A DNA stretch of 64,000 nucleotides from Malacoraja senta (Eukaryota): positions 10,852,001 to 10,916,000 of the forward strand of contig CM075994.1 of NCBI GenBank assembly GCA_038087875.1, in the 5' to 3' direction. The first letter of the stretch is position 1. Each line of letters begins with the position of its first letter. The notes beneath the pieces are model-generated. The model was not told the origin of the DNA and ran no database searches. It saw only the letters and a program-made list of their open reading frames with translations. Shown here piece after piece: positions 1 through 64,000 of this stretch. Both the position numbers and the translations under genes were made by a program.

Positions 1-1064
1 GAGGTTCCAGCAGGGAGATTGTGATATTTCTCAGTTTGGCCAGCACAAGCCTTACAAGTGTCTTCATGACTACAGAGGTCAGTGCGACAGGCATGTAGTC
101 ATTAAGACAAGTATTAACCATCGTTTTACACCCCAGTCAGTCTCCTTTTAGGTCTGGTCCTTCTTCGCCCCGCTTCAGACTGTCTTCAACGCATTCTCTG
201 CGATCCCATTTACATTACGGTCTGTTTAATATCTCACTCACCCCACTGTAGTGTTTGAGGCCAGTCCACCTCAACGCTGAACACTAGCAGCGGAATTCAT
301 TAGCGTGCGCAGTGGACACTCGTGGTATTGCAGGGGGTTTAGCATCTGAAGGTTGCTTTTGAACCAGGAAGTGCCGGGAGTTAACATAGCTTCTGAACGC
401 CAGGCGGAGAGTTGGACTGAGGAGACACTTTGTCCCATCTGCCTGGATTTCTTCGCCGATCGGGTTATACTGGAGTGTGAGCGCAGCTTCTGCCGCTCCT
501 GCATCACACGGAGTTGGGACAGGGAGGGGAGAAACTCCTGCCCGGAATGTAGAGAGGAGTCTATCGGGCCTTGGTTAGACTGTCTGAGAAAGCTCGAGCA
601 CTGAGCCTGAACACGGAAGAGAAGGAAAGTAAACTTCACTGCGAGGATGATCATGAAGAACTGAAGCTGGTTTGTCCAGATGCGCGGGAACACAAGTCTC
701 ACAGCTTCATATCGATTAAAGAAGTTGTTAAAACTGCAAGGTAAAAGCAAACCGACTACGATCACTTGCTTGAATGTATAGTTGAATGTTTATTGTCTAA
801 CCCCCTTTCTCTCTGATTCCAGGTTCAAGTTAAATCATCCATACAATCTCTGTAATCAAAAAATCAGCCATCGAGGAAATGGAAGAGCAACAGAAGCAGA
901 AGATTTCTCAAGGCCGGGTGAGGCCTTGCTGTGCGGCATTTCTGAACGTGTTGTGTCATTTTGTATTTTGGTCAATGCACTACTGCGTAGCGTGGCAGCA
1001 GTTAGTTGTGCTGCTTCACCGTGGTACGCCCCTGAGCCTCTGGTACTCTCTGCGTGAAACCGCT

Positions 1065-2066
1065 ATGTTTTCGCTGTGACGAGGATGGGCTCCGCCCTCA
1101 TCTACATAACACGTCCATTTTATTCAGGGAACGGGGGTTCCCCTCCTCCACCATAGATGAGGCTCGCACCAGGGTCTCTGCCATACCCCGCAACACTGCT
1201 CTCTCTCCCCATCCCCCCACTCACAACAAGGGCAGAGTCCCCCTAGTCCTCACCTTTCACCCCACCAGCCGTCACATACAACAACTGATCCTCCGTCAGT
1301 TTCGCCACCTCCAACGTGACGCCACCACTCGCCACATCTTCCATCTCCCCCCATGTCTGCCTTCCGCAAAGACCGCTCCCTCCGTAACTCCCTTGTCAAT
1401 TCTTCCCTTCCCTCCCATACCACCCCCTCCCCTGGTACTTTCCCTTGCAACCGCAAGAGATGCAACACCTTTCCCTTCACCTCCCCCCTCCACTCCATTC
1501 AAGGACCCAAGCAGTCGTTCCAGGTGCGACAGAGGTTCACCTGCGTCTCCTCCAACCTCATCTATTGCATTCGCTGCTCTAGATGCCAGCTGATCTACAT
1601 CGGTGAGACCAAGCGGAGGCTTGGCGATCGTTTCGCCGAACACCTCCGGTCGGTCCGCAATAACCAACCTGAACTCCCGGTGGCTCAGCACTTCAACTCC
1701 CCCTCCCATTCCGTATCTGACCTCTCTGTCCTGGGTCTCCTCCATGGCCACAGCGAGCAACACCGTAAATTGGAGGAAATGCACCTCATATTCCGCTTGG
1801 GCAGTCTACGTCCTGGGGGTTTGAACATTGAATTCTCCCAATTCTGCTAGCCCTTGCTGTCCCCTCCCCTTCATCAGCCATCTGGTTGTCTCCTCCCCTC
1901 CCCCAGCCCTCGGGCTCCTCATCCGCCTTTTTCCTTTTTTCCTTTTTTCCTTTCTTCTCCCCACCACCTATCAGTCTGAAGAAGGGTTTCGGCCCGAATC
2001 GTTACCTATTTCCTTCGCTCCATAGATGCTGCTGCACCCGCTGAGTTTCTCCAGCATTTTTGTGTA
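1065..2066 (+). mobile_element. Penelope-like retroelement 3' fragment (RT C-terminal linker, GIY-YIG endonuclease, 3' UTR)
   Basis: ORF 1353-1850 has LIYCIRCSRC..IYIGETKRRLGDRFAEH..LNIEF. Upstream frame FRERGFP..RVPLVLTFHP is joined by a frameshift near 1350. The 3' UTR carries a CTGAAGAAGGG..CCCGAA core. Confidence 0.9.
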
Positions 2067-2080
2067 ACGTCCATTTTATT

Positions 2081-2250
2081 TGTGCAGGAATGAAATGCAG
2101 ATGCTGGTTTAAATCGAAGGGAGAACCAAAATGCTGGAGTAAGTCAGGCTGAAGAAGGGTCTCGACTCGAAACATCACCCATTCCTTCTCTCCAGAGATG
2201 CTGCCTGTCCCGCTGAGTTACTCCAGCATTTGTTGTCTGCGTCGATTTAA
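2081..2250. mobile_element. Short Penelope-derived element with inverted ends and a hammerhead-like core (2149-2176)
   Basis: TTAAATCGA..AAATGCTGGAGTAA is inverted to TTACTCCAGCATTT..TCGATTTAA. Core reads CTGAAGAAGGGTCTCGACTCGAAACATC. Confidence 0.7.
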
Positions 2251-2684
2251 TTGTCAGCTATAATTAACCCATTGAAGGCGGGATCTGGGTATCGGTTTTT
2301 CTTGCGTGTGGCGTGCACAACCTTAAGTTGTGGGTTCAACTTGTTCTATTTGATCTCTTTGTGTGTGCGTGCCTGGTTGATTGCATTAGTCGATACAGGG
2401 TGGACCACGTGAAGGTTGCAATCTCCCACCGGTGGGAGTTAATGTAAACGTGAGGACGAATATATTTCATGGAAAGGGGATTCGGACAATCTTCACCAAA
2501 TTCGACAGGAACAGTCACAAAGCCTTGATTGAATCTCACATCATATCTCAGTTTGCTGAACTCCACCAGATTCTCGAGGATTGGGTGTGGATGGAGAATG
2601 TATGTCCAGTTCTCCAAAACACAAATGGATTCCCCCAGCCAATCATGATTAACATCTTCTTGTGGGTTAACATATGGTAAACGA

Positions 2685-3110
2685 TTTTCGACACTGGGCC
2701 TATACTCACTGCAGTTTAGAAAAAATAGGGGTGGGGGGGAACCTCATTGAAACTTACTGAATAGTGAAAGGCTTGGATAGAGTGGAAGTGGAGAGGATGT
2801 TTCCACTAGCGAGAGAGTCTAGGACTAGATGTCATAGCCTCAGAATTAAAGGACGTTCCTTTAGGACGGAGATGAAGATGAATTTTAGTCGGGGTGGCGA
2901 ATCTGTGGATTTCTTTGCCAAAGAGGCCAGGTCAGTGGATATTTTTAAGGCAAAGATAGATTCTTGATTAGTAACGGTGTCAGAGGTTATGGGGAGAAGG
3001 CAGGAGAATGGAGTTAGCAGGTAGAGATAGATTCGCCATGATGAAACGGCGGTGTAGACTTGATGGGCCGAATTGCCTAATTCTGCTCCTCTTACTTATG
3101 TCCTTATGAC
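2685..3110 (+). mobile_element. CR1 LINE 3' fragment
   Basis: KGLDRVEVERMFPL..ESRTRCHSLRIKG motif; 3' UTR GGGCCGAATTGCCTAATTCTGCTCC. Confidence 0.85.
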
Positions 3111-3672
3111 ATTATTCAGCAGAAAATTCACAACACGTCCAGACTTTCCTGTACATTGCCTCCTTTGAGTTATAGCATCATTTTCACAAACATTTATCAT
3201 ACATCCTGTATTGGTTACATCACTGTGGTGTTCTCTGCGTGTCAAGAGGAGAAGGAGTCAGTAAATGGGAATTTGCAACTCTGTTAAATAACTTGGGTGA
3301 AATTGCTGTTCCCTCAGTCAATTTCTGCTTTATTTATTTCAGGAGGAAGCTGGTTGCAAGAGCAGGTAGGACATGCTCTTCAGTTAAACTCTCCATAGAT
3401 CTGTAAAGTAACATATTGTAAAAATGTCGACGCGCAGGTTATAACAGGCTGTTTAATTTCTGCAGGATTAGTGATGATACCCAGGTATTGTCACTGGCTG
3501 AAAGATTCGATCACATCTTCTGGTTGAACGCAGTGTTGGGAGAACCCAGTGTTGCGATTAACCAAGGTAAAACATTTGGATTCCTCACTTCTTATGTGGT
3601 TGACATATTTAAGTTGTAAATAGATGTAAAGATTGATCGTAACGATGATCTGAAGAGGAACTAAAGTTTTAT

Positions 3673-3872
3673 NNNNNNNNNNNNNNNNNNNNNNNNNNNN
3701 NNNNNNNNNNNNNNNNNNNNNNNNNNNNNNNNNNNNNNNNNNNNNNNNNNNNNNNNNNNNNNNNNNNNNNNNNNNNNNNNNNNNNNNNNNNNNNNNNNNN
3801 NNNNNNNNNNNNNNNNNNNNNNNNNNNNNNNNNNNNNNNNNNNNNNNNNNNNNNNNNNNNNNNNNNNNNNNN
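3673..3872. other. Assembly gap (N run)
   Basis: Run of N bases. Confidence 1.
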
Positions 3873-4149
3873 TTACATTGTTTAATTATAATGTTTTTTT
3901 CATTGTCTGTTGTCTCGTGTTTTTACCACGTGCGAGCAAAGCACCGTCAAATTCCTTGTATGTGTACATACTTGGCCGATAAATTGAGTGTGATTGTGAA
4001 ATTGATTCTGAACAAAGCACTGGTAACGCACAGTGACAGTGGTGAGGTACGTTTGCCTTCATCGGTCGGTCACTGAATACAAGAGTCAGATAGTCAAGAT
4101 GCAGCTCTATCAAACTCTGGAGAAACAAGGATCTGATGATGCTGGTTCC

Positions 4150-4415
4150 TGACAAAAGACAAAGTGCGAGAGTAACTCAGCAGGTCAGGCAGCATCTCTG
4201 GAGTTTCCCTCTCCCCTGACTCTCGGTCTGGGGAAGGGTCTTGACCTGAAACATCACCTATTCTTTTTCTCCAGAGATGCTGCCTGACCCACTGAGATAC
4301 TGCAGCATTTTGTGTCTATCTCCGGCGTAAACCAGCATCTGCAGTTCCTTCCTACACATGTCTGGAAAACATGGATATGTGATCTTTCAGGTCGGGACCT
4401 TTCTTCAAACTAATT
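4150..4415. mobile_element. Short Penelope-derived elements with inverted structure and degenerate hammerhead-like cores
   Basis: AGTAACTCAGCAGGTCAGGCAGCATCTCTGGAG is inverted to CTCCAGAGATGCTGCCTGACCCACTGAG. A second, minus-strand core lies at ~4375-4412. Confidence 0.65.
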
Positions 4416-4599
4416 GTGGCAGGTTGTGGTGGGGGCAGGACAAGAATGGTGAAGAGAAGAGAGGTGGGGGCAGGACAAAGCCCAGCAAGTGACAGGTGGA
4501 GGAAGGAACTGCGGGATGGGTGGGGGTTACAGGAGAGAAGAATCATCTAAAGAGAGCATGGCACGATCCAAGAGCGATCCAATGAGAAACTATTGGGGA

Positions 4600-5035
4600 A
4601 ACAGCGGTAGAGTTGCTGCCTTACAGCGCAAGAGACCCGGGTTCCATCTTGACTATGGGTGCAGTCTGTATGGACTTTGTACTTTCATGGTTTTTTTTCG
4701 GGTGTTCTGGTTTGCTCCCACACTCCAAACGCAGGATTGGGGACTTGGAAATATAGCGGAGTCAGGGGAAATGGGGAGAAGGCAGGAACGGGGTACCGAT
4801 TGTGAATGATCAGCCATGATCACAGTGAATGGCAGTGCTGGCTCGAAGGGCCGAATGGCCTACTCCTGCACCTATTGTCTATTGTTTATTGTCTATTGTA
4901 GGTTATTTGGCTTCAGCAAGTTGTAAAAAAAATTGTCCTTTGTGTGTGTAAGGTAGCGTACAGGATCATTGCTGGTCGGCACCAACTCGGTGGGACTAAC
5001 GGCCAGTTTCCGCGCTGTATCTCTAAAGTGTAAAA
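4600..5035 (+). mobile_element. HE1/V-SINE-like tRNA-derived SINE interrupted by a CR1 3' tail (~4735-4897)
   Basis: Head CAGCGGTAGAGTTGCTGCCTTACAGCG..GGTTCCATC. The inserted CR1 UTR ends in (CTATTGT)n, after which the SINE body resumes. Confidence 0.75.
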
Positions 5036-5139
5036 GTCATTGATTATCCTAGGGTAGAGGAGGGAGTGATCTAGTGACAAGACAGTATACTATCGTGAGA
5101 TGGGGGAAGGAGGATCCACACTCAATCCACAGCCATTTA

Positions 5140-5645
5140 TTTGGAGTCTTGCAAGCAGTTTTGGCCTCATGTCTAAGGAAGGATGTGCTGGCGGTAGAGA
5201 GGGTCCAGAGGAGGTTTACGAGAATGATACCAGGAATGTCTGGGTTAACATCTGATGAGCGTTTGACCGCACTGGGCCTGTACTCGCTGGAGTTTCGAAG
5301 GATGAGGAGGGACCTCATTGAAACTTACCAGATAGTGAAATGCCTGGGTAGAGTGAATGGCTGATCTATCTTTCCCTCTCAACCCCATTCTCCTGCCCTC
5401 CCCGCACCTTTTGCCGTCCTTACTAACCAAGAACCTGTCAATCTCTCCTTTATAAATAGCCACAGATTTGGCCTCCACAGCCTTCTGTGGCAATGAATTC
5501 CACACATTCACCACCCTCTGACTAATGAAATTCCTTCTCATCTCCTTTCCAAAGGTACGTCCTTTTATTCTGAGATAGATAGATCAGCCATGATTGAATG
5601 ACGGAGTAGACTTGATGGGCCGAATGGCCTAATTCTACTATTCCT
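5140..5645. mobile_element. CR1 LINE fragments in alternating orientations
   Basis: Plus strand LRKDVLAVERVQRRFTRMIPG (5140-5360), minus-strand 3' part (5360-5575), plus-strand tail (5575-5645). Confidence 0.8.
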
Positions 5646-5999
5646 TGTGACCTTACCCTTGACGGCCGCCAGTGTGGGCACCATCTTCTCCAAGTCGGTT
5701 TTGTTGACCTTGAACTCGCCACATTTCTCCTTGCGTGCGGGGCTATGGGCATCCTCGTCAGCGAGCACCTTGCCGGCAACCTCCCCCAGCTGCACCTTGA
5801 CACCCGCTCCATTACTCCGCAGCGAGACGATGGAAGTGGGGTCCACGCGCAGCGCTTTAACACAGAGCCTTTGGTGCTGGAGCCTCTCCTCTTCCTGTGG
5901 GGTATAAGCAAGGTCGTAGGGTCAGTTTAGTTTAATGTCATCTGTACCAAGGTACAGTGAAAAGCTTTTGATGCGAGCTAAGCAGTCAGAGGACAAAGG

Positions 6000-6200
6000 A
6001 ATATAGGAGGAAGAGGGGGGGGGGGGGGATGAGGAAAGGAAAAAAGGAGGGTTGATTGTAGGTTTATTGCCTAAAATTGGTGAATTCAATGTTCATACTG
6101 TTGGGTTGTAAGCAACCCAAACGGAATACAGGTGCTGTTCCTCCATGTTGCAGTAACTCATTCATTTCTCATTCTACAGGAGGTCAGGAATGGGATGAGG
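6000..6200 (-). mobile_element. Old Penelope-like GIY-YIG C-terminal fragment
   Basis: Reverse complement resembles EEQHLIFRLG..QP..MNIEF of the element at 1.8 kb. Confidence 0.55.
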
Positions 6201-6224
6201 ATTGTGCCACCAGATACGTCGGGG

Positions 6225-6540
6225 CGGGCAGCACGGTGGCACAACTGGTAGAGCTGTGACCTCACAGTGGCACAGATCCAGGTTTGATCCTGACCCTGGG
6301 TGTCACCCACGTGGGGTTTGCACCTTCTCCCTGTGACTGCGTGGGTTTCTTCTGGGTGCTCCGGTTTCTTCCCACATCCCAAAAACGACATCCGGTTTGG
6401 AGATCATTTGTCCTCTGTAAATTGCCCCAAGCGGGTCAGGAGTGGATGAGAAAGTAGGATAACATAGAACTAGTGCTAACATGTGGTCGATGATCAGCGT
6501 GGACTAGGTAGGCCTATGTTTCCATCAGTAAACAAAGCTA
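6225..6540 (+). mobile_element. HE1/V-SINE-like SINE
   Basis: A-box-like GGCAGCACGGTGGCACAACTGG, B-box-like GGTTTGATCC, V-domain GGTTTCTTCCCACATCCCAAA. Confidence 0.75.
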
Positions 6541-6549
6541 AGATCCCGT

Positions 6550-7770
6550 ATTAGAACACAGAACAGTACAGCACAGGAATGGGCCCTCCAGCCCACATTA
6601 TCTGTGCCAAACATGATTCCAAGTTAAACTGATCTCATCTCCCTGTACAAGATCCATATCGCTCTAGTCCCTGAACTTCCATGTGCCTATCCCAAAGCCT
6701 CTTAAACACCACTGTGGTATCTGCATCCACCACCATCTCTGGCAGTGCATTCCCCACCCCCACCCCTCTCTGTGTAAAAATCTTGCCTTGCACATTAAAC
6801 TTTCCTCCTCTCACAATATAGCTAGGCCCTCTAGTGTTGGACATTTCCGCCCTGGGAAAAAGCCTCTGATTACCTTATTTATGCCTCACATAACTTTATA
6901 TACTTCTATCCAGTCTTCCCTCAACCTCTGACGTTCCAGAAAAATAACCCAAGTTTATCCAACCTCCCCCTGTAGCTGAAACATTCTAATCCAGGGAGCA
7001 TTCTGGTAAACCTCCTCTGCACCCTCTCCAAAGCCTCCACATCTTTCCTGTAATGGGGCGACAAGAACTACACGTAATACTTCAAATGCAGTCTAACTAA
7101 AGCCCAATAGAGCTGCATCATGACTTGCTGACTCTTATAGTCAATACCCCATGGCACAGTAGACAAGCATACCATACGCTTAACCCATACTGGTTAACAT
7201 ATGATGCGCGTTTGACGGCACCAGGCCTGTACTCTCTAGAGTTTAGAAGAATCAGGGGGACCTCATTGAAACGTACCGAGTAGTGAAAGGCTTGGATGGA
7301 GTGGATGTGGAGAGGATGTTTCGACTACTGGGAGAGTGTTGGACTAAAGGCCATCGCCTCAGAATTAAAGGACATTCCTTTAGGAAGGACAGGAGGAGGA
7401 ATTTATTTAATCAGAGGGTGGTGATTCGGTGGAATTCTTTGCCACAGAAATTTGTGGAGGCCAAGTCAATGGATATTTTTATGGCAGAGATAGATGGATT
7501 GTTCATTGGTAGAGGTGTCGGGGGTTATTGGGAGAAGACTGGAGAATGGGGTTAGGAGAGTCATGCCATTAACTGTATACTCTCCCCTTACATTAAACCT
7601 TTCAAAGTGCATCATATCACACTCCATCTGCCGTTTCTCTGCCCCTTTCTGCAGTTGGTCTATTTTCTGCTATCTTCCGACAGCATTTCTTGCTGTCTGT
7701 AACTCCTAATTTTGGTGTCATTTGCAAACTTACTCCCCAACCCTTCTACATTTACGTCCAGGTCATATAT
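6550..7770. mobile_element. CR1 LINE fragments (minus 6550-7180, plus 7190-7560, minus 7560-7770)
   Basis: RT C-terminal motifs FTQRGVGVGNALP and KGLDGVDVERMF..WNSLPQ. Confidence 0.8.
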
Positions 7771-8019
7771 ATATATAATACATAATCTCTCCAACTGGCC
7801 CTAGCCCATTCCTGAATTTTAATCCCTGTGCAATTGACAATGCCTTTAGCAGTTATTTGGAACTTTCTCCATCTATGTGTCTCTCCTCCTCCACAACTAC
7901 AATGGGGAAAAACATTCGGAACATCTTCCCCATCTAGTTTAGTCTAGTTTCTTGTCACGTGTACCAAAAAGCTTTTGTTGTTGCGTGCTATCCATGATTA
8001 CAATCAAGCCTTCCACAGA

Positions 8020-8281
8020 GGAACTGCAGAGGCTGGTTTAAACCGAAGATGGATACAAAAAGCTGGAGTAACTCAGCGGGTCAGGAAGCATCAATCTGAA
8101 GAAGGGTCTTGACCCCAAACTTCACCTATTCCTTTTCTGATCTGAAGAGGGGTTTCTCCCTAAAACGTCAAGTATTCCTTTTCTCCAGGTCTGAAGAAGG
8201 GTCTTGACCCGAAATGTCACCTATTCCATTTCTCCAGAGATGCTGTCTAACCTGCTGAGTTCCTCTGGATTTCTGTGTCTA
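8020..8281 (+). mobile_element. Penelope-derived short element with three tandem hammerhead-like cores (8096, 8142, 8191)
   Basis: Three ~47-nt units of CTGAAGA-(A)GGG..CCC-(G)AAA-NNTC-ACCTATTCC between inverted GCTGGAGTAACTCAGC-type ends. Confidence 0.7.
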
Positions 8282-8870
8282 AGCCATCCACAGTGTACAG
8301 ATGCAGGATAAAGGGAATAATGTTTAGCATCAGATAAAGTCCAGTAAAGTCCAATTAAAGATAGTGCGAGGGTCTCCATTCTATGCCTCTCATCAACAGA
8401 TATACCTCTTTCAGATCACCCTCAGACACTCTTGCCTCCTTAAACCCCATTATAAGACATTCCTTGAAACCCACCATCTCCACCCAAGTTATAGGTCATC
8501 TCCAGAATCCCTGCGAAGGCAGTTCACATCAATTACTTTGATAATGTACCTGAATGCGGGAGATATTTTTAGTGCGTTAGAAGAACTACGTAAATAAAAC
8601 TTGTTACTGTTAGGGAAATGACTAGTGATATTGTGGAAGAAAACATTAATATCCTTTCTTACTTAATTTTGATTGGAATTGAACAAGGTAACGAAAGGGT
8701 GTTTGGATGTGACAATTGGCATCTCCCGTTGACCAGGTTGTCAGAGTTCAGATGCTGGATTGATATCTCAGTGGGGGAGTGTGATATTATCCCATAGAAT
8801 CACACCGGCTCTTCCACCTACATTGTCGTCAATGACCGTCAAGCACCCATCTTGTTATGTTCTATGTATA

Positions 8871-9171
8871 GGACAGCACGGTGGCGCAGCGGTAGAGTTG
8901 CGGCTTTACAGCGCCAGAGACCGCATTTCATCCTGACTACGGGCGCTGTCTGTACGGAGTTTGTACGTTCTCCCCGTGGGTTTTCTTTGAGAGCTGCGGT
9001 TTCCTCCCACACTCTAAAGATGTGCAGGATTATAGGCTAATGGGCTTGGTAGAATTGAAAGTTGTCCCTAATGTGTGTAGAGTAGATTAGTGTTGATGTG
9101 CAGGGATTGCTGGTCGGCCTGGACTCGGTGGGCCGAAGGGCCTGTTTCCACGCTGTATGTCCAAACTAAAC
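8871..9171 (+). mobile_element. HE1/V-SINE-like SINE
   Basis: Head GCACGGTGGCGCAGCGGTAGAG, core GAGTTTGTACGTTCTCCCCGTG, CR1-like tail GGGCCGAAGGGCCTGTTTCC..AAACTAAAC. Confidence 0.85.
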
Positions 9172-9367
9172 TGCAGATTCTAGTTTGTACCAAACATAAT
9201 CACAAAAAGCTGGAGTAACTCAGCGGGTCAGACAACATCTCTGGAGACTTTTCTGGTCGAGACCTTTCTTCAGACCAGCCGGGAAGGAACCAAAACGTCA
9301 CCTATTCCTTTTCTGCAGATATGATGCTTAACCCACTGAGTTACTCCAGCTTGCTGTGTCTATCTTT
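9172..9367. mobile_element. Short Penelope-derived inverted element
   Basis: AGCTGGAGTAACTCAGCGGGT is inverted to ACCCACTGAGTTACTCCAGCT; partial cores on both strands. Confidence 0.65.
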
Positions 9368-9509
9368 GTTGCTATGTATTATGTTATCTTGAACCAATTC
9401 TGCACAAATCCGATTTCATTGCAGCCTACAGCTTTAAGTCCCACCGATATGCCTTGGTGCCTCAGGTAACATTCTCTCACGGTCAAAGAGGCGGAGTTCT
9501 TTTAAGCTT

Positions 9510-9817
9510 GGCACGGTGGAGCAGCGGTAGAATTGCTGCCTTACAGCTTGCAGCGCCGGAGACCCGGCTTTGATCCTGACTACAAGTGCTGTCTGTATGG
9601 AGTTTTTACGTTCTCCCCACGACCTGCATGGGTTTTCTCCGAGATCTTCGGTTTCCTTACACTCTAAAGATGTACAGATATGTAGGATAATTGGGTTAGT
9701 GTATGTGTGAATTGTCCCTAGTGTGTGTAGGATAGTGTTAACGTGTGGGGATCGCTGGTCGGCGTGGACTCGGTGGGCCAAAGGGCCTGTTTCTGCACTG
9801 TATCTCTGAAGTGAAAT
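9510..9817 (+). mobile_element. HE1/V-SINE-like SINE
   Basis: Same head, core and tail as the copy at 8871. Confidence 0.85.
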
Positions 9818-10123
9818 ATTCAATAGCCCAGCGTCTACAGAAGTAGTATAATGCTCTCTGAAAATGTGTAGAGGTGGGACCACACACACACACGACAATC
9901 TGAAGCAGCGGCAGATACAAAAACTCCACCTGGCTAGTGTGTGTGTTCTGTTTTTACCTGCGGCACTGTGTGGTTATGCGATTCATTCATCTCTTTCACC
10001 ACAAACTTGTCTCCATCTGCAGAAAGATGGACTTTAATCATACACGGACACTTCATCTTGTTGGTTCTGAAAAAGACAGTGGGAGGTAGTGTGTAAGCAG
10101 CAGTCGATAGACACAAAATGCTG

Positions 10124-11780
10124 GATCTGTCTTCACTAAGGAAAACACGAACAATCTCCCAGATCTACTGGAGGACAGAGGATCTAAGGGAGTCGAGGAA
10201 CTGAAAGAAATTTTCATTAGGCGAGAAATAGTATTGGGTAGGCTAATGGGACTGAAGGATGATAAATCCCCTGGGCCAGATGGTCTGCATCCCAGGGTCC
10301 TCAGGGAGGTGGCTCTAGAAATAATGGACGCATTGGTGATCATTTTCCAATGTTCAATAGATTCAGGATCAGTTCCTGTGGATTGGAGGATAGCTAATGT
10401 TATCCCACTTTTCAAGAAAGGAGCGAGAGAGAAAACGGGGAATTACAGACCAGTTAGCCTGACTTCGGTGGTGGGAAAGATGCTGTAGTCAATTATTAAG
10501 GAGGTAATAATGGGGCATTTGGATAGCAGTAAAATGATTAGTCGAAGTCAACATGGATTTATGAAAGGGAAATCATGCTTGACTAATCTTCTGTAATTTT
10601 TTGAGGATGTGACAAGTAAAATGGGTGATGGGGTGCGAGTGGATGTAGTGTATCTAGACTTTCAGAAAGCCTTTGATAAGGTCCCACACGGGAGACTTGT
10701 GACTAAAATTAGAGCAGATGGTATTGGGGGTAGGGTGTTGACATGGATAGAAAATTGGTTGGCAGATCAGAATGGCAGGCAGTGGCGAGTGGAGTGCCGC
10801 AAGGCTCGGTGTTGGGGCCGCAACTGTTTACCATATATATTAATGATTTGAAAGAGGGAATTAGGAGCAACACTAGCAAGTTTGCGGACGACACAAAACT
10901 GGGTGGCAGTGTGAGCTGTGAAGAGGATGTTAGGAGGTTGCAGGGTGACCTGGACAGGTTGAGTGAGTGGGCAGATGCATGGCAGATGCAGTATAATATA
11001 GATAAATGTGAGGTTATCTACTTTGGCAGCAAAAACAAGGGGGCAGATTATTATCTCAATGGGGTTGGGTTAGGTAAGGGGGAGGTGCAGCGAGACCTGG
11101 GCGTCCTTGTACACCGGCCACTGAAAGTTGGCTTACAGGTACAGCAGGCAGTGAAGAAAGCTAATGGAATGTTGGCCTTCATAACAAGAGGATTTCAGTA
11201 TAGGATTAAAGAGGTTCTTCTGCAGTTGTATAGGGCTCTGGTGAGACCACATCTGGAGTATTGTGTACAGTTTTGGTCTAATTTGAGGAAGGCCATCCTT
11301 GTGATTGAGGCAGTGCAGCGTAGGTTCACGAGATTGATCCCTGGGATGGCGGGACTGTCATATGAGGTAAGATTGAAAAGACTAGGCTTGTGGTCACTGG
11401 AGTTTAGAAGGATGAGGGGGCATCTTATAGAAACATATAAAATTATAAAAGGACTGGACAAGTTAGATGCAGGAAAAATGTTCCCAATGTTGGGTGAGTC
11501 CAGAACCAGGGGCCACACTCTTAGAATAAAGGGGAGGCCATTAAAGACAGAGGTGAGAAAAAATTGTGAATTTATGGAATCCCTGCCACAGAGGGCAGTG
11601 GAGGCCAGGTCACTGGATGGATTTAAGATAGAGTTAGATATAGCTCTAGGGGCTAGTGGAATCAAGGGATATGGGGAGAAGGCAGGCACGGTTTATTGAT
11701 AGGGACGATCAGCCATGATCACAATGAATGGCGGTGCTGGCTCGAAGGGCTGAATGGCCTCCTGCACCTATGTTTCTATG
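10124..11780 (+). mobile_element. CR1 LINE, 5'-truncated, RT domain with stops and a deletion; inserted in a short Penelope-derived element
   Basis: KSPGPDGLHPRVL, NYRPVSLTS, YLDFQKAFDKVPH, GVPQGSVLGP, KFADDTK and a (TATGTTTC) tail. The host element is split into AAAATGCTGGA (~10125) and TAACTCAGC..CCCTTCTTCAG (11782-11852). Confidence 0.92.
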
Positions 11781-12282
11781 TTAACTCAGCGGTCCGGCAC
11801 CATCTCTGGAGAAAAGGAATAGGTGACGCTTCAGATCGAGACCCTTCTTCAGTTTTGCTCAGTTTAGTTTATTGTCACCGAGTTACAGTGAAAAGCTTTT
11901 GTTGCATACTAACCAGTTAGTGGGAATACATGATTACAATTGAGCATTTACAGTGTATAGATACATGATAAGGGAATAACAAAGATAGTCCGAGGGTCAC
12001 CAATGAGGAAGATGGCAGTTCAGGACTGCTCTCTAGTTGTGGTAGGATGATTCAGACCAGCAGTGTATAGCTATCTTTTACAATCATCACAGAATCCAAC
12101 AGAAATATTAGATTTACATTGGCCATCAAGCAGTGTAAGTGGGAAGACAAGATGATGTGCTGAATGAATGCCCTTTGACTGATAATAAACTCCTTCACAA
12201 ACTGGGGGGGACTTGAAGCAACAGCTGCAATAAAATGTGATTCATGCAGAATTGGTGTAAGATAACATAGTACATAACAAAG

Positions 12283-12680
12283 GAGATGGACACAAAATAC
12301 TGGAGTATCTCAGCGAGTCACGCAGCATCTCTGGAGAAAAGGAATAGGTGACATTTCGGGTTGGGACCCTTTATCAGACTGAGAGTCACGGGAGAGGGAA
12401 CTAGGGGTTGAAGGGGTACAAAGAACAAATGAGTGAAAGTTATGAAAGAACAAATCAAAGCCAGCAGCGATGATAAAGGAAAGGTGGAGCCCACAATGGT
12501 CCATTGTTGGCCGTGGTGAAGATGATAACAAATAGATGCAAACAGTGATACTAAGCAAGACGACAGTGAAATTAATAGAACGATTAATCTAGAAATTAAT
12601 AAACTAGAGGAAACTTCTAGTTTCCCTCTCCCTTGACTCTTAGTCTGAAGACGGGTGTCAACCCGAAACGTCACCTATTA
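12283..12680. mobile_element. Penelope 3' UTR in inverted arrangement; intact-looking hammerhead core at 12645-12672 (+)
   Basis: Minus-strand UTR 12283-12610 followed by an inverted copy reading CTGAAGACGGGTGTCAACCCGAAACGTCACC. Confidence 0.7.
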
Positions 12681-12797
12681 TTTTAAAAAGAACCCAAGGG
12701 GTAACCTTTTCCGCACACTGCGGTGGGTAAATGAAACTAGACTCCAGTGGAGGTAGATGGGGCAGGTATTATAGCATTTAAAAGACATTTGGAAAGG

Positions 12798-13042
12798 TAA
12801 TAATAATAATAATGAATTTTATTTATGGGCGCCTTATACCGAGGTCTCAAGGACACCGTACAGAGATTTATAGGAAACATATAATCAGAATTTAAAAAAA
12901 TAAGTTATAAAGACCAATACACAAATCAGGGACAGAATTCCTTCCAAAAACACAAAAAAGAAAATCAGAAGCACAATTTGAGGAGAGAGCAGCGGCAACG
13001 AAACCGCGCCAGCGTCCACTCTCCCCTCCGACCGCCATCTTG
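12798..13042 (-). mobile_element. Short non-autonomous L2-type retroposon (AAGATGGCG head, L2-like tail, (TTA)n)
   Basis: Minus strand starts CAAGATGGCGGTCGG and ends GTGTCCTTGAGACCTCGGTATAAGGCGCCCATAAATAAAATTC(ATT)n. It sits inside a CR1 3' fragment. Confidence 0.6.
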
Positions 13043-13264
13043 AACACAGACTAACAAATACAATTACATACAAAAATCATCCCCCCACAATGATTTCCAC
13101 TGTGGGGGAAGGCACAATGTCCAGTCCCCAACCCCAGTTCACCCAAACAGTCAGGTACATGGATAGGGAAGGTTCTGAGGGACAAGCGCAAACGCGGGCA
13201 GGTGGGACTGGTGTACATGGGCCATCTCGATGAGCGTGGGCAAGTTGGGATGTGTAGGATGACT

Positions 13265-13778
13265 ACCACTCTAGACAATCCCAGCAGGTTTGTGGGTTAA
13301 TTTGCTTTTGTAAATTGCCCCTAGTGTGAAGAGAGTGGATGAGCAAGTGGGTTAACATAGAACTAGTGTGAATGGATGATTGATGGTCAGTGTGGACTCG
13401 GTGGGCCGAGAGGCCTGTTTCCATGCTGTAATTCTAAACAAAACTAACTTCCCAGCTCAACTTGTATAATTAAATTTAAAAGGATAAAACATCTTTAAAT
13501 CAGAGTTTAGGAAATAGGAGCAGGGGTATTCCATGTTTCATGTTATCCCACTTTCTCATCCACTCCCTACACATTCGGGACGATTTACAGAGGGCCAATT
13601 AACCAAGAAACCCGCACGTGTTTTGGATATTGGAGGAAACTGAAGCACACAGAAGAAACACAGCTGGTCACAGAGAGGACGTGCAAACTCCACACACGGA
13701 GCACACCGGAGGTCAGGATCGAACCGGGATCCCTGGTGTTGTGAGGCAGCGGCTCTACTAGCTGCGCCCCTGTGCTGC
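13265..13778. mobile_element. Two SINE fragments (plus 13265-13448, minus 13555-13778)
   Basis: Plus-strand tail GGACTCGGTGGGCCGAGAGGCCTGTTTCC; minus-strand head GGCAGCACAGGGGCGCAGCTAGTAG and GGTTCGATCC. Confidence 0.75.
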
Positions 13779-13880
13779 CCCTGCAAGTATTTCCTCACCT
13801 CTGGATTGGCCGTTTGCCGAATCCTTTGGTCTTGAATAACTTGCCGCCGTGAATGCACGCGTAGTCGATCTCGGCAAACT

Positions 13881-14008
13881 TCCGTGCAGATGTGGACCAG
13901 GCACTCGCGGACCATCGAGGCGCAGCGGCGACGGGCACCCAAGTGCTTGGGTGCCCGTCGCCGCTGTGCCTCGATGGTCTGCGAGTGCCTGGTCCACATC
14001 TGCACGGA
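13881..14008. repeat. 128-bp near-perfect palindrome (63-bp arms, 2-nt spacer, 2 mismatches)
   Basis: 13881-13943 is the reverse complement of 13946-14008 apart from two CpG/TpG differences. Confidence 0.97.
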
Positions 14009-14264
14009 GTTGTCCCTCTGGTAGCGCCAGTACTCCCGGTGCAGCTCACTGTAGCTCGAGAACTCTGCACCCACTCGGAAACCCGTCACCTGTGTCATGG
14101 CTACACGTGCATCAGATGGATTTGGCCGACTGGAGAGCGGGCACTGAGAATAGACCACATGCAGAAGATGCAGGTCAGACAAGGTAGAACGGATCAGAAC
14201 AGCTCATATATAGAGTTCAAGAATGGCACAGTGGCGCAACTGTAGAGTCACTGCCTCTAGGACA

Positions 14265-14490
14265 ATTTACATGCTAGGACAATTTACAAATTACAATTTA
14301 CAAATTTAGAGCAGCTAATTAACCTGCAAACCTGCACGTCTTTGGAGTGTGGGAGGAAATCGAAGATCTCGGAGAAAGCTCACGGAGAGAATGTACAAAC
14401 TCTGTACAGACAGCACCCGTAGTCGGGATCGAAACTGGGTCACTGTCGCTGCAAGCGTTTTAAGGCAACAACTCTAAAACTGCGCCCCTG
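14265..14490 (-). mobile_element. SINE fragment
   Basis: Reverse complement of the V-SINE head and core (CGGGATCGAAACTGGGTC, GGGAGGAAATCGAAGATC). Confidence 0.7.
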
Positions 14491-14924
14491 GAATTTCCAC
14501 GTCCCATCCACTATCTCATCCCGTCCAGATCTTATCCTTGTGAATGCTGGTAATAGCATCCGTTAGTTTTTCTTCCACTAACCTTTACCTCTCTGCACCG
14601 CTCAAGTCATGGAGTCATACAGCATGGAAATTGGCCCCTCAGCCCAACTCGCCCATGCGACCAACATGTCCATGCCTAATCCCTGGGATATGGAGCAGAG
14701 GGGATTCTACACCTGTGATGGGAGAGTCCAGGGATTGGGGACTTGGGGAAGGGGGAGTGGGATGGAAAATTCCAGATTTGGGACTGGGAGCAAATGCGAG
14801 GATCAGGGGCAGAAAGATACTTCCTGTTGATAGTCAACCATGAGTCAGCAGAGGGTGATTCAACAGGGAAAAAAGACTCAAAGTGCTGGAGTAACTCAGC
14901 GGGTCAGGCAGCATCTCTGGAGAA

Positions 14925-15722
14925 GCTGCTTTCTTCCCATATGCCTCAATTCCATTGGTGCTAAGAACTATATTTAACTCTGTTGAACACATCCAGTGAA
15001 TTGACCTCCACTTCCTTATGTGGCAGAGAATTCCAGATTTACAACTCTGGATGAAAAAGTTTTTCCTCATCTCAGTCCTATATGGCCATAGCATTCTTAA
15101 ACTGTGACCCCCTGTTTCTGGACTCCCCAAACATTGGGACCATTTTTCCTGCAGCTAGCCTATCTTATCCTTCTAAATGCTAGTGAATATAAGCAGTCGA
15201 TCCATTCTTTTATCATATGTCAGTCCCACCATCCCTGGAATTAACCTGGTGAACCTACGCTGCACCCTCTCAAAAGCAAGAATGTCCTTCCTCAAATTAG
15301 GTGACCAAAACTGCACACAATACTCCAGGTGTGGCCTCACCAGGTCCCTGTACAACTACAGTAGGACCTCTTTGCTCCTATACTCAAATCCTTCAGCTAT
15401 GATGGTCAACATGCCATTTGCCTTCTTCACTGCCTGCTGTACCTGCATGCTTACTTTCTATGACTGATGTACAAAGACACCCAGGTCTCGTTGCGCCTCC
15501 CGTCTTCCTAATCTGACACCATTCAGTTAATAATCTAACTTCTTGTTCTTGCCACCAAAGAGGATAACGTTACATTTATCCAAATTATACTGCACCTGCC
15601 ATTCATCTGCCCACTCACCCAACCTATCCAAGTCACCCTGCAGCCTCATAGCATCCTCCTCGCACCTCACACTACCACCCAGCTTTGTGTCATCCGCAAA
15701 CTTGGAGATGTTACATTCAATA
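14925..15722 (-). mobile_element. CR1 LINE RT fragment
   Basis: ISKFADDTKLGG and LVRPHLEYCVQFWSP on the minus strand. Confidence 0.88.
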
Positions 15723-16276
15723 CATAGGTACATAGGTGATGTTTCGGGTCAGGATCCTTCCTCACAATGTTTGTAGGGAAGGAGGGAAGAAATCTGGAAG
15801 GGAGGAAGAACAGGGCAAAGAGTAGAAGGTAAGAGGTGAACAAGGACGGTTTTTGATAGGCAGATGGTTAGACAGAGGCCAGAGAAGGAAATAAGGCGTG
15901 AGACGAAAGGTTTAAAGAGTTCTACTGTGGTGTTGGGGTTGAGAGATGGAGGACAATTTGGAGACTGGGCAATTCTCAGTTTGCGAGCTCAGGATTTAGA
16001 CGGAACAGCAATCCCAGAAATTGGAAAGATTGCCATGCATTTACATGGCACTGGTGACCTAGCCGGGTTTGTGTGCAGATTGCAATTCCACAGGTTTAAG
16101 GGTTAGAGGTCAATTCCTGTGGGAATTCCCTGGATCAGAGATGAGATCCAATCATTAGGCTTGGGGGAGACAAGTTGCAATCCGAGGGATTGGGGACTGC
16201 GGGGGAGATCCAAGGGACCGATTCCTGGGTTTCCGGAAACAATTTCCTGAGATTTAAGGTTAGATTTGGGGAGATC

Positions 16277-16520
16277 TGGGATCAGAGATGGGGCATGTTC
16301 CAACTCCTGGGATCAGTGATGAGGTGGGATCCAATTCCTGGAATTAGAGATGGGCTATGGTCTAATCCCTGGCATCACCAATGGGGCAAACTCCAATCCC
16401 TGGGATCAGAGACAGGGTGGGGTCCATTCCCAGAGATTAGGATAAAACAGGCTCCAATCCCAGGGATCAGAGGACGGGTGGGGTCCAATCACTGGGATCA
16501 GAGACTGCAGTCTAATCCTT
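16277..16520. repeat. Degenerate ~31-bp minisatellite, ~8 copies
   Basis: CTGGGATCAG..N..TCCAATCC-type units start at ~16277, 16307, 16338, 16369, 16400, 16431, 16461 and 16492. Confidence 0.75.
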
Positions 16521-16584
16521 CGGTGCAATGGGAAGTGGGAATCATTGGGATCAGGGACAATCCCTGGGATACAAATTCCTGGAG

Positions 16585-17735
16585 TTGGAATAATAATTGA
16601 ACGAGTGCAGGTGGAGGAATAATTGTGTTTGAGGTGGGGGCATCCCTGGGTTAGATAGTGGAATTTCCTGGGGTTTGGATAGCACTGCCTGCATCAGAGC
16701 ACTGGTTGAATCTGAGGTAATCCCTGGGTAAGAGAGGATGGCAATTCCAGACATTAGAATAATCGCCCGTGAGCCGGGGGAATCCCCCAGTCTGGGCTGG
16801 GAGCATCTTGTAATTCTCAGCATTGGGAGGGAAATCATGAGATTGTGGATCAGTGTTGGGGGCAATCCTTGATTCAGGTAGGCTGCAAGTTCCTGGGATT
16901 GGGATAATCACCCATGTGTGGGTGGGGGGTAATTCCTTGGGTTGGGTTAGGGGTATCTTGCAATGCTGAGCATTGGGAGAGGGGACAATCGCTAATTTAG
17001 AAAGGATGGATATTTCTGGCATTGGAATAATAATTGCCCGTGTGCAGGTGGGGATAATTCAATCCCTGGGTTGGGGGTAGGGGCATCCTGCAAAGCTCAG
17101 CACTGTGAGGGACATCTACAGGATGGTACATCGGAATAAATCCCTGGTTTTGATGGATGAGAATTCCTGGGATTGGGATAATAATCGCCCTTGTTGCAGG
17201 TAGGGTGGTAATTCTCCATGTTTGCAATGAGAGCATCTTGCAAGGCCCCGCATACGGAGAAAGATCCCTGGGATGGGAGATCGGTGGCAACGCCTGATTT
17301 AGAAAGGATAGAAATTCCTGGCATTGGAATGATAACCACCCATGTGGGGTTGATGGGATAATTCCCCAGGTTTGGGGTAGGGGCATCGATCTTGCAATGT
17401 TCAACATTGGGATAGGGGATCGGGATGAATCCCTGATTTAGATAAGATACAAATTCATGAGATTGGGATAAAAAATACCAGTGTATGTGCGGGGAATAGG
17501 TACCTGGGTTTGGGGGAAGGGGCTTCTTCCAATGCTCAGTATTGGGATGCAAATCTGCGGGACAGTAGATCGGGATCAATCCCTGAATTAGGTTGATGCA
17601 AATTGCTGGGATTGGGATAAAATTGCTCGTGTGTGGGCGGGGTTAATGAATAGGGACGGGGGGCGGTTGCAGTCCGGTGCTTGCGGTGCAGGATTGGGAT
17701 GATCCCGTATTCCTGGGCACAGGGATGGGTTTCCC
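16585..17735. repeat. Degenerate ~145-150-bp G-rich tandem repeat, ~8 copies
   Basis: ATTGG(G/A)ATAA..CCC.TGTG..GGGCATC.TGCAA.GCT.AGCATTGGGA recurs at ~16585, 16753, 16898, 17021, 17172, 17323, 17462 and 17611. Confidence 0.7.
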
Positions 17736-18160
17736 GCGTGTTTGGCAGCGTCTGACGCGCAGCCGCGGTGCCGGCACTTTGTCGCCGCTCCGGGCCCAGG
17801 TTGTCGCTGCCGGCGCACGGGCGCCGCTCTCACAGCACCAGCGCCACCTACCGTTCAACTGTGAGCGGCCCCACTCTCTCTCTCTCCGTCTCCGCCCCCA
17901 GCGCCCGCCATCCGGGCCGCGGGCTCCCCGCCCGCTCGCGCTCCATACCACCTGCACATGCGCACTGACACGGCACGGCCGGACACCCTGCACATGCCCA
18001 CTGACACGGCCTGCACAAAGTGGGCTGCACATGCGCACTACCACGGCAACCAGTCGGCGCCGGGCACTTTCTCCCTCGCTTTGCATTGTGGGAGATATGG
18101 CCGCCATTGTTCTCCGCTCGCCGCGACCGCTGAAACTCGACGCCGAATCACTCCGTGGAG
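17640..18160. promoter_or_regulatory. CpG island; probable promoter and first exon of the minus-strand ZSWIM3-like gene
   Basis: High CpG density, repeated NRF1-like TGCACATGCGCA, YY1-like CCGCCATT, and a candidate minus-strand donor ACG|GTAGGT near 17851. Confidence 0.6.
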
Positions 18161-19619
18161 CAGGCAGCATCTCTGGATAGGAATTGGTTGACGTTTCGGG
18201 TCAAGACTTTTTAGACTCCCTCTCGTTTTAGTGTTTTTAGTTTAATTTAAAAATACAGCGCGGAAAAAGGACCTTCGGCCCACCGAGTCCACACCGACCA
18301 CCGATCACCCGTACACTAGTTCTATCCTACATACTAGGGACATAAATCGAGAGTCAAGAGTGTTTCATTCTCTGATGTCCCAGTTAAAACAATGAAATCC
18401 GTACTTGCAGCAGCACAACAGAATATGTAAACATAGTACTCTGTAAACAATGTTATAAACGAGAAAACAAATCAACATATATTTATATATGAATATATAA
18501 CTATATAAATACATATATGTGTGTGTGTGTATATATATATACACCCACACACAGAATTTCCCTCCTGGGATTTATAAAATTATATCGTATAGTATCGTGT
18601 GTGTGTAGGAAGGAACTGCAGATGCTGGTTTACACCGAAGATAGACACAAAAAGCTGTACTAACTCAAGATGTCAAACATAATCTCTGGACCAAAGGAAA
18701 ATATTACGTTTTGGGTTGGGTCTGATAAAGGGTCCTGCACACCTTTGGAATGGGAAGGAAACAAGTTCAATGAAACCCGGAAATAACCCATGCGATCAAA
18801 GGGAAAAGGAGCAAACTCCATACAGACAGCACCCATATTCAGGATCGATTCCGGGTCTCTGGCACTTTTAGGCAGCAACTTTACGGCCAATGTACTGCCC
18901 CAAAGTCTTGAAGTGAATTAAAACATAGCTGTTAAGGAGACGTAGTGTGACTTAGAGATTTAAGACTGAAAATAGATAGTTGATTTTTTTTTAGTAACCA
19001 AAGATATCAACGTTTAATTTTTTGCGTGTTGGAAATCAAGATATAGTGGCACAGCCAGAGAACTGTGTTCGATCCTGTCCTCGGGCACTGTCTGTGTTGA
19101 ATTTGCACATTCTCCCTGCAAGCGTGTGGGTTTTCTCCCACATCCTAAAGATGCATTGGCTTTGTAGGTTAATTTGTCTCTGTAAAATTGCCCCGCATGT
19201 GTAGGGAGTGGGTGAGGTAAGTGGGATAACATAGACCTAGTGTGAATGGGTGATCGATGGTCCGTAAACTTGGTGGGCCGAAAGGCCTATTTCCATGTTA
19301 AATATCTAATGGAATTATGCAAGAGACCAAAGTATGAAGATGTACTGGAAACCTAGAGGGCTGAAAGATTGGAGGAGGTGGCGTGAATGGCAAAATTCAT
19401 GTTTCTTTTTAATCTACCACGCAGTTCCTTTCCCCTCCTCCATCCACTCATCTCCCACCCTTCCCAATGCCAAGTCACCCATTTTTATCCCCAAATCCAT
19501 GCTCATGCTCATGCCACCCCTGGTTCTACACTTTATGCGCCATTTCCACCATTTTGTTTTCTGTGTTTATAACCAAAGATACTAGAGGATAAACATTGTT
19601 TATAATCTCCAACTCCCGC

Positions 19620-19740
19620 ATCCGTCATTAATGCGGCCACCACGTGACGCGACACCATCTTGTCGATGCGGCCATGACGACGGTCGAGGACGGTGAAGGT
19701 GAAGCGGGTTTGGGTTTTTGATCCACGTCTGTGTCCGTCT
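19620..19740 (+). promoter_or_regulatory. Second CpG-rich promoter-like segment
   Basis: E-box CACGTGAC at 19641, YY1-like CCATCTTG, GCCATG at 19674, CpG-rich. Confidence 0.4.
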
Positions 19741-19890
19741 GAGCTCCCTCCCTCCCTCTGCAGCCCCACCCCGGGCGCTCCCTCCCTCCCTCTGCAGCCC
19801 CACCCCGGGCGCTCCCTCTGCAGCCCCACCCCGGGCGCTCCCTCCCTCCCTCCCTCTGCAGCCCCACCCCGGGCGCTCCCTCCCTCCCTC
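19741..19890. repeat. GC-rich minisatellite (CTCC)n-TCTGCAGCCCCACCCCGGGCG, 4 full copies
   Basis: Direct tandem copies with a variable CTCC count. Confidence 0.92.
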
Positions 19891-20524
19891 TCTCCCTATT
19901 CCCCTCCCCTGGGCCTCCAGGGTCCCGGGCGCTCACTGGGCTGTGTTATGTGAAACGGTGTTTGACGAATTCAAAAAGGTTTTAATCTAGAACTCGTCCA
20001 GCATTGATCATGAAGAGCGAGGGGAGTGGAGGGGCGGCGCGGTGTCGCAGCGGTAGAGTTGCTGCCTGAGTGACAGCGCCACAGATGTGGGTTCGATCCT
20101 GACTACAGGTGTTGGCTGCACGGCGTTGGCTCCTTCGTTCCTTCTCCCCATGGCCTCGGTGGGTTTTCTCCGGGTTCTCCAGTTTACTCCCACACCCCAA
20201 AGACGGCAGGAGCAGAATTCCGCGAGTAATGGAGGATAAGTGTACACATCTCTTTGCCGTGTACAAAGGATGGTGGTAATAGTGAGGTGAGACTTCCACT
20301 GCTGAATTAAAATATGTACTCATTCTAGATTCTTTCATCCTCCTGCAGTCTCTACAGTAATATCAATTGGCTAATTGTGCCACGGATTCCTGCCCCTCCT
20401 ATGGTTGTATAACTCCTGATCGAAGAGGAGGATTTACCAGGAGCCCTGCTGCGGTTATGTTGCATAGGTAGGTTCAGAGGTGCCATGTGATTATGCATCC
20501 TATATACATTGCACAATTGGAAAT

Positions 20525-21150
20525 TGGACTACGTAAAGCAGGTCTCCCCACTACACACCTACGAACTTTTTATAGGGGGACAATCGAGAGCACATTAACC
20601 TACGGCATCACTTCCTGGTTCGGGAGCTGCAAGGCGTACGAACGGCACCAACTAGACAGGATTGTGAAGACCGCCAGCAGGATTATTGGTGCTCCACTCC
20701 CTTTCCTGCTGGACATATACAGGAAGAGATGTATCAGCAGAGCCATCTCCATCATCAAAGACCCCTACCACCCATCCCATCACATATTCTCCATCCTGCC
20801 ATCTGGGAAGAGGTACCGGAGCATTAGGTGCAAAACCAGCAGGATGCTCCTCAGCTACTTCCCGCAGGTTATAAGACTGATAAACGGACTTTGTCCCCTG
20901 CCAAAGTATCGTGCACCAACCACCAACCTGGACACACTGCAGCAGAGCCACTGTCGTGCCGCTGTTGAACGCCTGTTGATGTTTAGTAGAGTAGAGTGTT
21001 AATTTGTTCATGATGTATGTATTTTTACTTCTATTTATTTTTTACTGCACACACTGAAATGGACACTGGTTGAGGAACGTTTTTTTGTTTCCTCTGGGTA
21101 TGCGAATACTCAGGAAATAACAATAAAGATATACAATACAATACAATACA
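20525..21150 (+). mobile_element. Rex1/Babar-type LINE 3' fragment
   Basis: FYRGTIESTLTYGITSWFG..DPYHPSH..LPSGKRYRS..SYFPQVIRLIN, followed by AATAAA and an (ATACA)n tail. Confidence 0.85.
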
Positions 21151-23014
21151 AATCTGGTTATGTACGGTTTAAAATTAATTTGCACGAGTTGTCTATGGAA
21201 ATGAATCAGATAGTCGACACACTTTTGCCAACGTCACTGATTTGTATTTTGCCAAATCATCCTCAAAGTTGCTGATGTTAAGCTAAAGTTGACTGACTAA
21301 AAGAAAGGAATAGAACAAAGAACATGGCCCTTTGGCCCACATTGTGCCGAACATGATGCCAAGATAAACTAATCCTCTCTGCCTGCACGTGATCCATTCC
21401 CTGCATATCCATGTGCCAATAAAAGGATATAGAAGAATAACATAGAACTGGCAAAAAAACGAATAAATAACTTATTGTCGAGTTCAGCATCTTAAATAGT
21501 TTTACTCACTCCCCTAACCAGCAGGGAGTGACTCAAAGTACTGCATTTCAGTTGTGTAGTCTTGCCTTTGATGCTAGCTGCTGCACCATGTGATAATTAA
21601 AGTTCACTTGGTGCAGCCGCAAGACTCTCCATTTCACTGCCTACTAAGTTGGGCAGCAGTTTTGAGTGTCACTAAATATCTAGTCTTGGATTCATTCCAT
21701 AGGGTCCTTGAATGAAATTCAACTGCTGCAGCCCTACTTCGACGTACATTGTTTGTAAAATCTTCACCCTCTCCTCTGGTTATCTCCTCTTTACACTCTC
21801 AGTCCTGTTGCAGGATCTTGACCTGAGGCTTCCACAGTACTTGGAAGTACCCCTGAGTTTCTCCAGTAATGTGTTTGTTGCCATATAAAAATGCTATTGT
21901 TTATGATACCAGAAATTCTTTTCTCTCGACAGTTAAGTATGGACAGATTGCCTCTTTGAAGAACATTGGCAGGAAATTCGACACTAGTGCCCAGATGTCC
22001 GAGGTAAACTAGGGGAAGGCTTATTATTAGAATTAGCTTTTATTTCAATGTATTACAGGAATACAATTTACCGTGCCGTTGTATTGGTTACTGCACTGGA
22101 GCTATCACTTCACATTCACTTTGCCCCTCATCATTTAACCTCCCCACCACCTTTCAAATGAAAAAAAACCATTATGGATATTCCCAAAACAATAGGAGAG
22201 ATTGGACAGCAGATGGTGCAAGGTCATTGATAATCAAGTCAAGTCAAGTGAGTTTATTGTCATGTGTCCCTGGTAGGACAATGAAATTCTTGCTTTGCTT
22301 GAGCACAACAGAACATAATAGGCATTTACTACAAGGCATTCTATAAATATATACACAATGGTCAATATACTGATAAAGTGCAAATAACAGTATTGGCTAG
22401 TAAAGTTCAGTGTTATGTCCGAGCCAGGTTTAATAGCCTGATGGCTGTGGGGATGTAGCTGTTCCTGAACCTGGTCGTTGCAGTCTTCAATGAATGGGAT
22501 GTTGCTCATTTAGTGGATATTACAGACTGTTTGAAAGTCTTTGCTTGTTTTGGTCATTGTTCTATTTCTTATTAATCATTTTTAACAGAAATTTTCAACG
22601 ACCAACTTTTAATATTCATAGATTTGGAGACAAATGGATTCATTTGGCAATAATTTGTCAATCTTATCCTTTCCATTACAAAGCTAAGTGGAAAAGCATA
22701 TTATGTCTATTCTGTTAACCAAAAACTTTCCCTCAATGTTTTAGTCTTTTCCTGATAAATATAATTTCACATTTTCTACCAATACTTAATCATTTTTACA
22801 ACTTTTCTAGTGTATCCATATTTTTTTTAAACACAACCCTGCGTTTTGAAACTTTGGGTTTGTCCCTCTATAAATATGCTTGGTTTGCTTTTGCTTGAAC
22901 CTTTTAATCTACCATGATTTTTTGTATATTTGTCCCTCCAAATTATTTTTTTCCCTTTAGATTCTTAGACATCAGGAAAACAGGTGTTAAAGCTGAAAAT
23001 TGTATTAATGTGAC

Positions 23015-23546
23015 GTAATCTGAGGAAGGACGTTATAGCCATAGAGGGAGTGCAGAGAAGGTTCACCAGACTGATTCCTGGGATGTCAGGACTTTCATAT
23101 GAAGAAAGACTGGATAGACTTGGCTTATACTCGCTAGAATTTAGGAGATTGAGAGGGGATCTTATAGAAACGTACAAAATTCTTATGGGGTTGGACAGGC
23201 TAGATGCAGGAAGATTGTTCCCGATGTTGGGGAAGTCCAGGACAAGGGGTCACAGCTTAAGGATAAGGGGGAAATCCTTTAAGACCGAGATGAGGAAAAA
23301 CTTTTTCACACAGAGAGTGGTGAATCTCTGGAACTCTCTGCCACAGAGGGTAGTTGACGCCAGTTCATTGGCTATATTTAAGAGGGAGTTAGATGTGGCC
23401 CTTGTGGCTAAAGGGATCAGGGGGTATGGAGAGAAGGCAGGTACGGGATACTGAGTTGGATGATCAGCCATGATCATATTGAATGGCGGTGCAGGCTCGA
23501 AGGGCCGAATGGCCTACTCCTGCACCTATTTTCTATGTATCTATGT
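23015..23546 (+). mobile_element. CR1 LINE 3' fragment, little diverged
   Basis: Open frame QRRFTRLIPG..FFTQRVVNLWNSLP..AGTGY* and a (TCTATG) tail. Confidence 0.92.
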
Positions 23547-23842
23547 AATTTTGCCCACATTTTTGGCACATCAACATCTATCATTAATCGCGTATGATTA
23601 TTTTAATGCATGATTTGTTAACCTAACATCTAACTCAGCAAAATAATGGCAATGCCCAAATTCATCTCTAGGGAGATTTTCAATGACGTTGGTCTAATTA
23701 ACGACTGCCATTGATCACGGAGAAGAACCAGCTTTTATTAATCAAGCTGAAACTGAATGTCTTTATACAGCAAATCTGTGTTCTTGTAGTCTGATTGTTG
23801 CATGCTATCTTACACTCTTAGAACCAGCTGCACGCATGTTTA

Positions 23843-25245
23843 TAGAACAATACAGCACAAGAACAGACCCTTTGGGCCACAATGTCTGTGTCAAACATGA
23901 TGCCAAGACCATCTCTTGCTCACCTGTGTACTTAATCCATATCCCTCCATTCCTAGGACATTCATGTGCCCATCTAAAAGCCTCTTAAATGCCACTATAA
24001 TATCTGTGTCAATCCCCAACCTTGGCAGCGCATTCTAGGCACCAGGCATGTGCCATGAGTAATTACTCAGGATAGGCAGTCAGCCGGCTTTAAAAAAAAA
24101 TCTTAAACCGTGCATGCGCAGATTGTTCTCTCCGTAAAAAATAAAAAATAAGTAACAAAAACAATTCAGACGGAGAGCACTGCCAGAGGTGAGAGGGGAC
24201 CAGCAGAAGGGGCTGAAGTGGCAGTCGGTTCTGCTGTCGGGTCCCGGCGGCCGCTCGCAGTCACCCGAGCTGCTTCCTTCCTCGGAAGTGGCGGCCAGTT
24301 CTGCTGTCCGAGCCCGGCAGCCACCCGAGCCAATTCACTCCCCGGCCGCAATAAAACCATATAAAACCATATAGCAATGACAGCACGGAAACAGGCCATC
24401 TCGGCCCTTCTAGTCCATGCCAAAAACTTACTCTCACCTAGTCCCACCTGCACTATCACCTGCACTCAGCGTGGCAAGTGGGTTATTGACCCCAATCCCC
24501 TCCTTCACAACGCCAGACTCCCCAAACACTATGAAAGGAGCTCTCCCCCCACCCTGGGAAATACAGTATTTAAAAACATAAAGCACCAAAATATGTACTT
24601 ACCACGTTATTGGTACATTAAGTACATTCTTCACTCTTTGTTTCCTAAGATACTATTAAAATAATGGCAATCCATATTTGAACATCCAGCCAAGAAACTC
24701 GCTCTTCAGCAAAGGCAGAATTTGTGCTGCCTTTAGCTCCCCTTGAAACTGACGGCTTCAGGCAGCGTTGACGGCACGTGGGCTGCACAGACCTTCCCGT
24801 GTTACAAGTGCTGCGGATGAAAGGCACGGAGAATTATGCCTACCTAATAGATCGATCTCTTAGATAGGCATAATTCTCCCATGCCTTTACTATTTATATT
24901 TAATAATTGCCATTTCATAATTTTAGTCAGGGTAGGCAGTGCCTACCTTGCCTACCCTGACGGCACGTGCCTGCTAGGCACTCAACACCCTCTGTGTAAT
25001 AAAAATAATAATAAAAATAATAATTATCTTCCACATCTCATTCGAACTTTGCTACCTGCACCTTAAAGCTATGCCCTCTTGTATTAGATGTTTCCATCCT
25101 GCAGATTAAATACATTCTGACTCTCTCCAATCTATGCCTCTCATTTTATATACTTCTATCAGGTCTCGGTGAAACCTCTGTCGTTCGAGAGAAAACAATC
25201 TTAAGTCTGACTAACCTCTCCCTGTAGCTAATACCCCCTAACCCA
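23843..25245 (-). mobile_element. Old CR1 3' fragment split by the hAT insertion
   Basis: CR1 tail and C-terminal motifs on the minus strand on both sides of 24043-24973. Confidence 0.65.
24043..24973. mobile_element. Non-autonomous hAT-like DNA transposon
   Basis: TIRs CAGGCATGTGCC / GGCACGTGCCTG; perfect 8-bp TSD CTAGGCAC at 24035-24042 and 24974-24981. Confidence 0.88.
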
Positions 25246-25929
25246 GACAAACCTAACAATTCCAGACATTTGCAACAAAAAATATCTCATAGAGCCTCTG
25301 GATCTTACACTCCTAATCATAGTTGTCAAGAAGTTAGTCCTCAAGACAACGTAGGTTAGTATTTATTTCTGGAGAGGCGGAATTAAAATGTCAAAGTTAC
25401 TGAGTTCTGATTCTGCTTCATATGTGGAAAGACGTATGACTACATGGAAGCATTGGAAAGGATACAAACATGATCAACAGGTGTGGTACCAAAATTGGGA
25501 ATTACTACTCATCTTTTGAACAATGAGTTAATTTGACTGGGAATAACAGGAACTTAACAAGATACCAGGGTTCTCCATTTCACCCACTACCAACCCTTAC
25601 AGACAACCATGGCTTATTCTAGACCAAACCATATGTCACTTATTTGCTGTGGAGATCCAGGAGAGGGCTGAGGCCCTCATTCAGGTTCCCAGTGTAGTAG
25701 TGGAGAGGACAGTGACTCATGCTAAGTTTCTGACACAGAAGTGTCATCACTAACATATCTAAACAATAAAGCAATGATGATCTATTTTAGCATAATTCCA
25801 CTCCATTATTTCATTCCTGGAAACATCCTGAGCAGTAAACAAGATGCTGCATAGCATCAATCCTTTTACTTAGATCCTTTCACTTTGTTTGATTTTGTGT
25901 GGCACATTAATGACGGCCTTCGATACATC

Positions 25930-26200
25930 TCTGATGTATGTTTTGCAGGTTAAGAGTAGCGTAGACGAGGCGGCCATTTCACCAAACATTTTCCCTTGGT
26001 TCACCAAGGCCCGCTGGATTCCACCATTTGCTAACCACTTGAACTCCCCTTCCCATTCCCACACTGACCTTTTCAGTCCTGGGCCACCTCCATTGCCTGA
26101 ATGAAGCCAAATGCAAAGTGGAGTAACAACACCTGATATTCCGGTTAGGGTAGCTTCAAATGTATGAATATTGCATTCTCCAATTTTAAGTAACATCGCC
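25930..26200 (+). mobile_element. Old Penelope-like GIY-YIG fragment
   Basis: PFANHLNSPSHSHTDL..EXQHLIFRLG..NIAFSNF resembles the element at 1.7 kb. Confidence 0.6.
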
Positions 26201-26344
26201 CTTCCACTCTCCTGTTTTGTGTGTGTGTCCGTTCCCCTCACCACCACTCCCCCCCCCTGTTACCCTCACCCCCCCCCCCACCACCTGATGCACTCATTTC
26301 TCCCACCATCCCCCTCTTCTTTAACCCACTCTATCCTATCTATA

Positions 26345-26848
26345 TAGAAACATTGAAAATAGGTGCAGGAGTAGGCCACTCTGCCCTTGCAGCCAGAACA
26401 GCCATTCAATATCATGATGGCTGATCATCCAGAATCATAACCTTGTTCCTGCTTTCTCCCCATATCCCTTGATTCCGTTAGCCCTAAGTGGTATATCTAA
26501 CTCTCTTGAATACATCCGTTGAATTGGCCTCCACTGCCATCTGTGGCTGAGAATTCCGCAGATTCACAACTCTCTGGGTGAAAAAGTTTTTCCTCATCTC
26601 AGTCCTAGATGGCCTACCCCTTATTCTTAAACTGTGATCCATGTTTCTGGACTCACCCAACATGGGGAATATTTTTCCTGCATCTAGCATGCCCAATCCC
26701 TTAAACATGTTATGTTTCTATAAGATCCTCTCTTATCCTTCTAAATTCCAGTAAATATAAGCCCATTCTAAATTCCAGTGAAGAAAAGCCCAGTCTAAAT
26801 TCCAGTGAAGAAAAGGCCAGTCTAAATTCCAGTGAATATAAGCCCATT
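26345..26848 (-). mobile_element. CR1 3' fragment with four 27-bp tandem repeats at its 5' truncation point (26741-26848)
   Basis: LDAGKIFPMLGESR..FFTQRVVNL motif; CTAAATTCCAGT..AAGCCCA.T repeated four times. Confidence 0.85.
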
Positions 26849-27224
26849 ATCTCCCTCCTTCTGTTTTGCATTTTACTTCTCTTCTTTCATTATCTCACAG
26901 CCTTGTCTCTTTTTTATCTCCAGCGTTTGTCTGCTCATCTGCCAATAAAACCCCCTCACCTGTGTCCACCTATAACTTGCTAGGCATTATCCCCCTCCCA
27001 CCTCTTTTTCAGCTTCCTCGCTTTCCCTATTACAACCAAAACATCATCTATTCATTCCCTCCAGTGAGGTGGCCTGACCTGCTGAGTTATACCAGCACTG
27101 TATGTTTTATCTTTGGTGTGCTAGTTGTAAATGTGGCGCTGGATATGCTAAATGGTTTAGTTTTTATGTACCCTGCCACAGTCCACAGTCTGGTGTTTCC
27201 CTAATGCTGATGCCAGCCTAACTG

Positions 27225-30200
27225 ATAATAATAATAATAATAATAATAATAACTTTATTTATAAAGCACTTTAAACAACCACAGTTGCCACAAAGTGCTG
27301 TACATGAGAAATCACGAACAAAAAGCTATTACAAACAATTAAAACCCATTACAAACCGTAAAACGAAGGACTATAAAAAACACACAAAAAATTAAAAGAC
27401 ATTAAAAGCACTAAAAACAGGGGCAATGCCTCAGCCAGTGTCGAAAGCCAAAGAATAAAAATATGTTTTTAGGGAGGATTTGAAGATGGACAGTGAGGGG
27501 GCCTGTCTGATGTGCAGCGGCAAGGTGTTCCAGAGTGCCGGAGCAGCAACAGAAAAAGCTCTATCCCCTCTGAGCTTCCGCTTAGACCTTGGTACCTCAA
27601 GGAGCAGCTGATCAGCTGACCTGAGGCACCGGGCAGGAGCATATAGGTGGAGCAGCTCAGAGAGGTAAGGCGGGGCGAGCCCATTCAAGGATTTAAAAAC
27701 AAATAAAAGAATTTTGAAATGAACTCGAAAGTGCACTGGGAGCCAGTGTAGGGAGGCCAAAATTGGCGTAATGTGCTCCTTCTTTCGAGTTCCAGTCAAA
27801 AGGCGAGCGGCAGCATTTTGAACAAGCTGGAGGCGAGCCAATGAAGCTCGTGCGACTCCAGAGTAGAGTGCGTTACAGTAATCCAGCCTAGATGTAATAA
27901 AGGCATGGATTACTGTTTCAAAATGCTCCCGCTCGAGAATGGGCTTCACCTTTGCCAGCTTCCTTAGGTGAAAGAAGCTGGACTTAACCACCGCGCCTAT
28001 TTGTTTGTCTAGTTTAAAATCACCGTCCATCCTAAAACCCAGGTTCAAGACGGTTGGCTTTACAGACAATGCCAGTGGACCCAAATCAACAAAGGGAGGT
28101 TCACGGCAGCCATTGGGGCCAAACAAAATCACCTCTGTCTTCTCTTCATTAAGTCCCAGAAAGTTTAAGGCCATCCAGGACTTAATGTCCTCAAGACAAG
28201 ACAGAAGTGATTTTAGAGAATAGTCTTCTTCTTTCCTGAGTGGCATATATAACTGGCTATCATCTGCATAAAAGTGAAAGGAGATGCCATGCCTTCTTAA
28301 AATTGAGCCCAGAGGAAGTAGGTATAAGGAGAAGAGCAGGGGCCCTAAAATTGAGCCCTGTGGAACCCCATATACCAAGGGAGTGGAGGAGGATTCAAAG
28401 CCAGCAAGGCTTACACGCATGGTTCTATCTGCCAGATAGGACCTGAACCATTCCAGGGCACTGCCACAAATGCCCACTTGGTGCTGTAGTCTGGAAATTA
28501 ATATTCCATGGTCCACTGTATCGAAGGCGGCAGATAGGTCCAGCAAGACAAGAACCACATAATTACCTGAGTCGTTTGCCAGGAGGATGTCGTTGAAGAC
28601 CCTTAGCAGAGCCGACTCTGTGCTATGCATAGCCTTGAATCCAGACTGGAAAACTTCCCGAATATTGTGCTCATCCAGGAAGAGTTTCAGCTGCGCATAA
28701 ACTACCTTCTCCATGATCTTAGAAATAAAAGGCAACTTGGAGATCGGCCTAAAATTGGCCAGATCAGTTTGATCCAGGCCTGGTTTTTTAAGTAGTGGTT
28801 GCACTACAGCATGTTTAAAATTTATGGGGACAACCCCAGAACACAAGCTACTGTTTATAATGGCGAGAACCGACTGCCCTATACTCGGGAAAACCTCTTT
28901 AAAAAGAAGAGGAGGGACAGCATCACAGGGGGAACCCGACGGCTTAATATGCCTAACCACATCCTCTAGTCCCGACAATGTCAGAGGCACAAACTTTTCA
29001 AATGCCACCAGGCATGGGGCCGGAACAGAGGGGTCAGAGGCAGGAGCTGAGATGAGAGCCCTTATAGAAACGACCTTATTAATAAAGAAGTGCAGGAAGT
29101 CATTGCACAAATCGGACGATGCTTCCAAGCAAACAGGCTGTGGGGCATTTAAAACAGAATCAATAGTTTTGAATAATACGCGTGGGTCGTGACGCTTAGC
29201 CACTATTATATTAGACAGGTAATATCTTTTGGCCTCTTTAACAGTATTTTGGTAATTTCGCCAGCTGTCCTTTAGGATTTGCGATGAAACCTGCAGCCTG
29301 TCCTTCTTCCACTTTCGTTCAGCTCTGCGACAATCCCGTCGAGCTGTACGTGTTGCGTCACTAAACCAGGGCTCGGGTTTAGCTCTGGGCTGCAAAGTTT
29401 TTAAAGGAGCCACAGAGTCCAGTATAGTTGTGCAGGAGGAGTGGAACCAAGAACTAATCTCCTCCGTACCAAGGGGAGTGGACGCAGAGGGGGCACAGAG
29501 CTGATCGAAAGCAGCAGAGAATTGGCCAGCAGCAGAAGGGTTAAAGGACCGACAGCGCCGAGCAGACGATACAGGTCTAACTGCAGCACTGGAAAAACCA
29601 ACATCAAACAGTACAGGCATGTGATCAGAAAACACACTATCACAGACCTCCAAGTTTAATACAGGCAAGCCATAGGAAAGAACAAGGTCCAATGTATGTC
29701 CATGTTCGTGTGTGGGACCAGACACACACTGCACAAAATTAAAAGAATCAATAAGACTTAAAAAGTCCTTCGCCAACGGCTTATCGGGACAGCACACGTG
29801 TATGTTAAAATCCCCAACCACAAGGACACGGTCATAGTTGGGCATAATCCCAGCCAGAAACTCAGAAAAATCAGACACAAAGTCCTTGTGGTATTTGGGG
29901 GGTCGGTAGATGACAGCACAAAGCACCGTGTCGGAGCGACCCACCTCAAATAAAGTTGCCTCAAAGCTGGAGAACGTTGATAATGCAGTGCACTGTTTGC
30001 ATTTAAAAGTGCTTTTATAAATGACTGCAATTCCACCTCCACGGCCCGACATCCGTGGCGAGTTGAAATAAGAGCAGCCCGCCAGCAGAAGTTCAGTAAA
30101 AGCGCTGCACTCACCAGGACCGATCCAAGTCTCTGTCACACAGAGGAAGTCCAGGGCCCGGGAGCAGAAGAAGTCCCTCAAAATAAAAGTCTTGTTTGCC

Positions 30201-31025
30201 AGCGATCTGGCGTTCACCAGGCCAACCCGGGAAGGGGATGGACTCTTTAGGTCTGCAGATCGGGGAGCCCGGGACAGTGTCCGCAGGTTCCGGATATTCA
30301 CCCCGCGATGGCGGAGTCGAGGAGAGCAGGGGGAGCGGAGCTGGTCCCGCTGCAGCCTCCGATCGTAAGCGGGTAGGGGGGGAGGGGGGGAGAAAGCAAC
30401 CTGAAGCAGCCGGCACACCCGGCGACCGCCCCCGTCCCCTCCGAGGCGGCGTGTCCGGCCAGTTTTCCGGGCCGTAGCAGGCGGGCAGCCCTCTACACCT
30501 TCCGGGAGGAGTTGGTCCGGTGGCAGCTGAGAAGCACCAGGCTGGAGACCCCGGAAGCGCGGGCTCACCTTGAGGCTGCCCCCCTCCCCTCCGAGGCGGC
30601 GTGTCCGGGCAACTCTCCAGGCCGCAGCAGGCAGGCAGCGCTCTGTACCCTCTGGGAGGAGATGGTCCGGTGGCAGCTGAAAAGCACCGGGCAGGAGACC
30701 CCGAAGGCGAGGCCCACGAAGAAGTCGCTGACAAGGGAACCCGGGCGCACCCAGTCTAAAACTCACCAGTCGACCGCCGCGCTTTCCACGGCGACGGCGA
30801 CGCTTCCTTCGAGGCAAGGCCCAGTCCAGGTGAGTCGAGGTTCCGGATAAGAACGGTGGCAGGGTATTATATTCAAACGCACCGACAAACGCACCGACAT
30901 TATGTCGTAGATCTTGGAGAGATTGACGGTCGTACACCAGCAGAGACTTTACCTGTATAGTGCCAAAAAACACCAAACACAAACAGAGCGACAGACGAGC
31001 AGCCACACACACCGGCGCCATCTTA
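27225..31025 (-). mobile_element. Full-length single-ORF L2-clade LINE (family A)
   Basis: (ATT)n tail at 27225-27251, L2-type 3' end GTACAGCACTTTGTGGCAACTGTGGTTGTTTAAAGTGCTTTATAAATAAAG, and 5' end AAGATGGCG. Confidence 0.93.
27431..31021 (-). CDS. L2 ORF: APE endonuclease plus reverse transcriptase, 1196 aa, uninterrupted
   Basis: APE motifs NARSL, TETW, IYRPP, GDFN, TLDL, SDH. RT motifs [35 protein letters not shown]2 C-terminus SRLDYCN, LQLVQNAAAR, LHWLP. Confidence 0.95.
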   Translation of the reverse strand: MAPVCVAARLSLCLCLVFFGTIQVKSLLVYDRQSLQDLRHNVGAFVGAFEYNTLPPFLSGTSTHLDWALPRRKRRRRRGKRGGRLVSFRLGAPGFPCQRLLRGPRLRGLLPGAFQLPPDHLLPEGTERCLPAAAWRVARTRRLGGEGGSLKVSPRFRGLQPGASQLPPDQLLPEGVEGCPPATARKTGRTRRLGGDGGGRRVCRLLQVAFSPPPPLPAYDRRLQRDQLRSPCSPRLRHRGVNIRNLRTLSRAPRSADLKSPSPSRVGLVNARSLANKTFILRDFFCSRALDFLCVTETWIGPGECSAFTELLLAGCSYFNSPRMSGRGGGIAVIYKSTFKCKQCTALSTFSSFEATLFEVGRSDTVLCAVIYRPPKYHKDFVSDFSEFLAGIMPNYDRVLVVGDFNIHVCCPDKPLAKDFLSLIDSFNFVQCVSGPTHEHGHTLDLVLSYGLPVLNLEVCDSVFSDHMPVLFDVGFSSAAVRPVSSARRCRSFNPSAAGQFSAAFDQLCAPSASTPLGTEEISSWFHSSCTTILDSVAPLKTLQPRAKPEPWFSDATRTARRDCRRAERKWKKDRLQVSSQILKDSWRNYQNTVKEAKRYYLSNIIVAKRHDPRVLFKTIDSVLNAPQPVCLEASSDLCNDFLHFFINKVVSIRALISAPASDPSVPAPCLVAFEKFVPLTLSGLEDVVRHIKPSGSPCDAVPPLLFKEVFPSIGQSVLAIINSSLCSGVVPINFKHAVVQPLLKKPGLDQTDLANFRPISKLPFISKIMEKVVYAQLKLFLDEHNIREVFQSGFKAMHSTESALLRVFNDILLANDSGNYVVLVLLDLSAAFDTVDHGILISRLQHQVGICGSALEWFRSYLADRTMRVSLAGFESSSTPLVYGVPQGSILGPLLFSLYLLPLGSILRRHGISFHFYADDSQLYMPLRKEEDYSLKSLLSCLEDIKSWMALNFLGLNEEKTEVILFGPNGCREPPFVDLGPLALSVKPTVLNLGFRMDGDFKLDKQIGAVVKSSFFHLRKLAKVKPILEREHFETVIHAFITSRLDYCNALYSGVARASLARLQLVQNAAARLLTGTRKKEHITPILASLHWLPVHFRVHFKILLFVFKSLNGLAPPYLSELLHLYAPARCLRSADQLLLEVPRSKRKLRGDRAFSVAAPALWNTLPLHIRQAPSLSIFKSSLKTYFYSLAFDTG

Positions 31026-31410
31026 GTTCCTCATTTTCTATCTCCCTCTCTCCTGAAATAGTGAGGCGCCATTTGCTCTCTTCCAATTTGTGTGAACCAT
31101 TCTGCAACCTACGGAATTTTGAAAGACGATGAACAGTGCGCCTGCCTGAAAGGCTACGGATCAAGTTCTGGAATTTGGACAGCTATTTTCCAGCCGGCAT
31201 GGACATCATCATCTATGTCATCAACTCTACGATTCCTTGAAGCTGTCAAGACGTCTGATTCACACAACACAGTGGAAACCTGGAGCACTCGCCCCAAAAG
31301 GCTTTTTGGATGCTGTGGGTCAGTTGGTACTTTCACTGTCATGTTAGATCATAATTTTGGTGGGAGGGTTAATGAGGGATTCGGAGCAAATGTGATCAAT
31401 TATCTGAGCA

Positions 31411-31708
31411 CAGGCCTTCACTGACTAACAAATGGATTCCATTTGTACAGATGTTGATTTTTGTATATGTCAGAAAATAGGCAAAAATTACTCCATGGTA
31501 ACCATTCTACTACATTTTGTAATGAATGGCATTACAAAAACACATAATGCTGACAAGAAGGAACAATTGTTAAAAGAGACAAAACTAGTTCTGACGTTCC
31601 TAGAAATGAATGTTTGAATGTACATCGGAATTTTGAATTTAGTATTGGAGCTTTTCTGCATGTATGGGTTTCTCGTAAGTGGGGCATTTGTTACTCTGGG
31701 ACGGCCTG
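31411..31708. mobile_element. Old Tigger/pogo-like MITE
   Basis: CAGGCCTTCACTGACTAACAAATG matches the reverse complement of the right end, CAGGCCGTCCCAGAGTAACAAATG, at 20/24 positions. Flanks CA/TG could be a decayed TA TSD. Confidence 0.55.
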
Positions 31709-32904
31709 TGTACTGCTCGGTCATGGTCTAATTGAATGTTAAGAAAAATATTGGAGGAACTGAATTATGCTTTTATCTTTGAAAATGAATGTTGTGCAGA
31801 TCATCTAATTGAGGTATAGAAAAGTATTTATGGCACTTGGAATATAATTTCATATTCAGGAGGGAGGGACGGAATGCTTAGGCACAACACATTTGCCATA
31901 TGCTTGTTTAGTTTCTGTAATGAAGAATGTTTTGTAATCTGGCAAGCAAAGTCATTAATGGATTGTCTTGCGATTCTCAGGCATACTTGACATGGCTATT
32001 TCACAATGCCTGGCTATTTCACATAATAGATCAAAAGTATTGCCTTTGATTCTTTTTCACTAAATCAGTATCCCTTGGTTGGAAACCTTTATGCCTTTGG
32101 CAAGAACCGTATGTACAGGACTGATCTATGAACACTCCTTTTAATCTTTAACCTTTCCCACTTTCTTTGGATTTTTCATGTAAGTGAAGCCTTTCATCTT
32201 GATACAATTCTTGCTGTTTAATGCAGTCGAGCAGACTTGTGTAGAAGAGATTTGTAAAAATGTAGCATACCTTACTTCCTTTTATACTTTGCTTCTTTGT
32301 TCCAACGGTTCTGTGTTCCTTTTTTAAACTGACTACTCAACCAACTTGTTCTGCAATTGTTAAACATTGCCTTTGTACATCTGCAGCGGTCTCTGTCCCA
32401 ACATCCCCCATAAAATGGTACCATTTAGTTTACATGGAATTCTAGAGGTGAGAGCTGGGTTACTGTTCCTTCTCCGTTGCTAAGGTAGCACACCGTGCAG
32501 TGTAGCATTGATTCCACTGATGAGGTGATGTGGAATGCTTGGTTTTAGGTACTGGTCATTCCAACCAATGACAGGACTCAGACACAAGTCATAAACAACT
32601 CTAGACTGTCATTAGAACATTGGACATTAAACACTACTGTAGAATTGCATGTAAACATGGGTGACAAACTGCATTAATATTTCCCATGATTACAAGCATC
32701 TGATAATACCACGAAATACTCCTGCCAGAAGTATGCAAAACACTTTTGCTTTAATTAATCTAAAAATCTCATTACAAATTGCTTTACTTGCAAAGCCTAG
32801 ATGTTTTTGTGTCACCGTCAGAGTTGTAAATGTGACTTGTATCCTTCCTGAGTAATCGATTTAAAATGCATTTAAAAGTTCATATGTCATTGTTTAACCA
32901 TTGT

Positions 32905-33455
32905 CTACTCCGCCATTTAATCATGGCTCGTCTATCCTTCTCGACCCCATTCTCCTACTTTCTGCCATAACCTTTGACACCCTTCCTAATCAAGAACATG
33001 TCAATCTCTGCTTTAGGTATACCCAATGACATGGCCTCCACAGCCACCTGTGGCAATGAATTCCACAGATTCACCACTCTGACTGAAGAAATTCATCCTT
33101 ATCTTTCTATAGGTATGTGCTTTTATTCCGAGGCTGTGCCCTGTGGTCTGAGACTCTCCCACTAGTGGAAACATCCTCTCCACATCCACCCTATCCAGGC
33201 CTATCATTATTCATAAAGTTTCAATGAGGTCCTCTCTCATCCTTCCAAACTCCAGTGAGTACAGGTCCTGAGTGGTCAAACGCTCATACGTTAACCCAAT
33301 CGTCCCCGGGATCATTCTCGTAAACCACCTCTGGATGCCAACCTCAGATGTAGGCCCAAAACTACTCACAATACTCCAAATGCAGTCTGACCAGTGCCTT
33401 CGAAAGCCACAGCATTACATCCTTGTTTTTATATTCTGATTCTCTCGAAATAAAC
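32905..33455 (-). mobile_element. CR1 3' fragment
   Basis: GLDRVDVERMFPLVGES on the minus strand. Confidence 0.82.
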
Positions 33456-35033
33456 GCTTTAGATCACTTGCCGGGCTTTTTCTCCCCACCCCTGCCCCCT
33501 CCCCTCTAGACAAGCCTGTCGGACACCTGCTTCACACTTATGTTCTGCATCCACAATCAGCAATTCTGAAAAAACTGTGACTCTTCCTGCCCGTTTTTAA
33601 AACCTTTTTCTTGTTAAAAAGCAGACTCCTACTTCCAGCAAGATGGCTCTTCTCCCTCTGGCTTCAGTTTTTACAGTAAAAATAATCCCAATGATCCTCT
33701 GCTTCCATTGTATTTGATACTCCCACACTCTGGCCAGGGACCTCTTCCAGATCTGTGCTTTCTGCGGATTCACTCTCAGGAAGACTGATCTTGCATCTCC
33801 CAGAGTAACTGTTGGTGCAAGTGCATCCAACACTAGATGGATTTGTTCAAATTACTCAGCATCATATCTGGTAAAATGCTTATGACAATTGTGATTGAAT
33901 TGTTGTTGGAGAAATTAGTTAATTCATGTTACTGTCATAATTAATCCTCCCAATCGGAACAAAACCTCAACCACAATTGATCTTCATTTTTATACACCTT
34001 TGATTTTGTATATTAACTCCTGAATGTTCCTGATCCTATACCCACCTTTCTCAGCTGTGGTATTTTCCAAATTGTTTATTGGTTCTTACAAATCGTTCCT
34101 CCAAGCTATTTGCTTTTAAGAACAAAGTCTTCCCTGGGTGCCACGCTTTACCTACATACTTGTGCACTAGAGCGTACTTCGAAAGGCATAATTGCTGCAG
34201 AGATGGGTTTTTAAGTGGAGATGGCCTCTTGGCTCCCTTCATCGTCCCACAAAAGAGAGAGCACCTGCCTCATAGTACATGTGATGATGTCCTGTTGACT
34301 TCCTGACCTGCAAGTGAGTTATAAAAGCTAGTCCTAGCACAATGGAGGTGTGGGGAAAGAATATCTAGCTTGTTTCAGTGGAATGCAAAACAGGTGGGCT
34401 GCTTTGAATAATGATCTCAACTATGGGAATGCTGTTGGAGAGGCATTAATTGATGCAAATGGATAGAATCCTATCAAGCTCCTGCCTTGCATCTGGTTGA
34501 AAACTTCGGGACATGAGTAGATGGGTTACTACAACCCCTGACCAGCTCTTGTAGCCACAGTAATTGTGTTTGATCTAGTTGAGTTCTGGCCAGTGACGAC
34601 TCCAGAATGTTGGTGTAACTTGGCAATGCTAATGCGATTGAACATCATCTGTATGCGGTTCGATTCTCCATTTTTGGAGCTGATCTTTGATTCTTCTGTG
34701 TATGAATGTTACTTGCCACTGTTTAGTCTACGCCGAATGTCGTCCAGATTCAGCTGAATGCTGGACATGAACTATTTAATTTTCTAAAGATTATAGAGTG
34801 ATACAGTGTGGAAACAGGCCCTTCTACCCAACTTGTTCACACCAGCCAACATGTCCCAGCTACATTAGTCCTACCTGCTTGTGTTTGGTGCATATCCCTC
34901 CAAACCAGTCCTATCCATGTACCTGTCTAACTGTTTCTTAAATGTTGGGATAGTCCCAGTCTCAACTACCTCTTCTGGCAGCTCGTTCCATACACCCATC
35001 ACCCTTTGTGTGATAAAGTTACCCCTCAGATTC

Positions 35034-35287
35034 CTAGGAGAGGGACACCACATTTTAGGAGGCACGCACCACATTTTAGGAGGCACGCACCACATTTTAG
35101 GAGGCACGCACCACATTTTAGGAGGCACGCACCACATTTTAGGAGGCATGCACCGCATTTTAGGAGGCACGCACCGCATTTTAGGAGGCACGCACCACAT
35201 TTTAGGAGGCATGCACCACATTTTAGGAGGCACGCACCACATTTTAGGAGGCACACACCACATTTTAGGAGGCACATACCACATTTT
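35034..35287. repeat. 21-bp minisatellite (GCACGCACCACATTTTAGGAG)n, ~12 copies, abutting a minus-strand CR1 3' fragment (34790-35030)
   Basis: Direct tandem copies with few substitutions. Confidence 0.95.
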
Positions 35288-35342
35288 CTCCTTTGATAAT
35301 AATTTTATAGTAACTTGCATTTTGTGGACTGTTAAATAAATG

Positions 35343-35633
35343 TGGCACATGGGTGTAGCGGTAGAGCTACTGCCTTACTGCGCCAGAGACCTGGGTTCGA
35401 TCCTGACTATGTCCGTACAGAGTTTGTACCTTTTCCCCATGACCTGCGTGGGCTTTCTCCTAGATCTTCGGTTTCCTCCCACACTCCAAAGATGTACATG
35501 TTTGTAGGTTAGCTGGCTTGGTATAAATGTAAACATTTTACCTAGTGTGTTGATGTTCAGGGATTGCTGGTTTGTGCAGACTCAGTGGGGCGAAGGGCCT
35601 GTTTCTGTGCTGTATCTCTAAACTAAACTAAAC
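35343..35633 (+). mobile_element. HE1/V-SINE-like SINE
   Basis: B box GGGTTCGATCC, V core and (TAAAC)n tail. Confidence 0.85.
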
Positions 35634-35759
35634 TCTGCACAAGGAAGTCTATTGTGTTTGTGTGTGAAAGGTTTCAGATTTTCAGCAACTAAATTAAAAT
35701 CCTTTTTAATGTTCAAATTAATGCTGACAACACTCAACCAGATATTCTCTCTCTTTTGT

Positions 35760-36017
35760 AAGGCAAGGCAAGGCAAGTTTATTTCTATAGCACCTTTCAA
35801 CCACAAGGTAATTCAAAGTGCTTTACATAAAACATTTAAAGCATTTGAAAGAAACACATATAAAATGACATTTAGATATAAAATGATTATTAGATTATTC
35901 AGATAAAATAATTACAAAATTAAAAGCAATCAAATAAAATATTTTAAATAGAATAAAACCAGGAATAGATGTTACAGTGCAGTATAGGTAATTAATAAAT
36001 TGTATTGTTTTATTTAA
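35760..36017 (-). mobile_element. Isolated 3' UTR of L2 family B with (CCTTG)n tail
   Basis: Near-identical to 49509-49764. Confidence 0.88.
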
Positions 36018-36499
36018 ATCTTTTTATTTGAATTTCACAGCAATTTGCATTCATACTATAATAACAGACAGTGACAGTCAAGGCATAATTGTGCAACAGT
36101 ATGTAAGCGATCCTCAAAACCCTTACCCTTACCCACCTTCAACCCACCCAAGTCAGGTCAGAACCAAACGGGGAAAACAACACTCACATACGTACACGTC
36201 CACACACAAATGGTAAAATAAACGAAACAAAATGTGCTATAAAAAAGAAAAAGAAAAAAAGAAAAAATATATATATATTTAAATAAATAATTGTGGGGAG
36301 GAGGGGGATTAAGGGGAAAGCAGCTGCTGTAGAACAAAACAATGGTGGAGAACACTCAGACCTCTTCCGAGTTCGGGGACAAGTTAAGAGAGTTAACCAG
36401 TTCAAAGAAAGGGTTCCATGTATCTAGGAATGTCTTGGTAGAGCCTTTGAGAGAGAACCTACGTTTTTCGAGTTTCAAATTGTAAAGCACCTCCTTAAT

Positions 36500-39400
36500 T
36501 CAACGGGCGTGTGTCGGGGGAAAGGTGAGCCTCCAATTAAGCAAGATCAGTCTCCGGGCTAACAAGGTTGTAAAAGCTAGGACACGTTTCACCGCAACAG
36601 AGAGGTTGGTGTTGGGAGGGGTACCGAAAATGGCTGACATTGGGTTTGGAGGAATAGTCTGGTCGTAAGCTCTGCTTCTCAATTCGAAAGCACTCCTCCA
36701 AAAGGCTGCTAGCTTAGGGCAAGACCAAAACATATGGCTATGGTTGGCGGGAGATTGATTACATCTGTTGCAGGTGTCCCTAACAGCTGGGTACATTCTA
36801 GCTAATCTTGCATTTGTGTGGTGGACTTTGTAAAGGACTTTGCATTGGATTAGGCCATGACGGGCACATATGGAGGAAGAATGGATCAAATCCAAGGCAG
36901 AGTCCCATTGCTGGTCTGTTAGTTTCGTATTCAGCTCTCCCTCCCACGCATCTTTTAATGAGGTATGAGGTTTCAATAAAACCGACCCTAGCAAATTATA
37001 CAAAATAGAGATGCATTTCTTCCGGTTGGGATCTAAAGCTAAGATGGTATCAGTCGGGGTTTCAAGAGGGCGATTTGGGAAATAGGGGAATGTCTTCTTC
37101 ACAAAATCCCTAATCTGGAAAAACCGAAAAAGGTGAGAGTTTGGGAGGTTGTAGTTAGACGAGAGCTCCACGAAAGACGAAAAGATGCCATCCTTGTATA
37201 GGTTTTTGATACTACTGATACCGTTGCTATGCCAGGTTTTGAATGTGTGGTCTGTACTTGAAGGTTTAAAAATGTGATTTTTAAGCAGTGGGGTCAAGAT
37301 GGAAGGGCCTTGTAAACCGAGGTTTTTCCTGAATTGACGCCATATCTTGAGCGAAAGGGACGCAATTGGGCCTGCACCCACAGATGTTATAGGAAGGGGG
37401 AGTTGGGAGCATAGGACAGACCGCAACGGGAGACGTGAACTCGCCTTTTCCATGTATACCCAGGTTGGTAGGTGGTCGCAATCATCATTCATCCAATACA
37501 GGAGTTTTTGCAAGTTAGCTGCCCAATAGTATCGCCTAAAGTCAGGAAGTGCCAAACCGACATCACTCTTACGAGACTGCAGTATCGCCTTTCAGGATTC
37601 TAGCCGGTTTGCTACCCCATAAAAATTTAGATATTGTCCTTTCTAATTTATCAAAAAAAGATTTAGTGATAAGTATAGGGACGTGCTGGAAAAGATACAG
37701 GAATTTGGGTAGGATAACCATCTTAACCAGATTTATATGGCCCACGAGGGATAGCGGTAAAACTGACCAGCGGTCAAAATCTCTTTCGGCTTTCTCAACC
37801 AGAGGCAGAAAGTTTGTGCGGAACATATCAGATAAGGGTATTGTGATAAAAACGCCGAGATAGCGAAACCCATCCTCTGCCCATTTGAATGAGGTTAAAG
37901 AGCGAGGGAGCTGCTTAGCCAATGAGTTAATCGGTAATAGCTCACTCTTTTGGTAGTTAAGTTTATAACCAGAATACGCACCAAACCGTTCTAAAATATT
38001 CATAATCACAGGGAGAGAACTGACTGGGTTCGAGATGTACAGGAGCAGTTCGTCCGCATACAATGAGACTTTATGAGTTGTATCAAACCGTGTAATACCT
38101 TTAAAGCCCTTCTCTGCGCGTAACCAGACCGCCAGGGGTTCTATCGCGACATCAAACAGGAGTGGTGATAACGGGCAACCCTGTCTGGTACCTCTCTGAA
38201 GGGTGAAGTGGGGCGACAGTATGTCGTTTGTTTGTACTGAGGCCACCGGGGACAAGTATAATAGACTGACCCAGAGAATAAAACTGTTACCGAGGCCAAA
38301 CCTGTCCATCGCCTCATATAGGTACCTCCACTCGACCCTGTCGAAGGTTTTTTCGGCGTCGAGGGAGACCACTATCTCCGGGGTCTCACTACTCGAAGAG
38401 TGGATGATGTTAAGGAGACTAGTATTGTGGGAAGACTGTCGGCCTGGTATAAACCCTGTTTGATCTAACGAGATAATAGAGGGCATCACTCGTTGAAGAC
38501 GGAGCGCAAGGGTTTTAGAAAGGATTTTGAGGTCCACATTCAGGAGTGAGATTGGTCTATAGCTACTACAAAGCAGGGGATCTTTTTCCTTTTTAAGAAT
38601 TAGGGAGATAGTAGCCCACGACAAGGTGGGCGGTAGGCGACGATGTAAAAACGCCTCATTGTACATATCTCTCAGGACTGGTGCGAGGAGATCAGAGAAA
38701 GCTTTATAATATACTACAGAGAAGCCGTCAGGGCTGGGTGACTTTCCGCTTTGCAGCGATGTGATGGCTGCTTGGACCTCAGCTATAGTTATGGGACCGC
38801 CCAAGTCTCTCATGGCTTCATCGTCAATTCGGGGAAACGTCATACTACTGAACATGTCACCTGCAGTGGGAGGACAGTCAGAAGTGTATAGTTCAGTGTA
38901 GAATTTAACAAATGCTTCATTAATTCTAAGAGGATCAGTATGAATCTCCCCTAAGCTGGATCTAATGGCTGGAATTAGCCGTGAAGTCGCGTCTGTTCTG
39001 GCCTGATAGGCCAAAAGCTTCCCAGCTTTATCCCCAGATTCAAAAAAGTGTTGCCTAGATTTAAGCAGTCGTAGCTTGGCTTTATTAATGGACATGAGGT
39101 CAAAGTCTGTTTGTAGCCTAAGGCGTTCTCTATAGAGGTTAGGGTTTGGGTCAGATGCATATTTGTCATCAAAGTCCTTTATTTTTTGTAACAGATCTGC
39201 CGTTTGGAACGTCTCGGTTCTTTTCAGGTTGGAGACAAAAGAGATGAGTTGGCCCCTAATATAGGCTTTTGAAGCTTCCCAGAGTATACCTCTTTCTATG
39301 TCCGGCGACTCATTCAGCTCAAAATATAAGGTGTTTTGGGAGTGCAGGAATTGCATGTAGTGAGCCTCTGCTAGTAATGAGGAGTTGAACCTCCACTTAA

Positions 39401-40145
39401 AGGGGTTAGTTCGTTTACGAAAATGAAGATCGAGGGAGGTCGCAGCATGATCTGATATTACGATGCTATGGTACACACTGGATTTGATTTTGGAAAGCAG
39501 TCTGTTATCTAAGAGAAAGAAGTCTATACGAGTATAGGTACGATGTACGTGGGAAAAAAATGAAAATAATTTAGTCGTGGGGAATGTGAGTCTCCATGGG
39601 TCTGTGAGCCCCAGTTGTTTGGCAAGAACATGCAGAGTCTTACCTGATTTAGTTAAAGTAGAGGCTTTGTTCGAAGATCTATCCAGTATAGGGTCTTGGA
39701 CCAGATTAAAATCTCCACCCACAATGACATGGTGATTTTCAATATTTGGGAGAGATGTAAAAAATTTGGTTATAAATGAGCTGTCATCCCAATTGGGTCC
39801 ATAAATGCTGGCCAATATGACAGGTGTGTCTTGCAGTTTTACCGACACCATGACAAAGCGACCAGCAGGATCTTCCACAATTTTCTGTGGTTCGAACATA
39901 ATGTTCTTACGAATCAGGATAGCAGTGCCCCTAGCCCTATTATTAAATTTCGAGTGAAATAATTGACTAATCCAGCCTCTCTTAAGCCGTGTTACCTCTC
40001 TGTTGCGAAGGTGGGTCTCTTGAATAAAGAATATATCGCCTTTGAGCTGTTGCAAATGGGCCAAGATCCTAACAGTTTTAGTAGGACTTCCCATCCCTCT
40101 CACGTTCCACGAGACAAATCTAAGAGTGTCGTTTGTGTCGGCCAT
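36500..40145 (-). pseudogene. L1 ORF2 (APE, RT, C-terminal zinc knuckle), frameshift near 37560
   Basis: SWNVRG, QETH, GGDFN, SDH, YRPISLLN, RGTRQGCPLSP, LYADE (YADD mutated), CNRC..HMFWSC. Confidence 0.9.
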
Positions 40146-42009
40146 ACTTAGCTATATCCAAGCGAATGGGTAGTGCGCTGTACTGCAAAACGAGACGGAA
40201 GAGCGCATCGAAGCCAGCTGCCGAGAGTGGGGATGTGGAGGGGGGGGGGGGGGAGGAGTAATTAAAAAAAGAAAAATATATATAAAACAAAATAAAATGA
40301 AAAAAAAAAACGTACACACACAACAAACAAGTGAAACACATATCATTTAACCATCTTTCAAACCTGAGTCTCCGGACCTGAGATCCCCCATGTCTCAACT
40401 GAACCTTGAGTGCCCATTGCACCAAGGTGCGTTGTCCTCGCATCCGCATGGAGATATCCGATCTTAACTCCCAATATTTCCACCTCCCAAAGCGACAGAA
40501 TCACTCAGTGTCCATAAGGTAACATAAAATAAAATAAGTATAGTAATAGTAATAATGACAATGGTAATAATAATTTGAAAAATAGAAAGTAGAAATAAAG
40601 TAAGATAAACATACATAGATAAATATAAAGTTAAAATAATAGCCATAGTAGTTGCACTGCCAATACCATTGCTAACACTAATGGTAATGATAGTAATGAT
40701 GATAGTCATAATAAGACAAAGCAAATTAACAAAATGGTGATACTAAATAATAATAATAATAACTTTATTTATAGAGCACTTTAAAAACAACCACAGTTGC
40801 AACAAAGTGCTGTACATGACTAATCATGGACAAGAAATTATTACATAACAATAAAAACATTAAACAAAAGAGTAAAAACAATAAAATTAAAAACATTAAA
40901 AGCACTTAAAACAGGAGCAAAGTCTCAAGCAGTGTCAAAAGCCAAGGAATATAAATGTGTTTTAATACTGGTTTTGAAGATGGACAGTGAGGGGGCCTGT
41001 CTGATGTGCAACGGCAGGGTGTTCCAGAGTGCCGGAGCAGCAACAGAGAAGGCTCTATCCCCTCTGAGCTTCCGCTTAGACCTCGGTACCTCCAGGAGCA
41101 GCTGATCAGCTGACCTGAGGCACCGGGCAGGAGCGTATGGGTGGAGCAGTTCAGAGAGGTAAGGCGGGCGAGCCCATTTAGAGATTTAAAAGCAAATAAA
41201 AGAATTTTAAAATGAACTCGAAAGTGCACTGGGAGCCAGTGGAGGGAGGCCAGAATTGCCGTTATGTGCTCCCTCTTTCGAGTTCCAGTTAAAAGGCGAG
41301 CAGCAGCATTTTGAACCAACTGGAGACGAGCCAGTGAAGATCGTGCAACTCCAAAATAGAGTGCGTTACAGTAATCCAGCCTAGATGTAATAAAGGCATT
41401 GATTACTGTTTCAAAATGCTGCCGCTCGAGAATGGGCTTCACCTTTGCCAGCTTCCTTAGGTGAAAGAAGCTGGACTTAACCACCGTGCCCATTTGATGA
41501 TCTAATAGTAAGATTAAACGAGAACTTACCAGTTTGAAGTTTGATCTTTATTTTATGAGGAGTAACGTTGAGGGATTACGTGAAGAAGACCCCGTCCAGC
41601 GGCACACGCGTCAATCTTTCAAAGCAGCGGAGTGACAATCACAGACGATAATTACTGAAGTATGATAGTAAGATGCATAAAGACTTAGAACTACCAGCTT
41701 GATCCTTTTATGAGGGTGGAAGCGGAGGGCACGTAATCCCTCAATGTTACTCCTCATAAAATAAAGATCAAACTTCAAACTGGTAAGTTCCCGTTTAATC
41801 TTACTATTTTACTTCGGAGTCACGTGAGTGACTACGTGAAGATTTCAAAGCTCTGTGATTTCACACCGTGGATTCAAATCCAGGTGTTCACTGCATCGAT
41901 TGACTCTATTTGAGTAAGCACAATCAACAATGCATAACCACAACATTTGAATGTAATCAGTTAATGGTTTTATTTATTTTAATAAAAGTAACAAAATTAG
42001 GCCCATTTA

Positions 42010-42997
42010 TTATAATGGGGGATTTAATACTGTATCCAGCACGGCATCACCAAACACTCTGAGATCTTTAATCTCCTTATGGTAATACTTGTGAAACATC
42101 TGTTCACTTGCCCGTCCTGCGGCCGCGAGAATAAGGTCTATTGTCTGAATCCCTGGCCGCTGATGTTGATGCCGCCCTGGTGGAATGAGATTTAAATTTA
42201 TCAGTATCAATACCTGAATATCTCAACACCTGTTTCAACCATCGTGAAATTGTTTGTGTTGACACTTTCTTATGAGGCTTTTTATGACTAATAAAAAATG
42301 CCAATTCGGTGCCTCTTAAAACTTTTGTTGTTTCTATGTAACATTTCACATATGTTACCACACACAGTCGTGGATCTGTAGGATATGCTAAAAATTCCAA
42401 CTTGCATCCTGTGAACTCAGGTCTACTTTGCTTCAGTAAATCATAGACATAGAATGTCACGGCATTTGGCCCTACTTTCATTCTATCAATTCTGAGTTTC
42501 TGTAATGTTTGACTCTCTGCGCTGAAACTAATGCCATGAGCATAACCAATTTCATGGTGATTTTGGATAATGACAGTTTCAACTGGATTCCAATTCCTTA
42601 GCAACATCAGTACATCTTTTACATTCCAAATTTCTGTATACCTGGGTCTGGGAGGATTATAGTTGAAAATTCCTTTCATAAACCTACAGACCCAAGGATG
42701 TGCTCCTATTGGAGTTTGTTCTGATTCACTGCTTAAATATGCAGAGAGTGCACTTCGTGCAGTATTAATTGCACTATAACTTAATTTCAATTCATAGTGT
42801 AGAGTTGAAAGAAACTCTATTACATCTGAAATTTCTGCTGTGTTATATGCAATATTCTTTCCTGAACAAAACACCTCCCATTTCTTTATATAGGAAATGT
42901 ACTGCTTCTGGGTACTATTCCTCCTGGCTGCTGTCATAACATCCACCGTACGGTCTGATAATCCTTTTCCAAGATATGGCCTTCTTAGAATCTGCAA
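42010..42997 (-). pseudogene. DIRS tyrosine recombinase, frameshifted
   Basis: SAINTARSALS, LCVVTYVKCY, TISRWLK, FKSHSTRAASTS, AAGR..F.KYY. Confidence 0.88.
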
Positions 42998-44990
42998 ATC
43001 AACAAACCAATACGATTATGTAAAGGATGTGATTCATTAGTCACAGGGTGTACAAGCAGTTTAATCTGCTTTGGAATAACCATAAGGGTTTTTTTGATCA
43101 TTTTTAACACCAGTGGGTACCATACCTGTGTAGGCCAATCTGGTACTACCAAAATCCCTGAGGCTGAATCTTGTTTAATTTTCTGTATGCATTTGTGGAT
43201 TAAACAAAATGGTGGAAAAGCATACAGAAAAATACCACCCCAATGTAGCGAGAAAGCATCCACTGCTACTGCACCAGGATCAGGTTCCCACGACACATAC
43301 TTAGGCAATTGGTGGTTCAGTCTTGATGCAAATAAATCAATCTCTGGCATTCCAAATTATGTTATAATTTGTGTAAATATTTCCTGATTTAACATCCATT
43401 CTGTATTATTAAATTTACGTGATCTTTTGTCTGCAATTGTGTTAAATTTTCCTGGTAAATATATTGCTGACAGCCAAATTTTTCTGGCAATACACCAGGT
43501 CCAAATTTCATTTGCCAATCTATCACATGATTCTGATTTGATACCACCCATGTGATTTATGTATGCTACAGCTGTAGTATTGTCAACCTGTACCTAAACA
43601 TGCACACTTCCCATATTAATGCAATAAGCTTTAAGGCCATGAAATGCTCCTAATAGCTCTAGCTAATTGATCCCCTGTTTTTCCAGCAAAGGTACTTCAT
43701 TCACATTCCACCTACCTCCACAGCTGGAAATCATGTTAGTAGCGCCCCATCCAAGAGCACTTGCATCAGTCTGTAGAGTGACGGATGGTATTTCTACCAG
43801 AACCTTTCTTGAAGCATTAGAGACTTTGTTAATCCACCATTCTATTTCAGTAATGGATCCAGTTGTTAATTTCATGGGCCGGTCAAAATGCCCTGTATTT
43901 ATTTTTAAGGCTTGTACCTTAGCCCTCTGTAAACATTGATAATGCAATGGTCCAAATGTGACAGCTGGAAACGCAGCAATTAATTTGCCCAGCAAAAGCT
44001 TGCCACTTCTCTAATTGAAGGTGTGTCCTCGTTTATGAGTTTGATGCAACCTTCAATTAACTGCAGCCTTTTCTCTTTTGGCAAAGTGATTACCATGTGT
44101 TCCGAGTTGATTGTGAACCCTAGGTAATGAATTTTCTTGCTTGGTAACAATTTTGATTTTTGTAGGTGAATAATGAAACCCATTTTCTCAAAAATGAACT
44201 TGACCCTGGATACTGATAATTTTGCAGCAGCCAAAGTGTCCCCTACAATCAAAATATCGTCCAAATAAGCCATTAGTACATGGCCCTCAGCTCTTAGAAG
44301 AGCTAAAATTGGTTTGAGTAATTTAGTGAATAATCTTGGTGCTGAAGTCAGGCCATTGGGCAATGCTTTAAATTGCCACAACTGACTCGTCCATCTAAAT
44401 TTCAAATACCTTTGATCATTACGATGCATTGCCACAGAGTAATATGCATCTTGCAGATCTATGCTCGCCATGTAGTAATTTTTTATGATCAGCTGAATGG
44501 CATTAGTAAATGTTTCCATTTTGAAATGTTTGTATTGTACATAAAGGTTAAGATTTGTCAGATCCAAAATGATTCTACATCCACCATCCTTTTTTGTTCT
44601 AGGAAAAATATTTGATACAAATTGATGGTGTTGTTCTACTGACTTCTCTATTACCCCCTTATTGGTTAAAGTTTCTAATTCTCCTTTGATCAACGTATTC
44701 TCTTCTTTTGAGAAAATCCGTGACCAGCTTGAATTTTGCTGCCTTGGAGGATCCAAGTGTGAATAGAACTCAATTTTGAATCCTACAATGCTGTTTAGAA
44801 TAAATGAATCATTTGTTATTAACTGCCATTCTTTTAGGAAGAATCGTAACCTTCCCCCTATTTGTGAATGTGAAACATTTGTATTCCTTACCAGACCAGG
44901 ACCCCCTACCTCGGGTTTGCCTCCGGCAATTGTTGTCCCCTTCTGGTAGGCACATTGTAACCTCCACGTATCCCCGGTGCAGCACGCCAA
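42985..44990 (-). pseudogene. DIRS RT-RNase H-N6-adenine methyltransferase-like ORF, frameshifted
   Basis: IGGRLRFF, HFKMET, IDLQDAY, AYLDDIL, TDASALGWGA, IDLFASRLN, DAFSLHW, YAFPPF. Confidence 0.9.
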
Positions 44991-45184
44991 CGTGTATACG
45001 AGAATGATCGGCTTGTTCCTTCTCCAGCACCATCATTCCGCCTGTAGGGATACTGCCTTCGCACCGCTCTGCTCAGCATTGGTGGTCGCATCATCATACC
45101 ACTCAGGTTTTTTGACTCTTCATTCAAGTCCTTTAGTTTCTTTGCTAGATTTTCTCCAAACAGCAGATTAGGCATTTGTATGTT

Positions 45185-45969
45185 TTAGATAGATTTTAGA
45201 TATTTATTTGTTGTCGTTTGAACCTAAGTTCAAACGAAATTCTGTTTCTGCAGTCATACAAACAATTAAAAAAGACACAACACAATTTACACAAACATCC
45301 ATCACAGTGAGTCTCCTCCTCACTGTGATGGAAGGCAAAGTCTTATCTCACCCCTGCACTCCATTCTCCTCCCGATGTCAGAGTCAAAGCCCCCGGCGGG
45401 CAACTGTAAACATATCCCGCGGCCACCAAAGCCGCGCTGGGCGATGCCAGACCCCGCTCCGGGTCTTGATGTTGTAGCCCCCGGTAGCGCCAGCAAGTCT
45501 CACGGCCACCAATGCCGCACCAGGCGATGCCAGACGCCGCTCCAGGTCATCTTCAACCCCGCAACTCGGGCGGGAGTAGCTGCCGTTGCGGGAGCTCCGA
45601 AAAGCGGTCTCCCACCATGGACCCGCGGGCTCCCGATGTTACCGTCCACCAGTCCCGCGGCTGAAGCTTCCGAATCTCCGGGGTCGGGTCGCAGCCGCGC
45701 GCCACCACAGCCCCTCCCGCTCCGAAGTCGGCCAGCTCCACGATGGTGAGAAGTCCGCAGGCTCCGCGACTGGAGCCCCAGGTCGTTCCGGTTGGAGGCC
45801 GCTCCACGGTGCTAGGCCCCAACGACAACGGAGACCCGACAGAGAAAGGTCGGTTCTCCCGTGCAGGGAAAAGATTTTAAAAGTTTCCCCCTCCCTACCC
45901 CCCGCTGACCCACACATACCCCGTTAAAAAAAAACCCCACTAAAAACAAAACTCAAACGAAACAAAAAA
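45185..45969 (-). mobile_element. ~790-bp GC-rich non-autonomous retroposon-like insertion in DIRS gag
   Basis: Absent from the second DIRS copy, which reads ..CTGCAAACCATGCAATATACAAATGCC. ATGTT is present on both flanks (45180-45184, 45970-45974). Minus-strand AATAAA is followed by a (TCTA)-like tail. Confidence 0.7.
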
Positions 45970-48260
45970 ATGTTGGTTGGTTTGCAGAGCCCTGCATACT
46001 TAGGATGAATATTTGGTCTTATTGCATTTTTACGAATACAATTTATTATAAAATGCGCACCACACATCAGTGCTAAAGCATCTTGTTGTGAATCTGATAC
46101 AAACTCATCATCCAATCCTCTGGCAAATGCCGTGATGCCTGACCCCAGCAATTTCAATACATGTTGCAATTTCAATTCTTGTGAGCGTAGACCAATGCTC
46201 AAATAACCCCATATCAAGTTATTCACTGTTGGAACTGTGAGCAATTCACAATTCTCCGGGGCTCATACTGTTTCATAGTCTCATCCATAGTTACTTCCTG
46301 GAGCTGATGGGAGAGTAAATAATTTATAGTCATTGCTATTTCATCCCTCAAAGGTTCCCCTTTTATTCTAGGAACAGCAAACTTTTGTGCTAGTCCAGGA
46401 ACTTTCAGCTCTGATAACAGGCTCTCATCCTCATAGAATTCATCTTCTGAGTCTAGATGTTCGTCTTCAGGTTGAGTAACTTCAGGATCCCCTAGTTCAG
46501 GTAAATCTATGCCAGTATCTCCTTACGTAAGCTCTGCTGTAGGCCCACGGGTAGGCAGCTCTGTTCCAGGTGCTGCTGGCGCTGGCTCCATTCTAGGCCA
46601 ACGCTTCATAATTTTCCCTTTAGGAACTTTCAGTGCTGGCACATAAGTACGTGAGTACTGTCTTTTTTTAGACATTTCTGGTACTGGCTCTTCAGTAGGC
46701 CAGCACATATACTGCCTTTTTTCAGGCATTTCGGGCACTGGCTCTTCTGTAGGCCAACCACTGTAATAACTTTGCACAGTCATTTCTGATGGCTCTCCTG
46801 TAGGCCACCCTTGTGCTTGTCCCAACCAAGGCACACCCTGTGCTGTATCCTCCATTGGCCAACACCGACCTGCTTCCTCCTTCCTTCTTTGTAAATCATT
46901 TTCCCCATCAGGAGCTCTAAACTGGCGACCCTTGCAGCCATAACATTTTCTGCTGCAGGAGGGTATACCTCCGGGTCTGACTCATCCGAGTCTACAGGTC
47001 GGGCCGACTTTTGTCCTGCCTTGCGCCCCGCCGCCGGCGGTTTAACGGCACATTCGACCGTAACGGGAGTAGATGGCTTCGATGCCACTGCCTACTCTTC
47101 CTGACGCCTGCTACCCTTAGCATCGGGGGTTTTACCTGCGGTGCGTCCCTGGCCTCTCCTTCCTCTACGCCCTTTCTCCATTCTGAGTTGTGTGGACTCT
47201 GCCAACACGTCTGAGCGGGAAGAAAAGCGCCCTGTAAGTGAAAACGAAACCACTTACCTTATCCAATTTTACTTTAAATTTACATTTACTCACCGTCTGG
47301 AGGAGCTCCTGCTCCTCCACACACGGTCATGAACGCTATGCGTCTGATCGATAATGACGCGTGTGCGGCTGGACGGGGTCTTCTTCACGTAGTCACTCAC
47401 GTGACTCCGAAGTAAAATTTAAAATCACTGTCCATCCTAAAACCTAGGTTCAAAACTGTTGGCTTCACGTACCGTGCCAGTGGACCCAAGTCAACAAGGG
47501 GAGGTTCACGGCAGCCATTGGGGCCAAACAATATCACCTCTGTCTTCTTTTCATTAAATCCTAGAAAGTTTAGGGCCATCCAGGACTTAATGTCCTCAAG
47601 ACATGACAGAAGTGATTTGACAGAAAAGGCAGGTTAACGTATAAGCCTGGAGTTAAGTGGAGCCAGAATAGCTTCCTTTGGTGTTACATAGTATGTCTTA
47701 AAATCGACAAAGTATAAAGAGAGAGTTAGCGTTGGAAAAATTAGCAAATTACAAACTGGGCTCTCGGATTAAAGCGCAGGGCAAAAGAACATCAATTAAG
47801 TATTGTTAAACAAAAAAGCTATAAAATAAGATTGGTATAACACAGCCTTGGCGGTAATGAGCTCTTATCAGCCCCAGACAGTCCATTAGGAAGACTAGTG
47901 TAAACAAACTAGCCGAGTGCTGACAGCGTTAGCGGCCAGCTGCTAAGAACAAGAAGGCAGAGACCAAATCACGAACCACAAAGTGGGTCCCTTAAGCCCA
48001 GTTTTATAGCATGTGCTGATGAAGGGCCTTTCAAGTATGATTACACATAGACAATGTAAGGAAAAGTTGGTATAAGATATTCACGAATCATGGTGATTTC
48101 TTACCAGCCTCATACATTTCGAAACAGGGGTCTAGTATAATCAGCAATGCTGAACGCTAGCAATAGCTAGTTGTTAGGAACAGTCAAGCTAAAATTAGTC
48201 CATGTAACCGTAGATTAACCGGGCCCCTGTGTCACTCGGATATAGACGTACTGAACGAAG

Positions 48261-49109
48261 TCAGTCGTCTGTGGGTCCCGGTCTGCGTCGACGGTAAGAT
48301 GAGATGAAATCCTGAGCATCCTCGGGAGATGTTAGTAGTCGCCTCTTTCCCTCCCCGGACATGATGAACAGCTTGGCTGGATAATGAAGGGAGGGTTTGA
48401 GACCCACGTTGTACAGCTCCTTCATAACGTCTCGGTACGCGACGCGTTGTTCAACTATCTCGGGACAGTAGTCTTCGAAAATGTGGATCGGGGTATCCTT
48501 GTACTTCAGCTTACCCCTCTGCCTCCGAGCCTCACGCACCACCAACTCGCGGGTCTGGTATCTATGGAAGCAGATCACAACTGCTCTGGGTTTCTCACCA
48601 GGGCTTGGCTTGGCTGTTAGCGTACGGTGGGCTCGGTCTAGCTCCGGGGCTGATTCCAGTGTGTTTTCGCCAAGAGTCTCGAGCAAAAGTTGAGAGAAAA
48701 ACGCTGTTGTTTGGGGGCCCTCGATATTCTCGGGAAGACCGACTATCCTTATGTTATTTCGGCGACTCCTGCCTTCCAGGCCGATAAGCTTAGACTTTAG
48801 CTTGGCGTTCTCTTCGGTCACCGTAGTTAGCATTGTCGTTATAGCTCGTATGTCTTGGCTAGTGGTATCGGCAAAAGACTCTAATGACGAAAGACGGTGT
48901 TGGTGATCTAAGATAGTGGTCTGGATATTGTCCAGCTTCGTTTCCAGTTTGGTGAACGCTGCGTTAAATTCTGCCAGTAACGATACCTTATGTTCTGTTA
49001 ACATGGCTGCTAGCGTGGCCATGCCGGTGCTGGTCGTCGGGTCTTCTGTCTTTTGCTCCGCTTTCTTTCCTTTGTTTGGCATCTTTACAGCGTAGAGAGG
49101 TACTGTCAA
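48261..49109 (-). CDS. L1 ORF1p (coiled coil, RRM, CTD; transposase_22-like)
   Basis: LEGRSRRNNIRIVGLPE, ELDRAHR, IFEDY, LHYPAKL; uninterrupted. Confidence 0.9.
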   Translation of the reverse strand: MTVPLYAVKMPNKGKKAEQKTEDPTTSTGMATLAAMLTEHKVSLLAEFNAAFTKLETKLDNIQTTILDHQHRLSSLESFADTTSQDIRAITTMLTTVTEENAKLKSKLIGLEGRSRRNNIRIVGLPENIEGPQTTAFFSQLLLETLGENTLESAPELDRAHRTLTAKPSPGEKPRAVVICFHRYQTRELVVREARRQRGKLKYKDTPIHIFEDYCPEIVEQRVAYRDVMKELYNVGLKPSLHYPAKLFIMSGEGKRRLLTSPEDAQDFISSYRRRRPGPTDD

Positions 49110-49240
49110 TGCTGTTTAAATGTTTATGGGTGGATAGAAAACTTAGGCTGAGCTATAATAAAAGTTGGAGGTGAAAAGGTCAGGAGCGTGGAAAAGTGCG
49201 ACTACTCCAACATGTCGCCCCCAGCGGATCCTGTTGCCCC

Positions 49241-49509
49241 CCGACAAAAGGCATTCGTTTTGCTGAAAGCACTTTAAAAAAGCCAATTAGGGCAAAACCA
49301 TTCAGCAAGCCGACAAAATACGTTCGTTTTGCTGAAAGCACTTAAAAAAAAAAAGCAGATTAGGGCAAAACCACTCAGGGATCTGACAAAAGACATTCGT
49401 TTTGCTGAAAGCACTTAAAAAAAGCCAATTAGGGCAAAACCACTCAGCAAGCCGAGAAAAGACATTCGTTTTGCTGAAAGCACTTAAAAAAAAGCCAATT
49501 AGGGCAAAA
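49241..49509. repeat. ~70-bp tandem repeat, ~4 copies
   Basis: CCGACAAAAG.CATTCGTTTTGCTGAAAGCACTT(A)nGCCAATTAGGGCAAAACCA.TCAG units at ~49241, 49310, 49383 and 49452. Confidence 0.9.
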
Positions 49510-51830
49510 GGCAAGGCAAGGCAAGGCAAGTTTATTTGTATAGCACCTTTCAACCACAAGGTAATTCAAAGTGCTTTACATAAAACATTTAAAGGATTTG
49601 AAAGAAACACATATAAAATGACATTTAAATATAAAATGATTATTAGATTATTCAGATAAAATAATTACAAAATTAAAAGCAATCAAATAAAATATTTAAA
49701 ATAGAATAAAACCAGGAATAGAAGTTACAGTGCAGTATAGGTAATTAATAAATTGTATTGTTTACTGAAAGGCAGCGGCAAACAGAAAAGTCTTCAGTCT
49801 AGATTTAAAAGAGCTGAGAGTTGCAGCAGACCTGCAGTTTTCTGGGAGTTTGTTCCAGATATGTGGTGCATAAAAACTAAATGCTGCCTCTCCATGTTTA
49901 GTTCTGACTCTGGGGACACAGAGCAGACCTGTCACAGACGATCTGAGAGGTCTGGGTGATTCGTAGCTAAGCAGAAGATCAGAAATGTATTTTGCCCCTA
50001 AACCATTCAGTGCTTTGTAAACCAACAGTAGTATTTTAAAATCAATTCTTTGACAGACAGGAAGCCAGTGTAAAGACCTCAGAACTGGAGTAATGTGATC
50101 TACTTTTTTGGTCTTATTGAGGACTTGAGCAGCAGCGTTCTGAATTAACTGCAGCTGTCTGATCGACTTTTTAGGGAGACCTGTAAAGACACTGCTACAG
50201 TAGTCGAGCCTGCTGAAGATAAATGCATGGACAAGTTTTTCCAAATCCTGCTGAGACATAAGTCCTTTAATCCTCGATATATTCTTTAGGTGATAGTAGG
50301 CTGACTTTGTGACTGTTTTTATGTGGCTGTTGAAGTTCAGGTCTGAGTCCATGACTACTCCTAAGTTTCTGGCTTGGTTTGTTGATTTTAGCATTACCAT
50401 TTGAAGCTGGGTGCTAACTTTTAATCGTTCTTCCTTGGCTCCAAAAACAATTATTTCAGTTTTGTCTTTGTTTAATTGGAGAAAATTCTGGTTCATCCAA
50501 TCATTGATTTGCTCAATGCATCTACTCAGTGCTCCTGGTGATATTGTTATGTAGATTTGTGTGTCGTCTGCGTAACTATGGTAACATATTTTGATGTTTT
50601 ACATGATCTGAGCCAGTGGAAGCATGTAGATGTTAAACAGAAGAGGCCCCAGAATGGAGCCCTGGGGAACTCCACATGTAATTTTTGCACGCTCAGATGT
50701 GTAATTACCTATAGACACAAAGTAGTCCCTGTCCTTCAAGTAGGATTCAAACCATTTTAATGCTGTGCCCGAAAGTCCCACCCAGTTTTCCAGACGGTCT
50801 AGTAATATGTTGTGCTCGACTATGTCGAATGCAGCACTGAGATCTAGTAATACTAAGACTGAAATTTTGCCATTGTCTGTGTTTAAGTGAATGTCATTGA
50901 AGACCTTAGCAAGAGCCGTCTCGGTGCTGTGGTGTGGTCTAAATCCTGACTGGAAGACATCAAAACAGCTGTTCATTAACATGAAATTGTTCAGCTGTTT
51001 AAAAACAGCTTTTTCAATGATTTTACTGAGAAATGGGAGGTTTGATATTGGTCTGTAATTGTTCAGTAGTGAAGTGTCTAAGTTCTTCTTTTTTAAGAGA
51101 GGCTTGATAACAGCAGTTTTCAGGGCCTGTGGGAAGACACCTGAGAGAAGGGACGTGTTTACAATCTGTAGAAGGTCTGAGGTCATGCAGTTTGATACAA
51201 CTTTGAAAAGGCCTGTTGGTAGAATACCGAGGCAGCAGGAGGAGGATTTCAAATGTTGTATAATGTCCTCCAAGGTTTTATGGTTAATAACATAAAATTG
51301 TGTCATGGTATTTGAATTGATTATAAGTGGACACATGGACAACACATGTCCTGCACCTGATGTGGAGGCACTGACTGCTTGCCTACTTTTCTGAATTTTG
51401 TCGGTGAAGAAGGAGGCAAATTCATTACAGGCCCTTGTGGAAAGCATTTCAGGGGCTACTGACACAGGAGGGTTTGTTAGCCTGTCGACAGTAGTAAACA
51501 AGGCCCGTGCATTATTATTGTTTTTGGCAATGATGTCAGAGAAGAAGGATTGCCTTGCATTTCTCAGTTCCAAGTTGCAGATGCGAAGTCTTTCTTTATA
51601 GATGTAAAAGTGAACCTGGAGATTTGTTTTCCGCCACCTACGTGCAGCTTTCCGACACTCTCTTTTTTCAATTTTTACCAATGTAGCGTTTCTCCATGGA
51701 GACTTCTTTTTGCCAGGGACCACTTTCACCTTAGTGGGTGCAATGGCATCAATAATATTTGTAATTTTCACATTGAAATTATCGACAAGCTCATTTACTG
51801 TACGCTGACTCAGCACCACCGGTGATTCAA
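49509..51830 (-). mobile_element. 5'-truncated L2 family B, RT with a stop and deletion near YADD
   Basis: ORF pieces 50599-51840 and 49762-50496 with [37 protein letters not shown]; (CCTTG)n tail. Confidence 0.92.
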
Positions 51831-51841
51831 CAGACCACAAT

Positions 51842-52325
51842 TTCTTTAACCAAAAATAATGTAATTATTTACAATAATATGTACAGTACAAAATAAATCA
51901 AATCAAAACCCACCACCATAATACAGGTCAAAGAAATATACTGAATAAACTACTATACAACTATCACCATCCTTATTGAGGGTGCATTCCTCGTCCCGCG
52001 GTGCTCAGTGGTCCTGGAAATCCCACAGGGTGCCCGTGGACAACGGGTAGTCCCTTTCTAAAACCAACCGGGCATGGACTTGATGCCGGAAAAGGGGCAG
52101 CTAGCCGGCTCGGGTAGAGCCCTCTTCCGCCTGGTGCTGGGCCTTGTTGATGGCCAGCTTGGCCAGGCCTATGAGCAACCCAACTAGGACATCTTCGGCC
52201 CGACGCACAGGGTGTCCAAAGATGAGGATGGTGGGTGTGAAGTGCAGCCAGAAGGAAAGGAGCAGCCCCTTTCGGTATTGGAACAGGGGCAGCAACCTTA
52301 CACACTCCGTGTAAACAGACCACAG
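51842..52325 (-). mobile_element. Tx1/L1-clade 3' fragment
   Basis: ECVRLLPLFQY..FWLHFTPTILIFGH..LLIGLAKLAI; A-rich 3' end. Confidence 0.7.
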
Positions 52326-52384
52326 TCGGCATTTTAAAGATTGCATTGGAGCTAAGTGCTTGATTGGTGTAATGAGCAGGGCTG

Positions 52385-52700
52385 GGGTGTCCGCATGCAG
52401 GCTTGAGGAACATCTGTGTTGATGGTCAACAAGGAGGTGATGCCGTTACTGATGTGTACTGATAAAGGTCTGCCAATGAGGATGTCAAGGATCCAGTTTC
52501 TAAGGGAGGTACAGAGGCCCGTCTTGGAGCTTGCTGACGAGTCTGGAGGGGAGGATAGTGTTGAACACAGCTGGTCAATGAATGGTAACCTGACGTATGT
52601 GTTCTTGCTACCCAGATGGTTCAGCGCAGAGTGGAGAGCCAGTGAGGTCGCATCTGCTGCTGACCTGATCTGGCATTAGACACATTTAATTTGATCCAGG
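52385..52700 (-). mobile_element. Old Rex1/Babar RT fragment
   Basis: Minus strand resembles KNTYVRL..DYSSAFNTI..LCNWIL. Confidence 0.55.
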
Positions 52701-52715
52701 AGGCTGGATTTCATT

Positions 52716-52790
52716 CAGGGCCGGATTTACGTATAAGCCAGACAAGCTTAAGCTTAGGGCCTCGAGATCTAAGGGGGTCTCGACCCGCTC
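52716..52790. mobile_element. hAT-like terminal fragment
   Basis: CAGGGCCGGATTTAC..AAGCTTAAGCTTAGGGCCTC terminus; I did not find the partner end. Confidence 0.4.
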
Positions 52791-52934
52791 TACCAAGGTG
52801 TATAAAACTTTTGACATAGTGGCGTTGTTACAAACCCTACCATCGGTGGCGCTGTGCTTGCGATTCCGGAGGCTTTGGTGCTGTTGGGGGGGGGGGAGGG
52901 GGCGAGGGATTAAAATGCAAGTGAGGTTTATATT

Positions 52935-53545
52935 CGTTGTGGAGAGGACCTCCTACTCTTTGCCCGCTGACCCTCGTCACACCACCGCCCTCCAGCAGCC
53001 TGCAGCCGTCGCCTTACCTGCAGCCTGGACTCAGCACCGGGCCTGAAGTTTCCACGCTGCGGACTCCAACTCCACTGGGTTTGACAGCGCTGGGTCCTAG
53101 TGCTAGTCCCCCTAACCCTGGTGACATCAGTGGGTGTTCCACTGGGTCTTCCCCATTCCCCTCAAACCATGTGACCCCAGCTCTTCCCCTCCCACACTAC
53201 AGTCCTCATACCCCCCTACCCCCTGTCCACCCACCATCCCCCCACCAGACATTGCCTCGGCCTCAGTCCACTTACCTGCCTTCCTCCGGCCCCAACCCCC
53301 ATCCCTGCCGAATGTTCACCATCCCCCCTGACCTCCCCCTCTCAGATACCGAACGGTCTGTCCTCAGCAGAGGCCTCACCTTTGTCCCCCTCCGTCCCCA
53401 CCTCAATGAGTTCCGCGTCTGCCGCGATTTGGAGCTCTTCTTCCGTCGCCTCTGCCTCACACCGTTCTTCCATGCGAAGGAGTCCTCGCCCCCATTGATG
53501 ATCCCTTTTCCCGTCTCCAACGGACCCCCTCCTCTTGGACCCCCT
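52935..53545 (+). mobile_element. Penelope-like element N-terminal fragment
   Basis: PCRMFTIPPDLPLSDTERSVLSRGLTFVP..DLELFFRRL, the LS.GL.F motif that precedes Penelope RT. Confidence 0.75.
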
Positions 53546-53954
53546 TCATGGCCATTGGTACAATGAAATTTGGGAGTCAACATCCGACGTCGGAACAGGA
53601 GAACATTCTCAGAGGCTTAGACTTCCGAATCGGCCACTTCCTATCGGAGCTCGTGGCTCCCGAAGTCCACAGGCTGAGCTGGGCGGAGATTCACGCTGGC
53701 GGCCCTCGGCAAAAGGACCCCAGGGCCCCGCGATATTGAAATCAGCGCGGCCCGAGGCTGGGAGCTCCGTTAACCACAGCTCCATGATGTTGAAGCAGCA
53801 GGCCCAGCACTCCAGAGCTTCAAATGGGGATCCAGGTAAGGCATCGCCCGCTCTGCGATGAATCCAATATGTATTTTAAAACCAACTGTTTAATGACAAC
53901 ATACAGTAGGATCTAAAAGTGTCACACTGTCACTGTCGGGTAATTATGGTCCTC

Positions 53955-55815
53955 AGATGGAGTCACAGATGGAGCAGCAGGACACCAGACGCCTGTGGCA
54001 GGGGCTACGGACTGTAACCAACTACCAGAGCAGCCCCCCCTCAACCGGAAGTGCTGGCACCTCCCTAGCTGATGACCTGAACTCCTTCTACGCTCGTTTC
54101 GAGTCGGGCAACATCACCCCAGGTTTGCCGGCTAACGAAAACACTGCCAGCGTGCTGGCTAACAAAGCTGAAGGGAGGTCCATCGCTGAGAATGGGTACA
54201 CATTCTCGTTGTCCGAGCACGACGTGAGGAGGGCCCTGACACGAGTGAACACGAGGAAAGCTGTAGGCCCAGATGGCATCTCGGGGCCAGTGCTTAAGTC
54301 TTGTGCTACGCAGCTAGCTCCGGTGCTCACTACAATATTCAACCTCTCCCTGGCCAAGTCCGTGGTCCCTGCCTGCTTCAAAAGATCCATCATTGTACCT
54401 GTACCAAAAAATGCCTCCCCAGCTTGTCAGAATGACTGCTGTCCGGTGGCCCTCACTTCGGTAGTCATGAAATGCTTTGAGAGGCTGGTTAAGAAACACA
54501 TCTGCGCCTTCCTCCCTCGCAACATGGACCCGCTACAATTCGCATACCGTCCAAACAGATCCACGGACGATGCGGTCTCCCAGGTTCTGCACACCGCTCT
54601 TTCACCTTGACAGCCAGAAGGGGGGCTATGTGAGGATGCTGTTCATAGACTTCAGTTCAGCCTTCAACACGATAGTCCCCATCAAACTTGCTGAGAAGCT
54701 GCTGGAATTGGGGTTCAACACCCCCCCTGTGTGCCTGGGTCCTGGACTTTCTCACCGCCAGGCCCCAGGTAGTCAAGATGGGAGGAAATACATTGAAGTC
54801 CCTCACCCTTACCATAGGATCCCCCCAGGGTTGCGTCCTCAGCCCCCTACTGTACTCCCTGTACACACATGACTGTGTGGCTAGGTTCAGCTCCAACTTT
54901 ATAATCAAGTTTGCTGATGACACTGTGGTGGTGGGCCTGATCTCCGATAACGATGAGAAGGCCTACTGGGAGGAGGTGACTGATCTGGCACTCTGGTGTC
55001 TGGACAACAGCCTTCTCTTGAATGTCAAAAAAACGAAGGAGCTGATCGTGGACTTTAGGACGAGGACGTACACACCATTGAAGATAAATGCGGATACTGT
55101 GGCTAGGGTGAGCTGCTTTAAATACCTGGGAGCACATCTCAGAGGATCTGACATGGACATCACACGCTGCCGCAGTGGTGAGTAAGGCAAGGCAGCGCCT
55201 TTACCGCCTTTACCACCTCAGGCAATTGAGGAAATTCAGAGTGTCTCTGAGGATCATCCAGTGCTTCTACTCAGCGGCTGTGGAAAGCATCTTGTCCGGA
55301 AACATCACAATTTGGTTTGGGAACTGCTCTGCCCAGGACAAGAAGGCTCTGCAGAGAGTAGTGCGTTCGGCCGAACGCACTATGGGAACTTCACTCTCCC
55401 CCCCTGCAGGAACTATACATCAGAAATTGCAAATCCAGGGCCAACAAGATCATGGGGGACCCCTTCCACCCCAGCAACAGACTGTTCCAGCTGCTACGGT
55501 CAGGCAAACGCCTCCATTGTCATGCTGTGAAAACGGAGATGATGAGAAGGAGCTTCTTCCCACAGGCCATCAGGACTGTAAACTCCTATCTCACCAGGGA
55601 CTAACTTACTGTACCAATTTACTGTTGTGTGGTGTCTTTTTAAATTTGCTGTTTTTTCCCTTTTATCCTCCCACAAATATGTAATATGTGAATATGTGAT
55701 TCTGTTCCATTCTGTTTTGTGGTTTCTTTTTGCACAATCCGCAAGCATTGCCACTTTTCATTTCACTGCACATCTCGTATGTGTATGTGACGAATAAACT
55801 TGACTTGACTTGACT
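53955..55815 (+). mobile_element. Rex1/Babar LINE, 5'-truncated and frameshifted
   Basis: [62 protein letters not shown] followed by a (CTTGA)n tail. Confidence 0.92.
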
Positions 55816-55879
55816 AGTCGTGGGGGTGGGGGATTGGGAGGGGGGGGGGGGGCTCACAAGTGAAATAGCTTAGAGCCTC

Positions 55880-56580
55880 TCTTCATCTAAATCCAGCCCT
55901 GAGTTCATTCACCCCATAATCAACCTCTCACCCACTTCATTACAGTGGAAGCAGTTATTGAGGAAGGTCATCGCAGTTGTCTTGGACTCCAGTACAATAG
56001 ATGCCTTTTGAAGCATGTGACAACCTCAGACCAGATATCCAAGAGGTTGAAAATGTCCTTGAATGCTCTAGCCAGTCGGCCAACACAGATCTTCGTACTA
56101 AACCTGGTAAGCCGTCTGAGCTGGACGGCGTTCGTGGATTCAACCTCTTGGAAGATGCTCTAACATCAGCTTCAGAGGCAGAGATCATAAGACCTTCAGG
56201 GACTGTGTGTGCCCGAGATGGTGTGTAATTGTTCTCCCTTTCATAAAGAGATGCATCATTGCCACTTATGCAAGCCCTGCTACAGCTGTCTAGCTTGCAT
56301 CTGTGACTCCAACTTAGTTCAAAATTGCCACGTAGTGTTCAGGAAGTCGAACCTGGACATCTTGTGTGATACTGGATTGCCAGTCTTAAATGACACAAAA
56401 AAGCTCAGCAGAATATACGTCCCCTGGATCATCCATGACTTCTGATTGGGAAATTTGCTGGAAGTTTTTGTAGGTACAGATTCATCCAAACATTTTTTTA
56501 TGAAGTCAGTCACAGCTGACAGGTTCGTTGGCACATCCTTGACCAAAGTCCTGACCGTCGACTATAGTGCCCTCCATAAT
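55880..56580 (-). mobile_element. Old Rex1/Babar fragment
   Basis: VTDFIKKC..FPNQKSW and LNPRTPSSSDG motifs. Confidence 0.6.
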
Positions 56581-56634
56581 GTTTGGGACAAAGACCGATC
56601 ATTTATTTATTTGCCTCTGCTCCACAATTTGAGA

Positions 56635-57185
56635 TTTAAAAAAAAAAGATTTTATTTATTAGAAGTAATGTACATTACAGTGATACAAGCCAAAAATAAC
56701 ATAATACATTTCCTGTACCACTTCTTGTTTTAAACTTTAAAAAGAAGAAGAATAGAGAGTTAGATAAGATAGTAAGTGCGTGAAAGAGTGATCAGGAGAA
56801 ACCCGTAGAAACGTAAAACACGAGAATGAGTTAAAAAGTAAACCAAAGAAAAAGAAAGAGAGAAATAGAAAACAGAAGATATAAGAAAGTAAAATAAGAT
56901 AAAAGGGATGTACCTACTTCGTATCTTTACACACCCCTCACCAGGTCCTGAAACCATTTATTTTCAAAGTTATGTTGCACCCTATGCTTGTAATAATTCG
57001 ATAAACGGAGACCAAATCTTTTGGAAATGGTCTGATTTGCCTGCTAGGAGGAATCTCATGTCTTCGAGGTGTAACATTTTGGACATATTTGAAATCCACA
57101 TTTTTATCGTTGGTGTGGGAGCGTTTTTCCAGAATTTAAGTATGTTTTTTTGCCATTATTAAGCCGTAATTAAGGAAGCTCTTTT
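56635..57185 (-). mobile_element. L1 3' fragment
   Basis: Minus strand AKK.ILKFWK..W..LHLE..FQKIWSPF* followed by AATAAATAAAATC. Confidence 0.75.
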
Positions 57186-57636
57186 GAGATCCTTAATAGA
57201 AAAAAATCACGTGGTTAAAAGTGCACATTGTCAGATTTTAATAACGGCCATTTTTAAACATTTTAGTTTCACCATGTAGAAATTGCAGCAGTGTTTATAC
57301 ATAGTCCCCCCCCCCCCCCATTTCAGGGCAGCATAATGTTTAGATCACAGCAATGTCATGTAAACAGGCATGAGGCAGGAAAATACTAAAAAAAGAGGAA
57401 GAGAGATGGGGGTCCAGGGGGATTTGCCTCCTGGTAGGGTTCCAAGGGGCAAAGCCCCTGGCGTGGGTAAAAGGGGGCATCACCCCCTTTATGCAGAACA
57501 TTTTTGATAATTGTACCTTAAAATAACTCCAACTCCTTGCTTGTTTACACTCGTCATATTGAAAATATTTTATATTACACCTACACCTACTTGCAACATG
57601 ATACCTGTACCGTGCTTGATTACTAAATCTATCGAA

Positions 57637-58680
57637 CATCACCAATGCGTCCATGATTTCTAGAGCCACTCCCTTAAATACCCTGGGATGCAGACCATCA
57701 GGCCCTGGGGATTTATCAGCCTTCAGTCCCATCAGTCGACCCAACACCATTTCCTGCCTAATGTGGATTTCCTTCAGTTCCTCCGTCACCCCACATCCTC
57801 TGGCCACTAGTACACCAGGAAGATTGTTTATGTCATCCTTAGTGAAGACGGTTTAAAAGTACCTGTTCAAATCATCTGCCATTTCCTTGTTCCCCATAAT
57901 AAATTCACCTTTTTCCAGTCTTTAAGGGTCTAACTTTAGTCTGAACTAATTTTTTCTTCTTCACATACTAAAGAAGCTTTTACTATTCTCCTTTATATTA
58001 TTGGCTTGCTTGCCTTCGTACCTCATCTTTTCTCCCCGTATTGCCTTTTTAGTTATCTTCTGTTGCTCTTTAAACGTTACCCAATCCTCTGGCTTCCCGC
58101 TCATCTTTGCTATGTTGTACTTCTCTTTTATTTTTCTACTGGCCCTGACGTCCCTTGTCAGCAGCAGTCGCACCTTACTCCCCTTGGAATCTTTCTTCCT
58201 CTTTGGAATGAACTGATCCTGCACCTTCTGTATTATTCCCAGAAATACCTGCCATTGTTGTTCCACTGTCATCCCTGCTAGGGTATCTCTCCATGCAACT
58301 TTGACCAGCTTCTGCCTCATGGCTCCATAATCCCCTTTGTTCAACTATAACACTGACACCTCCGATTTACCCTTCTCCCTCTCAAATTGTAGATAAAAAC
58401 ACCATATTATGGTCACCACCTCCAAATGGCTCCTTAACCTCAAGTTCCCTTATCAAATCCAGTTCATTACACAACACTAAATCCAGAATTGCCTTCACCC
58501 TGGTAGGCTCCAGTACAAGCTGTTCTAAGAATCCATCACGGAGGGTCCAGTACCAACCTGATTTTCCAAGTCTACCTGCATGTTGAAATCTCCCATAACA
58601 ACTGTAACATTACCTTCAGGACATGCCAATTTTAACTTGATTCAACTTGCACCCCATATCCAGGCTACTGTTTTGGGGCC
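57637..58680 (-). mobile_element. CR1 fragment (endonuclease to RT linker)
   Basis: MGDFN, GDHNMV, KGDYGAMR and KSPGPDGLHPRV on the minus strand. Confidence 0.85.
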
Positions 58681-59825
58681 TGCAAGACCAATGCAAATGC
58701 TGCAGGATGGACGAGACAGGGTCACATCTCATCGACCAGCAGGGGATCGTGTCCCCGAGAAATAATGCAAACAATGCAAACAAATAAAACGCAACAAAGA
58801 AATAAGAATAAACTAATAGCTAAATCCAGCGAGGCCATTATATTGTAAAAAGTGAAAAGAGAAAAAACAACTACAGTGAGCAAACAAGTCCAAAGTGGCA
58901 GGAAACTAAAAGTTCAAATTGTCCAATGTCTGATGAGAAGCTGTGCTGGAAGCTGGAAAACTGGAGGTTGCAGTGACATCATCCGACCTGAAGTGGCACT
59001 GTTGGTGGCGGTCAGGCTGCAGAGACAACATCCGACCTGAGGTGGTGGTGTTGACGGCTGTCAGATTGCAGAGGTGGCACCTGGCAGGAAGGTGGCGTTG
59101 TTTACGGCGGTCAGCAGATCGAGCGTCGCTTCCAGCCTACCACAGCGCCCATTTTGGCAGTCGTCTGCGGTGGCCATTTTGGGGGGGGGGCTGATAAATC
59201 CGCAGCTCCTGGCGCAGCTGGTGAGGGAGCGGCAGCATCCGCGGCCTCTCAGCCCCGGTGGTCGGCTCCGGGCGGATCATGCGGGAGAGTTTGGCGGCCG
59301 TCAAACAAGGCTTAGATTGTGCCCATCGACCCGGGCGGCCTGCGGCTGCTGAGACAAGTCACAGGAGTGCGTTGAGGCGGTCGTTGGCAGCATACATTAC
59401 GGTAGGGTTGGCGTCAGCGTCGTTCTGCTGGGCTGGGCTGGGCTATTGCAGACATCAAGTCACTACAGTAGAGGTGGGTGGTTGGCTTCGTACGTCGGGA
59501 GAAATCCAAAATCCCAATTTGGATCGTCGCGGGTCACCAATGTGGCGAGTCCAAACTTCGTGGTCATCGGGTTACTTTATTCCGGGAGATAAGTTTGACA
59601 AACATTTTTTTTGTTTTTTTGTTTTTTGTTTATTAGAAGTAAGCACGTTACATTTTGATGGTACCTTTTTACAGGTTCCCAGAATTATTAAAACATTCTA
59701 TGTACAACTTCCTTTTTTTTTAGAAAGAAAGAAATGAGAAAGAAAGAAGTAGTGAAGAGTAAAGAAAAGTCTAGTGAGTGTGAAGTAAATAAAAGAAATA
59801 AGTAAGAAAGTGAAGCAGAAAGGAG

Positions 59826-62800
59826 ATTTTACTTCGGAGTCACGTGAGTGACTACGTGAAGAAGCCCCGTCCAGCCGCACACGCGTCATTATCGATCAGA
59901 CGCATAGCGTTCATGACCGTGTGTGGAGGAGCAGGAGCTCCTCCAGCCGGTGAGTAAAACAAAAGTAAAACAAAAGTCGGAAGGTAAGTGGAGTTATTTT
60001 CACTTACAGGAGCATTTCCTTCCCGTTTAGACTTGTTGGTGGAGCTCCACATAAGTTTATTATAGAGAAATTGGAAGGAGAGGCCAGGGACGCACCGTAG
60101 TAAAACCCCAGATCCTAAGGGTAGCGGGCGTCAGTCAGGGGAGTCAGTGGCAGCGAAGCCATTAACTCCCGTTGTGGTCGAATGTGCGTTAAACTGCCGC
60201 GGGCGGGCGCAAGGCTGAGAAAGAAAGAAAAAAAAAATCGGCCCGACCTGTAGACTCGGATGAGTCAGACCCGGAGGTATGCCCTCCTCAGGCAGGAAAG
60301 AGTATTACACTGCAAGGGTCAAAAACGTATTAACTCCTTATGGGGCAGATGATTTGTAAAGAACCCCCACAGGAGGATTTAAGTCTGTGTTGGCCAATGA
60401 AGTATAGCACAGGAGGTGCCTTGGAACAGGCACAAGGGTGGCCTACAGGAGAGCCATCAGTGCCTGTGCAGAAACATTAAAGAGGTTGGCCTACAGGAGA
60501 GCCAGTGCCCAAAAATGCCAGAAAAAAGGCAAGTTATGTGTTGGCCTATTGGAGAGCCAGTACTAGAAATGCCTGAACAAAAGGCAGCACAAATGGGCAA
60601 TGATAAATGTGCCAGCACCGACAAATATAAAGAGTAAAAATAATGAAGCGTTGGCCTAGAATTGAGCCAGCGCCAGCAGCACCTGAAGCAGGGCTGCCTG
60701 TCCGTGGGCCTACAAGAGAGCCCGCGCAGGGGGAATCTGGCAGAGACTTACCTGAAACAGGGGAGCCAGAAATTACCCAACATAAAAATGAATATCTAGA
60801 TTTAGATGATGATTTAAATGAGGACCAGAGCCCATTATCAGAGCCAAAAATGTTCCAAGGCTGGCACAAAACTTTGCTGTTCCCAGAGTAACAGGGGAAC
60901 CTTTGCGAGAGGAAATAGCTATGACTATAAATTATCTACTCTCCCATCACCCAGGAATTAACCATGGATGAGACTATCAAAAAATATGAGACCCGGGAAA
61001 TTGTAGCAGTTACAGCAGTGAATAAACTTGATATGGGTAATTTGAGCAGTGGTTTACGCTCACAAGAATTGAAATTACACAAGTGCTGAAATTTCTGGGG
61101 TCAGTGGTTTGGATGAAGGTTATATATTGTATTCACAACAAAATGTAGCACTCATGTGTAGTGTGCACTTTGAAATAAATTGTATTCATAAAAATGCAAT
61201 AAGACCAAATATTCATCCTAAGTATGCAGGCTCTGCAAACCATGCAATATACAAATGCCTAAATCTGTTTTGGAGAAAATCTAGCAAAGAAACTAAAGGA
61301 TCACCTATGCTGAGCAGAGCGGTGAGAAGGCAGTATCCCTACAGGCGAAATGTGGTGCTGGAGAAGGAACAATCCTATCATTCTCGTATACACGTTGACG
61401 TGCTGCACCGAGGATACGTGGAGGTTACAATGTGCCTACTAGAAGGGGACAACAACTGCCGGTGGCAAACCCCGAGGTTAGGGGGCTTGGTCTGGTAAGA
61501 AACACAACAAATGTTTCACACTCACAAATAGGGGGAAGGTTACGATTCTTCCTAAAAGAATGGCAATCAATAACAAATGATTCATTTATTCTATGTAGCA
61601 TTGTAGGATTCAAAATTGAGTTCTCTCCACGTTTGGATCCTCCAATTCAGCATAATTCAAACTGGTCGGATTTTCTCAAAGGAAGAGAATGGGTTGATCA
61701 AAGGAGAATTGAAAAACTTTATGCAGAAAAGGATGATATAAATGTCAGGAGAACAACACCATCAGTTTGTGTCAAATATTCTCCTAGGAATATTCTCCTA
61801 GAAAAGGGATGGTGGATATAGAATCATTTCCGATCTGACAAATCTTAACCTTTATGTACAATAGAAACATTTCAAAATGGAAACATTTACTAATGCCATT
61901 TAGCTAGTCACAAAGAATTGCTATAAGGCAAGCATAGATCTGCAAAATGCATATTATTCTGCTTGGTCTGATTTCAGCTCCAAGATTATTCACTAAATTG
62001 CTCAAACCAAATTTTAGCTCTGTTAAGAGCTGAGGGCCATGTATTAATGGCTTATTTAGATGATATCCTCATTGTAGGGGACACTTTGGCTGCTGCAAAA
62101 TTGTCAGTATCCAGAGTCAAATACATTTTGAGAAATTAGGTTTCATTATTCACCTACAAAAATCTAAATTGTTACCAAGCAAAAAGATTGATTACCTAGG
62201 GTTCACAATTAACTCCGAACACATGGTAATCACTTTGCCAAAAGATAAAAAGCTGCAGTTAATTGAAGGTTGCATAAAACCCATTAATGAGGACACACCT
62301 TCAATTAGAGAAGTGGCAAGTTTGCTAGGCAAAATAATTGCAGGGTTTCCAGTGGTCACGCTTGGACCATTGCATTATCAATGTTTACAGAGAGCTAAGG
62401 TACAAGCGTTAAAAATGAATAGAGGGCATTTTGATAGGCCCATGAAATTAACAATTCAATCCATTACAGAAATAGAATGGTGGATTAACAATGTTTCTAA
62501 TGCTTCCAGAAAAGTTCTGGTAGAAACACCTTCCGTCACTCTACAGACTGATGTAAGTGTGCTGAGTTGGGGCGCTACTAACATGATTTCCAGCTGTGGA
62601 GGTAGGTGGAATGTGAATGAAGTACCTTTGCTGGAAAATCTGGGAATCAATTATCTAGAGCTATTAGGCGCATTTTACGGCCTTAGAGCTTATTGCACTG
62701 ATATGGGAAATGTGCATGTTCAGGTACAGGTTGACAATACTACAGCTGTAGCATACATAAATCACATGGGTGGTATAAAATCAGAATCATGTGATAAATT

Positions 62801-64000
62801 GGCAAATGAAATTTGGACCTGGGGTATTGCCAGAAAAATTTGGCTGTCAGCAATATATTTACCAGGTAAAAATTAATACAATTGCAGACAAAAGATCACG
62901 TAAATTTAATGATAATACAGAATGGATGTTAAATCGGAAAATATTCACACAAATTATCACACAATTTGGAATGCCAGAAAGTGATCTGGTTGCATCAAGA
63001 TTAAACCACCAGTTGACTAAGTATGTGTCATGGGAACATGATCCTGGAGCAGTAGTGATGGATGCTTTCTCGCTACATTGCGGTGGTATGTTTCTGTATG
63101 CTTTTCCACCATTTTGTTTAATCCACAAATGCATACAGAAAATTAAACAAGATTCAAGCCTCAGGGATTTTGGTAGTACCAGATTGGCCTACACAGGTAT
63201 GGTACCCACTGGTGTTAAAAATGATCAAAAACCCCCTTATGGTTATTCCAAAGCAGATTGAACTGCTTGTACACCCTGTGACTAATGAATCACATCCTTT
63301 ACATAACCGTATTGGTTTGTTGATTTGCAGATTCTAACAAGGCATATCTTGGAAACGGATTATCAGACCGTACGGTGGAGGTTATGACAGCAGCCTGGAG
63401 GAATAGTACCCAGAAGCAGTACATTTCCTATATAAAGAAATGGGAGGTGTTCTGTTCAGGAAAGAATATTGCATATAACACAGTAGAAATTTCAGATGTA
63501 ATAGAGTTTCTTTCAACTCTACACTATGAATTGAAATTAAGTTATAGTGCAATTAATACTGCACGAAGTGCACTCTCTGCATATTTAAGCAGTGAATCAG
63601 AACAAACTCCAATTGGAGAACATCCTTGGGTCTGTAGGTTTATGAAAGGAATTTCAACTCTAATCCTCCCAGACCCAGGTATACAGAAAATTGGAATGTA
63701 AAAGATGTACTGATGTTCCTAAGGAGTTGGAATCCAGTTGAAACCCTGTCATTATCCAAAATTACCATGAAATTGGTTATGCTCATGGCATTAGTTTCAG
63801 CGCAGAGAGTTCAAACATTACAGAAACTCAGAATTGATAGAATGAAAGTAGGGAAAAATGCCGTGACATTCTATGTCTATGATTTACTGAAGCAAAGTAG
63901 ACCTGGGTCCACAGGATGCAAGTTGGAATTTTTAGCATTACCTACAGATTCACGACTGTGTGTAGTAACATATGTGAAATGTTACATAGAAACAACAAAA
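59826..64000 (+). mobile_element. Second DIRS1-like copy of the same family, degenerate, continuing past the window end; inserted in an L1-like 3' UTR (59605-59825)
   Basis: Starts ATTTTACTTCGGAGTCACGTGAGTGACTACGTG, identical to the 5' end of copy 1. Gag, RT, RNase H (62169-62876), MTase (DAFSLH..YAFPPF) and YR (from 63375) remnants. Confidence 0.93.

Follow-up and report, generated by a model that had tools for sequence, protein, structure and literature searches.

A 63-bp inverted repeat lies inside a protein-coding exon of the window, that is, the whole 64,000-nucleotide stretch of Malacoraja senta DNA analyzed here, and it raises the question of whether such a structure is a genuine mutation, by what route it arose, and whether it has become anything other than a lesion in a gene.

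A long inverted repeat in an assembled exon

The repeat is present in the assembled sequence as first described, with arms at 13881 to 13943 and 13946 to 14008 that are 97% complementary and 2 nt apart. The two mismatches between the arms fall at the position pairs 13909/13980 and 13922/13967, and at both sites the inverted arm carries CpG where the coding arm carries TpG, as had been read. A repeat of 63 bp is far beyond chance. The minus-strand RNA is predicted to fold with a free energy of -147.5 kcal/mol (z = -19.9), with none of 200 shuffled sequences as stable, and its minimum free energy structure consists of a 63-bp stem closed by a 4-nt loop. A hairpin scan of the 64-kb window (arms of at least 20 nt, a loop of at most 20 nt, and at most 3 mismatches) returned four sites, with arms of 63, 26, 20, and 20 nt, the 63-nt site being alone at that size. 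Of the 63 paired positions, the outermost 2 belong to the native sequence as microhomology, which leaves 13883 to 13944 (62 nt) as the new letters; 59 of the 61 positions from 13883 to 13943 pair with 14006 to 13946.

Table 1. Features of the interrupted gene and of the inverted repeat (positions are those of the window)
Feature	Positions	Strand	Remarks
CpG-rich upstream stretch, candidate promoter	17501..18750		observed/expected 0.79-1.14; composition; assignment to the ZSWIM1/3-like gene putative
Hairpin-bearing exon, first part of ZSWIM3_N	13799..14143	-	AG acceptor above 14143, ATG 14098, GT donor below 13799
Coding (source) arm, codons 31-51 of the ZSWIM1/3-like exon	13946..14008	-	TpG at 13967 and 13980 versus CpG in the other arm
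Hairpin centre	13943..13946		GCGC (self-complementary) in intact copies, here TG for CG at 13944-13945; putative CpG decay
New segment, 62 nt	13883..13944		reverse complement of 13945-14006; replaces 19 nt of the intact exon
Outer junction	13874..13889	+	2-nt exact microhomology (13881-13882)
Next exon	9958..10066	-	shifted frame ends at a premature TAA (10036-10034), 76 nt ahead of the donor; private residues M95 and H99
Third coding exon, open	5656..5894	-	76/79 residues identical to best skate homologues
200-N assembly gap	3673..3872		1.8 kb beyond exon 3, ~10 kb from the hairpin

The repeat interrupts a ZSWIM1/3-like gene

The gene hit by the repeat is a skate ZSWIM1/3-like gene on the minus strand, and the repeat falls in its first coding exon (Table 1). 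When the exon is read through, it gives a match to PF21599 (ZSWIM3_N) with an E value of 7.4e-6 and 26.9 bits, just under the cut-off of 27.8, and the 13 longer homologues found all belong to the ZSWIM1/3-like proteins; 12 come from named sharks, rays, and skates. The coding parts in the window (14098 to 13799, 10066 to 9958, and 5894 to 5656) have canonical splice sites, and the high identity of exon 3 is to Amblyraja and Leucoraja proteins, which marks the window as skate DNA. Full-length members of the family also carry the ZSWIM1/3 RNase H-like domain together with weak MULE and FAR1 hits; a reading of the locus as an active transposon (MULE) was set aside in view of the spliced exons and the long full-length homologues in sharks and rays. 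No match to the RNase H-like and SWIM exons was found past exon 3 within the window, where the 200-N gap and the window end lie. The locus resembles chondrichthyan ZSWIM1/ZSWIM3-like genes (MULE-related; PF21599 and PF21056) in its three exons, which match at 76 to 95% identity, and in its ZSWIM3_N hit, but unlike those genes it has a frameshifted exon 1 and shows no RNase H-like and SWIM exons within the window. The interval that separates the hairpin exon from the CpG-rich stretch contains a degenerate 31-nt tandem repeat at 16124 to 16735.

The preliminary description held that the repeat breaks the gene, and the reading frames bear this out. Residue K51 ends at 13946 and the motif KFAEIDY starts at 13881, with 64 nt between them, and exon 2 in the shifted frame provides ten sense codons followed by TAA at 10036 to 10034, both as previously stated. 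With the net shift of +43, the second half of the ZSWIM3_N domain is lost. Nonsense-mediated decay (NMD) usually follows a 50- to 55-nt rule, and with the stop 76 nt before the next junction the transcript should be open to decay.

Several other elements were seen in the window. A RING-finger open reading frame at 350 to 604 on the plus strand (PF15227, E value of 3e-11), which we take to be a TRIM gene, has an early stop and looks decayed. Inverted copies at 42100 to 47400 (minus strand) and 59865 to 64000 (plus strand), 80 to 98% complementary in pieces, encode reverse transcriptase and integrase SAM-like domains and presumably belong to a DIRS/Ngaro-like tyrosine-recombinase retroelement. 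A young-looking LINE with an open frame of 1,199 codons and endonuclease and reverse transcriptase domains lies at 27431 to 31030 (minus strand), and a second, broken LINE lies at 36500 to 40151. A second zero-loop near-palindrome, with 26-nt arms and up to 3 mismatches, is found at 24828 to 24879 and is possibly another template-switch scar.

Intact copies define the replaced segment

The contigs of 4 of 24 public runs were mapped against 13760 to 14260; two of these runs, X1 and X2, come from one study of organism A, which may not be the species of the window (0.66 and 0.64 of sampled words, respectively), and X3 comes from organism B. An intact join was present in three of the four mapped runs. 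In X2 (two contigs) and X3 (one contig), 13882 is joined to 13945 via 19 other letters, and in X1 (one contig) 13889 is joined to 13945 via 12 letters, so that with the intact contigs as the reference, 62 nt stand in the place of 19 nt, a net gain of 43. At the protein level, the linker between the RAPK-like and KFAE-like motifs has 7 residues in all 45 homologous domain copies, which come from 41 of 47 fetched proteins, and reads RPMNDAL in 40 of them. A comparison with intact copies had been called for to delimit the replaced segment, and the contigs of X1 to X3 and the 7-residue linker place it at 19 nt.

Two intact linker variants occur in X2, and up to 11 contigs cover one site in X1; such contigs cannot tell alleles from paralogues, and simplified contigs drop rare variants. 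At window positions 14093 and 14121, all X1 contigs differ from the window, whereas X2 has contigs identical to it, and either the copy content may differ between individuals or the records may have been filtered.

A probable origin by template switching

The proposed template-switch origin is supported by the geometry, by the replaced segment, and by microhomology at both junctions. All four switch points lie within 125 nt. At the outer junction, the letters before the switch compare as AACTC with AACTTC, and 4 of the 8 letters after it match the intact sequence. Single inverted repeats are described as the majority outcome of short template switches, and the events in apes have a median copied length of 12 and a maximum of 128 (PMC7954356); the 62 nt copied here are inside that range and far above its median. 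As in the four-point model of short-range template switching (Walker et al. 2021, PMC7954356; Loytynoja and Goldman 2017, cited there), a local reverse-complement copy replaces ancestral bases, and the skate event gains length, as do the 65% of ape events reported with a net gain. It differs from the ape events described in that source by its place in the long tail of copied lengths, in a coding exon, and in a cartilaginous fish.

A germline delins in one member of the amplified skate ZSWIM1/3-like family would be accounted for by one out-and-back template switch at a replication fork. After leaving its template at one microhomology, the polymerase would have copied some 62 nt of the neighboring exon sequence in reverse and returned at the second microhomology, with 19 nt skipped; the four-point order (3-2-1-4 or 1-4-3-2) is that of events leaving a single inverted repeat. 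Initially, the product would probably have been a zero-loop palindrome centred on GCGC, and a perfect one, because the 2-nt spacer at the centre, passed over in the preliminary description, is probably a third decayed CpG. Three methyl-CpG deaminations would subsequently have produced the two A-C mismatches and the 2-nt loop, and with intact copies covering the function, the allele would be neutral and the hairpin a by-product. This account as a whole, comprising a real fork template-switch delins, a decayed palindrome, and a neutral dead copy, is the one we consider reasonably probable.

The same product could also have been reached through double-strand-break repair, by snap-back or trans synthesis-dependent microhomology-mediated end joining (SD-MMEJ), leaving a templated inverted insertion and a 19-nt deletion. 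A delins with microhomology at both ends is in keeping with that route, SD-MMEJ is reported to use short inverted primer repeats to produce templated insertions in inverted orientation (PMC5728401), and by eye the intact exon has a 5-bp inverted repeat, CGGGC/GCCCG with an 8-nt loop, at the site. To judge from the sequence, however, an intrastrand hairpin could not have primed a zero-loop centre, and a start from the 5-bp stem would have left the loop single, whereas the loop is duplicated in the skate sequence. Templated insertions made by SD-MMEJ mostly fall short of 62 nt. Fork switching and break repair cannot be told apart from the junctions, but the zero-loop centre appears to suit an interstrand switch better, and break repair is judged an unlikely source.

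A genuine allele or an artefact

The hairpin junctions were found in none of the joints or pieces listed from the four mapped runs over 13760 to 14260 (88% of X1 and 86% of X3 being read); the repeat is confirmed as a property of the assembled sequence, with junctions unmatched in the contigs of independent runs. Depth matches the intact form: in X2 and X3, the depth of the bin at 13879 to 13895 is that of the intact contigs ending at 13882, and in X1 and X2, the depth of the bin at 13947 to 13963 is that of the intact-join contigs alone (93.2 × 16/17 and 206 × 16/17, respectively). The private letter of the window at 14029 is likewise absent from the contigs of X1, X2, and X3, and therefore the broken copy as a whole is not represented in those runs. 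Contigs that lack the junctions thus show neither the presence nor the absence of the hairpin. Run X24, whose kind is not given, had 0 contigs on 13760 to 14260. The hairpin-coded peptide was in none of the 13 longer protein hits or the 1 near-length hit (6 candidates), and exact look-ups found it in 0 of 3 cases, both being weak searches.

The template-switch delins is most likely real. The alternative is a library or assembly artefact, in which a chimeric molecule was turned into the consensus in a poorly covered multi-copy region. The family is indeed multi-copy, and the 200-N gap lies 10 kb off, in the kind of region where assemblies are weakest, but an artefact would require two switches on one molecule, the second going back to the original strand 19 nt further along. 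Moreover, the strands of a single molecule ought to be exact complements of each other, whereas the arms differ by CpG-specific transitions, and the broken copy has private changes outside the hairpin as well. An artefact is distinctly improbable. Sequencing error would not favor CpG transitions, which are the sole kind of difference between the arms, and a CpG loss on the opposite strand is found at 14029, outside them.

CpG losses and the age of the event

The mismatches had been taken as the mark of an aged event. The CpG differences do make a simple read artefact less likely, but they could also stem from damage at the event or from a different donor, and the idea of an aged event is only partly borne out. 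The three differences (two mismatches and the centre) are all C>T, on one strand, and within 37 nt. Four of the 35 CpG sites in 13777 to 14209 are lost, 3 of them, on one strand, among the 9 sites that belong to the coding arm or the centre (post hoc hypergeometric P = 0.044), and flanks of 106, 87, and 116 nt have 0 differences from X2 contigs. Slow, clock-like aging does not neatly fit this clustering together with the clean flanks; slow decay, damage at the event, and copying off another copy can all be fitted to the pattern.

If the inverted piece was copied from a paralogue or homologue after the coding arm had lost its CpGs, the mismatches would predate the event, which might then be very young. 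The native side bears all three differences, 8 of 8 CpGs are preserved in the inverted arm, and the same residue changes are met elsewhere in the family, R52H at the centre in an unbroken Rhinoraja paralogue (P0030) and R24W in P0032 and P0037. An ectopic donor, however, need not have given the exactly local junction at the centre, and a one-sided pattern among only three changes is not rare by chance; such a donor seems highly unlikely, and decay of a locally copied palindrome is the reading retained here.

A multi-copy family and a probable dead copy

The ZSWIM1/3-like family is multi-copy in skates. A Rhinoraja cluster (P0006) has 24 members, compared with 2 to 5 in the clusters for two ray queries, although isoforms inflate such counts; the 15 members listed are all from Rhinoraja longicauda and have accessions of their own, spread over one 41-Mb sequence and a number of small scaffolds. 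The family looks strongly amplified in this species. Amblyraja and Leucoraja have several N-terminal domain variants, some with two domains in tandem. Four models from Amblyraja radiata and Leucoraja erinacea (P0002, P0018, P0022, and P0023) either contain two tandem ZSWIM3_N domains through duplication of exons 1 and 2 or are annotation-fused neighbors. No published account of ZSWIM1/3-like amplification in skates was found in the open-licence literature searched.

Residues Q40, M95, and H99 of the broken copy occur in none of the 45 homologous domain copies and W24 occurs in 2, whereas position 40 is Arg in all 45. A dead copy appears to be the best reading of the broken gene, because its other changes hit invariant residues and the family is multi-copy.

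The hairpin as a hypothetical source of small RNA

The suggestion that the hairpin is a proto-miRNA is not upheld. The stem has 63 bp and the loop 4 nt, against a stem of about 35 bp and an apical loop of at least 10 nt in canonical precursors as described in PMC10710096, and long miRNA hairpins are stated to be absent in vertebrates (PMC12553114). A search of Rfam gave only subthreshold hits, the best being mir-666 with 27.7 bits against a gathering threshold of 70 (E value of 0.088). The de novo miRNA hairpins attributed to template switching by Monttinen et al. (2023, PMC10710096) likewise come from one event that creates a near-perfect stem in a potentially transcribed unit; those reported there passed a filter for 30- to 55-nt stems, and 81 of 99 intragenic cases were intronic and on the sense strand, whereas the skate hairpin has 63 bp and a 4-nt loop and is exonic and gene breaking. 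It had also been pointed out that both mismatches are A-C pairs in the minus-strand RNA, of a kind favored by ADARs. The pairs are as described, but they carry no weight as evidence of an editing preference, because any plus-strand C>T change at a CpG in one arm gives A-C on the minus-strand RNA.

The earlier point that the inverted arm is antisense to intact paralogues holds, as the ancestral letters survive in that arm (all 45 copies have Arg40) and intact copies exist, and the locus is a long inverted repeat homologous to an intact gene, as is typical of hairpin RNA (hpRNA) loci. By analogy, the broken copy might be transcribed in the germline and its hairpin diced to siRNAs that repress the amplified intact paralogues, which would make it a vertebrate counterpart, at birth, of hpRNA suppressors. 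The stem is predicted to form inside the whole exon (mean pair probability of 0.94, with 58 of 63 positions above 0.9), the splice sites and the upstream CpG-rich stretch are kept along with the ancestral letters of the inverted arm, and ZSWIM1/3 expression is reported as gonadal or maternal in human and Xenopus (PMC10236294). Fly hpRNAs are described as arising as inverted exon fragments beside amplified targets (PMC10317233), and the Drosophila examples Nmy, Tmy, Dsim-hp58, and hp88 in that account resemble the skate locus in being inverted exon fragments of a would-be target from an amplified family. Those hpRNAs, however, are defined by Dicer-2-dependent siRNAs and derepression of their targets, whereas the skate hairpin resembles them in sequence structure. 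Vertebrate genomes have a single, miRNA-adapted Dicer, unlike the fly setting, and according to PMC9645528 this enzyme appears dedicated to miRNAs, with closed-state residues conserved across vertebrates. Inverted-repeat endo-siRNA loci of the mouse oocyte (Optn) are a precedent, in a vertebrate, for siRNAs derived from transcribed inverted repeats, but efficient RNAi there needs a special isoform, the oocyte-specific DicerO of the mouse. The skate stem, in addition, lies buried within the exon, 135 nt from its start, and lacks a free end, the premature stop is placed so as to expose the transcript to NMD, and the coding arm is decaying. A silencing role is very improbable, and a neutral by-product of a dead copy remains the preferred reading of the hairpin.

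Implications

The locus is a long and clean instance of a known mutation class in which both switch points can be read, and it comes from a group in which events of this kind have received little study. If the hairpin were diced, it would represent an inverted-duplication route from a target gene to a silencing RNA, directed against an amplified family, in a vertebrate other than the mouse. A more useful lead may lie in the amplification of ZSWIM1/3-like genes in skates.
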